Shown here: piece after piece, positions 1-64,000 of the stretch
Numbering within the stretch: the first letter of the stretch is position 1
Layout: each line of letters opens with the position of its first letter
Assembly: GCA_904063045.1 (NCBI GenBank)
Contig: CAJFCJ010000015.1
Coordinates: 1,061,034-1,125,033, forward strand
Length of the DNA stretch: 64,000 nucleotides
From: Dimorphilus gyrociliatus
Lineage: Eukaryota > Animalia > Annelida
Direction of reading: 5' to 3'
The notes under the pieces: model-generated
Seen by the model: the letters and a program-made list of their open reading frames with translations, nothing else
Databases searched by the model: none
What the model was told of the DNA's origin: nothing
Translations under genes and position numbers: made by a program

Positions 1-62
1 AAATTTTTTCAACAGTCACTTTGACTATTATTTGCTTTATACATACTTGTTTATCGTTGTAG

Positions 63-786
63 ATCGCCAGTATCAAAAAGTAATTCGCGTCCCTCCTTAA
101 GCAAGAAGTTTGATGACTTAAAAACCGGTGCTAAAAATAAATTCTCCAAACTACGTAAAGCAATAAGCATGGACAAATTGAATAATACAAGATATAGCGA
201 TCATTATATTTTCGAAGAGTCGCCTATCATTCACGATCAAAATATGAAACGTAGTAAAACTAAATCTCTTCTCAACATAACTGAGAAGCTTGGTTTTAAG
301 AAGAAAACTAAAAAGTATATCTATTTCTTTTTACTTTAACTCTATGCTTTCATAAATTTCTTATCTTGATAACTTTTAAAATAGAACTAAGGGTATTGAA
401 TTACCAACTGGAAGACTGGTAACAGTTCACGGTGATGGAAGCCATCAAGTTGAACTTAGAAGACCTATGGGTCAACCTTTTGGCTTTTACATTGCTCAAG
501 GAAATCAGAAAACTAATGGTGGTTAGTAGAGATGCTCTTTCAATTTAACCAAATTCTAAAAATGTTTCTTCCAAATGTCTTAGGTCTATTTATTTCAAGA
601 ATAAGCCAAAACATCCCTCAGACAACTTTCGATGGCTTATTGAATCTAGGAGATGAAATTCTTATGATAAATAATATTCCAATAAAAAGAATGAATATAG
701 ATGATGTTTATGATATATTTGGTCGAGAATTTAGCATCGATCTTAGACTTTTACCATATTCCTCCAGAAAAGAAAACGTACTATAG
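63..786 (+). CDS. 3' part of a PDZ-domain protein (C-terminal PDZ, loosely Syd-1/Par6-like); 5' end lies before the window
   Basis: Exons 63-314, 385-521 and 584-786 join in frame across GT-AG introns: ...VELRRPMGQPFGFYIAQG..GLFISRI...LNLGDEILMINNIPIKRMNIDDV, a PDZ signature. Confidence 0.7.
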
Positions 787-1053
787 TCTATTTTTCTATG
801 TTTTCACGAAACTACTGCATCTTTCTGAATTTTTAAATACAATTTATATTCTAAATTGGAAACATTGTTCAATTATATATTTTAATTAAATTTATTCAAT
901 GTATCAACAATTTCTTGATTAAATCAAAAACATAAGGCAATTTATACAGGAATTATATATTTGGAATTAGTTGACAATATTAACGTTAACAGTAGAAATG
1001 GCATGCTATACACCCCAATGTAATTCATGTTGTACATTTATTTCTTTATTTAA

Positions 1054-1059
<6 letters not shown>

Positions 1060-1087
<28 letters not shown>
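1060..1087. repeat. (TA)n microsatellite
   Basis: Directly visible TA run. Confidence 0.95.
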
Positions 1088-1090
<3 letters not shown>

Positions 1091-1126
1091 ATTGTATATA
1101 ATTTTTATGATTATTTAAATAACTTG

Positions 1127-3395
1127 CTACCGTTTCTTTTGTTTTTGCTGAGGTTTAGCATTGCCTCCGAAGAACCCAGTAAGAGTTTCACTCAAGTCGA
1201 AGTTACTTTTTGGCGCCGTCAACATATTCATTTGCGATTGCATTTCCTGTAAATTAAATCTTTATGATGTATTGAAAAAAAAAATTGTACAATATTTACC
1301 TTTTGCGTTTCGGGATCTTGGGCATTCATTAGCTTTGGTAAAACCATAACCATCAGTAAAGGCAAAACCATCATCAAAACCTACAAGTTAGCAATATGAA
1401 AACTTTAAACATAAAAAATAAATAAAGAAAAAAAATAATATATACCATAGGATTGAATAGTAAATCGGAGACGCTCCATTTTTCTCTTTGTTGAAAGTAT
1501 GGTGCTTTTCCTTTTGCTTTCAATTTGAGTGGATATTTAATCTGGAAAGGACAAACATATTATGATATTAAAGAGTTTTGAACTCTAAGGACAAAGGCAA
1601 AGCAAATACGTATTCCCAAGAAACTCAAACTTACCGTCGATATATCATTCAACTTGACATTATTCAATCTTCTAGCTCTATGTTTTCCTTTCGCATTAAT
1701 ATCAACCCGTACTGGTTCGAAAGCGTAGTCAGGGTGAATAACTTCAACAACATAGGATCCCGATGGTAAATTATTGACAAAAAACGTACCATCGCTCCTA
1801 GAAAAGTGGAAATAATTTCATTAAGTGTTCATCAAGTGGCAGAGCAAATATAGTCTGTCTTTTTCAGATGATTAATCTATCAATTGAGTTAAAGATCGAT
1901 TGCATGTTTTGCCTTGAGGGTTTGTATTTAAAGTTATGGTACGTGTAAAACTTTCATTTGTAACTTAGAAGATGGCTACAAACGCTACAACGATTGATAA
2001 CGTACCCGATGTGATACATATTATACTACAAACATTGTTAGGTTTCGTAACAATCTTTGGTACTTTTGGTAACATTATTACGATTATTGCCGCTAGAACA
2101 ACCAGAAGTTTACACTCTACTCCCAATGTATACGTTATTAATTTGGCAATTTGTGATTCTTTCGTTTGTGCTATCATCATGCCTCTGTCAGCAATTAGCC
2201 TCGATTATAAATTTCCAGATCTAATGTGTAAATTAATTGGCTATCCAAATCTAGTGTTCTTACAGGTATCTGTTTTAAACTTGGGTCTAGTAGCTTTGAA
2301 CAGATATATTCTGGTTTGTCATTCAAGAGGAACGTACATGTCTATTTATGTGACCCGTAATGTAGCCTTGACAGTTGTAGGTAGTTGGGCAATCCCAGCT
2401 TTGTTATTTGCAAGTCCATTTATTGGTTTTGGAACTTATGGATACAACGTTAAATTTGGAGCTTGTATATTCATTGCTTACGATACAACATCTTATTGGT
2501 TTATATTTACTATGGCTGACTGTATAATAATATTCCCTACGTTACTGCTTACGTTATATTGTTATATAAAAATAATGGCTAAATTTAAAGAAAGTAAGAG
2601 TAAAGTTCAAGGAGGAAATACAACTATTGGTCAATCTTCCAGCCATGATAATGAACAATCGAAAATAGGGTATATTTAAAAATATCAACTTAAATTTTCA
2701 TTTAAATCATTACTCCTTTCAGAGAGAACTTACAAGCCGGTTCAAAGGCAGATAAAAGTTCGCACAAACAATTAAGAACACTTGTAAAAAACTTATTTGT
2801 AGTTTGGATTACATTTTTAACATTTTGGTTTCCTTTCATCTTTATATACAAAATTGACTATCATGGAAGTCTACCAGCTACTCTGTATTCTATCTTTTTT
2901 GTTATTGCACAGTGTAATTCGGGGGTGAACTTTATTATTTATGCTTGTATGAATAATACGTACAAAAATGCCTATAAAAGATTACTGCTTTGCAGAGGAT
3001 TGTATTCTAATAACTAAACCTATAAGTTTTTATCAGTGTCATGATGTTGTGATTTAGCACAAATTTGCAAATTAAAATGAACATTTTTCTAACACATGAA
3101 AAACTCTGTCTATCATCGTTTTATTATTTTCATGGTATTGTTTGATTGTTGTTTCCTAAAAATGTTAATTCATTTTGTTTAAAACGTTAACTTACTTTAA
3201 AAATCCCAAATATCGTCCGCCATCAGCGAGTACCCTAGTTGATGAAATCCATTCCTGTTCACTAGGAAACGGGAGGAGGACCTTTCCTTCTATTGAATAT
3301 CTTTGAAAGTCAATAATTTCTTCTTTATCACATTTTATAGTATATAATAAACCAAAAATGCAAAGATTGACGAGAATTTGTTTATACCATGCCAT
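1127..3395 (-). CDS. EMC7: ER membrane protein complex subunit 7
   Basis: Five exons (3395-3196, 1797-1635, 1541-1446, 1380-1300, 1246-1127) with consistent phases. Signal peptide, DGTFFVNNLPSGSYVVEV..PVRVDIN.KGK.RAR, W..SDLLFNPM|VLMMVLPLL and EMQSQMNML all match EMC7. Confidence 0.92.
1972..3017 (+). CDS. Class A GPCR (melatonin/GPR84/moody-like), nested in EMC7 intron 1
   Basis: Exons 1972-2669 and 2723-3017 give seven hydrophobic segments: GNIITI (TM1), NLAICD (TM2), ALNRY (TM3), WAIP (TM4), FP (TM5), FWFP (TM6), NSGVNFIIY (TM7). Confidence 0.88.
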
Positions 3396-3484
3396 TTCTA
3401 AAGTCTATGAACGTATGAAGTGTGACTAAAAAATACTCGATTCAAAAGTAAAAAAACACATTTGCAATGACGGGAAGCGGATGT

Positions 3485-3499
3485 GCATTCCCCGGCAAC
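3485..3499 (+). promoter_or_regulatory. Candidate degenerate RFX X-box just upstream of IFT46
   Basis: gcattccccGGCAAC has a perfect RGYAAC half-site ending 11 nt before the ATG of a ciliary gene; the 5' half is poor. Confidence 0.4.
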
Positions 3500-3510
3500 C
3501 AAATAAACTG

Positions 3511-5741
3511 ATGGCAAGTGAAGAAGAAAATCAAGCCGTAAGTATTGTTTATAAAATATATTCGGAATAAGCTCTCATGTTTTATTTTTTGTGGAAAATA
3601 ATATATACCTATATGAAATAGTTGACATGAGTTTGTATTTTTAAATTCAATGTTACTTTACGCATTACAATTTCCAGCCCCTATCGCATAAAAATCAGAT
3701 GTACGATGAATCCTTAGAAGTTCCAGACGCAGAAGACGTCCCTTCGTTGTGTACACCATCGCCTAACATGGCTTCAATCGGAAATCAAGGTGATATTAAT
3801 CACCTGAACAAACTTTTTTTTATCCTTCATCTTGCACTTTTGTACAATATAAGTTATTTAAATATTTGTATATAACTAAGTTTTATTCTTTTGCGAAGAA
3901 TGGATGCTAGTTGCAGTATTATGAATCCGTCTTTCAAAATAAGATCTATCTGTTTTTTTACGTTTGCAGTGGTTCCTCTTATTGTTGTCAATAGTTCAGT
4001 AGGATATCATAAAGCGCTAAGATCTTATTGAAATGTAAAAATATGCGATACAGACTTTTTATTCATTATTTTCGGTATGGCATGAATCACCCACGTCTAT
4101 TGATATCTTGAAATTAACACCTTTCGTTAGAATTGCATTCATAAATCCCAATCTGAACGTTATCATCAATGTTTCATATTTATGCTTTTTGTGACGTCAA
4201 TCTACATAGTCTAACCTTCAACATTTCAAATCTTAAAGAAACGACTCTATAGCTAGCTCATTGGTTTATTTCGACCAATCTGAGTTGCTTTTCTAAATAT
4301 TTAATTGACATTCGATAGCAATTAAAATTCCTAGCAAAATTCAGTTGAGTTCAGTCAGCTATATTGTTACTTTGCTTAAAGTTTCCATACATAAATATAC
4401 GTATATACGGTCAAATTTGGATTTCATTTCAGACGATAACGACTCAGACGAAACAATCGGAAATTCTCCTCACCCAGACTCCAGAATGGACAACTCAATA
4501 ACATCAGAAAATGAACAACCAGGATTAGATCTGAAACAAAAAGTTATTTACGTTCAAATATTTTGTGGCGCCTTTCTTGTAAATATATAACTACTGTACA
4601 GAAATTTCAACCTTCTAATTTAAAAGACGATGATAATGACTCTGGATCGTCATTAGCTGATGATGATGATGAAGAAGATGACGAAGATGATGATGGAGCC
4701 GAGGCTGCATTTGAAGGGTTAATATACATTTTCCTTTTTCAATTTTAAATATACTTTCAAAGATTTCGAAACAAATAGAGCATACGATCCCGACGAATAC
4801 TCAAATTTGCCAGTTTCAGCCGAAATAAGCGATCTCTTTCAATATATCACAAGATATACTCCACAAACAATTGAGCTAGATCACTGTCTAAAACCGTTTA
4901 TTCCCGATTTTATACCGTCAGTTGGTGACATTGACGCCTTTATCAAAGTAAGTTCAGAGTTAAAATGCTCAATGAGATTGTAATAAATATACGAAATTGT
5001 ATTCTCTCAATCAGGTACCTAGGCCAGATGGAATTGATGAGAAGCTTGGTCTTCTAATTTTGGATGAGCCATGTGCAAAACAAAGCGATCCTGTTGTATT
5101 AGAAATGCAAATTCGATCTAAATCGAAACATACTCATGCCAAATCGATGATTGTAAAGAATATCGATAATGCAAGAAAGGATCCAAAAGCAATAGATAAT
5201 TGGTGTAAAAGTATTGCAGATATTAGAAAAACTCAACCACCACCCACAGTTCATTATTCCAGAAATATGCCCAATATTGATACTCTTATGGAGGAGTGGC
5301 CACCTGAATTTGAAGAACTTCTCAAAGAAGTAATTAATAAAATTATTAGTCATTGAGCTAAATTATTAATATAAATCATTTATTTTAATTTAGATAAAAC
5401 TACCATCAGCGGATTTGGACTCTGATCTTAAAACCTACACAGATATGATTTGTGGTAAACAAAAGTTCATAACTAGAATAATCTTATTAATTAAGAGATT
5501 TTTCTTTCCCTCTATTATTAGCCATATTGGATATTCCGATCTATAAGAATAGAATTCAGTCCCTTCATGTATTATTTACACTGTTTTCAGAATTTAAAAA
5601 TTCTCAGGTAAATTTTCTTTCCAATTGAAAATTGATTTTACTGATATACTGCTTTAATCACAACAGCATTTCCGAAACCTGGCCGCTGATAATAAACTGG
5701 ACAATGCATTAAAAGATCAAGAAGAGAGACTAGTTTTATAA
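3511..5741 (+). CDS. IFT46: Intraflagellar transport protein 46
   Basis: Multi-exon gene with an acidic N-terminus and GAYDPDEYSNLPVSAEISDLFQYITRYTPQ..LKPFIPDFIPSVGDIDAFIK|VPRPDG..LGLLILDEP...MPNIDTLMEEWP; stop at 5739-5741. Confidence 0.93.
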
Positions 5742-6500
5742 GAGATTAATATACAAAAATACCACAAAGAAAACTCTTTCTATCCAATTAGCTTGTAAAA
5801 GAAAGTTAATACTTTACTATTTAATTATTGTAATGGAATTAAGAAAAGAATATCGTATTTCCTTCTGAATCAATAAATTGCAAAAGAAAAACAAAATATT
5901 TTGTGTATTCATACAACTTTGCAGACATTTATTATGGATTTATTATAAACAATGGATCTTTCTTATCGTTATTATGCTTAGTACAATGCTTCAACATTTT
6001 CAAAATCCAATGGGTATGTCTATTTATGGTGAAGGAAAATAATTAGAAAAAATTGAAATTTCAAATACATAATAGGGAAAATATTTTTTAATAAACGCTT
6101 TAAACTGTTTTAAAACAAACTTATTTTATTGCAAAAGTCCGAAATTGAATATAGCAATTTCCGTCTGTAGTTTAGGTATATCGTACGTGCGAGATTCTCG
6201 TCCTTTTTTCCGAGAGCTGCTTCTGCGGAGTGGCTACAAAGTAAGTTAGACATTATCACATTTATACTTTATGTAATTTGGACTTTGAAGCTAATTTTAG
6301 AATTGTTAATATGCATTTATATAAATACTAAATATCTGGTTGTATAAATTAATGAAAAAAATATTGTTGACGTTGCAAATGCGTTTTGATGATTACCACG
6401 TGTTAGGTTGCCGGCATTTTGTAACATTACACTTTAATTTTTCTGTTTTAACTACAGTTTAATTTGAAAAGAAGTTAAGGAAGCATAAGATAGCGAAAAA

Positions 6501-9475
6501 ATGTCCAAGTTTTTCGCCGCTTCGGACTCGGATAGCGAGACTTCGAGTGATGAAATGATTCAAGACCACCGCCAAATACGAACTCAGGCGTAAGTTAGGA
6601 GTCAAAATTAACAATATGTAGTTCTATAGAACTATCAACAACAGGGTTACGTACCAATGGAGTGACTCTGAAGATGAAGAAAAGAGAGTTGTTCGAAGCA
6701 TGAAAGATAAGAGGTAGAGTTACTTTTATTTTTATATATAATGCACCATTAAATGCTGACTTTTCGACCTATGTTTGGCTTGAAGTCAGTAAGCAACGAC
6801 CGGTGCAAAAGCAATACACTTTTCAAAACTCGTTTAGTAAATACAATTTTACTGAACGAATCCTGTCAAAGTGAACACGTGTAGTTAAGGCATTTTCCGA
6901 AAAATTTCATTTCAAAATGTAATCTTTTTTATATCATTCAGATTCGATGAAATTAAGAATGTCATCAAACATGTGACAAATCATAAAAAAATTAAAGATA
7001 TGGCGAAAGTCTTATCCAGTTTTGAAGATTTGTGCAAGGTTTATGAAAAATCAAGAAGGGTTTTGGAGAAAGAATCAATTTCAACGCCAAGGTTTTTCAT
7101 TAAATGCCTGGCAGAATTGGAAGACTTTATTAACGAGGTTTGGGAAGATAAGGAGGGCAAGAAACTAATGAGCAAAAATAATGCCAAAAGTTTGACAGCT
7201 TTAAGACAAAAATTTCGTAAATTTCTGAAGCAAAGTTTTGAGAATGAAGTCAATAATTATAGAGCAGCACCAGATGGGGAAGAAGTGGAAGAAGAAAGCG
7301 AAGAAGGTGATCAAGAAAAGGTCGACACCGTTGTTCCCAAGGAAGAAGTTCCCAAAGGTAAATAATGGGAATGCAGTCAACAGGATTTCTCAAAGTTATT
7401 CAATTTTTCAGAAATTCCAGAGGAACAGTCCGATTCCGATTCTTGGTTTGAAAGTTCTTCGTCTGAAGAGTCCAGCGATGACGATCCAGAAAATTTGACT
7501 CTTGAATACTTCAGAAAGAATCGTACGGCTGATGGAGATTCAAAGAAGAAAAAAACTGAGAAAAAGAAAAAGCCCAAAGAATTCAAACCGATTCGTGATA
7601 GCGATGAGGAATGGACTGAAGTTACATCGGTGGAACGACCTAAATTATTCCCTAAAGATGCAGAGATCACCATAGAAGCTGTACTAAAAAAAATGGTTGA
7701 ATTTGTTGCAACAAGAGGGAAAAAAGGCACAGACAGATATCAAATGGTAGAAGTATTGGTTGAACTAAGAAAAATTTGTTTTGCACATAATTTAGGAGAT
7801 GGAATTCAAATAAAAATTCTATTCTCCTTGCTGCCTGCTATTTTTGATTACAATCCAAACATGGCCACTTGCATGAAAAGCGAAATGTGGGAACAAACCC
7901 TGATTTGTATGGAAGAACTTATGGAATTACTAGAATGTAATCCCGATATTCATGTTGGTGAGCATATTCCGGAAGATTCAGAATGTCTAGAAGGCGAAGT
8001 TCGCATTCGAGGCTCTATTTTATCACTCGTTGAAAGACTAGATGAAGAATTTACTAAAATGCTACAATCTGTTGATGCTCATAGCACAGACTATGTAGAA
8101 AGATTAAGGTAAGTCATCTATAGTCTTGTTTTAGCTCATTTTCACTAAATTCCCTGTACTTTACAGAGATGAACGAAAAGTTTACGAACTAATTGTTCGT
8201 ACTGAGAAGTATATAGAATCTAAATTCTATACAACATCCGATGAAATATGTAGAATATACCTAAAGAGAATAGAATATATCCACTATAAATTTGATGCCA
8301 AAGTTGTTGACGACCCCAGCAAGTTAACTGAAGAAGACGATCCTGTGAAAATAATGGATAGATTAAGTAAATATATATATACAAAGGATATGACAGATAG
8401 AATTAGAACGAGGGCAATCTTATGCCAGATTTACCATCATGCCATTCATGATAAATGGTTTGAGGCCAGAGATTTAATGTTAATGTCCCATCTACAAGAC
8501 ACAATCGCTCATTCCGATGTTCCTACTCAGATACTATATAATCGTGCAATGGTTCAATTAGGACTTTGTGCGTTTAGGCAAGGACACATTAAAGATGCTC
8601 ATAATTGTTTAGTAGATATGCAAAGTGGAGGTAGATCTAAGGAGCTTTTGGCTCAAGGTTTATTGATGCAAAGAGCCCATGAAAGAACAGCAGAACAAGA
8701 AAAGCTTGAAAAGAGACGCCAAATACCTTACCATCGACACATTAATCTTGAACTGTTGGAGTGCGTCTATCTTATATCTGCAATGCTGTTAGAGGTACCA
8801 TACTTAGCCGCACACGAATTAGACGCAAGAAGGAGAATGATATCTAAAAATTTTCATCACGTTCTAAGACTTTCTGAAAAACAAGCTGTAGTAGGACCTC
8901 CTGAAACTATGAGGGAACACATTGTTGCGGCTTCAAAAGCAATGAAGGTTGGAGACTGGTTGGCATGCAAACAATATTTAATTAATGAAAAGATGCAGCA
9001 AAAAGTCTGGTCTCTCATCCACAAATCGACAGCAGTTAAATCTATGTTAGAAAGAAAAATACAAGAAGAAAGCCTTAGGACTTATCTATTTACATATGCT
9101 CATGTATATAACTCATTATCCCTTGAGTCGGTCTGTTTTCAATTTGAGTTACCAATGTCTGTAGTTCACTCAATAATCTCTAAAATGATCATTAACGAGG
9201 AGCTGATGGCTTCTCTTGATGAGCCAACTAAAACTCTTGTAATGCACAGGACAGAGCCAACACATGTTCAGGCACTATGCTTGCAATTGTCTGAAAAAGT
9301 GTCAAATTTAATTGAAACAAATGAAAAATTAGCGGAAATGAAACATGGAAGCTATTTTTTCAAACAAAATAACTCTAATTCAGGGCAACAACAAAATAGA
9401 CAAAATGAAGATTATCCCAGAAGATCTCAAACACAACAAAGGGGAGATAGGCAAAGAAATGTTAGATTTGCCTAA
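6501..9475 (+). CDS. EIF3C: Eukaryotic translation initiation factor 3 subunit C
   Basis: [13 protein letters not shown] start, [55 protein letters not shown] and a C-terminal PCI domain; spliced across short GT-AG introns. Confidence 0.96.
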
Positions 9476-9835
9476 TTCAATTTCCATAAAATTACGTTCT
9501 TATATTACACATTTTCGTTATTTATTATTTAAATACAGCACACCAGATGCCTGAAATGTATTTGCATACTTTTTTTTAGATTGTTTAATATACATACATT
9601 TTATTTTTTTTTTCAATAAATTATTACCGAAGAAAACATTTATTCAATATAATGACTCGTAAATGTGAGATTATTACATTAACTCTTCCTTGAGTGGACG
9701 AAATTGTAGAATTTTAATGGATGAGAATCGTTTTGCGCTAAACATGGACACCGCGATTTAATGGACACATTATCGGTGTTTTGTTCATGTCACTGGTTTC
9801 TTAACAAAAATTGGGCAATTTGAGGCTTGGGAAAA

Positions 9836-10750
<915 letters not shown>

Positions 10751-11037
10751 TTTGTTTTAATTAACTCAATTGTTTAATTTCTGATTTTAAAAAAGTTATA
10801 GTTTGTTGATAATAAATTAAATAGGAATTTCCCTGTGTACCACACAAATAAAATCTGTTTATCATACAATCTTAAGAAAAATAATAAATAAGAGAGATAT
10901 TTTATCCGATAGATGGGGCTTTTGGGAAAATACTGAGTCTAATTTTCGATAAGTGCATTTAAGTCGTAGAATTGCACAAGTGGATGATATTTTGTATTAT
11001 TATTTAATTCTGAGACGTTTTAAGAAACAACCAAGAT

Positions 11038-11890
11038 ATGAGACCTGATCATCATAAAAAACGAAAAAATTATAGATATAAAAAGGCTCATGGAATAGTA
11101 GATCAGAAAGAAGAAAGCACAGACTCAAAGGAAACCACTAATAACAAGTCAAAGAAGACGAAATCAAATAAAAAGCCAAAGAAACCCGAGAAAAAACCTA
11201 TTGAAAAAGTTCCTGAGAATGACAAAGAAAAAGAGAAGAATGATGACGATCCCAAAGCAGAAGGTGATGAATCTGAAGCTGAAGACTTTAGAAAACGTGA
11301 AATATGCAGTAATTGGTCGAAGTATGAAGAGCCGTCAAGTGAAGAGGTGGAAGATGAAGAAGACGAAGATGATGATTATTCGGATGACGATTTCGATTTA
11401 CAGGCCATGATAGATAAAGGCACTAAAAAATTTCAGGTGGAGGAAAATAAATCATGGGTAAGAGAAATGGAAGAGAAAGACGCTGAACCTCTTAACTTGG
11501 ACGATTTCAATAAAGAATTCTTTGAAGTATTAACACTTTATTGATTGCGAGAGTATTAACGCTCTAACCTACTTTTGTTTTTATTTTCATTAGGAGGAAG
11601 CTGATAGAGAATTCATCGAACGAGCTAAACTAGACTACGAAAGTAAAGAGGAAACAACTATAACCAAAGAAGAACCCGATGAATTGGATATTTTATTAAG
11701 GGCAACCGAATCAACAATAAAAGAAGCCGATAATAATGATATAGACGATTTACTAAATACTTTAGCAATTAAAAGCGAACCTTCAAAATTAACTGCAGAG
11801 CACAAGCATCCAACAAGAAATTTGATAAATACCAACCAACAAACAATGGACGATTTCTTGGATTCATTAGATAAAGTTATTGATTCATAG
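11038..11890 (+). CDS. AVEN: Cell death regulator Aven-like protein
   Basis: Exons 11038-11526 and 11594-11890. MRPDHHKKRK N-terminus, FRKREICSNWSKYEE (compare Aven RKIVSNWDRY) and C-terminal MDDFLDSL (compare LEDWLDSM). Confidence 0.62.
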
Positions 11891-13554
11891 CAATGTAATC
11901 TTTTAAATCATTAAAATTCCAATATTTAATTACAAAACATTGTTTTTATTAGTAAAATTTCAAATTAAAACTATCTCTTAAATATTGAATACGATATCCA
12001 TTTAAATTTTCAACTTAACTGTTAAGTGATTGGCTCTCAAACGAAACTTAGCATGACATACAAAACTGCTAGCTTAAATCAATAGTGTTTAGATGTTAAA
12101 CTGCCTACAAACAATAGATCATTTATGACAGTAAAGCGATGTCCAGAATATAATAGTTATATTTACTTTCGTGTAATATTTTGTTACTTTAAATGGATAG
12201 GACTAATTATTTCGTGTATATATTCAATTTCTTATAATAAAAGAGAAAATCTACTATAATTAAGCATTTATATTCTAATTAAATAAGTGAAAGCTAATTC
12301 AAGTGATTATCTATGTTGTTGTTTATTTGTGTATGTGTGTTCTTTTTTGCAATATGTTGTCTTTTAATGAAATCTTGTATATCCGATTTCCAACTCCTCA
12401 TCAGTGAAGTTTTGATAAGATAGATATAGGTAAAAAGCTACTGGAATATCGTCTATAGGAATTAATGAGAAATACTTTAATATCTTTAGTATCACAGCAA
12501 ATCGTCTACCTCCACTGCGAGGAAGGCGTATGCCTTGATGGAAAAGGCCCAACATAGTTAAATTTTACAGAATACATCGTCATTCGAGCAGAAATCTAGA
12601 AATGGTATAGGCTTATTAAATTGTATACTTACCTCTTCTAAGCCTGATGGATCGAGTAGTATTAGAGTGTCCAAAAATTTAACTGTAAGGAACGTTTTGA
12701 TGATGTGAAAATTTTTATATATAGAAGATTTATCAATGACAAACATGCAAGGAATTCCACAATGAATGAATTTCTTATATTAGACTCTAAATTAAAATAA
12801 ATTCTTTGTTATTTGCTTTTTATAGGAATCTTCCATCACTAGATTCGTTAATTCATATAAAATTCCTATAATGTCATAAGCGAAACAATTGATACACTTT
12901 AATTTGGAGATAAATTGCAGTAGTGCTATCATTTAAATAAGGATATTTATTGTTTGTTCAATCTCTATCTTCTCTATAACTCTCTGGTAGACTTGCAGTT
13001 TGATATATGAAACTATATGATCAAAAGTACAACAACCATTCACTATATATCTTTTTCTTCTACTCTTCCTCATTCTCTTCTTAAGAAAAAGGTATCTTTT
13101 CTTTCTTTATATAGTATTACTATTTATATAAAATACGTAGTTGTTTTTGTAACGTTATTCTTATTATTATCATTTTTTTATATCCTATAATCTCTGTCTT
13201 TTTAAGGAAATGTTTACTATTTTCTAAAACTTTGTTGTTTTTTTTTTAAAAAAACATTTTTCATTTTATTATGATTTGTGTTTAACGATAAGATGGAAAT
13301 AAATATTTCGTTTTCTATTGGACTGTTTGCTTTCAAGTTAAACTATCAATGACAATTTTTAGCGGGCGTTATTCGTAAAAGTAGACAAATAGAGAAAAAA
13401 GAAACGAAGTTGATGAAAAGAAAAAAATAGCCCAAGGCGAACGTCATAGACGGACTTGTTATAAAGAGACGCCGTTCGCATACACACAGTCTTTTCTATT
13501 CGCCGACAGCAGGAAGTTGGCTTCGCTATTTACCAGCGTCTCTTTAGTTATAAG

Positions 13555-14754
13555 ATGTCGCTGAGGTGGAAGAGAAAGAAGCAACTCGTCTATGATACGT
13601 ATAGGCTTTCTTCCTCAAGTTCGCTTACTTCCCTTAACTACAAGACAACATCGGCTTATTCGGATTTACTGCAAAGGGCTGTTTCAGATGATAACGTAGG
13701 TACATTAAATGGATTAATATGCTCTGGAGCGGATATAAATGCTGCCGACCAGTTTGGAGATACCCCTCTAAGTTTAGCAATAAAAAGGGGACAGTACGAA
13801 ATGGCTTCTTATTTGATAGCAAATGGGTCCCGTGTGGAGCATTTACCGGCCGATTCCGTTGTTAGCAGTCTCGTAGAATCTGGAAAGATTTCTCTGATAA
13901 AGTCCCTACTGGAGGCCGGATACGACGTTGATAGTAAAGATGGCCTTGGAAACACTCTCTTGCATTACGCGCTTGAAAAAGGTAACTTTCCCGAATTGAT
14001 TACAACCATCCTTGACCTCTCCAAACCGAATGTCAACGCTAAAAACCTAAAGGGTAGAACCCCTTTTTCGCTGGCTCTTTTCTACCCGGATTCCTCACCC
14101 CATAATACAATCGAAAGGATGCTAAGAATGAATGCAAAACCATTCGATCCAATTCAAATTCAACTTGGTTCTAGCTCCAGGAGGGTTTCATCGTTATACG
14201 CAGCATGTTCCGTAGGTAAGGGAAGAGGTGTGCAAAAACTATTAGAATATGGTTTACACCCGGATGGCTATTTTTCGGGGAAGAAGAGCCGTAATTCATC
14301 ATTTGATTTAAATCAAAATTTTTGTCAGGAATTTCGACCAGTTTGCATCGCTATTTACAATTCAGACTTATCATCTTTAAAACTATTATTAAAATATAAC
14401 GCGGAAACTCAATTTGGAATTGGTCACGCCTTTTGCGTCTCTAGTTCTAAAATATGCCATTCCGACGCTCTAACTTTATCAATACGTCTTCGACGATACG
14501 ACGAAGCAAAATTACTACTTCAAACTGGTTCACGACTAAATTGGGAAGAGCTTGATAGACGTCAAATAGTAAAAGAATTCGAATTATTAAAAGCCAATTG
14601 GTTCCTAAATTTTTTAGCTACTCCATTATCCCTAAAGCATATATGTAGAGTAGAAATTCGGCGTTTATTGAAAGTTCCATTAAAAGCTCGAGTTTGTTTG
14701 CTTAAATTACCAAGAGCTTTAAGAAATTATTTGTATATGGAAGATATTTTATAA
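13555..14754 (+). CDS. Ankyrin repeat and SOCS box protein (ASB family), intronless CDS
   Basis: Several ankyrin repeats (GDTPLSLA, GNTLLHYA, GRTPFSLA) and a C-terminal SOCS box (PLSLKHICRVEIRRLL...LKLPRALRNYL). Confidence 0.88.
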   Translation: MSLRWKRKKQLVYDTYRLSSSSSLTSLNYKTTSAYSDLLQRAVSDDNVGTLNGLICSGADINAADQFGDTPLSLAIKRGQYEMASYLIANGSRVEHLPADSVVSSLVESGKISLIKSLLEAGYDVDSKDGLGNTLLHYALEKGNFPELITTILDLSKPNVNAKNLKGRTPFSLALFYPDSSPHNTIERMLRMNAKPFDPIQIQLGSSSRRVSSLYAACSVGKGRGVQKLLEYGLHPDGYFSGKKSRNSSFDLNQNFCQEFRPVCIAIYNSDLSSLKLLLKYNAETQFGIGHAFCVSSSKICHSDALTLSIRLRRYDEAKLLLQTGSRLNWEELDRRQIVKEFELLKANWFLNFLATPLSLKHICRVEIRRLLKVPLKARVCLLKLPRALRNYLYMEDIL

Positions 14755-15882
14755 TCTACCCAGTTCATACATATAACAAGCTTGACTTTCTTCATCGAAC
14801 AGTACAAAGTATATCTCTTCTATTCCTGAATCTTCATTACTAGCGAAATATTCATTTATTGCTGCTAGTATAGTTTCTGCAGCCATTTGTTTAGGAATTC
14901 CGGCTTTTCCACTTCCTACAGATGGAAAAGCAATCGATTTAACTTCATTCTCTTCTGCAACTTTTAAACACGAAAATATGGTTGACTTTAACTGTTCTGA
15001 ACAATCATCACCAGATGCAGACCACGTTGGACCATGACAGTGAATTAAACGGATATTATCATCAAGGGGGCTTATAACTGCGTCTGTTAGAGTTAATTGA
15101 CCATGAGATTTTCTTAAATCAGACATGGTCCTTCGAAGAGTTGGTCCCCCTTTCTTACTAATAGCAGTACCAACTTGACCACCCATGTAGAGTTTGGCGT
15201 TAGTTGGATTTATTAAGGCGTCAGCCTTAACATCCAATATGTCACCGCTAACGACGCTTAATCGCTGACCTCCTCCTAATCTTTTCTCTCTAAGTATCGT
15301 TATATTGGCGTCCTGTTTTTTCTTATTTGAAGTTTGTTTCTTCAGTAGCGTTGTTGCTTTTTTCGAAAGAGATATACGAGGAGACGATGGAGAGGTGGTC
15401 GCTGGTAATGTTCCTGTCACCTTCCTCTTCAGAGGAACAGTAGATGTTCCAAATAATTGTTTGACTTTTACTGCCGAAGAAGGAGCAGCGGCCTTACCAT
15501 TCAAATTATGTACCTTTCGGCCATCATTAGGTTTTATTAAACTTGGGAGAATCTTCGGTAGAACACCTCCAGAGGAAATGGTAACATTCTTCAATAGTAA
15601 GTCAAGTTCAAAATCGTGTGCAATAGCTAAAAATAAATGTCTAGGAGTGATAATCTTTTTCTTCATTTCTTTACAACAATTCCCGGCTAATTCTAGAACT
15701 TCCGCGTTTAAGTATTCAATAACAGCTGCAGTGTAAACTGGCATTGAAGAAGATAGTCTGAATTTTTTACCATAATATTTTCTCATCTTCTTTTCTATCC
15801 TCCCAACGGAGAATAATAAACCAGCTCTTTGCGACTTGGTTCTCCGATTGGATACCTTCTTTTTCCCACCTTTTCCTCTCAT
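14749..15882 (-). CDS. MACROH2A: Core histone macroH2A, intronless CDS
   Basis: H2A fold (SQRAGLLFSVGR, AAVIEYLNAEVLELAGN, ITPRHL), a basic linker, and a macro domain (GDI..DALINPTN..MGGQVG, SIAFPSVGSG, IYFVLFD). Confidence 0.94.
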   Translation of the reverse strand: MRGKGGKKKVSNRRTKSQRAGLLFSVGRIEKKMRKYYGKKFRLSSSMPVYTAAVIEYLNAEVLELAGNCCKEMKKKIITPRHLFLAIAHDFELDLLLKNVTISSGGVLPKILPSLIKPNDGRKVHNLNGKAAAPSSAVKVKQLFGTSTVPLKRKVTGTLPATTSPSSPRISLSKKATTLLKKQTSNKKKQDANITILREKRLGGGQRLSVVSGDILDVKADALINPTNAKLYMGGQVGTAISKKGGPTLRRTMSDLRKSHGQLTLTDAVISPLDDNIRLIHCHGPTWSASGDDCSEQLKSTIFSCLKVAEENEVKSIAFPSVGSGKAGIPKQMAAETILAAINEYFASNEDSGIEEIYFVLFDEESQACYMYELGRL

Positions 15883-16139
15883 GTCTCATAAGATAACTCA
15901 ATTTAATCTGGCCAATATTATATTGCCTGTAAGATTACTATCTAGTGGTGTTGCTAAGGCCGATCAATAGCTGTGCTGTTAACAGAGAAGCTATAGGCCA
16001 AATACTCCTATATATAAATATACATAGTATATAAAACTAGACCTATTCATTATAAATATTGAAAGCAAAAAAGTTGTGAAAAGATTTATTTACGATTTGG
16101 ATTATTTATGAATAAAATAAGAAAAAGTTATGTTTATTT

Positions 16140-16916
16140 TTAATCAGAAAGTAAACAAGATGAGCGTCTTTTTTTCGGCCTACGGCGCTCTTCAACCTTA
16201 ACTAGACGCTTTTCGAAAGATGCATTCTCTAAGCAGGGTCTAATCGATCGTACTAGTTCCCCAACTTTCGCTTTCGATTTTGCATCGATGGCACCAACAA
16301 AGCCTGAAATCGTTCTCCAATCGGTCCAGAATAGCCAAAATTTTCCAATATCATCTTTAGCAGAGTCGGCTATTCTTGAAATCCAGAATTGCAGCCAAAA
16401 TAAATCTGAATTTGAGTACATAGAATTCCTTAGGCTACCTAATATTCTCCCAAAAACCACTTTATCACTCTCACTATTAAGGGAAGAGTAAATTCTTTCA
16501 GAAGTTATATAGAAATATTGATGAAATGTATAAAAGCGAAAGCGTCTTGTAAGACTATCATCAGACGATATTTGAATTTTAGCGTTAATATCAAGAATAA
16601 CTTTCAGCGTATCTTCTGTATCGATCAATTCAATTAATTTATGAAAATGAATTAAATATCCATCTTTTTCATAAAGAGTGAATAGAACCAAATTACAAGG
16701 CCATGACCAAGTGATTATGGCCCGGTAATCCCCGTATTCGACTGTGGTAGTGCATAAGGCTTCATCTTCTTCAATAGATCTTCTTAAGTTCTCCAACATC
16801 TTCGAATAACAGAAAGTAACGAATTTCCTACCAGGTTTTATAGAAAATCCCACAATAGATCGTTGCAAATTATCCGGTAAGCAACCAATTGTCGTTAAAT
16901 TTAGTTCACCGCTCAT
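16140..16916 (-). CDS. Uncharacterised protein of about 258 aa, possibly with a degenerate N-terminal F-box-like motif
   Basis: Long stop-free ORF in about 70% AT DNA. The likely start is MSGELNLTTIGCLPDNLQRSIV at 16916, because the upstream ORF extension runs through a (TA)n tract. No family recognised. Confidence 0.6.
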   Translation of the reverse strand: MSGELNLTTIGCLPDNLQRSIVGFSIKPGRKFVTFCYSKMLENLRRSIEEDEALCTTTVEYGDYRAIITWSWPCNLVLFTLYEKDGYLIHFHKLIELIDTEDTLKVILDINAKIQISSDDSLTRRFRFYTFHQYFYITSERIYSSLNSESDKVVFGRILGSLRNSMYSNSDLFWLQFWISRIADSAKDDIGKFWLFWTDWRTISGFVGAIDAKSKAKVGELVRSIRPCLENASFEKRLVKVEERRRPKKRRSSCLLSD

Positions 16917-16948
16917 CTTCTTCTTCCTAAATGAGTCTCTGCTTCTCC

Positions 16949-16951
<3 letters not shown>

Positions 16952-16982
<31 letters not shown>
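16952..16982. repeat. (TA)n microsatellite
   Basis: Directly visible TA run just upstream of the orphan ATG at 16916. Confidence 0.95.
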
Positions 16983-16985
<3 letters not shown>

Positions 16986-17947
16986 GTATAAACATACGCT
17001 AAAAAGATAGAATTTCCCAATAATCAATCAATATGGAATGGTACCGAATTCGATCGAAAAGAAACTTTCCATATATTCTCCCTATGGCTATGAACAGAAT
17101 ACGTGCTTCTTAAATGAAACTCGAAAAAAAAAGACTATTTTTTCTCCATCTCATGAATATTCAGAATCCATCTCTATAGCTATTAGAATATTAAAATTCT
17201 TTTTACATAGTTATCTTTCAATTTCTAAATTTCTATCCTTTGGCTCCTTCCCGGTTGTTTTGTTGTCTTTACATTGTATCCAATATTCAGAGAATTGTGT
17301 AAGATCTTAAGTCAAGCCTGTCAAACGTGACGTTATACTTTAAATTACATAACAGATAGGAATTAACACTTATTCAGTCATGTTTTTATTAGATGGAAAG
17401 TTTGAGTTGTTTTTTTTTAAATAGAATGTAGAATTGAAAGAGGAAGAAAGAGAGAGTGAGTGAGATAGGAAGAGGAAGAAGAGTACTCATTGCTTTTTTC
17501 TTTACCGACAACTTTGCACGTTTTTTACGTAATTATAAATTAACGGGCTATTGAAGGAAAACGCAAAAAAAACAAGTAAAAGCGTCACTCAATAACTAAC
17601 GAAATACGATCCGAAAGACTATCGATATTATAGTAATATATGGCAAAAGTATAAATTTTTAGGACAATTGTTTTCTGTAAAAAAAAAAAAAGAAAAGAAT
17701 TTAATTATATATTTGAATAAATTATGTAAATGTATACATATTTTGTATAATACAACATATAAAAAAGAACAACTATGACATAAAAAAAGAATTAACTGAC
17801 ATTTTCTAACCTTTTGCTGTAATTTCATATTATTTAATTTGTTTACATTTTTCATAGTTTGTTAACTAAATTAACATAGATAAAAAAAATATTAATTATG
17901 AACAAACTGGTGTTTTTTTATAGCATAATAGTAATAATATAACAAGT

Positions 17948-18432
17948 TTATAGGGATCTAGGAGAGTCCTTTTCAAGTTCTTCATTATTGTATGTTTCTT
18001 CGTATAAGTTCTAAAAAAGACATTTAAAATTATTAATATTAATAGCGAATGGAATTCTACTACCTCTGTATATCCATTTACTCTAGTTACCAGATAATGA
18101 GCCATTGTACTCAACCTCCTTGATTCAGATGCTAAGAAGGCTAAGGCTACATCAGCTCTAAAGGGATCCCATTGCATTAAATCTTTCTCCAATTTAAAGC
18201 GTAACCTGTAAGAGGCATTTAAATGCTTAACGAGACGTCGAAACGTAGTCATTGATAGGTTATTAGTGCTTCTCTCCAACTGTTCGATTAAGGAATAAAA
18301 TTCTGGCAGGTTATAGACGTAATTACGTTGAAATTCATTTTCGATTCTCCATCTGGTGGTCATTAACTGTAAGAGCGTCTCATCATCAAATCGTGCTTTG
18401 CAGTCTTCGCCAGTCTTCTGTGGTATATCCAT
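17948..18432 (-). CDS. Uncharacterised two-exon protein of about 145 aa
   Basis: The ORF from 18432 has a probable intron (..TE|gtagta...tttttag) that replaces a hydrophobic junk stretch with NLYEETYNNEELEKDSPRSL*. A GC box and CCAAT boxes lie upstream. Confidence 0.5.
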
Positions 18433-18520
18433 TTTCTTAACTAAAATCCAATAGTCAAATTATTATATGTCCACCTTAAGAGAGTTTACGTCCAAATGAC
18501 TCTGTGAAATGCCTTTTAAA

Positions 18521-18579
18521 GGCGGGGAGTAAAAGGTCTCACTAATTAGTGATTGGCTAGTCATCATCGATTAGCCAAT
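18521..18579. promoter_or_regulatory. GC box plus an inverted pair of CCAAT boxes
   Basis: GGCGGGG at 18521; ATTGGCTA (18552-18559) and TAGCCAAT (18572-18579) form an 8-bp inverted repeat. Confidence 0.4.
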
Positions 18580-19535
18580 AGCGTTCAGTTTCAATTATTT
18601 ATTTACTTGATTAATGCTCGCTTGATAGGTTTTACTCATTGTATTCAAATTCTTATTTATTAGAACAAAACCTCAACTCCTACACTTATATAAACATTCT
18701 ATTCAGAGTCTCATTCTGCTTCTCTTTTTATTGAATTTTAATTAATTAAATGACGAAATAAAAAGTAGTTTACCTAATTTTACAATCTTTTCTATCTATG
18801 CTTTTTATGTGAATTAAAAAACATTCTTAATGGAATCTTTTTAAGAAATTATAGGCTTTTATTATTAACTTTTTGTTTCGTTCTAGAGTAGATTCTAGAA
18901 TGCATATTGTTTATTATATTTATAAAAATTTTATTCAAACTCTTTTTATCTAGAAAACTTTTAATTATATTTTGCCTTGAAAAAGGATAAATTTTTAAAT
19001 ATTCTCAAAGTATTTCCATATTCCATAGTAATTCATAATTTAAAGAAAACATAGTCGGCCATATTGACAGTAATTTCACCTTTTATCGTTTTCCCCCCCA
19101 TAAATATCGTTATATCTTTGATATTACGAAATGAATTTCCAATGAATTTTTTAGAGAATAAATCAACTTTGCTGAAAACGGAAATAACCAAAAAAAAGTA
19201 GTTTCGTGTCATTTTATGACAAAGGTTTTATGGCTTGGCGTTTTTCGTCACATACTGTATATTCTGTTTTATATATGCATGCTTTCTCCTTTCCTCCTTA
19301 TTAGCTTAATGATTAACGCGTCCCGAGAAAACTTGCAGTTTGAAGAGGACTATTTATTGCTTTCTTTCAAGTAAAAGTCACGTAGATTAAAGTTGTAGAA
19401 TTAATAATTTGAAATGCTATTTTCAAAATTTCTTTAATGAGAATGTAATAATCAACATTTGTTCCCTTAATTTTTGGTTTTCTTTTTTTTTGTATCCTAC
19501 ATAACAAATAACAATTATCAAAATGTGAAAAAATC

Positions 19536-20033
19536 CTACATTAAGACTTCCGCAACAATTTTTAGCAATTCGAATAGTATTTCCAAAATTAAAGTTGGAA
19601 TTGAAGTAGACTCGGTAGTATTCTCGCCGGGTTTACTGGAATAGAATTCTGAATCAACATAAACGCTCATTGCAAATACGGATTCATCGGAGAAAGGATG
19701 TCCATAAACTCCTATATAAACCACCTTTTTTCTCTGATCATCAGCCACACCTACGACATCTAAACCACAGGTATCGGCCTTGTAGTCGTATTCTTCCCAT
19801 GTTGGTCTCTCAAAACGCTCTGATACATAGAGATCAGCATCACCTTTTAGCGATTTTAATTCTATCTTGCATATACCATGGCACTTTAAAGAGTAATATG
19901 TAAAATTTCCACCTCCTACCACTCCACGGATTGATTTCGATAGGTATTTCGCATTTTCCCAGTCAGTCCATATATTGCAAAAAGACGTTTTTAAAATTAT
20001 CAAAAATATGCTTAATTTATGTACAATGTTCAT
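19536..20033 (-). CDS. C6orf120: UPF0669 / C6orf120 homolog (predicted secreted)
   Basis: Signal peptide, then GGGNFTYY...LKSLKGDADLYVS..PTWEEYD....TCGLD.V...VYIGVYGHP. Confidence 0.88.
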   Translation of the reverse strand: MNIVHKLSIFLIILKTSFCNIWTDWENAKYLSKSIRGVVGGGNFTYYSLKCHGICKIELKSLKGDADLYVSERFERPTWEEYDYKADTCGLDVVGVADDQRKKVVYIGVYGHPFSDESVFAMSVYVDSEFYSSKPGENTTESTSIPTLILEILFELLKIVAEVLM

Positions 20034-20478
20034 CCTAAACCGAGAATTTCTAAATTAAACCATTTATTCTTTCCAGACTCAAATTTTCCTACCTCGAACT
20101 TTGTTGTCTGCTAGTGACAACTGACTGGTACAGTGCTCCAACCACGATCTAGTGTGTTTGGCTGTCCCTAGAGCGTTCACCAGTGCACAATCTAGTACTT
20201 GTTTATATTTATCAATTCTTTAATATAAGCCTATTTTAAATTGTTTCCTTTGAAGAAAGTCGCTATCTCAAAATCTCTAGCACATTTATATTTAGAATTA
20301 ATTTAGGAAAAACACAGCAAAACAAAAAAGAAATAATATTTAAGACGAAAGACGGTGAAAACGTACTGTCCGGTGAAGTTTCTACTGTCAGTCTTTTCAT
20401 TATTATTTAAAATATGAAGATAGACTCTTAAACTACTAGTTAAATTCTAATCGGAAGAATATGCCTAGATGTTCCTTT

Positions 20479-21012
20479 TTAATAGCGTCTAGATTTATTG
20501 CGAGAACGTCCGGAGTTGACGATCTTGTTTCTAAGATTAAGTGATTTTCTCGACCAATACTGAGTTTCTTTTTTTCTCTTTTTCTTTTGTTCTATAATAT
20601 CGACTTTAGATATTTGATGAACATCTTTCGATGTAGAAGTACGGAGTGATTTTGAGCATCCTTCTCTTATCGGTACCAAATGCAGTCTTTGAGGGGGCGT
20701 TTGACTACGTCGAGCAGGTGATGACAAACGTCCATAGACGCTCATGCTTGGATGCTCTATTAGTAAATTTTCTATTGGCGAGGTGGCTAATTGCAGCACC
20801 TCAGTTGAGTCCGCGTTGAAGCAAGCTGGGGGCGTCACCAGCCAACTTTCATCCATGGCAGCCATACTCGAATTCGAGGTATCAGTATCAGGATGATCAA
20901 CATCAACCAAGATCCATTCGCCATCCAATTCCTCCTCGTACAAGTCTAAGTTCTTGTTCACCTGTTCCTCGGTGTTATCGGTCCAAATAAGGTTCGTCAA
21001 CGCAGAGAACAT
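20479..21012 (-). CDS. TP53INP: TP53INP1/2 (DOR) family autophagy protein
   Basis: MFSALTNLIW start, LIR motif DGEWILV, and DOR domain MDESWLVTPPACF...TSPIENLLIEHPSMSVY. Confidence 0.9.
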   Translation of the reverse strand: MFSALTNLIWTDNTEEQVNKNLDLYEEELDGEWILVDVDHPDTDTSNSSMAAMDESWLVTPPACFNADSTEVLQLATSPIENLLIEHPSMSVYGRLSSPARRSQTPPQRLHLVPIREGCSKSLRTSTSKDVHQISKVDIIEQKKKRKKETQYWSRKSLNLRNKIVNSGRSRNKSRRY

Positions 21013-21989
21013 TTTTGCTATAAATAATCGAAAAAAAAAATTTTTTATCAAGAGCTTTTTACTATAAAGGTATATGCTGCCCAACAATCTGTACTATTTC
21101 AAGTGACAGGCCTATGCACAGATCGTTTTTACATAACAAGTTGAAATATTTCATAGTTACATAACTCGTTCTAACCGAATATTTTTTCTTACGTTATGTT
21201 TTCTCTTTTAACAAGTTAAACAAATACAATGAACTGCTAATTCCATTACGCTATTATTTAAGGTTTCGAATTGTTCTCTCGGTATTTAACAACGGCCCAG
21301 CTAAAAAAAGAAGGCGTTATAAAATGTACCAAACAACCTCGGTGACCCGAATCGGGTAAAAGATCAACCAGGTTCTTTACATAAACCCCCTCTTCTAATA
21401 TCGTAATATAATTTTATTTAGATTTCTAATACGAATTTATTGGGCATTCAGCGCATAAGTGAACACTAGTGAAAAACGCCCGAAAACCAGTTCATCAATA
21501 GAAGCTTCTGTTGTATATATAATTTTCTTTTCAAGTACTTAATACTAAAAGTGAGAACATGCATTAAAAACAATAAATAATAAAGCTACAAAGGCTCACG
21601 AAATTAGTGAAGGGAACGAATGGCTCATGAATGTCCCATTTCTCGTTTGATTATCGATTGATGAATTATAACGAACGTTCGAACAATAACATTCTCATAG
21701 CTGTTTCTAGTCAGCTTACTGTAGTATTGTTGTTGCATAAAGTTTTTTTATAATCCCTTACAGAAGGTGTGGAAAATGAATTTTTTTTGTTCTCATATTC
21801 ATTAACATTTTTTACTCCCTACATCTTATTACTGACGAACAAGTACCCTAGGAAAACAAGTGACTCACCTTATTCCTTTTTAATTTTAGTGATGATTTAA
21901 TTTATATTTTGGTTGTTGTTCTTTGAAAAACCAATGTATTTTATCGATAATGAGCTTAAATAGTTAGAACTGCACCAAACAGAACTGAA

Positions 21990-22135
21990 AAATATACCAG
22001 CTGATTTTTTGGTACGTCACGAGCTATTCTCAATGCTTATTGGTTGACCGCCCGAAAACACGCTTAATTAGAATATGCAGATTAATCATAATGTTTACAT
22101 CACGTGGTACTATGTGACCTTGACACGTGTTCTTA
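21990..22135. promoter_or_regulatory. Putative bidirectional promoter between TP53INP and C19orf12
   Basis: Cluster of a CRE-like TACGTCA (about 22014), an inverted CCAAT (about 22039), two CACGTG E-boxes (about 22101 and 22124) and TGACCTTGA (22115-22123) between divergent genes. Confidence 0.45.
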
Positions 22136-22214
22136 TACATCTAAGTGCTGGCAGAAGACATTAGCAACAATTGCATAAGATTTCTTTAAATTTGTTGAAA
22201 TTGAAAAATAGAAA

Positions 22215-22625
22215 ATGGTTATTAGAGTTGATGAAATTATGGAAATATTACAGACTGTAGCTAAAGAGCAAAATATGAAAGTAACTATAAAAGAGGGACT
22301 TAAAGGAGCTGTTTTAGCTGGAACTGGAGCTTTTGGGGGAGCAATGCTTGGAGGTCCGCCTGGCATTATTATCGGTAGTGCTTTAGGAGGTGCATTGGGA
22401 TACTTTATGTCTAAAAGTTTTAAACCAGTTTATGAAATAATCAACGATCTACCAGCAAATGAGAGGAAAATATTATACAATAGAACTATGAATATCCTAA
22501 CTAGTTTTGAAGTCAGAGATGTTGCAGGTGTTATTGCACTTGTTCAAGGAAATCCAGAATTACTCAAGCAGCTTGTACAAATGCTTGAACATTATTTGAC
22601 TCAAGATAAAGAATATAAAATATGA
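22215..22625 (+). CDS. C19orf12: C19orf12 / Nazo homolog (glycine-zipper membrane protein)
   Basis: IMEILQTVAKEQNMKVTIKEGLKGAVLAGTGAFGGAMLGGPPGIIIGSALGGALG..MSKSFKPV matches the family. Confidence 0.9.
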   Translation: MVIRVDEIMEILQTVAKEQNMKVTIKEGLKGAVLAGTGAFGGAMLGGPPGIIIGSALGGALGYFMSKSFKPVYEIINDLPANERKILYNRTMNILTSFEVRDVAGVIALVQGNPELLKQLVQMLEHYLTQDKEYKI

Positions 22626-24757
22626 TTCATGGAAAAATTCCATGAACATATTTCAAATACATATTTCAAATTTATGATTAATTGTTTCTTTTTTTTATTT
22701 CACATTCATGTTTTAAAATATTAAAATATGTTATCTTTTTCTTATCATTGTTTTATTATACATTATTCATAATTTTAAAGCTAAAAAGTTAGTGTTATCT
22801 TGGTTTTCAAAAGTATATCTATGCCAAAAAATGTATTAATATATTTAACATTCTCTTCACTGTTTGTTCGTCTACGTCATAGAATAGGCCAACTAAACAA
22901 AAATTTAGCAACTAGATCAAAATACAGGTTTTAAACTATGGCTTCCAGAGAAAGGAAAAAAAACTGAATGCTTCACGTGACTATCACATGACGATCCAAT
23001 GTTACAAGAAGCAAAGAAATTACATTCCATAAATAAACAGTAACGAATGTAAAGTATGAATGCTTAAATTGAAATGGTTGGCTATAACTATCGAAAATAT
23101 TTCGGTAGTGAGGTAATCGTTACACATACAGCGTACAAACTAGCCTTTAAAGAGTACACTGTTTACCATATGACTAAGTAGAAATTTCGTAATGGCTTTA
23201 TAAAATTTATCAAATAATTAAATAATTAGTTGAAATGAGAATTGAACGATAAAATAGATGTATTTATCATATTATAATTATAGAAATATTCTATATTTAC
23301 GAAGTATTATGACAAGCTTCGCGCTTTCAAAAATTCAGGCTATGTTAGATTCTAGAAGATATTTTTTTCTTTTTTTTACATAAAAAACTCAAGTACTTCC
23401 CTACCTCTGCTCTATGTTAGTTTATAAAGTAACTACACAATTAGTTCTGATAAAATTGCCTCCCCTTTTTTCCCAATCTATCTCTTTCTTTCTGTGTATA
23501 TCTTGCATTAATTAATAAAAGGCCTAACCTTACTACTTAATTTGAATGTTATACACATATTACTAATCTACATAGATATATGCTTTTGTAGTAATACGAT
23601 TATGAAGCATATAGATAACGAATGTGACTTTGTTTATCATCTGTGCTTCTTTTTTTTGATGTAATCAACACAATTTCTATGAACGAAATAGTCAGAATTC
23701 AGTCAAGTATTATTTACTAGCGATTTATCAATACAAGAAGTCTTCATTAACCTCTTAACTGTTTCTTTTTTTAAATAGTTTTATTACTTATTTGACATAG
23801 AAGGCCTAGATTCTCACATTTTTTTAGTTTGTTTATTACGTAATGCGTTTTGGAAATTTCATATATCAGCTGTTTTCTCTTTTTTTAACTTCGGTATTTT
23901 TTTTCTTTGATATACCAGTTTTGTCTGTTAGGCTACTATTGCTCTTTAGACTTAACTTTGGATTAACTGTTAATATGTAATCATAGGCTTTTAAAACTAT
24001 TAATATGTTGTGTAATAAATATTAAAGGAGAACAGGAGTAGTAGCATAAGTGAATTAGATATTTATAGATATAGAATATTGTAACTGTAACAAAAATATT
24101 CAAATATTGTTATTTTATACGAATACAATACTAACTTCTTTCTAAAATATAAACTTTACGTGTTTCCTTATATAGAACAAAAGTAATATTGTGTGCTTTG
24201 GCCTATTTTCCCATCTAGTTACATTCATCTTTAAAGATTCTAAAAAGAAAAAAAATTGAAAGAAAAAAGAATCTATTTATACTATAGTTATATAAAAAAA
24301 AGAGAGAAATACCCTGTCCTGATTTTCAACCTCTATGTTAGAAATAGAAAATAGCCAAAATGTTCTTTTTATTGCGTAATAATAAAATATATACATACTA
24401 AATTTATTTGGAATGTTTGAAGGAAAACTTTTGTTATTTTATTACTATTTGAAAATCAGATAAAATTATATTTTATAGCATTCTTAAGTGAATTTATAAG
24501 TTTCTTTTAATTCATTTTAAGTAAGTCAAATACGAGAAGGTTAGATGAAAAAAATTTAGTCTGCTAAGTGTTTATCACGTGATATAAGTCAACAAAAAAG
24601 TGTCCTGACCTCTATACTAGCAGAATATTGTTACCTGCTATAAAATTGAAAAGAACCTTAAATTAAATAAAAATTCTTGTGCTTGCTGATGAATTTTTGG
24701 TGAAAATCACTTGACCCTCACTTTGTAGAATAAAGTTTAACTCTTTATTCTTCAGCC

Positions 24758-27700
24758 ATGCCGAAAGTACTGTCATATACTATTAACGACGGTGTTGCTG
24801 TCGTCACTGTCGATACCCCAAATTCTAAGGTACAAAATGTTTGTTATTTAATATATGAACATACGAGTAACTTTTGATTTAGCAAATCGTTTGTTGTTTT
24901 TGGTTAAATGTGAATTTATTTATGGTTGATTGTTTCTCAGGTTAATACACTTTCCATAGACAACGCAGATGAATTTAAAGAAGTTCTAAATATTTTGAAA
25001 AATAACGATGATGTAAAAGCGACTGTACTTATATCAGGAAAGCCTGATTGCTTTTTTGCAGGAGCAGATATTAAGTAAGTTAATACACTTAATCATTCGA
25101 AACATCTAAGTATTAAAAAAAAAGGTAGTGTCCATATCCTATGTAGTATAATATTAATAAATTAGCTCATTCGACAGAGGTATGTTCATATATACACAGT
25201 ATATGTACAGAATATAAGAAAAAATACTGCTATTATTATGTTAATACTTATCTTTTTGACCATTTTACAAATGAGATCTGATTATCGCTAGCCAGATTGT
25301 GGTAGGCTTGTTTATTTTTGTCTATTTCGATGTTCCAATTGTTATCAGTTCTACTCTACACAGAGGGTGAAGAGTTGCTTTACAGAGATATCTTACTTAA
25401 TAATCAATCATTCAATCAAAGTTCAAATAGAGTATTACCAAAATGCATCAAAGGTTAGGAGTAGTAAAGTTGCAGAACTTAATAAACTGGTAAAAGTTCA
25501 ACGAGAGTAGATGGGGGGCTAAGAGTAGATAATTGGAAATTTAAGAATTGCCGGATAACATGAAATCATCATTTGACTAATAATGTATTATAGTATGCTA
25601 GAATCATGTAAGACTGCTGAAGAAATACAACATTTGTCAAGAATATGTAAAGGAACTTTTAATGAAATAGCTGAAAGTAAAAAACCAATTGTAGCAGCTA
25701 TAATGGGTCAATGCTTAGGTGCCGGACTTGAGGTATATAATATAATCCTTTTGGGTATTCATTTGCACTAATTTGTGATTAATTATCAGACAGCCTTAGC
25801 CTGTCATTATCGAATAGCTGTCAGGGACAAAAAAACTGTTTTAGCTGTACCGGAAGTGATGATTGGTCTCCTGCCTGGAGCTGGTGGAACGCAAAGACTT
25901 TTGCGCTTAGTAAAAGAGAAAATTAAAATTATATACTTTAAATACCTATCTAAAAAAATTTTTACATTCTCTAAAGCTATCTCTTCCTGATGCATTTGAC
26001 ATGATGCTAACGGGAAAGAATATACGCCCTGATAAAGCTAAGACAATCGGTCTAGTACACATGCTTATTGACCCGAAAGGAGCTTCAGATTCAAAAGAAT
26101 CGAAAGAAGCTACAAGAAAACATTTGGAACAAGTTGCAATTGAAACAGCCAAGGGCTTAGTAGACGGTTCAATTCAAGCATTACCAAGGAGAAAGGGATG
26201 GGTAGAAAGTATATATTAATATATTTCTTATCTATTAGATTATAATCTTCTAAATTCTATTTTATTTCAAAATGCAGCCATTACTGAATACATAATGTGG
26301 TTTAATTTGGGTAGATATTTCTTTATGACACAAGCTCGAAATAGGGTAATGAATATGACGCAAGGCCACTATCCTGCACCATTAAGAATATTAGATGTTG
26401 TTGAGGAAACACTAAAGAGTGGTTATGAACGAGGAAACCAGTTAGAAACCAGATATTTTGGAGAATTAGGTGTAACAAAAGAATCAAAAGCTCTTATTGG
26501 TTTGTTTCATGGGCAGACGCACTGCAAAAAGAATCACTATGGTTCCCCTAGTCCTATTAAGTAAAAAAATTAATAAACCTCCAGTTTCATAATTAGTAGG
26601 TCACTAAATAATACAATTTTCTGCTTTGTTAGAAAAGTTGGTATACTGGGAACTAATTCTATTGGTGCTGGTATTGCAGAAATAACCATTTTTAAAGGTT
26701 ATCCTCTTTCACTGTATGATAAATCAAAGGAAAATTTAGAACAAGGTTTAATATATATAAAGAACAATCTCAAGCAACGAGTTTTAAGGAAACAAATAAG
26801 CGATAATGAAAAAGACAAATTGGTATCTAAATTGGAGACTGGCACGGAATTGGAAAGCATATCAAATGTTGATTTTGTTATTGAAGCTTCAACTGAGAAT
26901 TTTGATAAAAAATGCAAACTTTTACTTGAAATTGAGTCTATAGTAAAGCCGTCTTGTGTCATAGCTGTCCAAACATTATTTAATCCCATCGAAAAAGTAG
27001 CAAAAAGTGCAAAGCGACTCGATAAGGTTAGTTTGTTTTTTTTATTGTAGTCGTATCCTTTTCGTTTTTTTAGGTTAATACTTTATTTCCTATTATTTCC
27101 TTATTCAGATAATTGGTATGCACTATTTCTCACCACTGGCAAAGTCACAGCTATTAGAAATTGTTTCATCCAAGAGTGCAACCAAAGAAACCATAGCAAC
27201 TGCAGTGGATTTAGGTTTAAAGCAGGGGAAAATTGTGATTGTTGTTGGCGATGGACCTTGCTTTTATACAACTAGAATTTTATGCATTCTCGTAGATGAA
27301 TTAGTAAGTATATTAAGAGAAGGAATAAAACCAAAACAATTAGAGGATATGACAAAAAAAATAGGTTGGCCTATGGGATTATGCTCGGTTGTTGATGAAT
27401 TTGGCATTGATAATATTTATGAGGCCTCAAAGGTTCTCTGTAGTCATTATGACGAAAATCTTTTGTCAAAAAACCTCATTATCCTAGAACAATTGGTTAA
27501 GAAGGGAATGCTTGGTAAAAAAATTGGCTTAGGCTTGTTTGAATATGATCCTACAAGAAAATTAAGTATAGACAATCCTGCTGCCATTAAAATAATAGAC
27601 GATAATAAAATTTCACCTAAGGAAAGGTGATAAGAGATTTTATTTTTAAGTAAAAAGAAACTATTTGATAATCTATCAATTGTCATTTTTTTTCTATAGT

Positions 27701-28048
27701 TTGACTACTCAAAACATACAATGGCGTTTAGTGTCTAGAATAATTAATGAAGCAGTTTTATGTCTGGAAGAAGGAACTCTAAAATCCCCTTTGGACGGTG
27801 ACATAGGTGCAGTATTTGGTCTAGGCTTTCCACCATTCTTAGGAGGTAATACCGAACTATTATTTAAATAATTCCCTTTCACTAAACTCGTATTTTTGTT
27901 AGGACCCTTCCGTTATTTAGACATACACGGAGCTGAACAATTAGTAAAGAGAATGGAAAACTTTCGAAAAGTTTATGGAGACGCTTTCAAGCCTTGTAAA
28001 TTACTTATTGAACATTCAAAAGATTCAAAAAAACTGTTTCGTTCCTAA
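24758..28048 (+). CDS. HADHA-like: Divergent HADHA (trifunctional enzyme alpha) paralog
   Basis: Ten exons (24758-24829, 24941-25074, 25594-25732, 25790-25909, 25977-26208, 26278-26560, 26633-27026, 27109-27626, 27700-27845, 27903-28048) splice into one frame collinear with the HADHA at 35428: [36 protein letters not shown]. Confidence 0.9.
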
Positions 28049-28632
28049 TTTGAATAATTAATGAATGAAAAGAAATAAAAAACCTCTCCAATCAAAGAAA
28101 ATATAGGAGTTTTTAAAGACCCTATTTATTTTACTCGATATATTAACGTCTAGTTGTTTGATGATAAAATTCAATTTATTCCTTAGAGCTTTCAAATGAT
28201 TGACGTCTCTTTATCCTGGGAGTTGATAGTTTTTGATCTATCTTTAGATGACGATTTTTTTAAAGTAGTTGTCGCACGATTATTTCCAAAGGATATTCAA
28301 CCAACTGGCTTATAGAATCTATGAATTTTATCCTAAATTACACATTTATCTTAATGATAATAAAGCTTTCATAAATATATTTAGTAGTTCTCCACTCAAA
28401 GCAGTTCAATTCCTTATTGTTTAACTGATCAATTGAACTTTTTTCTAAGTTCTTGCAAAGAGAGTATCTTAATCAGGTGTTTAAGTGTTAAAAAAATAAT
28501 ATGGTTGTTATTACTTTTATCGTTAAGACTTATAAATTTTGCAAAAGAATGAACTTGAATTTGAATATATTACTAATAAGGCATTTTTTGATATATCTAT
28601 CATGATTGGAACCAGTAGCTAACTAGATATCC

Positions 28633-29520
28633 TTATTGGTTTGTGATTCGGGCAGTATTGGTTCCAGGAGTCTTAAATCTAGATACCCATTGATGACTTA
28701 ATATTTCTCTAACTGTCATTCGATCTCTATTCTCCTTTTGACAAATGCTGACAATTAAACTTTTCACTTCCTCTCTTACTGCCCTTGTATGAGGAAAATT
28801 CGGTCCTCTAAGGGCCTCTGAAAGGAGAGTTTGATAGGTGGCATCATTGAATGGTAAGGTACCATACATCATTACATATAATATAACACCTAACGCCCAG
28901 ATGTCACTTTGTGTTGGATGATATGGCTTGCACATTAAAATTTCAGGCGGCACATATGCATAACTACCGCAGTAGGTTTCGCTCAAAACTGGCCTACCAT
29001 CTTCTGTCCAAATCTGAGCTCTAGCAAAGCCGAAATCGGCTAATTTTATATCCCAATTACTATCAAGCATAAGATTTTCGCATTTCATATCTCTGTGAGC
29101 AACGCCTCTTGAATGAATATATTGAACTGCACTTGACATTTGATAAAACCATTTCCCTGCCCTCTGCTCGTCAATAACTCTCTTTTTTCGAATCTCCTCT
29201 AGTAGATCTCCATTCGTAATTTTTTCCATGATTAAGTAGACGTGATTCGTTGTCTCAATTGATTGAAAGAATCGCACAATATTAGGATGCTTAAGGAGTC
29301 TAGCGACATGCAATTCACGTGGCATAAAGGTATTAATATATTCTCGAGGAGCCAATTTTTTAGAAACAATCTTAATTGCCACGTCCGTTCCATGGCGTTC
29401 TGAAGACGCACTTAGAACTTCTGCATAAGTGCCTCTACCTAATGTTTGACCTAATCTATAACCGTACATTTCTAGAACACTCCTCTGTTGAGGCTGTTCA
29501 TTAGTCGATGGTGGAACCAT
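28633..29520 (-). CDS. TSSK: Testis-specific serine/threonine kinase (TSSK4-like), intronless
   Basis: GRGTYA, VAIK, FMPREL, IETTNHVYLIME, AGKWFYQ, HRDMKCEN, DFG and SETYCGSYAY.PPE are TSSK-family features. Confidence 0.88.
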   Translation of the reverse strand: MVPPSTNEQPQQRSVLEMYGYRLGQTLGRGTYAEVLSASSERHGTDVAIKIVSKKLAPREYINTFMPRELHVARLLKHPNIVRFFQSIETTNHVYLIMEKITNGDLLEEIRKKRVIDEQRAGKWFYQMSSAVQYIHSRGVAHRDMKCENLMLDSNWDIKLADFGFARAQIWTEDGRPVLSETYCGSYAYVPPEILMCKPYHPTQSDIWALGVILYVMMYGTLPFNDATYQTLLSEALRGPNFPHTRAVREEVKSLIVSICQKENRDRMTVREILSHQWVSRFKTPGTNTARITNQ

Positions 29521-30172
29521 CTTTCACACCCACAAAACACAGCTATAATCTATCCTCAAGGTCAAAATTTTTTGTTGCCCCTCTTTTTCATTTGAAATTT
29601 AAAAGTTTTCCCTGATGTCTTCATTTTAAAGATGTCAGCCTAGACTATCTACGAATGCCATAAATAACCAAAGAACTATTAAAAGAAAGCATAGAAAATT
29701 TAGTAAGGTGTCATACAACATTGTTGATAGACGTTTCAACGAAAACACCATGTTCTTTAGTGGTATAAACTGATTTAATGTACGTTAAATCGTGAAAACT
29801 GTATTATTATATGATATTTATTTAATTTTAATTATTTACATTGATTTCAAAAATATTTGTAGATAATTCGATTGGTAAATATTCCACGATTCGTTCGAAA
29901 TAAATAACCTATTTTGCTTCATCTTCTCTCTGAATAATAATCTTATTTTATTCTTTATATAATTTCGTCTTTTATGACTTTCATTCTCTTCCTTTTCTAA
30001 TTAATTAATGGCTGTTTATATCCTTATAGAACATTTTTTCAGCTTTTATCGCCAGGGAAATGATTTCAAATATCTGGCGCTAAACGGAAATTACACGTGA
30101 CCTCTCACATGACGTGCAAAATGGTACTCGAAGATTGAATTTTTCTCTCTCTAAATAAATTCTAAATAAATT

Positions 30173-31652
30173 ATGGCTACAACTTTGGGAAGGTTTAAAA
30201 ATGCCATGTCTAAGGTAATCGTAAATTTTAGCGGACCAGCAAATGGAGCGGATAGTTACTCAGAAGCCGAGAAGTGAGCATAAATAAGGATTTATCAAAT
30301 ATAGGAAGTATGTTAACTTGCATATAAATTATAACAGATATCTACAATACTCGAGACCAAAGTTCTTAAACTTGACGGAAGATGAGGTAAAGGCTTCAGC
30401 AGACCATTCCCTTCGTCCCATTATCGTACCTAGAGAAACTGGTCAGTCAACATCTAACGTCTGTTTCGGTTACGCTGAGTATGTTAATCACATTTCAGTG
30501 GAAAATGCAATATTAACTCCGTATGTAGGTGCATTAATGCAGGTAAAAGCGACCTAAATGAAGACCAAGCTCACGTTGATAGAATTCTGATATCGCAATT
30601 ACCTGAGGAAGAGGGGAGCGGAGTACGTTTCATATATTTAAAAAATAATCCCCTTCAATTAATTAGTATTATGAACCTAGGATAAGGATGAGCCGATTGA
30701 ATGTGAGTATTTTGGAATTTTTGATGGGCATGCTGGAAGTGGTGCTGCCTTATTAGCTAGAAATTTTCTTCAAGATCATCTGCAAGAGGAATTGTGTAAA
30801 GTGAAGAGTCTCCTCTTCGCAGATAGACCTGCCTGCACTTGTCTTGGACCGACGATTATAAAGCATGATGATTTGATTATTGGTGCCCTCGAGCAAGCAT
30901 ATGCTAGGACGGATGAAAAAATCAAGCAACTGAGAGCCAGCGGTGGATGTACGGCACTAGTCGTTTTAAAATTTAAGAATGTAGTGTATGTTGCCAACGC
31001 GGGTGATTCTAGAGCTGTCCTTATTAGAGGCGACGGTTCCCCGCCAGAAGCTCTTTCATTCGACCATACGCCTGACTCAGAACGCAATAGACTAGAGGAG
31101 GTTGCCGCGCTAAAACCCCATCTATTGCATGGTGTGTTCACGGCAGATTTATGGCAAAAGAGGCCATCAGCGAAAGACGTTGGCTCTTGGTTTCTGTGTA
31201 AACCAGCTGGCAAGAAGGGCTGGATAAAAAAAAAGGTTGAAGAAGAAGACTTGAAAAGTCCTCTTATTTTTGGTAGCGCCAAGAAAGCTAGACTATTAGC
31301 CACAATAGGCGTTACAAGAGGGTTAGGAGATCATTTTCTACAAGTACAATCTACAGATATATATATAAAACCTTTCCTAAGCTCCAAGCCTGAAATTCGA
31401 AAATTAGAATTAGAAAAAGACGACCTTATAGTCATGGCGACTGACGGTCTTTGGGATGTCGTTAGTAACCAAAGTGCCGCGGATAAAATTAGAAACGTTT
31501 TAAAACAACACGAAGAAACTGATGGTCGTCGATATAATGCTCTAGCTTTAGAACTAGTCATGCAGGCTCAAAATGCCGATGTCTCTCCAACTGGACAGCT
31601 ATCGCTGGACGATATAAGCGTCTTTGTAGTTCCCATGGACAGTGCCATTTAA
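30173..31652 (+). CDS. PPM1H: PP2C-family phosphatase PPM1H/PPM1J-like
   Basis: Spliced: YSRPKFL.L..DEV..SADHSLRPIIV..GYAE|CINAGKS..NEDQA..|FGIFDGHAGSGAA..GGCTAL..VANAGDSRA..LLATIGVTRGLGDH..MATDGLWDV..SLDDISVFV. Confidence 0.9.
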
Positions 31653-32199
31653 AATGAAAAAACACAACCAAATTTTAATCTACACTCCTATGTCACTATT
31701 GTTAATCTCAAACAGAAAAAGAAAATTCCGTTATCATTTATCTATTTTTGTACGAAATCATGTAATTAGATGTGAACGCTAAGAAGTAAAGTGGAATAAA
31801 GGTTTCTTTGAGTTCAAATAACTTACTTGAAATTCGTTAACACTAATGTATCTTATACGTCTTCATATAACACAAAAACACTTTCATACTTTCTCGTTTA
31901 CCGGATCCCGCAGTTAATGCTATTTCATGTAGTAGGGATTTTTAATTATGAAAGACTCTTTTCCTGTCTTTGTCTGTTTATAGAAAACAGGATATAAAGT
32001 ATAGATATATAAATATATATATACTGTATCCAGTAGATAATTATATTAATGTATAATATACTGTATATAAAATTTCTTTTATTAGCAATGGAAACATGTT
32101 GCATTGTTTTGTCTAGGGCTTTCGTTTCCTTTTCATTTGAAAAGAAGAGAAAATGAAAACAAAAAATTTAACTAAATGATAGAATGTTCAAATTATCCT

Positions 32200-34897
32200 T
32201 TATGGATATCGCTCGACAAGCATTGCGTGTCCTTGACCTCCAGCTGCACAGGCAGCAATCAAAGCGAATTTTCCATCTTCCTTGATTAAACGATTAGCAG
32301 CTGTCGTCGCCAGACGAACACCTGTCGCTCCGAAGGGATGGCCTAGGGAAAGGGAACCACCCCACAAATTGAATTTTTCCAAAGGTGGTGCTCCTGGTTT
32401 TGCGCTTCTCTTCATGTACTTCTTGGCGAAATGATCACTATCTAGAGCCTTTAAGTTAGATAAGATTTGACCCTGTAAAAAAGCAATTCATTTTTAGTAT
32501 CCTATATGCAGTGTATATAATATTTATATTAAGATAGCATTTAATCATCATTGTAATAAACAGTGATTAATCAACTTTTTATGAAAGAGAGTGCAATTTC
32601 AAAGAATATGTTGACGTACCGCAAAAGCTTCGTGATATTCGAAAACATCAATATCTCCCAAGTTAAGTCCAACCTTTTCCAACAAGCGAGGAGTTGCATA
32701 TGCTGGTCTAAATAAATAAATATTGACAGTGTTATAAAAATGAACTGGAACAATAACCTAATTTTTTTAAAATTCTTACGAAAGAAGCAATTGATCCTTA
32801 GGATCCTGAGACACATAAAGGAAGTCTCTCAAGTAAGCTTTAGGTTTCAATCCCAATTCTTTAGCCTTAGCTTCCGTCATTATAAGACAAGCTGAAGCGC
32901 CGTCCGTCTAGTATTCAATACAATAAAAGTATGTTTTAAAAGGATTATTAATATTTATTACCAAGAAAGATGAATTAGCTGCTGTAATTGTTCCATGTGG
33001 TTTGATAAAAGCCGGTTTTAATTTTGCCATTTGTTCCATAGAGCTTGGTCTAACTCCATTGTCTTCTTTGATCACTTTTTCTTTACCGGGTATTTTAAAA
33101 GAAAGAACATCAGTCAAATAGCCATTATCGATGGCTTTTCTTGCGAGAGTATGGGAACGAAGAGCAAACTCATCCTAAGATGGAACATAACAGAAAAATG
33201 TTTGCTTTTACAAGTGATTTTTAATTGGATAATGGTATTTAATACTTGTTCTTTACGGGTGACGCCGAAAGCTGCGCATAATCTGTCAGCGGAGTGACCC
33301 ATAACCTCATTTGTGGAGAATTCGGCAACAGCCGGTAGCTATAAAAGAAACAAATAGTAGTCTAAATACTTAGCTGATAAAAATATCCTTTTTTGAAAAA
33401 TTAATGAATTTACCTCAGGTGTAAGAGCTTTACCAGAAAGCATCTTCATTGCGATGCCTAATTTATCGCCTGTAGATTTCTTACGGTTCAACTGTTGCCA
33501 CAAATATATATAAATATAACGTATATATATGTACAGTATATATAATTTTATAATAAGCAAAAGAATAATCTTACATCAAACATCAATGATCTCATATAGC
33601 GACTATGACGAATTGGAACATCAGACATAAATTCAACTCCACCAGCAATTGTAATACTAGCTTGACCAGAAGCCAAAAGTCCAATACAGGTAGAAATAGC
33701 CTGATTAGACGAGATACAAGCTTGAGTTACAGTGTGTGATGGGGTAAATTCCGAAAATCCAGCTCCCAAAGCAGCCTTAAAGACAAAATATGATTGTTAT
33801 ACTAGATAATCGATTAATGTGAGTCAAGTATCTTTTACTATTTATTATCGGTCAGTTAAAATTTTACTAAAAGAGATAATTAATTACCTCTCTTGCTATG
33901 TTACTAGTCTTAACTTCTTGAATTACTGTTCCGCAAACGATGTAGTCTACGATATCTGTATAAAATAACACTTATGCTAAATTAATAGAAGTATAAAGTA
34001 TATAGATGACCTTTAGAAATTCCTGTCTTTTTGGCTAATCCTCTGTAAATAAACAATAAAGAGTAAGTAAAAATTGCTCTCTAATTAGTATCAGTTTTTA
34101 GAACTTACTGAAGAGCTAATCTCTGTAAATCGTGGGCCATCATATTTTTGTAATCGGTCCATGCTTGAAGAAATGGAGTTCGAACACCGTCGATTAAGAC
34201 AATATTCGGTATACCGGATCTCTCAAGCGATTTAGGCTTAGCTATGTAAGATAGAAGACAGTGACGTTAGAAATATATTTTGTATTAATTCATTTTTATA
34301 TAATCCACTTACATGCTGATGCTTTCGTTGCAGATGCAGTTGCTGCAGTTCTGATAATATCTATTGAAAAGTTAAAAAGAAGAAGTTAACGGCACTTAAT
34401 CTCTGTATTCTTACATTTTTGAGGGAATGATAACAGTAGATAACCTTCAGATAATATAGGATCTAGTTTATAACCTTAATAGTTAAGAATGAAGATAATT
34501 GGAATTTCACTATATAACTTACGACTACTACTTAATAATGAAAATGAAGAGAAATCTTTTATATCCTTTATAATATTTAAAAAAAACGAGTTTTTTCAAA
34601 GAAAACTAACATTTAACATAATAATTCGTTAATTAAATACTTTTTCCATCATTTTATAAAAATAATTGATGAAATATTTTTTACTTCAGTATTTTAGATT
34701 AAAAATGACTTAATAAAAATTAGATTTAACATCTGAATGGGTTGTTTACTGTCATAATGTCTATTTATGTGAAAAAGTTCCCACAATAACAATACACATA
34801 CAATTAAAAAAATTTTTGGAATGTTAATATATAAAATTTTAAACTTACTTTTACGAATGTTATTTAAAAGTTGAATTTTCGGTCTTGATAATGACAT
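32200..34897 (-). CDS. HADHB: Mitochondrial trifunctional enzyme beta subunit (3-ketoacyl-CoA thiolase)
   Basis: [34 protein letters not shown] (catalytic Cys), [22 protein letters not shown] (His), AACAAGGQG (Cys). The exact N-terminal exons are uncertain; a probable non-coding exon lies near 35093-35200. Confidence 0.93.
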
Positions 34898-35199
34898 GGT
34901 GTTTCTTCAAATTCTTTACCTGTTCATAAATAGAGATCTAAATAAGAGAAAATTGTTGTGGATTTAAGTTGTCCCGGTTTATGACCTTATGAAAATTCAA
35001 TATTTACAACATCGGCTAAGTAAAAGTTAACTCAAATATTGCAATTATATACTAAATAAAATTTCTCTTAGTATGGTCAATCAAACACTTACTTCAAAGT
35101 TCAAAAGTACTTTATATAGCTGATTTTGAAGATGGAATTGGCCAACTGCAAATATTCGTCTGCTACGCGTAGCAACATAAGACACGTGACCATATTTTG

Positions 35200-35427
35200 A
35201 AAATAATACACTCAATGATATTAAAAGGAATTTCTATAAAATTAATAGAATATTAAGTTAAATTTTCACTTTGGCTCTTTTGGTTAAATTTTAAAGAACT
35301 TTTATTTAGCTAGTTTGAATACGCTACTGAACTATTTTTTATTGCGCAGTCGGTTATTTGGTTCCACCTCCACCGGTAAAGTTCATCAAGCAAAAATTAC
35401 GATAAGACATCATTTTATCATAAATCC
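35200..35427. promoter_or_regulatory. Putative shared bidirectional promoter of HADHB and HADHA
   Basis: About 230 bp separate the probable HADHB non-coding exon (donor near 35093) from the HADHA ATG; a CACGTGAC sits at about 35183. Confidence 0.55.
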
Positions 35428-38400
35428 ATGGCGTCTTCTCAACTTTTAGGAGCCTTAAGAACAATAGGCAAAACCAACCATTTGTCTAAATTGGGTAAAC
35501 ATTAATCTTTAACCAAAATATATCTCTTAATTCAATTTGTTATGAAACTATGAATTTTTTTTAGGCTGGCCGAACCTCTACTATTCCAGAGCATTTTCAG
35601 TATCTTCAAGTCAGTCAAAGTACTTGACCTACAGGGTTGAAGATGGTGTAGCTGTTATTACTTTTGATACACCAAATTCAAAGGTATGTTTTAACATTGT
35701 TTACTAGATTTTGATCTTTGAAAGAATTCTATTTTTAGTCAAAAATTCATTGTATATAAACAGTCAGTATGTCTTTTCTCTAGGTTAACACCCTATCATT
35801 TGAAAATTCTGAAGAATTTAAGCAAATTTTGGAAAAATTTAAGAATGACAACACTGCCAAAGCAGGTGTCCTTATATCTGGTAAACCCGATTGTTTCATC
35901 GCCGGAGCCGATATTAAGTGAGTTAACAAAAATTTTTTTGTCTTTCTTACCGCCTATAAATCACACTTACAAGGGAAAGAAAATAAGAGAAAACATTCTT
36001 TTCAAGAGTTCTTTCGCTTTTTTTTTTTAAAAAAAAAAGAAAGTTCTCAAGTCCTTCTAAGGATAAGAAAAAAAATTGGACAAAAATTTTTGAACTTTTT
36101 TTTTCTATTATCTCAAATCAAAAATTGATAAGAATGATAAATTTTTAATGGAGACTTAATAGTAAAATAGAGACTGGTCAAAGTTCTATGAAAGAGAGTT
36201 CAAAGTTTAAGTAAAAAAATGGTAACATTCTAAAAAAGTAATATAGATAATATCACAAAATAAATAAGATCGAATGTTTTTGAAATGACCTTTGGTAAAT
36301 TATATATATATTAGTATATTTATATTTTTTTACTTGGTAAAAATAGATTAGGTATATGGTTAGTGTTCGACTTATTTGACCTTGTTTCGTTTTTCTTAAA
36401 ACTATTAAAAATTTGTAGATTTTATTGATTTACTAATAGATTGATTAAAAAATAGGCCTATATAACTTTGTTTTTCTTTATCTTTATTAATTGTACAACA
36501 TATAATTGCAATGTATTTTATAGTATGCTACAAGCATGCAAAACAACGGAAGATGTTGAAAAAGTCTCTACAGAGAGTAAAGATATGTTGATGGACGTAG
36601 AAAAGAGCAGCAAACCCATTGTCGCCGCTATTATGGGTCAATGTTTAGGAGGAGGTTTAGAGGTTGCCATGTCTTGTCATTACCGAATTGCTGTTAAAGA
36701 TAAGAAAACAACTCTAGCCTTACCTGAAGTTATGTTAGGCATTCTACCAGGTGCTGGTGGAACCCAAAGACTCCAGAAATTGGTATCTCTACCAAATGCA
36801 CTTGATATGATGCTTACCGGAAAGAACATTCGTCCTGACAAAGCAAAGAAGATGGGTTTAGTTAACCAAACTATTGAACCCCTTGGCCCAGGTGTTGACG
36901 AGCCCAAAGTAAATACTAGAAACTACCTTGAACAAGTAGCAATCCAAACTGCCAAAGGCTTGGCTAATGGATCTATCAAAGTTGCTCCCAGAAAGAAGAG
37001 TATGGTCGATAAAGTTACTGAACGTCTTGTTTCTTACGACTTTGGGAGAAACTATGTTCTTAAACAAGCCAGAGATAAAATCATGAAATTAACATTCGGA
37101 AACTATCCTGCTCCTTTAAAAATATTAGAAGTTATTGATGAATCTTTGAAACACGGTTACGATCAAGGTTATAAGGCTGAAACGAAAAAATTTGGTGAAT
37201 TAGGAACTACTAAGGAATCTAACGCTTTAATGGGTTTGTTTCACGGACAAACTCATTGTAAAAAGAACAGATTTGGTACACCTCCTCCCTTAAAGAAGAT
37301 TGGTGTTTTAGGTGCCGGTCTTATGGGTGCTGGTATTGCTCAAGTTACAATGGATAAGGGTTATTCTACAATTTTGAAGGATGTCTCTGAAGCTGGAGTT
37401 GCTAGAGGTCTCAATCAAATTGAATCTAACTTTAATCAAAAAGTTAAGAGAAAGAGAATGACAAGCTTCGAACGTGATCAACTTTTGGGTCAATTGGACA
37501 CTAGCTTGGATTATAGCAGTTTCAAAGATGCCGATATGGTTATTGAAGCCGTTTTCGAGGATTTAGGTATCAAGCACAAAGTTATTAAAGAAGTTGAAGC
37601 TGTTGTACCAGAGAGATGTGTATTCGCAACAAACACATCAGCTCTACCAATCGAACAAATTGCCAAAGGAAGTAGCCGACCAGAAAAAGTAAAATGAAAT
37701 TAATGCTCCTTTTTTTTAAAGATGAACTATAACAATGTTTTTTTTAGGTTATTGGAATGCATTACTTTTCACCTGTAGACAAAATGCAACTTTTGGAAAT
37801 CATTACCCATAAAGGAACATCAAAGGAGACAACATCAGCAGCTGTAGAACTCGGTCTTAAACAAGGAAAAACTGTTATTACTGTGGGTGATGGGCCAGGA
37901 TTCTACACAACCAGAATTTTATCTTTCATGATGGCTGAGTTACTGAGATTATTCCAAGAAGGTGTTAGACCAAAGCAAGTTGACAAACTTAGTAAGAAGT
38001 TCGGTTGGCCAGTTGGCGCTGCTACCTTAGTTGACGAAGTTGGCATTGATGTCGCTAGTCATATTGGTAGATTCATGAAGGACGAATTTGGAGATCGTTA
38101 TACAGATGCCGATGTCTCTTTTATGGATGACATGGTTGACGGTGGTAATTTGGGAAGAAAATCTGGCAAGGGAGTTTATTTATATCAAAAGGGAAGTAAG
38201 GATAAACCAGAAAATCCTGCTGCAATTGAAATAATGGAAAAAACTAAAATAGAGCCAAAGATGGAGTAAGTTACAAAAATTTCCATTTGTTGCCTAAAAA
38301 AAACATCATTTCAACAAAATATCCCATATCCAGGCTTACCGACGAAAATATCCAATGGCGTTTGGCTAGCCGATTTATTAATGAAGCCGTTCTTTGCTTA

Positions 38401-38701
38401 CAAGAAGGAATTTTGGCCTCACCAATTGACGGAGATGTTGGAGCCGTCTTTGGACTTGGTTTCCCTCCATTTTTCGGAGGTTCGTTAACATACTCATTTT
38501 ATCGTCTGAATTATTTATAAAAATAATATATATGTATATTCTAATTTACCAGGACCTTTCCGTTATTTGGACAATCACGGAGCCAAGCAACTAGTTGAAA
38601 GAATGGAAAGATTCCAAGCAGTTTATGGAGATGCATTCAAACCTTGCGACTTACTCTACGATCATGCCAAGGATTCTTCAAAGAGATTCCGTTCAGATTA
38701 G
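35428..38701 (+). CDS. HADHA: Mitochondrial trifunctional enzyme alpha subunit (canonical copy)
   Basis: Seven exons (35428-35494, 35565-35683, 35784-35917, 36524-37688, 37748-38265, 38334-38479, 38553-38701). Leader [55 protein letters not shown]. Confidence 0.96.
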
Positions 38702-39529
38702 AACATTATTTGTAAAACTTCTGGCAAGTGAATTAGCAATGCAATTTAGAATAAAAATAAACTTTTCTCCATTGTGTAATAAGATTATAACTTCTACACG
38801 AAAATTATGATTAATAAGGGGAATAAAAACTTTTTTCTTTTGTACATAAAAATTTCGTTTCCTAGTGATAAAACACACCCTACATATTTTCAATAGGCGA
38901 GTATCGCATAGGAATAATTAATGCCTAATTATTCATCATCAATAAGGATTAAAAGTTGTTCTTTGTCTTGTATTTATGCATACAAAAATTGTATACAACT
39001 CGTCCAGCCAACAATAACAAACGTTATTGGAAAAGGTAAAAATTTTCAGGGATTATCCAACATTTGCAATAAAGAGAACAAAATAAACAATGAAGCTACA
39101 CAAAATGAGACAAATTTTTTCTTTTTTGCTTTAACTCTTTGACATATTTGCAAAGTAATAATAATTAATAATGATTTTGATACCCTACAAAGAATCTTTA
39201 TAGGGTGAACACAGTATAAGAAAAACGCACTAAACTCTATGTTTTTGTCACACAAATTGATGATTGGTAAATTTCATTTTAGGTAGAAGAGATCCAAAAG
39301 ATTATCATATAACGAAGGGCTCATGGTATCTTTGCTTTGTTTTCAATTGCCTTGTAATATTTATTATTTTGCTTATTTAATATCTAATAAATCAGTGAAA
39401 CTGTTGAGTGGAGGACTATTTGGAATATTTTCAACATTATACTATCATCTTGAAAGAGACAGAGTATATTGTATAGAGATTTGAATAGAGGTAAATATTA
39501 TCTGTGGTCTATAGAGATATAATTATAGA

Positions 39530-41820
39530 TCAGCTAGGTCTACAAGGATAGGTAGCTCTCTGATCCTCATCACTTTCTTGTCTTTCCAAATATCTTATAC
39601 TCTGCCCCATACTAAGCAGCATTGTTTCTAGTGGATCAGAATTCATTCGCTTTTGATTTTCACTTGCAACCTTATCACTGTCAGTAATCAAATATTTATT
39701 TTCTTCATTTTCCGATAGCGGACCCCATAGCTTTACAACAGGATCTATACCAGAACTAGCAAGAAGACATGTGTAGGGATGTGGTTGTAAACAATTAACA
39801 ATGGAATCATCTCCTGAAAGGGTAATAAGTTGATTTTCAGTTTTCCTATCCCAAATAAATATTTTCGCATCGTCCGATCCAGCCATAACAAATTGTCCAC
39901 TCGAGCCCCAAAAATTGACTTCTTTTATATCTGTAGTAGTATTGCAATGACCGCAATAACGATTCTGGAAATCAATTGATTTATTTCTCCATACTGTTTC
40001 TTGTTTATTCAGTTTACAAAATTCATCTTCTGACTTCCTCCTTCTTCTCGGTTCTTTTTCAGCCTCCTTTTTAGCCGTATTAATATCCTTTCGAAGTGAC
40101 TCAAAAAGTGGTCCAGCTTCACTTTTTACGTATTTTTTAAAGACAGCATCTGTCCATTCTTCCGCCTCCTTATGCCATCCAAGAGTAAGAAGAATCTTTG
40201 CTATTTTAAAGTAAGCTTTTTTAAGCGTTTTATCTAGGGTTAATGCTTTAACACAGTCTCTTAAACCAGAATATAGATCCCCATTCCAATCACGATTCAT
40301 GAGAGCTGTAGCTCTGTTACAATATAAAATAGGAGTTGATGGCGAGAGTTTTATGGCTTCATTGTACAATCTTATAGCTTTGGAATATTCCTTGATGGAA
40401 TTCTGCCTATCCGCTTCCTCTTTTAGAGAATTACTCTTCAATGTAACGTGCTTCATTTTCATGAGAGAATTCAACTCAAATTTCTCATCATTATCAATAG
40501 GACTAAAGCATTTTTCCCTTAAATTTCCAACTTTTAAAAGAATATCCTCACTTTGGTCCTTCGTATTAAACAAATAAACTTGTTCACCTCCCAAATTCAC
40601 TAATAATTCTTGACCATTCGGACTAAAAGTTAAGTACGTAATGGTTAAGTTTTTCCCCCTTCTACAGCAACCGTCATCCTAAAATAATAATAAAAATAAA
40701 ACAATTAAATTGATTTAATAAAATACGAAACTGACGCTATCATATTATAAATTATTACATCAGGTAATTTTAATACATTTTCAACACGTATATATAAAGT
40801 TGTAATAAAAAATGTAATTTTTTGATAGAAAAAAATTGAGTAGTTTAATATACTTAAATAATGGGCAATGACCTTTTATGACCGTTAGAAAGGATTTTCA
40901 TTTAAAATCCGAAAAAATATTCAAGTCAAACTTGTGGGCGATAATACAAGCTTAGTTGAAAATATCTATCTTCTATAGATATGAAATTAAAAAAGTAAAT
41001 TTACCTCCATTAGATGTCTTGGTACAAAATAACTAACAGCATTTTCATCTATTTTATAACTATCGGAATTTATAAGATTATCAGAATAACTTTTGCTGAA
41101 AGAGGCAGTATTTCTTGGGAGATCAAAGTTATATTTTTTAAGTTTTCGTCTGTCATAAATCCGAGCAAACGGGTCATTCGCACCAACAGCCAACTCATAA
41201 GGTTTCAGGGGATTAATATTGATACTTTTCACTTCGCTTTTTATATTACAATAAGCACTTAAGTTAATTAGTACAGTTTTATGAGAATCATCTTTATAAT
41301 TGCATCTCAAATCAAATTCCATTACTGTCCCATCTTCCGACCCACTCCAAAAAATATCTCTTTCGAGTGGTGCTGTTGCCAACCTTTTCACTCTGTTTTG
41401 ATGTTCAGAAAAAATCCTAACTGTTTCGCCAATGTAGGCGTCATGAACATTAATATTGTGATCAGCAGCTCCACTTATAATTGTATTGTCTGAAGTTTCA
41501 GGCATAAACTTTACGGAAAAAATATTCCCTGTATGAGCAGTTGTCATTGAATTCAACATGCGATATCTAAATGGATCCCACAATTTAATTGTATAATCAT
41601 CTGAACCACTTGCAAGAACATCTCCTGTGCTATTCCACTCTAAACAATTGACACATCCTTTATGGCCTTCTAGTTCAGTTTTAAGTCCAATTTTCTTAAT
41701 CAAGGAATGATTGATAATACTTGAGCGTTGAAATTTTCTAGCATATCTACTTGATTCTTCTCTTCTTTGACATTTTTCAACAAAATTGAAGTTCATAGAC
41801 GACATTACGCCCAAGTCCAA
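39530..41820 (-). CDS. WDTC1: WD and tetratricopeptide repeat protein 1 (Adipose/DCAF9)
   Basis: Two exons (intron 40679-41004). ELEGHKGCVNCLEWN..LASGSDD, TFSPNGQELLVNLGGEQVYLF, TPR (LYCNRATAL..R.W.GD.YSGLRDC), RYCGHCNTTTDIKE, SIVNCLQPHP..LASSGID. Confidence 0.93.
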
Positions 41821-42212
41821 ATATCAAAACAAAATGGTTTTTAAACCGGAAGCTATGAACCGGAAACCACAGAACGATTGTAAGTGCTTTCCCCTACCCT
41901 TCTATAATTTCAAAAACTCATTTTATTCAACAAAATTTTTAAACTATTTGAAAAAAATCTACTTTTTAACAATTGAATATGATAATCTATAAAATGAGAT
42001 TAATTATAGAAAATTTTAGACCTGCCATCTATCGGAGGGTTCTAAAATTCGAACTACATATTAAATATATTGTAGAAGTGCCGGGATTATTAAAATTTAT
42101 AATTAATTTCTATAAAAAAATTAAAATTATGAATAACTCATTTATTGAAATCAGTTTTGGTTTCATGGTGTGTAGACATTTTTAAATTCTTATACAATCA
42201 ATTCAACATTTA

Positions 42213-44877
42213 TCATGAAGCAAACAATGATCCGAAACATGATGTAGCAATGTCATTATTATAAGTAATAATACCGCCAACAAAATCTTTATCTGGTTTT
42301 CTCAGAAGAACGAACGGTAAATTGTTAACATCCCGAACAACATTACCAGTGTCAGCATAGGTCGTGGTTTCCTTAATATCCAATTTATTTGGCGGGATAG
42401 GACATATTCCGCAAAATCCCATAGAAATTAATAAAGATTTAACATATCTGGGAAGTATAAGTTGCTTTTTGCCTCTTGTTATAGCAACATACAATAAGTT
42501 TATATCATCATTTGTTACATCACCATCGTCCAATGACAAATCTTCATTAACTTCAACACAGTTGAATTCTAGGCCTTTCGCTTTGTGAACTGTACCAATA
42601 ATAATATCTGCATTTTTCTCGGAATAGTGTGCGTATTGCTTTAAATTAGCAAGGTGTTTTGGTAGTTCGGCGTAATTCCTCTTTACAATTTGAATCTTAC
42701 CGATTAAATCAGCATCAGAAACTTTTATAGCAAATTTCTCAAATTCAAAAAATGATTCAAATCGTTTTATAAGGCCATGCCTGATTTCTCGCCTCTCTCG
42801 TCTAACATCTGCTGGCAATGTTAATAAATATATATCCTCAATGACATCTAAACCAAAATTTTGTAAGCCACCCAGTATAGAAACGGTTGGCCTTTCACAA
42901 TCATAGACTAATTTAGTGGCGATATCGAAAACCGTGAAATTATATCTACATAATATAGTTCTTTTTGCTTTTGGGTTTGTAACAAATTCCATATCTGTTG
43001 GATTGTAAGAATGTTGTAGTTCTGATATTGCTAGTTCATCTGAATTAGGAGATCGAATTGAGCAAATCTGAGAGCCTCCAACTAAAATTTTTTGGCGAAC
43101 GTTTTTTAATGAATACAGACAGCAATGAGCTGCATACGCTATTTCTGAACCAAATCTAAATGATTGAGTTAAATAAAAAGTTTTATGGGCATTTATAATT
43201 CCCAAAGCATTAATAGCACCTCTGAAAGAGTAAATCTGCTGATGGGGATCGCCCACTAGAATTTTAGCAGGAATCGTTTGGTCGGTTATTACTTTCAACA
43301 GGCACGGAGTTGAGTCCTGAGCTTCATCAACTAATATTACGTCATAACGATTAAGCCTGGGTTTCTGTAATTGCCAAGCCTTCATATATCCATCGTGATT
43401 CATTTTGCACGAATAATCATCGATATCTAACATTTTTTTCCAATATAGATCTGCATCATAAACAAGATTATGCTTATCTTCCTCAGTTACACATTTTCCA
43501 TTTTCAGGATCTACATTAGTAACATGTGTAGGGATGTGTTCTGTTGTTATACGCTCATCATCTGATGCAAAAAATGCATGAAGAGTTTCTGAAATCCATT
43601 TTGCTCTAACAAATATACTAAAGCCTTTTCTAGCTGGAACTGCATCGAGAATATCTTGCACTCTGATCGAGCCAAACGTCAGCTTTTTTGCATAACGAAA
43701 ACCAGTATGACGATAGGCAATTGCATGGCCAGTTTTAACTTCCACATTTTTTGGGAAAAGCGTTTTAGCATGTTCCGCAACACCCCTTTTAGAAGGATAA
43801 AAAGAGATATAGCTATGGTACATTAATTGTAATATAGACTTACTTGTTGAAAACAATTAGTAGAAAACTTAAGTTGGGTCTTAGTTGTGTATATCGAAGT
43901 AGAGTTGTAGTTTTTCCTGTTCCTGCGAAGGCAATTATTTTAGCCATCAGTCCTCTGTCTGGATTGAACGAACAAATTTGAAGCTGTTCATGGGTCAGCC
44001 TAAGTTTGCTACTACTTGATGCATATTTTGTAATTGTTTGTTGACCAGAATGAGAATAAGCAAGACTAAGATCATCTATCGTTGCTTGGAATTCATTTTC
44101 AAACATATAGATAGCATAATATATATTGTAATGAATTATATGAATGTTATTATCAACATGACAGTTCCTCAATAAAACAAGACTGTGAAATGCCAGATTA
44201 TAAAAGTAATTCAATAGTATTGGCAGGTGAATTGAAGTTGATGAAAGTTTTGTCAGAATATAAAGTATCTTATTCATACCATCACTGAACATTATTATAT
44301 AGGTCAGTATTTTCCAAATATCTTCAGTGCTTTTTAAAAGCTTACAAACGGCTTCATAAATTTCAATTTTCTTAATTACTTGAACAAAATCTGACTTTAC
44401 TGTATATCTTGGTACACATTGAGCACAGTAGTTAATCCAATTGACAGAATCTTGCTTTCCTTCAATAACGTCTTTAACTTCTTTATTGTCTTCAGCCGTT
44501 ATATATCCTTTTAGATATTTAAAGTAAAGTTTTTTGTATTTCATATATTCAGGTTGATTAATAATATCATACATTCGTTTGTTTGTTTGTGATAAACTAA
44601 TAATGTCTATAATAGACAAGGTGCAGGCTATATTTTCCCAAACTTCAATTGGAAACTCTTTAACTACTTTCTCCTCCTTCAGAATAATAACGTCATCATC
44701 AGCTTTGATATTCTTTTTCGGTTTACACAAATTACTTGCACTTTCAAACATCTTTGAAGAAACTTGTCTTTTGGCAGATTGAAACGAAGGATAATTAGAT
44801 TTACGCTTTTTGGATTTTGATTGGTCAGCCCTTTGAAACTCAAAACCGCCAAAGACCATTTTATTATTCTTGCTCAT
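42213..44877 (-). CDS. FBH1: F-box DNA helicase 1 (UvrD family)
   Basis: The two listed ORFs join through a 58-nt intron (43786-43843). F-box FPIEVWENI, AFAGTGKTTTL, ILVDEAQD, VGDPHQQIYSFRGA, LTQSFRFG, TVHKAKGLEF, NLLYVAITR. Confidence 0.93.
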
Positions 44878-45865
44878 AATGATAAGTGACTTGTTGAGGA
44901 GATTTTCTTTTGAAAGGAAAAATGGCAAACAACTGTCTAAAGTCTTTACAATAGCAACTTCTAGGAGAATATGATCATGAGGCTTAAAAACAACTTTTCT
45001 TCTAATGTAAAGAACAATCTGATATATTTTTTCAAGAAAATGATCAGGATAATTTTCTATTAATATTAATTATACTCCAAAATACCTGAATAGGATTAGA
45101 ACAATCTTGACATAGATCTATGCATTATTTTATTTTTACATGAAGAATATTCAAATTATTGCCAAAAAACCCCCCATTATACCAGTAACAACACGAATCC
45201 ATATTACTTTTTTAAACTGGCTCGTGTCGTGTAACAAGTAAGTAAACGTAAATAGGTTGGAAAATGTGAAACAGTTAGATTCGATAGAATTTGAAAACTT
45301 TTGTTAGTATTTGTTAGCATTTATTTAAAAAAAATTGTGTATAGGCTGTGTATTACAGAATCTTCTCTCATTTTTTCACATTGTTAAACTGGGTTTCTGG
45401 TAGTCTAGATGAAGAAAGTGTAAACTGAAAATAGGCCTTATTACTCATATTATCTAAGTATCTGATAACGTATATTAAAAAATTATTAACCAGCTGATGA
45501 ATAGTCGTGTGATAATTTTTCAAATATTTATTTTAATTGATTAGACTAGACCTAAACTTGGTAAGTATCAATTTTTTTTTATAAAAAAAATGCAATGACA
45601 GATAAATGACACGATGATTTTTGTCCTTGAATGTATAAAATAAAACAAAATTCCATTATAAGTGAAGATTAATTTTTATTATCCACTACAAGAAGAGAGA
45701 TAACAGGTAACCATCTTAAATATAGCTGACAATTTATAGAATTTAATTAGTCTGTACAAGTAATTGTGATCATGAAAATAGGCATCTTCCTTTTTTAACA
45801 AAATATTTATAAAGTTAAAATGATTCCTTAGAAAAGGTAGTCTCTATAAAATAACATTCAGGGTT

Positions 45866-47146
45866 CTATTTCTTTTTCTTTGCCCTACTTAGCGCAGTTT
45901 GCAACAAAGCATCAAATTCCGAATTCGTATTCAATGTATGACGATAGGTTGAATTGACTTTAGTCATTTCTTCTTCTTCCTTTTTATTACCGTCTGAAAA
46001 CGATTATTATGAATTTTGTATAAATTTATTGATAGAATTAATTGATTTATACTAATATTTGTTACCTAAATCTGCATATTCTGCTGTACAAAATTGTCTT
46101 CTTCCCCCAAAGCAAATATCAAATTTTTCCATTCCTTCACAACTTGAGGCTTCTATTAAAGTATTGAATACAATATAGTTGAGAAACTAGTTTAATATTG
46201 AATTGACACACTTACTCTCAACAGCGTTAAATGCTGCCTCCCTTGAAAAGAATATCACAAAGCCATAGTTATCACTGTTAAAGTTAAATTCGAAAAGACA
46301 TTTTTATGGAGAGACTCATGAATAAATTCAAGGATATTACCCGCACTCCCGTATATGAATACTACATCGTTCAATTTTTCCAAACTGTTCAAAGTTCTTT
46401 CTCAAATCTTTTTTCGTGAATGTTCTTGGTAATCTTCCAACGTATACAATTCGTCTTTCTCTCTGTTAATTTAGAAATGAGAGGATTAGTTTCTTCTTTA
46501 TTAAATAAATTAAGAATATTCTGTATACAATTTGATCCAGTTTCTTTTTCTTACGCTCTTCATTAACAGGTTGTCTGTTAGAATCAGTTTCCACCTGTAA
46601 AGAACTACTCCTTGATATGGAGTGAATAGACGATGACGATGATTGACTTAATGGATTATTGTCATTGCACTGTTCGAAAGATGAATCTACTAGAGATATG
46701 TTTGCAGATCCAGGATCTGGTGAAGAAGATCTTGAAGAGAGAAGTGAAATAGGGTCATCAAAGTCGCACTCGTCAAACTTTGTACTATTTGTAAAATCAG
46801 AATGATAGGCCGGCAGTTTATTGTGTAAGTCCATCGGCTCTGGTGATGGATCGCGTTGCACAAGAAGCACATCGTTATCTTCGATAACAGGTATTTTTGC
46901 TTCAATCATTAGTCTTTCGGTAGGTTTAGATAGTATTCTTAAATAATTGGGAACCTTGTCAAACAACGGTTCCATTTCTTTTAAAGGAGGTGTACGTGCA
47001 CGCCGGGGGCGCCTACTTTTAGGCGGTACGAAAGACGTTCCCGCTGCTCCACTCAGGATCATATCGGATGTAACATCCTCATCCTCCTCAAAAGCAAGAT
47101 GCATCTGTGGTTGTTCATATTGAACGATGTCACGCTTTTCTTCCAT
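45866..47146 (-). CDS. PPRC1: PGC-1 family (PPRC1/Spargel-like) RRM protein, about 337 aa
   Basis: Five exons (47146-46529, 46462-46341, 46274-46216, 46152-46066, 45993-45866): Ser-rich region, ERRIVYVG.., G|DNYGFV, FDICFGGRRQFC..YADL|D and EFDALLQTA, the diagnostic PGC-1 C-terminus. Confidence 0.85.
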
Positions 47147-47778
47147 GTCCGACCAGCAGAGATCGTTATTTTAAAAAATGCGTCACATATGCTTGATTGA
47201 TTGTGAGGTGGCGCTGCCTGTGGTGGAGAGTAAAGTTGTGATTTCTGAAATAGTAGACAGGAACCACATTGTATAAATCTGGTTCCTGTAAAATTTTTAT
47301 TCAACTTTTTGTGAAAATTGCTAATTTTACCATTAAAATTTTTGTAATAAAAAATTATAGTTAAACACAATTAAGAAAATACCATTTAAAAAAAATCCAG
47401 GTTGGAAATTACCATAAAACCCTTAAATCTTGATTGAAATGAGGAATTATTTATAAAATGAGATATGCTAAATAAAAACACAATGTAATTAGTGAAAAGT
47501 GTGCTTTGATCTGCTAAAATTTTTTATTTAAATCATTAATATTAATTTAAACATAAAGTTTTTTTAAGTCTATTTCTTTAAAAATTAGCTCTTCTAAATA
47601 AAGCTAAAGGGCTAAAACTCTGCAAAAATATTCATTAAAAGCATTAATAAAATATAATATTGAATTATTCAAGTAATAAAATATATTTTTACATTCAAAT
47701 CCGTAAATTGACATTTAAATAAATTTATTGGCGCCTATTCACTTTCTCAATAGGCTTTCGCATGCGACGCATGAGGAA

Positions 47779-50056
47779 ATGTCCCAAAAATCTCTCGGAA
47801 ATGTCATGAACGCCCAAACGAAAGAGAGTGTGGAATATTTCCTCGGAATAACTTTATATGGATTTGCCATCCCTCTCTTTGCTATTCTATTTATAACTCT
47901 ATTGTATCGAAAAATACGGTAGGTTATGTAATAAACTTGTAATATCGCTCACAGCGGCGTTTTCATCTTTTCTTAGACCCTTCTTCAAGGTTAAAGTTCA
48001 GTGCTGGTTTTGTAACGAAACGTGTGTTGTCCCTTACGGAAACTTAAACTGCTGGGATTGCCCAAAATGTGAACAGTATAATGGTTTTTCTGAGGTGATA
48101 TTTTTTAACCGAAATTCGACTCTAATTAATTATTTATTATATCTTTTACAAGCAATTTAATAGTTGTTCATGAACTATGAATGAGCTTTTAGAACCCTTT
48201 GTTTGTTGTATTGACTCTAAATTATAAAACAAACTTGTTCAGTACAAGAGAATAAAGATAAAAACCTGCCCCTGTTTTATCCCCCTCCCTCACCCTACCT
48301 TAATTATATATACCTTACAAAATTCTTTATAATATACATATTTCAGGATGGAGATTACAACAAACCAATACCATCCCAATATTGTGAAAATCTTAATTAT
48401 GCCCCTTCAGCACAAAGGACTAGAAACAGTCCAGAGGATAATTATGGCAAGATTTTGTGCGATAACTGCAATAATAACCAACTGTTAAAGGTTAAACATG
48501 TTGCAAGCTTTGAACCTCGTTGCGAGGTAAGAAAAAAGTTGAAATAATAGCATATTATCATCACAAAGATACTTATATAAATTAGATATGAATATTTAAT
48601 AATACGGGTTTTAAATTTTTTAGAGGTCAAAAAAATTTGTTTTCTATTTTAGGATACTTATTATAACGAGCTTGAAGATTATAAAGTGAAATTAGAGAGA
48701 GCCTATAAACTTTGTGTTCCATGCGACAGGAGAGTAGATTTATATCTGAGGCAGCAAGACGAATCAATTCAAAGAGATCTAATTGATAATGATATACCAC
48801 TTCCCAGAATAGATCATAACACTACCGATAGTATTTATCAAAATAAGGTTAATATATTTTTTAATATTTTTCACTGTAACCAATATAATAATCATTTTCT
48901 TAATCATTTAGGATAAAACAAAGAAATGCTATAAAATCTTTGTGAAATTAATGTATCTGGTACAATCAATGACGCTGATCATTGATACAATAAGCTTGGT
49001 CTCTAACGATAAATTGACAACAATGTTCATCGGAATATCTCTAGTCTTATCCATTTCTATTTTATCATTAAAGTTATTGAAATCGTGAGTAGTAGTTCCT
49101 TATTCTAATCTTTACATAAAACATGTCCACTTAAAAGGTATTACTATCGAATGGATACAATCAATTTATTGTTACTTATCGTCAAAGTATCAATTGAAAG
49201 TTATAACTCGAATCTTCTTAAAAGCTATCGAAAAAGTTTGCAGGTAGATAACAAAATACAATACAGACTATGAGTGTCGATAATTTACTTAATAACCAAT
49301 TAGTATACACTTTTGGTTTTGTTTTTTACAGATAACCTTGAACTCTTTAGTTTTTATACTAAATTTATTTAATTTTCTTCGATTGAAGAGAAAACGAAAG
49401 GAGCAATATCATTTTGCAAAAATTCCTCAGGCTTCGTTGTAAGTTGAGTAATATTTTTGTTGTCTTCAATTCAGAACATCTAAGGTTTTTTGAATTTAAT
49501 AGCAATATGAACTCTAGCACAGAAGATGTAAGCTTTAATAATAGTCTTGATAATATGAGTATACATACCACAAGGAAAAGTCAGGTATATATTAAGTTTC
49601 TTAATTGATAATCTTTCTCTTGAAATATTTATAAATGTCGTTTTCTTTAGGTACGAAAAAGGAATATTCTATCTGCTCCCCGATTTAACCCTGATCAATC
49701 AAATAGACAATATGCTGGTATATTAATTATTTAACTAACTGAATATAATCGTATTCAATATATTTATAATTTGTTTTCAAAGCGTCAGACTCAGCAATTT
49801 ACGAAGATAGATCTTTTGACGATGATAATTTCACATCTGTTTCTTGTCGAATGTCTCCTGGAAGTGGTGTAACAGTCGTTAAAGGTAAATATTTTCAATA
49901 GATGAACATAAATTAATGTTGAACTTTTACATTAATATTTGTTATTTTTCAACAGCCGAAAATACAACCTCATTTTCACCTTATATTTTTGGCTTCATTG
50001 GCTTAAGTTTTGGAATAAATTTAAGCTTTTTGCTCTTCTATTTTTGTAGAACATAA
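47779..50056 (+). CDS. TMEM201: TMEM201 / Samp1 / Ima1 inner nuclear membrane protein
   Basis: Spliced CWFCNETCVVPYGNLNCWDCPKCEQYNGFSE|DGDYNKPIPSQY..LCDNCNNNQLLKVKHVASFEPR..YKLC..C. The C-terminal exons are less certain. Confidence 0.85.
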
Positions 50057-50231
50057 TTGAGAATATCGAGAGAATATAAAATAGAGAAGATAAGAAGATA
50101 GAAAAAAATTTATGGACTATAAAGTAGCCTATGTTTTTTTTTTAAAAAAAAAATTTTCGTTATTTTTATATAAAAAGTTGACTTAAATTAAAAAGTCGAG
50201 ATAACTAATAAGATATGTTCTAACATTCAAG

Positions 50232-50254
50232 TATATATATATATATATATATAT
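50232..50254. repeat. (TA)n microsatellite
   Basis: Directly visible TA run. Confidence 0.9.
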
Positions 50255-50449
50255 TGTATATACAAGTATATACATGATAATGTTTAGTATATAATCTTGT
50301 GTTTATATAGAAATATTATACTCGTTAATATAACTCGATTTGGAGTTTTTTATTCCGAGAATAAAGCTTTTGTAGGCCTAAATTTTTTTGAAGAGGGAGA
50401 ATTTATTTAAAAAAAATTATTCAAATATATTTAGACTGTAAATAAATAC

Positions 50450-53400
50450 ATGAGATTTGAAGAAAAAGAAATAATGATTAAAGGTGAAAGATCATCATTT
50501 CTTACTCCAACTAATATTTGCTTGAAAGATTCCTCAAGAAGGTCAACTAAATCAATAAGGGATGAGGATAGACAAAATTTCGTTGTTGGTGAAAATCAGA
50601 ACAAGACAACTAAAGATGAAGAGATTTCTGATCATTTTTACTTAAATCCTTTTAATAAACTGACTATCATCTTTCATGTGGCAGTTGGAATAAGTATTAT
50701 AATAACATTGTTTATTATACCATTTGTCTCTTTTATAGATTCGAATAGAACGTCACTTTTATCATTAGGTTAATTATTTTATTCTAAAATTAAATTAATT
50801 AACATAATTGAATATTAATGAGATGAATTAATCTATCGTTAAAAGTCTATGTATCCGATTTCATATATGTTATATTCGTTATAACAAACTTTTTTACTTC
50901 GTACTCAAGAAAAGGCGTTAAAGTAACGTCTAGACGTCTTATTATTAGGAGATATTTAATAAAACCTCAACTTTTTCTATTCGATGTTATATCTTTTATA
51001 CCATTATTTGGATTCAGATTATACGGATTCAACAGTCAAATAGGACGCTATTTAAGCCTTGCAAGGTTTATTCATTTTAGTTGGTTTATAACTAATAAAG
51101 TAAATTAACAATTATATCAGATTGTTCCGTTATCCTGCTATTAATCGTATTGTTTATCGTCATGAAGATATATATGAAAATAGGCAACAATTGCAAATAC
51201 CTCTAACAAGATTTCTTTTAACTTGTGTCCTACCTGTTCATATAATGGCCTGTTTATGGTTTCATGTCAATTCAGATGGTTGGCATGGAGATAATTTACA
51301 AATAAAGACAAAAGATTATTTCCAAGATAAATTCATTGCAAATATTGACGATGATACAAATTGGATAGTTAAAGCATTTACAACAATGGACTATATATTT
51401 AATAGTTATATTGTATGCTTCTATTGGGCTTGTATAACTGCAACATTAACTGGTTATGGTGATCTTTGCAATACAGATTCACTTAGTATCGCATACGTCC
51501 TTATTTGTATGCTTTTATCAATGATATTTATACATGGGATACAATTAGGTAAAATGGCATCATGGTTTTCGAATAGGGATAACTCGAGGGCTAGATATTT
51601 CCAGAGAGTATCGATTATTAAATCGCATGTCAATAGATTAGGTGTGCCGGAATATCTCGTAAAAAATGTAATAGGCTATTACGAATATCTATGGAAAAGG
51701 AAAAGGTTCTTTAAGAAATAGACTATTTTTTTTTAAAAAAACAAAAGAAAAGATTTTTCATTTATTTTCAAAAACCTAAAACACAGGGGTACTGCATCTA
51801 ATAATTTACTATCCGATATGCCAATAACAATACGATCTGAATTAGCTATGGTTACCGGTTCATTTTTAATAGAAAAGTCTAGAATTTTAAGAGAATTATC
51901 CATTGGCATAATTAGAATGTTGGCGCTTAACGTAAAAACTCGTCTTTTCTTACCTAAACAAGTTGTTTTGGCCGAAAATCAAATTGGTAATTGTTTATAT
52001 TACATATTAAGAGGAAAACTAGAGGTTTTGGGTCATCGAGGTGAAGTTTTAACTATTCTATCAACTGGACGAATTATAGGAGAAGCTGACCTTATTATAT
52101 CAAGACCTCGACCGGCTACAGTTAGGGCACATACACACGTAGAACTTTTGATATTGGAAAAAGCTAATTATCAGTCAACCCTGCAAAACCATCCAAGGGA
52201 GAAAGATCATTTGAAATATGTTAGAGGTAACATTTAGTAAGCGAAAAACTACTTAATAAGTGTTTTTCATTAAGGTTTTGTGGCAAATGTGCACTCACGC
52301 CCATTCGTGCGCCAAAAAGGAAGGCGATATTGAAAGAGAAATTATTAAAAGAACTGCAATTCAACCTCCTCCCGTCTTTTCGGAAGAACAGGCAAAAGAG
52401 CTTAATAAAGGTCAACCGTTTCTTATTCGGACTAAGGATGACGATCAATATAATACTGAGAAAACATGGTCGACCTTTAGACATATTCATTACAGTTTTC
52501 GCTTTGTAGATAATTATGAAAGGTCATTAACTAAAAAGTTCCAAAATGTTACTAAACTTTCTGAGGATGAGGATACAATTGATTCGAATGCTAGATCGTA
52601 TTTCAAGGATTTTTTAACGTACTCAGCACTAGCCATGTTGAATATAAGAAATAAGGTAGCCATTATTCTTTTACGACTCAATTAAGACTATTTCGCTATC
52701 TTAATCATATTTCGTTTATTAGACTCATGCTCTAGTGTTTGATATATGGATAAATCCGCAGAGTAGAGGTTTTACTATATGGTGTTCGCTCTTAATTGTT
52801 TCGATGATTCAAATGGGTTGTTTCTTACCGCTTTTATTCGCCTTTGGAAGGTTAACTAGTAGAATTAAATCGTTAGAGACAACCTATTCTGGTCAGACTT
52901 TAATTATATTGACCAATTTGTTTGGTGAAGCAATTTTCGTTATTGATATCGTTATCAGATTAAAATTGGCTATAGTTACAAGAAAAGGAGTTCTAAGGAG
53001 TTGGAAAGCTGTTTTCCAACACTATATCAAAACTTATTGGTTCTTTATTGACCTTACATCTGTTTTATTAGTTCCAGTCTTGCTATTCAGTTATTATGGA
53101 ATAGATTTTTACTCTTTCTACCATGCTGTTCGTTTAATTAATCTAATTAAATTAATTAGGTCAGATTTCGCTTTTTCTTAAAAATCAATTAATTTATTTA
53201 AATTTTAAAGATTACCGAACCTATTTTCAAGATTAGAACATGGTCCAGCTGGTCAATTATATATAACAATTACAATATTAAAATGGTATCTTCTAATTGT
53301 TCTATTTAATCATTGGTGCGCTTGTGCATTCTTTGCATCCGCCTGTAAAGGTAGATCGTGCGACAGTGGTTCGTGGATTGAAATTTGGTGTCGCAATCAC

Positions 53401-56400
53401 AAAAACGTTTGCAAAGAAAGGACAATTATGATTGAATACTTGTTAAGTTATTATTGGGCTGTTGTTACAATGACATCAACTGGTTTTGGGGACATTACTC
53501 CAAAGAACGTTGGTTCTATGATAATAGCATGTGCTGTGGTCTTTATGGGCCTATTTAGCTTTGGAACTTGCCAAGCCTACATATCAGCCTATTTAGCTAA
53601 TCTAAATGAATCAAAAGTTAATTTTAGGCAATACGTACAGGCCGTGCAATCATTTATGGACAGGAGGAAACTAGATAAAAAGTTAAAAGACAGAGTTATC
53701 TCATATCTAGATGTTGTTTGGCATTATTTCGAAGGGGAATGGGTACCAGGCCAAAAGCCTTTGCTGTATGATTCTCCAGTGCAGCTACAAAAGGTATTGT
53801 AATAATCAATGTCCGAAGTTTTTATGTAAATTATCTTTTAATATATGAAAACCTCATCGAAATGTAGGAGTTGGCCACAGAAAATGTTGCTAAAACCCTC
53901 AATGCTATACCTTTATTTCACGGCCTTCATTCCTCATATATTAATTACCTATCTGAAAAGCTTCAAGTCTATATATTCGCTCCGGGAGATATTGTAAGTA
54001 GGGCGGGCAATGTAGAAAGGGTCACGTATATCATTATGAGGGGTTGGGTTGGTCTCTATACTCCCGATCACTCGACTTTACTCACAAAATTCGGACCACA
54101 TAGCCATTATGGTGAACTAACAATGATGTCAGGTGAACCAAGACCCTTTCATCTTGTTGCTATAACGCATGCAGAAATCTTAGAACTCTGTTTAAGTGAT
54201 GTGTTAGACGCTACTAAGACTTTAACACTTGCTGCGCGGCAATTAACAAATCTTCTAGGCAGAAAAGACATTTATAAACCTAGTGTACTCTCTAGAAAGT
54301 CCAATTATTCAATAAACAATGAAATTAGATTGAGAATTCCAGAAACGTTAAAAGTAGAAAAAAATGGAGAAGATAGCAAAAAGGAAGATAAAGAGATGGA
54401 AGACAATTTACATCATACAAATATCTCAATAAACGGATTGAAAGATAAAAAGGAAAGAAAAGATAAGGACTTTAATGATAACTCTCCATCACTTATCTGT
54501 AGACTATGCGTGAAACTGTTACTTCCTTTTACAATTAGGCCTCAGTCCAATTTTTTAAGAATATGGACAGTTTTTAGATTGACAAGTTCGATTTTGGCAG
54601 CATTCGTAATTCCACTTCAAACAGTATTCTACTATGATGTAGTAGGAGTATGGATAGTTTCATACTTTACAGATTTATTAGCCTTAATAAACGTCTATTT
54701 AATGATGCATGTTGCATTTTACTCCGATAGACCAGATATTAAAGGTGTATTAATTAGACATCCAATATCAACCGCCCTAAGATATTTACGGAAGAACTCT
54801 GGATTCGATTTATTATGTTTATTCCCCTTCGAGATATTCTACAAGCTTTTACCACAACCTTCTCGTAGTATTTTACAAACAATATGCTTGTTAAGGTTAC
54901 TATTCGTTCATTATTATCCAATTAATTACTACTTTTTTTTAATGAAAACCTATAGATGGAATAGAATACTTCAAGTACTAAGAATTACCCTGCTACTTAG
55001 TTGGATTGAAAAGCCTATTGATAGAAATCCTATCATAATTAGGGCCATAAAATACCTTTTATCATTTGGCATTATCGTAAATACACTTGTCTGTCTAATT
55101 ATACTATTTTCGTGTTCTCCCTTTAAATTTCACGATGACAATGTGATCAATTTTGGTTCATTCTTTGTTTGTCATTCAAAAGGCTGGCACGTTACGGGTA
55201 TTCAATCATTCAATAGTAGTATATACGTTAAAGAAAAGATGTACCTAATGGGTTTAACGTTTACTCTGTCAACTTTGGTTGGCGTTGGATATGGCGATAT
55301 GGTACCTCAAACTGTATTTGAAGTTATCTACGTTATACTAATGGTTGTTGGTGGACAATTACTGTGTTCATATGTAATTGCTGCTGTATCTGCGAGTATA
55401 GTAAACGCGGATGCTGCTAAGCAAGCCTACTTCTTCAAAATGAGAATTTTAGATAGTATATTAGGTAAGTGAGAGGGTTATCTTATCTTCTCATTCTGTC
55501 TGACCGCCTTATCTCTTTCTTGCAGAAGATCAAGAGATTCCTCTAACGTTACGAAACAGGATTCAACGCTATTTTGAGTTTGTTTGGACAAGAACCAAGG
55601 GGGTTGATCCAAAGAGTTTATTTACGACTCTTCCTACTGTACTTTGGCAGGATGTTACTACTTCTTTGTACTTTGATGCCGTTCGTCAAATTGATTTCTT
55701 TAACAAAACGAGTGACGCCTTTCTAAAGATGCTTTGTAAATCAATTAGTCCTATGTTTATCCCTAAGAATGAGCTGGTTATTAGAAGGAATGACTTGGGA
55801 ACGTCCATGTTTTTCATATGGAGAGGCTCTGTCGATATCATATCCGAAGACGACAGAAATGTTATTGATCACCTGGGACCGGGTGAATCATTTGGGGAGG
55901 TTTCATTCTTTTTCGGATCTCCTAGGTGAGAAAAAATGTGATTTTAACGCTTCAAATTATTGAAGGAAGGCGTTACGAAATGTCTTTTTATGCTTTAGGC
56001 CAAATAGCGTTCGGGCAAGAACAAATTGCGATCTATTTTGTTTAAGTAGAGAGGCTCTAGAAGATCTTCTAAATCTTTATCCAGATGTAAAAATGCAGAT
56101 GCAGAAGGAGGCTGATAATCGCCTAAAATTAATCGCTAAAAGAAGGAAATTAAATGATATAACAGATGACGATTCGTACGCAAATATTTCGGATAATGAT
56201 TTCGATTCTGGTGACTCATGCCCACCACAATCCGAAAAAGATATGGACGAGAATAGGGGTTATATAGTTGCAGTTGAAGGTACAAAAATGAAATTATGGT
56301 CCAAACCAAAAACGGCTATTGTAAAAAGTCCTGATGAAGTTGTAATAAATGAACTAGAACCTTATTCCCCAATAATTGAAAGATTAAGAAACTTGGCCGA

Positions 56401-58630
56401 CAATTGGAGGGAACTAATTGATAATGAAAAGGACGAAACATGCGATCTTCTCCACGAACAGAAGAAAATATTAGAGAATCCACCATGGATAAGAAAGAGG
56501 CATCTAGTTAGACATTCTATAACCGAAAATCCAGAGGACAAAGAAGAAGAAGAATTAAGGATGAAATTTCCTAAAATTCGTAATTATCAGTTAATTGCGG
56601 GAAAGAAACAACCGGCTCGACCTCTTAATTCTTATATTATGGGGCTAGGGGAATTAAATTGTAATATAAGCAATAATAATGAAATATCGACATTCCATAG
56701 GGAGAATAATCTACAGAGAATAAGATTTAATAGATTATTTAATTCAGGCATTAAGCATAAATTCCAGATTAGTAGGATAAAGGATTCTCGCTTTTCAATT
56801 CCGTCTTATAGAGGGATGATCAATCAAAGAAAAAGAATTTCAGAAATTGACTATAAAGATGTAATGGTTTATAGGAAAGAAATTGAGTATAAGACAAAGG
56901 ATGGAAACGATCTTAGTAATACTCTTTACATTCCACACCTGAACTCATCCAATGAAGAATTTACGGACAGAAACAACTCATTCATTTTGAATTACGGACA
57001 GAAAAATTCAACAACTTTACATCCTGATGCCAGAATCGTCAAGATAATCTATTTATTGGGAGCAATATCAACTTATTTAGCTATTGCATTATCCTCTTAT
57101 CGTCTAGCTTTTACGGATGAAAGATTGCTCTTCGCAGTAATCTTATATACATTGGATTTCATCTTCTTCCTAGAAATTCTAAGTAAGACCAGAATTCAAG
57201 TTCCAGATGCTGACGGTGACCTAATTACAAATTGGAAAGAGATAATGAAACGTTATCTATTAAATTATTTTGGTCTTCTTTTCGATTTACTAACGATTCT
57301 ACCAGTTGAACTATTCTTTAGTAAATTTCAAATAAGAGCGACTATTCGATTATTACGCTCTTTATTAAGATTTATAGGTCTAGTAGAGTTCTTTAACAGT
57401 TGGAGATCTGTTTTACACGCAAATATATTTTATATGAGAGGAGCGGCGTGCTTTGTTTATTTCTCTCTAACAATTCATTTAAGCTCATGCGTGTGGTTTT
57501 GGGTTGCGTGTCCGTACGGATATTGTAAGAGGAATAGTTGGGTAAATAAACTACGGGGATTGACTAATGAAACATCTTCAATCGAAAAGAGGGTACTCTA
57601 TTTGGATAGTTTGTACTTTATAGCCGCTACAATAACAACAACCGGCTACGGAGATATTGTTCCTAAAACTTTCTGGGAAATGGTTGTTGCTTGTTTTATT
57701 GTTATTTTTGGAAAGGTTAAATTGATAACTACACCATAACAATTTATATTTCTTTCTCTTTACAAACTATTGCAGATTGTTGTCGGATCCGTTTTCGCTA
57801 TCATTGCATCAACGCTTGCCAATGTAAACTCCTTAAAAGCCCGTCATAACTTGGCAATGAGTCAAACGGAAACGTTCATGGAAGATCAGCACGTACCCGA
57901 TAATTTGAAGAAGAGAATCCTGGCTTATCGTAATTATGTATGGAAAAAATCCAAAGGAATGATACCGAACGATTTATTAGCTGAACTTCCTTTGTGCTTG
58001 AAGAGCGAAGTATCTTTATTTATTTATAAATCTGTCCTAGATACTTTATCTTTGCTACGAAATGTGAACTCTGACGTCATCATGAGACAATTAGCTCTTA
58101 AAATGAAAAGTCAACCCTATGCTCCAGGTGACACGATAATAAGAAGGGGAGATATAATTTCAAAGCTTTTTTACGTTAAAAGGGGTTATTTAGAGGTTGT
58201 AGAAGACACTGGTGATAAACAAAATCATGTTTTAGAGATAAGGGGACCTGGTACTGTATTTGGGGAACCAACATTGGTTTTTCCAGTTCCACATACATCA
58301 ACATTAAGAGCTTCAACGCACGCCGAAGTAATGTCCCTAAATAAAACAGATTTAGATGAAGTTTTAAGTAAGCATCCAAAAGCGATGAAGAAGATAAAGA
58401 ACAACGCTTTTAAAAGATTTGGTCATCTCATTCAGAGGCTTCCGCAAAGAGAGAATCATAAATTTACGTTAATATCGGATAATTCTCTGCAGCTTAAATC
58501 GAGGGACGAGAAACTCAATAGAAAGGCAACAAAGACTAATTCATTGAGTAAGAAACTTTCGTATTTTTCGAAAATAAGTGAAACGAAAGGAAGTGGATTG
58601 ATTGAGCATGTTGATGAATTATCTCCTTAA
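50450..58630 (+). CDS. CNGK: Four-repeat K+-type cyclic-nucleotide-gated channel (tetraKCNG/CNGK)
   Basis: One spliced frame holds four 6TM + C-linker + CNBD repeats. Pore loops at about 51437 (TLTGYGD), 53467 (TSTGFGD), 55272 (VGVGYGD) and 57629 (TTTGYGD); there is no stop between repeats once the short introns are removed. Confidence 0.88.
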
Positions 58631-59624
58631 TTATTATAATATGTATAGTTTATCAAACTTTAAGCCTATATTTGTTTGTTAATTTATTGTTCAATTATAA
58701 TATATCCATTCGTGAAAAGGCTGTTTATAGATATAAGAAAGTATTGTGTAATATTGATATAGGAGTATTCTCTCTTCTAATTCACCTTATCACCTTAGCT
58801 GATCCTAAGACTCTACTCTTTTTTACGCTGAATATTTAAGGCGGTTGGCCTATAACTAGAGCAATTCCGAAGACTCTTCTTTATAACAATACTCGACAAA
58901 CTAAGTCAAAAATGGGAACGAAAAGAAATAATTTATAAAGAAAAGATGTAGGGAAAAAGAAAAAATACTGTATACGTTATATTATCATACGTCTGAGTGT
59001 AAAGAGGGAGGAGTTTAGGCCTATAACGATGGGAAAAAAATATTTTTAAGTAAAATCACACAAAAAAGAATTACTTTCTCATGACTTTTAGTTCTCCTTA
59101 TCTTTTTAACTTGATCTAAAAAAGATTTCTAAAGTTAATAATCATTTGCTCAGCTTGTAACAATCTCACTTGGATAATCTCTATAATAAGTAATAAGCTT
59201 TATTTTTCTTTTTACAAATAGTAGATTAGAAGAGAGAAAAGTAAATATTTCAAATGACTATATGTGTTGATTAAGGGAATAATGTTAGAAAAACATTAAA
59301 ACTAGACCAAAGAGAACGCTGACGGCTATTTCAATCAAGCGAAACATTAGAGTTATACAGATAATGTTTATATTTCTGTTTTTTTTTCTTTGCAACTTTC
59401 TAACGAAGGTTCTATTCTTTCATTTCTAAAATAAAATGATATAGTAAGATTTTGTTGATAAAAACAATATAATTTAATAAAAAAAGGTCATTGTCATTGT
59501 TCAATATATTTCAGTAAAAAGTGTTAAAACGCAAAAATTTTACGATGCTTTGTATAAAAAAAAATAATCTCAGACTAAGAAAAATATTTTGAAAAACGTA
59601 TGCGTATATATATAAATATAAGGC

Positions 59625-59649
59625 TATATATATATATATATATATATAT
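59625..59649. repeat. (TA)n microsatellite
   Basis: Directly visible TA run. Confidence 0.9.
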
Positions 59650-59855
59650 GAATCTATACATTTATTTATCAAGTTTATATCTTCCTCTAAATGGATACTT
59701 TGCTAGCACTCCTAGGAGTAGCGGCGGATGTAAATGTTGAATTTGATGATGGACTTGTATACAACGTATCACTAGAGGGCGCCGTTATTCGATTAAAAAC
59801 CATTTGCTGATAAAGGAAATAAATTATTTATTAAGAAAGGAAAATTATTTTTGAT

Positions 59856-62847
59856 TTATATACTTACTTGAACACCGCTATCAAAGGATCCTCTTGATTC
59901 AGGATTTGAGACTGGTCTTGCAGCACCGTTGCTAAAAGGAGGATGAAGAACTAAGTCGTATTCAACAATACCAGAGTCATGGGAATATCTGTTCGCATCT
60001 ATCCTTAAAGCTTCCATTTCCCCAACTTCCGCTATGGCTTCGGCCACATCTCTAAAGAATCGTTCTTTGTCGTGAGCGTTCTTGGCCACAAAAGCCATAA
60101 TGGGTTTATCTCCATTTTCAACTAATCGAAGTCCGTGCTCGAAATGAATTGATTCAAAATTCTCTATTCGAACTCCTAACAATGATTGAGCTGATTTAAA
60201 AGTGTATTGTGTTCTTCCCTTCTTTCCCTTCGATACCAACTTAGCAACAAGCAGCAAGTCATTGAAAAGGAATACCTCGCGTTGACTTAGTTTATCTTTC
60301 TTTTTTCCTGCTGCGTCTTGCAACTGAAACAATCTGCAATAGCAGACTAATCTACGATGTGGTACTGCAAGGGTGGGCGGACGTTCATTGTTCTTTCCGA
60401 CTAGGAGAGATTGTTCAATTTTTGTAACTTGAGTGACATGATCAATACCTTTTAGGGTAAGAGAAAAGGCGCTAATAGAATTATCTTTCTAAAAATAATT
60501 TATTCTTACCAGGTTTTAATTGTTGAGCTGAAATTCTTTCATAAATTTCTCTTAAAAGGTTCATATCAAAGTCAGCACCACCATCGCATCCTTTCAAATT
60601 GGAAATAAATTCTTCTTTCTTCATTTTTCTATGCGTTTTCCTTTGTACAGCTACTTTATGTAGATCGGTATTTAACATAATAATTGCATACGATAAGACA
60701 AATAGTCCATCAGCACCAGATCGTAACTTGTTTGTTAATTGATCATTGCATTCGGCATAGCGTTGAGCAAACGCCTCTAAAAGTCTTTCAATCTTGTGAG
60801 CTTCTGATGGGAGTGAAACGTAAGAGTGTAAGGCTCTTAGGGCAACATCTAACGCTAAATTCGAAAAGTTCATAATGAGGAGTAGACATCTTAGAACCTT
60901 AGCACCTTCTGGTGTACCCAGATATTCACCAATCATTTGTTTACTTAAACCTTTTCTATGTAATAGAAACTTGGCCGTATTAGCCTCGTCGTTGGGTCTT
61001 AAAAAATTATGTTCAATTAAATGTTTTATACCCTTTTCGGGTTTCTTATTAAATAAGTTTAAACCAATTCTATATAATCGTTTTTTATCGATTTCGCTTA
61101 TCTCTCTATCGTCTTCGGATGTTCTTGGCGAGTTATACGTATACTTCAGAGTACTCGAAGCGTCAGAGCTGGTTTCTCCAGCCTCAGTACTTGTTCTGTC
61201 TGCAGTTTCTGGCGAGGAGCTCTTTCGCTTCCAAATGGGTGAAGGACTCTGACTATCCCGTTTCTTTCTTAGGTAAACAGATGTATTATTATAAACCTTT
61301 TCTTCTCTAGACTCTCCAACTGGACTTTGTATAATTAGTGATTCTACTTGTGTCCTTTCCTCTTTAAATACTGTTTCGTATTCGTCCGAAGACTCAATTA
61401 CGTCTCCCAGCGCTGTATAAAACAATAATCTATAAATATACAGTGTACTGTATATGTTTAATAATAAAACGAAACTCGGAAAAATAAAAAAGAAAATAGT
61501 TCGTATTCTCCTAAAAATAATTGGCTTGAAACAAAACTGGTCAGTTAATTTACAAAAGGATTTTATCACGTCAAATACAAAAACGTACAGTTAAGTGTAA
61601 AGTACATTGTATTTATATTTAATATATTTACATATTATCTGACTTACTGTGTCCTTTGAAAATTCAATACATAAAAGCTAACACATAATATGAAGGTAAA
61701 ACAATTTAAATATACAAAACAATAAATAAAAAAAAGTGAAAACCCTTTGAAAATAAATAACCTGCCATAACCGGCTGACTGAGACAAGGAAAGTAATGCA
61801 TCATTACTGAGCTGAGTAAACCAACGTACTAGAATACGAAATCGATCGATGTATTTTTTTCTCTCTTTTTTTTTTTCATTTGACTTTAAAGTCGTGTTAC
61901 TTATCAAATAATATTGATTTTGTTTATGTTTCCTTTCCGTATTATAAATTGTTTAATAGTAGTTATAAAATAAAAAATAAAAATAGATTACTTATTATAA
62001 CAAAGCATTACATGTATTGTTAAATTTAGTCTATTAAAATATAAAACTATATATTAGTATATATAAATTTATACTAAGTATATATTATATATAATGTATA
62101 TATAAACATGTATATTCAACATATTTATTTTATTTTATATGAGATATTTATATAGAAAGCGTGCTGATTAATGGAATATACGTTTCTAGTGTTCATAACC
62201 TATTTTATAAATTTATATATGCTCTATATCTCCTAAAAGAATGACAAGTGAGACAAATCTATTAGTGCATTTTCATTCTATAGATATTGGCTTATCCTTT
62301 ATCTGAAGTATTTCATTAAAAAAGCATTTTCAATAAGTCTCTTTCCCGTGAAGATGGGATTATTAAGTTAAAAGCTAAAATCATTACTTATTTGTTTTTC
62401 AACTATTCGTATTAATATTAAATATTTCAACAAGTTGAAGTACACATATAGAAATAAATGGAGGGTAAACACTTACTTTCTATATTATTCTCGGAATTAT
62501 TCATATTTTCGTTAGTACTCATTAACCTCCTCTCTCCATTTAGGCTTACTGAACGTAATCTTCTAAAATTTTTTGCCAACTGGTAAGATCTGAATGCGTG
62601 TTGGATGACTTTTGCGGCATCTCCTGCTGCTTTTCTTCCTCCATATTTCTTCTCTAGCATTTCTACTCTAGCGTTCTCGAGATCTTGCGATAATTCATAA
62701 CCTGTAGGCCATACTCTGTTGTTCTCTTCGACTTTATCTTCAGTAATTTTGTACGACCAGTATCTCGTCAGAGTTTTTGGCGTTGGTATGCAAGACGTCG
62801 ACCGACACTGATTAGGTAAAGGAACTGATAGAGGGGGTTTTATTCTG
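59856..62847 (-). CDS. IQSEC: IQ motif and Sec7 domain ArfGEF (IQSEC/BRAG/schizo); 5' end not located, may lie beyond the window
   Basis: YELSQDL....VEMLEKKYGG....AAKVIQHAFRSYQL.KNF.RLRS (IQ motif), Sec7 (YRIGLNLFNKKPEKGI, GLSKQMIGEYLG, EAHKIERLLEAF, IIMLNTDLH), and PH domain (PHRRLVCYCRL..REVFLFNDLL). Confidence 0.92.
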
Positions 62848-64000
62848 CAAATGGAAAATTGAATAATTAATAAGAGAAATTCTGCTTCCCATTATAAATA
62901 CATATAAGCTAATAATAATTTAGATAACTTGCAATAGTCAAATCAGCAATTCAAAGAGCACAATAGTATCCACAAAACATTACTTTAACATATATATTTT
63001 TCTTATTTATTTTTCTTTAACTTGATAAAGTCTTTAAAAACAAGCTATTAGTGTATTCAATATTACCAATTTTATTCTTTTAAGTTTGCTAAAAGTATAT
63101 AAAGCCTATTGGACTGAAGCTTTTGTGCAAATAGGACAATCCCAAATAGTTTATTAAAATGGTAATATAGCAAAATAAAAAAAAATAGCGAGAAAAAAAA
63201 ACTACCTCATTTTCTTAAACTACAATATACACTAAGAAGATTAAAAATTTTCACGTAGCTAGTTTTAAGTCAAGCGTGAAATTTGTCTTACCAAAATTAA
63301 CTATTGAAAATCCTTCTGTTATAAATAACATTTTTTTTATATACTAATATACTTTTATGTATATATTAGTATATATATCTTTTCATCTTACAAATCTAAT
63401 AAGAAAAATTCTTCAATATACATTCCAAAACTGGAATGCAGATATAGAATAAACTAATCTCTAATAACTTGTTTACCTTGAACACGCTCTATAAATATAA
63501 TTAAGTAAAAAATAATCAAGGATCATATGTTGAGCTTCATTATTGTGTTATTTTTAACACATACGATATAAAAATATATTGCACTTAGTATATAAAACTA
63601 TTACATAATACTTGTATAAAGCTATTAGAGAAAATAAAATTCTCATCTAATTAAAAGTAGCTTTATCAAATAAACACTTGACTATTCTTAAAGACAAGAG
63701 ATTGCGTTGAGAAGAACCACATGTTTAAACAAATGTTGCTACACATTTGTTTACGGAAAACTGCAAATATTTAGCGCTGGCATCTGTCCAGATATAATAA
63801 AATCACGGATGTCTCTTTGTTTTGATAATAGTCTTAAACTTATTAAATTTTGACGAAAACCTGAGATATTGTTTTAAATAAATTCGTCTATCCCCCGGTC
63901 CTATTTATTAAATAGGTTTATTCATTAGATAAAAGTAAGAATTATTGTTATCAATTATGAAATAAGATAAACTCCTAAAGTCATTAAACTAGGAAATAAG

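Follow-up and report, generated by a model that had tools for sequence, protein, structure and literature searches.

A leaderless, probably non-mitochondrial derivative of the trifunctional alpha subunit HADHA in the annelid Dimorphilus gyrociliatus

The trifunctional alpha subunit HADHA is regarded as strictly confined to mitochondria, bound to the membrane and active only together with HADHB. Relocalisation of duplicate genes by gain or loss of a presequence is a general phenomenon, GLUD2 being one example, and the genome of Dimorphilus gyrociliatus is otherwise known for its conservative compaction. No description of a leaderless or cytosolic HADHA was found in the literature searched. The 64-kb window analysed here (the whole stretch of D. 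gyrociliatus DNA under study) contains a canonical HADHA gene and a paralog, which are 56% identical over the whole length and have five intron positions, together with their phases, in common; the other four intron positions of the paralog have no counterpart in the canonical copy. A single HADHB-like gene is found in the window, head-to-head with the canonical copy; the paralog has no such pairing.

Gene model and the start of the protein

The paralog (24758-28048, forward strand) consists of ten exons separated by GT-AG introns and encodes 727 aa without internal stops. All nine introns are present in spliced RNA contigs of the public run X1, which show the dominant transcript form only. 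The public annotation of GCA_904063045.1 also gives 727 aa for the paralog, and 765 aa for the canonical HADHA; as the RNA evidence comes from a single run, and probably from the same data as those behind the public annotation, these two lines are not independent. The joined 727-aa model was used for the alignment, the tree and the dN/dS estimates. The features of the gene are as follows.

24473-24757, forward: first-exon part of the 5' UTR, minimum extent (X1 contig record 3)
24545 and 24689, forward: tiny uORFs in the 5' UTR, MKKI-stop and MNFW-stop, respectively (ORF listing)
24731-24733, forward: in-frame TAA, nine codons 5' of the ATG, with no ATG between it and 24758 (direct reading)
24751-24755, forward: acceptor-like ttcag, read through by the X1 contig and not conserved in the ortholog
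24758-24829, forward: coding exon 1, start codon 24758-24760 (GT donor at 24830; RNA joint 24829/24941)
24941-25074, forward: exon 2 (gene model, RNA contigs)
25594-25732, forward: exon 3, first hydratase glutamate in GAGLE (gene model, RNA contigs, alignment)
25790-25909, forward: exon 4, second hydratase glutamate in PEV (gene model, RNA contigs, alignment)
25977-26208, forward: exon 5 (gene model, RNA contigs)
26278-26560, forward: exon 6 (gene model, RNA contigs)
26633-27026, forward: exon 7, NAD-binding part of the dehydrogenase with degenerate motifs GTNSIGAG and AVQTLFNP (Pfam 3HCDH_N, 1.3e-24; alignment to solved dehydrogenases)
27109-27626, forward: exon 8, end of 3HCDH_N and 3HCDH, His and Glu of the motif kept (Pfam, RNA contigs, alignment)
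27700-27845, forward: exon 9 (gene model, RNA contigs)
27903-28048, forward: exon 10 with the stop codon, C-terminus ..KLFRS (gene model)

The initial annotation had read a ccATG opening the frame right behind an acceptor-like ttcag, and had proposed that the protein starts at the mature N-terminus, with no presequence. The sequence is indeed as described, with the ttcag ending at 24755 and the ATG at 24758-24760, and the proposal is borne out by the RNA contigs, the public model, the in-frame stop upstream and the conservation of the start codon in a second species. X1 contig record 3 is colinear with the genome over 24473-24827, across both the ttcag and the ATG, before a splice takes it into exon 2; its 5' end at 24473 is the end of the contig, not a mapped cap site. 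Transcription is driven by the gene's own promoter, with a first exon of at least 24473-24829 and translation starting from the ATG at 24758.

The assumption that ttcag is a real acceptor did not survive. No joint or loose end at 24755/24756 was found in the X1 contigs, and the ortholog from the related species reads caaacATG, with no AG immediately 5' of the start. Because the motif is unused in the transcript contig and absent in the ortholog, it is a chance motif inside the 5' UTR, not an exon boundary. Spliced-leader trans-splicing at this site was rejected as well, given the lack of a loose end in the X1 contigs and the report of the genome paper that trans-splicing does not occur in D. 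gyrociliatus (PMC7854359).

At 727 aa, the paralog is as long as the mature chain of human HADHA in PDB 6dv2. In alignments of exon 7, the matching residues are 329-457 in this mature chain (6dv2_G) and 365-493 in the 763-aa precursor (5zqz_A), so that the paralog follows the numbering of the mature protein with an offset of at most one residue; exon 1 alone yielded a marginal match to solved structures (E = 1.6). There is strong support for a product which begins where processed HADHA begins and so carries no cleavable presequence for mitochondrial import. The canonical copy does encode a leader, as had been noted initially, in the form of 38 additional residues ahead of the paralog's start, distributed over two exons.

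35428-35494, forward: canonical exon 1, first 22 leader residues, ending in a phase-1 intron (gene model; leader conserved in the related species)
35565-35683, forward: canonical exon 2, last 16 leader residues followed by the mature start (gene model, alignment)

A leaderless ortholog, which the initial annotation had suggested looking for in related species, is present on the syntenic contig L002. Like the paralog, it has 10 exons and encodes 727 aa, and it starts at the same codon (MPKIISY, MPKIISYNVHDG), with an in-frame TGA 22 codons 5' of the start and no ATG in between. The canonical HADHA of this species retains its leader. As the canonical copy keeps a classical leader in both species, the loss of the leader looks like a specific and stable feature of the paralog.

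Catalytic sites, origin and selection

The paralog has the architecture of HADHA (ECH_1, then 3HCDH_N, then 3HCDH): exons 7 and 8 match the Pfam families 3HCDH_N and 3HCDH, and the public 727-aa product carries ECH_1, ECH_2, 3HCDH_N and 3HCDH. The two glutamates in the GAGLE and PEV motifs, which we take to be the hydratase catalytic residues, are kept in both orthologs (GAGLE and VPEVMIG). The dehydrogenase site of the paralog is not intact. The GXGXXG of the NAD loop is degenerate, being GTNSIG in the paralog and GANNIG in the ortholog, and the NTS position has become QTL and QTP, respectively; in GMHYF(S/T)P..LLEI, both orthologs keep the His and the Glu. The C-terminal helical region is well preserved between the paralog and the canonical copy. 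At a non-matrix site the paralog would serve as an enoyl-CoA hydratase-type enzyme or a binding protein, rather than as a full trifunctional alpha subunit.

In the phylogenetic tree, the sampling of which was sparse (library clustered at 50% identity), the paralog and its ortholog group together with 100% support and are sister to the canonical copy at 99% SH-aLRT; the paralog lies inside the eukaryotic HADHA clade, in a group with leader-bearing representatives. It would have arisen by tandem duplication of the canonical HADHA before the split of the two related species. Comparison of the orthologs gave dN of 0.22 and dS of about 1.4, hence dN/dS of about 0.16 (about 0.12 for exon 1), these ratios being rough due to the saturation of dS (>1). 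In this comparison, purifying selection acts on all domains of the paralog, although its non-synonymous sites change about 2.6-fold faster than those of the canonical copy.

Relatives were sought among proteins of 108-343 aa from the species present in the collections, a scope which makes the results weak evidence of absence elsewhere. In an exhaustive search of the representative proteins, exon 8 retrieved one paralog-like sequence (P0001, 64% identity); within this set, all other matches that span most of the exon are at 46% or below, and those at 50-59% span only its conserved first 70-100 residues. A word search with P0001 yielded no further paralog-like exon ORFs within the species of the collections.

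Localisation and alternative readings

Eleven residues precede the first beta-strand of the paralog. Of the eight leader-bearing eukaryotic representatives, seven have 31-59 such residues and one has 79, while the shortest stretches among leaderless bacterial-type proteins number 10-13. The net charge is -3 over the first 38 residues of the paralog vs +4 for the canonical leader, the N-terminus, which contains D11 and D19 but no arginine, being neutral to acidic. The C-terminus ..KLFRS had been described as devoid of a PTS1, and we agree: no PTS1 of the type (S/A/C)(K/R/H)(L/M) terminates either ortholog (-LFRS and -TFYK), nor was a PTS2 found. Because there is no recognisable mitochondrial or peroxisomal signal, the protein would reside in the cytosol or at another non-matrix site, and a place outside mitochondria is a reasonable reading of the N-terminal charge, the short N-terminus and the lack of PTS1 and PTS2.

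Taken as a whole, the paralog is rather likely to be a leaderless, non-mitochondrial derivative of HADHA and a functional gene that originated by tandem duplication of the canonical copy, the localisation being deduced from sequence. More tentatively, and with somewhat less than even confidence, we suggest that dinophilid annelids may keep a conserved cytosolic HADHA-derived protein, which would combine an active long-chain enoyl-CoA hydratase with a dehydrogenase-dead NAD-domain scaffold and play a role outside mitochondrial beta-oxidation. Such a protein could, for example, be involved in cytosolic acyl-CoA handling, or have a regulatory or binding role.

A leaderless protein could still be mitochondrial if it had an internal or uncleaved signal and acted at the inner membrane as a variant alpha subunit, in partnership with either HADHB or the canonical alpha subunit; we regard this as fairly unlikely. 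Some matrix proteins do enter via uncleaved or internal signals, and uncleaved matrix signals are known in some beta-oxidation enzymes; the 56% identity to the canonical alpha subunit across the full length, the well-kept C-terminal helical region and the purifying selection across all domains would all suit such a variant. However, known uncleaved signals are still basic amphipathic N-termini, whereas the paralog has a neutral to acidic one with 11 residues before the first strand, and the classical leader has been retained by the canonical copy in both species. Piggy-back import with HADHB, considered in the initial annotation, is unlikely too, since chains pass through TOM/TIM23 in the unfolded state, whereas piggy-backing belongs to peroxisomal and nuclear import.

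It is improbable that the paralog was redirected to peroxisomes, where it would be an L-bifunctional-like hydratase brought in by a non-canonical signal or on a PTS-bearing partner. Its domain architecture does match that of the peroxisomal L-bifunctional enzyme, and peroxisomes can import folded oligomers, which makes piggy-backing mechanistically possible. But neither ortholog ends in a PTS1 (-FRS, -FYK), no PTS2 is present, the last C-terminal residues are not conserved between the two orthologs, and a degenerate dehydrogenase site would not replace the bifunctional enzyme.

A very improbable alternative is an upstream leader exon that belongs to an isoform missed by the contigs because it is minor or restricted to one stage or sex. 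Contigs drop rare variants, low-depth X1 contigs lie over 23319-24439, and a site at ttcag/CC ATG would be in phase 1, like the canonical leader intron. Nevertheless, the contigs have no joint or loose end at 24755/24756, and the ortholog has no acceptor just before the ATG. The initial claim that no convincing in-frame coding exon lies upstream is upheld by the listing of all ATG frames ending in a phase-1 GT over 22626-24755, which gave short peptides, none of them presequence-like with a good donor. The candidate exons 5' of 23254 fall within the transcript of the neighbouring gene: X1 contig record 1, unspliced and of high depth, spans 22600-23254 and is the 3' end of this gene. The peptide MVGYNYRKYF, considered initially as a weak candidate for a leader exon, lies inside this contig and has to be discarded. 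Upstream conservation between the two species consists of short motifs alone, with no coding sequence found. The relevant features are listed below.

22215-22625: ORF of the upstream C19orf12-like gene
23074-23103, forward: MVGYNYRKYF candidate, in the 3' UTR of the C19orf12-like gene and not part of the paralog
24371-24380, unstranded: upstream noncoding block ATTGCGTAAT, also conserved in the second species
24560-24590, unstranded: conserved noncoding block with the palindromic E-box TCACGTGA (24575-24582), about 180 nt 5' of the ATG in both species

The block ATTGCGTAAT is probably a promoter element. Derivation of the 5' UTR from a decayed leader was also considered but found no support: on alignment of the 98 nt before the ATG to the stretch of canonical exon 2 that codes for the leader, 83% of 2000 shuffles scored as high or higher. 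Finally, the notion that the paralog is a functionless duplicate in decay, to which the 2.6-fold faster non-synonymous change and one degenerate catalytic site might point, is effectively refuted by the intact 727-aa frame with ten correctly spliced exons in two species at dS >1, the dN/dS of about 0.16 and the abundant spliced transcript.

Comparison with known systems

The paralog has lost the import signal and part of the dehydrogenase site, yet it has been kept by purifying selection in at least two species. It may therefore be viewed as a natural experiment on what the hydratase half and the scaffold do alone and on how duplicates escape an organelle, and as a clean case, backed by RNA, in which the loss of a leader relocalises a protein, insofar as the predicted localisation is correct. 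If it is cytosolic, it would be, among trifunctional-alpha subunits, the first known case outside the organelle; the practical consequence is small unless its localisation and activity are measured.

The closest system is HADHA itself (human, PDB 5zqz and 6dv2), with which the paralog shares ECH_1, 3HCDH_N and 3HCDH, the mature length and the position in the HADHA clade. It differs in the lack of a presequence and in having G-T-N-S-I-G in place of GXGXXG and Q-T-L in place of NTS; compared to the canonical copy, it also evolves faster and has no head-to-head HADHB gene. The bacterial alpha subunits FadJ and FadB are likewise leaderless, with 10-13 residues before the first hydratase strand and the same domain order, but the paralog possesses nine spliceosomal introns, sits among animal genes and groups with the host HADHA in the tree. 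Horizontal acquisition from bacteria is ruled out by the nine confirmed introns and the sister relation to the host canonical gene. The peroxisomal EHHADH is also a fusion of hydratase and 3-hydroxyacyl-CoA dehydrogenase and works outside mitochondria; it has, however, a C-terminal PTS1 and an active dehydrogenase, whereas the paralog appears to have neither. As for its mode of origin, the paralog resembles relocalisation of the GLUD2 type, in which a change in the N-terminal targeting information of one of the two duplicates is followed by faster evolution of that copy.

Gene models of the two HADHA copies

The window contains two HADHA genes about 7 kb apart (28048 to 35428), both on the plus strand: a paralog with no leader in its gene model and a canonical, leader-bearing copy. 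The DNA is AT-rich (~30% G+C), introns are very short, and an exact look-up of the neighbouring single-exon kinase gene led to GCA_904063045.1, contig CAJFCJ010000015.1.

Genes of the HADHA region
22215-22625: ORF of the upstream C19orf12-like gene, in an unspliced high-depth contig extending to 23254
24758-28048, plus strand: paralog, coding sequence in 10 exons, the first at 24758-24829 and the last at 27903-28048; every border GT-AG, 727 aa, frame unbroken
Between the HADHA copies: kinase gene (minus strand), PP2C gene (plus strand), HADHB-like thiolase gene (minus strand)
35428-38701, plus strand: canonical HADHA, 7 exons, product of 765 aa

Both product lengths, 727 and 765 aa, are also found in the public annotation. 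Identity between the two proteins is 56% across 726 aligned positions, and they differ notably in length only at the N-terminus, where the canonical copy extends 38 residues further. Five introns are common to the two genes in position and phase, and a phase-1 intron within the leader is present in the canonical copy alone. The first coding exon of the paralog corresponds to canonical exon 2 minus its first 16 codons, and canonical exon 1 has no counterpart in the paralog. A decayed leader was sought in the paralog 5'UTR, where similarity to the canonical leader was no better than chance; the leader could have been left out by a duplication that was truncated at its 5' end and acquired a new promoter, or lost afterwards.

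Four additional introns of the paralog (after aa 115, 155, 232, and 326; window 25733-26632) lie within the region of canonical exon 4, the corresponding canonical stretch being a single 1165-nt exon (window 36524-37688); either intron loss in the canonical copy or gain in the paralog would account for this. The thiolase gene (32200-34266) is head-to-head with canonical HADHA, as in vertebrates. Its public model (402 aa) seems to be 5'-truncated; an open frame (34266-34108) upstream of the called Met encodes a conserved N-terminal thiolase region.

Transcript 5' end and start codon of the paralog

The text at 24745-24829 reads as described in the initial annotation, and an in-frame TAA (24731-24733) shuts the frame upstream of the ATG at 24758. 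RNA evidence comes from one run, viewed as assembled contigs and probably also underlying the public annotation; the run record gives no library type. Its contigs skip all nine predicted paralog introns at GT..AG, and one loose contig end resembles a SMART cDNA primer, which together identify the run as cDNA. Contig record 3 begins at 24473 and follows the genome without a break through the acceptor-like motif ttcag and the ATG to 24827, continuing into exon 2 and exon 3, and no joint or loose end at 24755/24756 is reported among the contigs of this run. The motif, initially taken for an acceptor directly before the ATG, is therefore not an exon border but part of the 5'UTR, which is at least 285 nt long with the motif included.

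The weak candidate for an upstream coding exon initially proposed (23074-23103) lies inside the C19orf12-like gene's own unspliced contig, and none of the hypothetical phase-1 upstream exons listed is presequence-like. Trans-splicing is reported not to occur in D. gyrociliatus (PMC7854359). Between the 3' end of the upstream gene and paralog exon 1, only low-depth colinear contigs (depth 5-9) were found (23319-24439), which are background or else come from a weak transcript that is unannotated and possibly antisense. Loose ends at 24136 and 23319 resemble a SMART oligo-dT primer tail and an Illumina adapter tail, respectively.

Conservation and divergence in a second species

The initial annotation proposed a search for leaderless orthologs in related species, and one was found. 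An exhaustive search of representative sequences with paralog exon 8 returned a single paralog-like sequence (P0001, 64% identity), an ORF called on one exon and located on Logan contigs of SRR23372216, SRR23372229, SRR23372231, and SRR23372232 (one accession series). The syntenic contig L002 (15.7 kb) has, at 1-13319, the same order as the window: paralog, kinase, PP2C, thiolase, canonical HADHA. Its paralog model has 10 exons and 727 aa and begins with MPKIISYNVHDG at the homologous ATG, which is preceded by caaac, with no AG immediately before it; an in-frame TGA lies 22 codons upstream, with no ATG between. Canonical HADHA of this species retains a nearly unchanged leader. The species is clearly distinct; the kinases are 93.6% identical as proteins, with only 64% identity at third codon positions (dS ~1). 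Recurring there, the leaderless start is old and stable rather than an artefact of annotation.

Two conserved noncoding blocks precede the paralog in both species: ATTGCGTAAT, a bZIP-like site (window 24371-24380; L002 ~105-120), and a block (window 24560-24590; L002 ~321-350) containing the palindromic E-box TCACGTGA, ~180 nt before the ATG. The RNA contig start falls between them, and both are probably elements of a promoter of the paralog itself.

Interspecies divergence, listed as protein identity; dN; dS; dN/dS. The dS values are saturated, and the ratios are rough.
Paralog, whole length: 67.7%; 0.22; ~1.4; ~0.16
Paralog, aa 69-348 (matching canonical exon 4): 77%; 0.151; 1.28; 0.118
Canonical exon 4, first 279 codons: 90%; 0.058; 1.63; 0.036
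Paralog, NAD-binding exon 7: 45%; 0.44; 2.36; ~0.19

That the frame is intact, the exons are correctly spliced, and the transcript is abundant all points to a functional gene under constraint. Both hydratase motifs, GAGLE and PEV, are retained, and the dehydrogenase His-Glu pair is still present; in both species, degeneracy affects the NAD loop (GTNSIG in the window, GANNIG on L002) and the NTS motif (QTL and QTP, respectively). Within the paralog, change is fastest in the NAD-binding exon (window 26633-27026; L002 2261-2654); in both species the second Gly of GXGXXG is replaced by Asn and NTS is lost. A maximum-likelihood tree built from 27 sequences unites the paralog and its ortholog, on a long stem, with 100% support. 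Their sister is the canonical copy (99%), and this group is nested in a eukaryotic HADHA clade whose representatives bear leaders. The paralog is a HADHA duplicate without a presequence and with part of the dehydrogenase site lost, conserved in at least two species.

N-terminus and localization

Paralog exon 7 (residues 328-458) aligns with positions 329-457 in human 6dv2_G, a chain of 727 aa, and with positions 365-493 in 5zqz_A, which has 763 aa and precursor numbering; thus, paralog residue numbers are those of the mature human protein, within one. The initially proposed start at the mature N-terminus is confirmed, and the interpretation offered with it finds partial support. Residues 1-38 include three basic and six acidic ones (net charge -3); the canonical leader has four basic and no acidic residues. 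The paralog very probably encodes a leaderless protein.

As no targeting signal is recognizable, the protein may well be both leaderless and non-mitochondrial, a combined reading held with moderate confidence. A peroxisomal fate is possible, but only via a non-canonical route; neither PTS1, already reported missing, nor PTS2 was found in the protein. A minor isoform carrying an upstream exon, for which contigs as the only transcript evidence leave some room, is disfavoured, as the ortholog lacks an acceptor directly before its ATG. Piggy-back import into mitochondria, the other option initially offered, is improbable, given that proteins enter the matrix as unfolded chains.

In the N-terminal alignment, the first conserved strand is preceded by 11 residues in both paralog orthologs and 49 in the canonical copy. 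Of the eight eukaryotic representatives with a leader, seven have 31-59 residues there and the remaining one, P0103, has 79. An intronless HADHA-like gene of 743 aa, P0142 (L006 3001-5232; ENA metagenome contig ERZ25042219 ctg4219l), encodes a product that is leaderless too; 17 residues precede its first strand, and its dehydrogenase motifs are degenerate (GDGELAAG; GVRYLNP, in which His is replaced). Its separate long branch makes it an independent case. The shortest bacterial-type proteins have 10-13 residues before this strand, compared with 11 in the paralog.

Follow-up and report, generated by a model that had tools for sequence, protein, structure and literature searches.

HADHA, the alpha subunit of the trifunctional protein (TFP), is a textbook, clinically important enzyme that combines an enoyl-CoA hydratase (ECH) and a 3-hydroxyacyl-CoA dehydrogenase (HAD) in one five-domain chain. 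The annelid Dimorphilus gyrociliatus carries a tandem duplicate of its gene with an altered dehydrogenase half, which raises the question of what remains of a bifunctional enzyme when one of its two sites degenerates, and why such a gene is kept. Here, we analyse both copies in a 64,000-nt stretch of contig CAJFCJ010000015.1 (the window, to which all coordinates refer). We find that the duplicate is maintained by purifying selection, and its sequence suggests that it has probably lost dehydrogenase activity and is probably still a hydratase.

Structure, origin and maintenance of the duplicate

The duplicate (hereafter the paralogue) lies at 24758–28048 on the forward strand and comprises ten exons encoding 727 amino acids. 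The interval first noted, 26633–27630, corresponds to exons 7 (26633–27026) and 8 (27109–27626); the NAD-binding domain lies mostly in exon 7, and exon 8 also encodes domain D. Exon 1 (24758–24829) starts with the ATG at 24758 and the residues MPKVLSY, encodes no presequence and is preceded by an in-frame TAA (24731–24733). Exons 2 (24941–25074), 3 (25594–25732) and 4 (25790–25909) carry the hydratase motifs, exon 5 (25977–26208) the last part of the crotonase domain together with the linker, exon 6 (26278–26560) the linker and domain B, exon 9 (27700–27845) domain E and exon 10 (27903–28048) the C terminus (...KKLFRS). The canonical HADHA gene lies 7.4 kb downstream (35428–38701, forward strand; seven exons, 765 amino acids, with a presequence) and is identical to the NCBI model DgyrCDS10440. 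Head-to-head with it is a HADHB-type thiolase gene on the reverse strand (approximate span 32200–34700, from Thiolase_N and Thiolase_C open reading frames (ORFs)), whose last exon best matches the human trifunctional beta subunit (E = 6e-30). The NCBI model of the paralogue, DgyrCDS10432, is annotated N-truncated; its protein (P0242) covers residues 70–727 and served as a proxy for the full-length protein in database searches and fold analysis. The exons were searched singly, and the joined 727-residue model was used for local alignments, dN/dS and trees.

The initial annotation described ten open exons with intact splice sites and argued against a pseudogene, and both points hold. The borders are GT..AG throughout, and in transcript contigs from one public RNA run (X1), the basis of the expression result, all nine introns are spliced as modelled (0 mismatches, nine GT..AG joints). 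The spliced contigs span 24473–25074 and 25594–28401, giving a forward-strand transcribed span of 24473–28401 (5′ UTR, ten exons and 3′ UTR). A retrocopy origin is ruled out by the intron count, which exceeds that of the canonical copy; the four extra introns have the same positions and phases as introns of a gastropod HADHA (Candidula, L005) and are thus ancestral, the canonical copy having lost them.

A second related species (L001/L003) has an orthologue of the paralogue, also of 727 amino acids, which matches it exon for exon in length and is free of stops and indels; it starts with MPKIISY, again downstream of an in-frame stop. Both species share the gene order paralogue, kinase, PP2C, thiolase and canonical HADHA. 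In the tree, the two paralogues and the two canonical copies form one clade (100/100 support), sister to a Capitella clade and inside the spiralian HADHAs; the duplication therefore arose within the dinophilid lineage, before D. gyrociliatus and the second species split. Exon 7, searched exhaustively as a profile across 1.84 billion representatives, returned a single paralogue-type match, from the second species (P0001), and word searches with exon 8 and P0242 found only the ORF of that species followed by the canonical copy of the genome itself; neither approach revealed an older, widespread paralogue family. Metagenomic 170-residue exon ORFs that share DEFGID with the paralogue were rejected as kin, being slightly closer to the canonical copy.

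Between the two species, dN/dS (NG86 with codon bootstrap) is 0.159 (0.116–0.208) for the paralogue and 0.039 for the canonical copy, values that are rough because dS exceeds 1 (about 1.4) and is saturated, as a maximum-likelihood estimate (ω = 0.067, dS = 2.9) also shows. The dN of the paralogue is four to six times that of canonical HADHA and varies along the chain (ECH and linker, 0.135; HAD core, 0.318; C2, 0.244), in contrast to the uniform dN of about 0.055 across the canonical copy. In the HAD core alone, dN/dS is 0.19 (0.10–0.29). The paralogue is thus expressed and selectively maintained by purifying selection. That it is a decaying transcribed pseudogene is extremely improbable: protein evolution in the paralogue is about four times as fast as in canonical HADHA, but its 727 codons are free of stops, frameshifts and indels in both species despite their separation by a dS of about 1.4, every splice site is intact and in use, and the upper bound of ω is 0.21, which refutes this idea as far as sequence data can.

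Loss of conserved residues in the dehydrogenase half

Pfam matches, both exon by exon and along P0242, run from an N-terminal crotonase (ECH) domain to 3HCDH_N and then 3HCDH, and the best match in the PDB is human TFP alpha (E = 1.7e-181). An AlphaFold2 model of the paralogue reached a pLDDT of 93.3, although the alignment of canonical homologues that was used leans it towards the family fold, and Foldseek aligned it to human HADHA (6dv2) with a TM score of 0.94. The paralogue is 55% identical to the canonical copy overall, rising to 64% in the hydratase half and 72% in domain E. Recent gene conversion is ruled out as the source of the domain E conservation, as paralogue–canonical identity is equal whether the two copies come from one species or from different ones, and dS has reached saturation.

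Every motif difference listed in the initial annotation is present. The Rossmann loop reads GTNSIG (26649–26666) in the paralogue and GAGLMG in the canonical copy; AVQTLFNP, with Q-T-L for N-T-S at 26970–26978, replaces ATNTSALP; and GPCFY (Cys codon, 27259–27261) replaces GPGFY. The orthologue in the second species has GANNIG, Q-T-P and GPCFY. Chance does not explain these differences: among 115–120 canonical animal HADHAs, invariance is 97–100% for each replaced residue, namely the second Gly, the Leu and the Met in GAGLMG, the N, S and A in NTSA, and the Gly in GPGFY. In both species, the central Gly of the NAD-binding GxGxxG motif, whose canonical form GAGLMG is 99–100% invariant, is Asn, and the N-T-S motif with the catalytic Ser has become Q-T-L or Q-T-P. 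By alignment to 6dv2, the lost residues correspond to human G370 and N475/S477. The equivalent Ser (HsHAD Ser137, Mtb FadB2 Ser122) is essential to catalysis (PMC6333283), and the nicotinamide is sandwiched by Met26 and Asn208 (PMC10988713). The exon 7 stretch scores 87.6 bits against 3HCDH_N, compared with 134.1 for the canonical copy.

Other parts of the dehydrogenase site persist. As the initial annotation stated, the MHYFSP His (27121–27123) and the LLE Glu (27157–27159) are retained; these residues, His463 and Glu475, align to H498 and E510, the catalytic dyad of human HADHA (PMC11385086), and the dyad is kept in the second species too. Also kept are the Asp at the end of β2, the IEA Glu and the FYTTR Thr. 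With the dyad, the β2 Asp and the IEA Glu in place, the protein could still bind some nucleotide or ligand, an observation that speaks against the reading we favour below.

To locate the losses, we counted positions with 95% or higher conservation across 115 animal HADHAs that are changed in both orthologues. Domains C and D lost 27 of 108 such sites, compared with 8 of 121 in domains A, B and E (4.7 times as frequent; Fisher p = 1.6e-4); the losses thus cluster in the two domains that form the dehydrogenase site. Together with the dN of 0.32, against 0.135 in the hydratase half, these counts bear out the proposal that the dehydrogenase half specifically lost constraint. Loss of dehydrogenase activity is therefore the probable outcome suggested by the substitutions. 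That the dehydrogenase is still active, with an unusual cofactor pocket, is very unlikely: the dyad, the FYTTR Thr, the Asp after β2 and the Rossmann fold are kept, but the central Gly, the Leu-Met pair and the N, S and A of NTSA, 100% invariant in 115 HADHAs, are all replaced in both species, catalysis by Mtb FadB2 requires its equivalent Ser (PMC6333283), and domain D, the slowest-evolving part of the canonical copy (dN 0.02), is among the fastest in the paralogue (0.28).

The hydratase half and the retained fold

The initial annotation called the hydratase site intact, and this stands for its catalytic residues. Both crotonase glutamates (GAGLE, 25730–25732, the 3′ end of exon 3, human E151; PEV, 25853–25855, in exon 4, human E173) are kept in both species, and the AGADI oxyanion motif (25058–25072, in exon 2) is present in D. 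gyrociliatus. The site is not wholly unchanged, however: GAGLE replaces canonical GGGLE, a Gly-to-Ala change at a 97–99% conserved position that is common to the two paralogues, and the second species carries AGANI in place of AGADI. The crotonase oxyanion hole is formed by backbone NH groups, and such a change may be tolerated. The ECH domain has the lowest ω of the paralogue (0.11) and has lost 5 of 54 invariant sites. The paralogue is probably still a hydratase, judging by these residues.

It is unlikely, on the same evidence, that the paralogue is a fully non-catalytic pseudoenzyme, serving as a scaffold, sensor or regulator that binds acyl-CoA or nucleotides. The 2.4-fold rise in dN even in the hydratase half, the shared oxyanion-hole substitution, the Asp-to-Asn change in AGADI of the second species and the Asn that both species share where the central Gly used to be, a hint that the old NAD pocket is newly constrained, favour that idea; the two glutamates in both species, the low ECH ω with its few lost sites and the backbone nature of the oxyanion hole oppose it. 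As in pseudoenzymes, the dehydrogenase module keeps its fold while catalytic and cofactor residues are lost, and the gene is expressed and under purifying selection. The Gly that became Asn is the one that contacts the cofactor pyrophosphate. A rather unlikely further possibility is that the paralogue represents the first extramitochondrial derivative of TFP alpha, a cytosolic enoyl-CoA hydratase whose former NAD pocket, with its conserved Asn, has found new use in regulation or ligand sensing; if true, the fold would have gained a new job and would not be a leftover of duplication.

Location, partners and related systems

The presequence is absent from the paralogues of both species: each ATG lies where the mature protein starts, with in-frame stops 9 and 22 codons upstream. 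The N terminus is acidic in both species: three basic and six acidic residues stand among the first 40 of the paralogue, compared with four and none in the canonical copy. Peroxisomal targeting was rejected, as neither paralogue has a PTS1-like C terminus (FRS, FYK) and inspection by eye gave no PTS2 match. No second HADHB lies beside the paralogue at the locus, the single HADHB in the window being paired with the canonical gene. Import of some matrix proteins needs no cleavable presequence, but the paralogue is probably not in the mitochondrial matrix, as far as its N terminus indicates.

This weakens the earlier suggestion of a subunit that modulates the trifunctional complex, given that both orthologues lack a presequence and that no second HADHB adjoins the paralogue. 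In its explicit form, a mitochondrial protein with an uncleaved or internal signal would pair with HADHB, canonical HADHA or both, providing hydratase and thiolase but no dehydrogenase. We consider this quite unlikely. Domain E (72%) and the hydratase half (64%) are indeed the parts closest to the canonical copy, and human E510Q shows assembly to be possible for an alpha subunit whose dehydrogenase is dead (PMC11385086); however, the acidic N terminus, the single HADHB head-to-head with the canonical gene and the prospect that a complex without the middle step would release 3-hydroxyacyl-CoA, which is linked to pathology in LCHAD deficiency (PMC11385086), argue otherwise.

The reading we favour, with moderate confidence, is that the paralogue is a maintained dinophilid tandem duplicate of HADHA, dehydrogenase-dead, working as a hydratase (or enoyl-CoA binder) outside the mitochondrial matrix and without HADHB. 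The duplicate lost its presequence, leaving the ATG where the mature protein begins, and it lost residues required for the dehydrogenase reaction: the central GxGxxG Gly became Asn, the nicotinamide-stacking Met became Ile, N-T-S-A became Q-T-L/P-F/Y and the GPGFY Gly became Cys. The two hydratase glutamates and all of the five-domain fold were kept. NAD+-dependent oxidation of 3-hydroxyacyl-CoA would thereby be lost, and enoyl-CoA would still be hydrated or at least bound. The dead C/D/E half may be retained as a scaffold for the hydratase site, because the linker helix (domain B) closes that site and packs on domain E. The protein would then work outside the matrix, without HADHB.

We found no description of a conserved HADHA paralogue with a degenerate dehydrogenase half in the open-access literature, and the paralogue is probably an undescribed, lineage-restricted, half-inactivated bifunctional enzyme, as its sequence features suggest. 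It is a natural experiment on which of the five domains are needed once the dehydrogenase becomes dispensable, with A, B and E constrained and C and D relaxed, and it bears on whether a TFP subunit can function outside the matrix without HADHB and on how half-dead bifunctional enzymes evolve. Its wider impact is moderate, the gene being limited to a small annelid lineage without easy genetics and its function being predicted.

Comparison with known systems places the paralogue among HADHA derivatives. Like canonical HADHA (human 6dv2, 5zqz; DgyrCDS10440), it has the five-domain ECH–HAD fold, shared intron positions, the hydratase glutamates and the dyad; unlike it, the paralogue lacks a presequence and a paired HADHB gene, and its GxGxxG, Met, NTSA and GPGFY features are broken. 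Human HADHA p.E510Q, which causes isolated LCHAD (dehydrogenase) deficiency with subunit levels and other activities preserved (PMC11385086), likewise yields an alpha subunit with a disabled dehydrogenase, as predicted for the paralogue; in contrast, it affects the dyad Glu and is a disease allele of a gene present as one copy, whereas the paralogue is an extra, selected copy that keeps the dyad and has lost cofactor and substrate-OH contacts. Peroxisomal MFE1/EHHADH is similarly an extramitochondrial ECH–HAD fusion with no thiolase partner, but its dehydrogenase is active and it ends in a C-terminal SKL, whereas the worm paralogue has no SKL and probably no active dehydrogenase, and the paralogue branches with HADHA, not MFE1. 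The HAD half is not simply deletable, because domains A and B form the ECH site and helix B is tightly bound to domain E (PMC10988713). The trypanosomatid AdoMetDC prozyme (PMC5201418), an example of a catalytically dead paralogue with an active enzyme as partner, is also a duplicated enzyme that lost catalytic residues and is under purifying selection, but in the paralogue half of a bifunctional protein is degenerate, and the missing presequence argues against pairing with the active copy.

Finally, MLCLAT-1 is an N-truncated HADHA variant, a monolysocardiolipin acyltransferase without the first 227 residues, produced from the single HADHA gene (PMC11385086). It is likewise a HADHA-derived product, and is credited with a function beyond beta-oxidation. 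The resemblance extends to the N-truncated NCBI model of the paralogue and to an unspliced contig over intron 2 in run X1. Unlike MLCLAT-1, the paralogue is a full-length separate gene, a reading supported by the RNA joints that connect exons 1, 2 and 3 in the same run.

Gene models and transcripts at the HADHA locus

The HADHA paralogue (24758–28048, + strand) comprises ten exons, all with GT..AG borders, and its 727-residue product can be aligned over the whole length of HADHA, the mitochondrial trifunctional protein (TFP) alpha subunit. The canonical HADHA gene (35428–38701, +) has seven exons and encodes 765 residues, and the NCBI model DgyrCDS10440 of D. gyrociliatus is identical to it. 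The NCBI annotation of the paralogue, DgyrCDS10432 (662 amino acids; protein P0242), begins at an ATG within intron 2 and thus misses exons 1 and 2. The window is AT-rich (GC roughly 32%) with very short introns. Three genes separate the two HADHA copies: a PP2C phosphatase, an intronless Ser/Thr kinase of 295 amino acids (28633–29520, −) and a thiolase. The kinase shares 85% DNA identity with its counterpart in a second, related species; the single transcript run compared has no contig over it, which says nothing about its expression. The thiolase is of HADHB type (approximately 32200–34700, −); it, for whose last exon human HADHB is the best match (E = 6e-30), is arranged head-to-head with canonical HADHA (from 35428, +), a layout of this gene pair known in vertebrates. 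At this locus the duplication took in HADHA only, and the layout is identical in the second species (contig L003).

In one public run stored as contigs, all nine paralogue introns have been spliced out precisely where the gene model sets its GT..AG borders (0 mismatches), and the transcript contigs extend from 24473 to 28401; because these contigs are spliced, the run derives from RNA. In either species, each copy has an unusually long intron following AGADI-N (416–606 nt versus roughly 57–111 nt for the others), which in D. gyrociliatus occupies 25075–25593 in the paralogue (intron 2) and 35918–36523 in the canonical copy, both on the + strand. An unspliced transcript contig spans 25052–25623, over paralogue intron 2, and the DgyrCDS10432 start ATG lies inside this intron at 25583; retention of the intron, an internal promoter or a regulatory element could account for these features.

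Degenerate dehydrogenase motifs and predicted fold

Each motif difference that the initial annotation had claimed was found at its claimed place when the sequence was checked against the canonical copy, and the residue mapping was validated by alignment to human HADHA (PDB 6dv2). In this alignment, loop residue Asn335 corresponds to human G370, Gln440 and Leu442 to N475 and S477, and Cys509 to G544; the residues replaced are 97–100% invariant among 115–120 canonical animal HADHAs. In Rossmann folds generally, the central Gly of GxGxxG touches the dinucleotide pyrophosphate. The Ser of N-T-S, equivalent to human HAD Ser137 and Mycobacterium tuberculosis FadB2 Ser122, is described as catalytically essential (PMC6333283), and the loop Met is equivalent to Met26 (literature numbering), which sandwiches the nicotinamide together with Asn208 (PMC10988713). 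Retained residues include His463 and Glu475, which align with H498 and E510, named the catalytic dyad of human HADHA (PMC11385086), and Glu115 and Glu137, which align with the human hydratase glutamates E151 and E173. Degenerate motifs also occur in P0049, an unrelated short HAD-family protein (305 amino acids) from a representative library, with the loop GAKGLG and H-A-A replacing N-T-S, so that the HAD family contains dead dehydrogenase modules in other members too.

In MFE1, domains A and B make the hydratase site, helix B packs tightly onto domain E, and the dehydrogenase site sits between domains C and D (PMC10988713). The pattern of loss in the paralogue, heavier in C and D than in A, B and E, is consistent with this structural logic of the family. 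Pfam domains are still recognised, with scores below those of the canonical copy, and an AlphaFold2 model of paralogue residues 70–727 (mean pLDDT 93.3, from an input alignment of mostly canonical homologues) superposes on human TFP alpha with a TM score of 0.94. Overall, the fold appears to be retained.

Domain-wise constraint between two species

An exhaustive search with exon 7 found as sole close relative a 157-amino-acid ORF, P0001, containing GANNIG and Q-T-P, on contigs L001 and L003 of the second species (four Logan run assemblies), in which gene order is the same as in D. gyrociliatus. This orthologue has ten exons, each matching its D. gyrociliatus counterpart exactly in length, and 727 codons with 0 stops and 0 indels, begins MPKIISY, and retains both hydratase glutamates, the His, the Glu and GPCFY. 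It (L003 471–3621; L001 525–3675) reads AGANI versus AGADI and FYTMR versus FYTTR. The canonical HADHA of the second species was likewise modelled for comparison between species.

Canonical HADHA shows 91% protein identity between the species (omega 0.039), and the paralogue 68% identity, with an omega of 0.159 (0.116–0.208); both omegas are only approximate because dS, at roughly 1.1–1.8, is saturated. The domain-wise dN/dS check proposed in the initial annotation gave a paralogue dN of 0.135 (95% CI 0.108–0.170) in the hydratase part plus linker, 0.318 (95% CI 0.258–0.376) in the dehydrogenase core (domains C and D) and 0.244 in domain E, against roughly 0.055 for the canonical copy in each. 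Domain D changed most, being the slowest part of the canonical copy (dN 0.02) but among the fastest of the paralogue (0.28). Among sites at least 95% conserved in 115 full-length animal HADHAs, both paralogue orthologues have lost 27 of 108 in domains C and D versus 8 of 121 in A, B and E (odds ratio 4.7, p = 1.6e-4). The trend is the same in a smaller collection of partial sequences. Since 727 codons have stayed open with 0 indels at such dS, neutral decay is excluded. The claim that the gene is not a pseudogene thus stands, as its transcripts are spliced and its omega is not near 1, the opposite on both counts of the refuting case that the initial annotation had set, absent expression with a dN/dS of about 1.

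Judged from sequence, the best supported reading is that the paralogue probably acts as a hydratase only, its other half being a pseudo-dehydrogenase. A fully dead scaffold, one of two main rivals, is unlikely; the hydratase glutamates are kept in both orthologues. As a hydratase-only protein, the paralogue would be a further case of a kind already known, the pseudoenzyme paralogue; we found no description of such an HADHA paralogue in the open-access literature, and its confinement to a small annelid lineage makes its significance moderate.

Domain E is 55% identical to the canonical copy in the second-species paralogue versus 72% in that of D. gyrociliatus. A JGI metagenome contig encodes a third dinophilid-like canonical HADHA (P0292, 765 amino acids), sharing 724/765 residues with the protein of the second species and 702/765 with that of D. 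gyrociliatus; no partner of the paralogue type turned up from the same source.

Duplication history and predicted location

In quick (SH-aLRT 100) and careful (bootstrap/SH-aLRT 100/100) maximum-likelihood trees, the two paralogue orthologues group with the two canonical copies, sister to a Capitella-containing clade (89/97), with a stem of 0.98 for the paralogue versus 0.19 for the canonical copy. Among 5.8 billion proteins, the nearest non-self match to P0242 is its own genome's canonical copy (55%), with other animals at 50% identity or less. The duplication is therefore specific to the dinophilid annelid lineage and older than the split of both species. We saw no sign of recent gene conversion between the copies.

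A single 1165-nt canonical exon (36524–37688) is equivalent to five paralogue exons (25594–27026), and all four introns present only in the paralogue match those of a gastropod HADHA (Candidula) in position and phase. These introns are thus ancestral, so that the paralogue is a DNA-level copy that kept them, and the block of four neighbouring introns later disappeared from the canonical copy, in both species. This is in line with the published account of intron loss in the D. gyrociliatus genome (PMC7854359).

The canonical N terminus is a basic extension without acidic residues, and the paralogue ATG is positioned at the start of the mature canonical protein. In-frame stops lie upstream of this ATG (9 codons in D. 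gyrociliatus, 22 in the second species) with no intervening ATG; genome and transcript contig run collinearly here, and the D. gyrociliatus genome paper (PMC7854359) reports no trans-splicing. The paralogue C termini (…LFRS in D. gyrociliatus, …TFYK in the second species) show no PTS1-like ending. The other main rival, a mitochondrial modulator, is more doubtful still than the dead scaffold: the first 40 residues of the paralogue contain 3 basic and 6 acidic residues, versus 4 basic and 0 acidic in the canonical copies, and we infer that the paralogue protein is probably sited outside the mitochondrial matrix.
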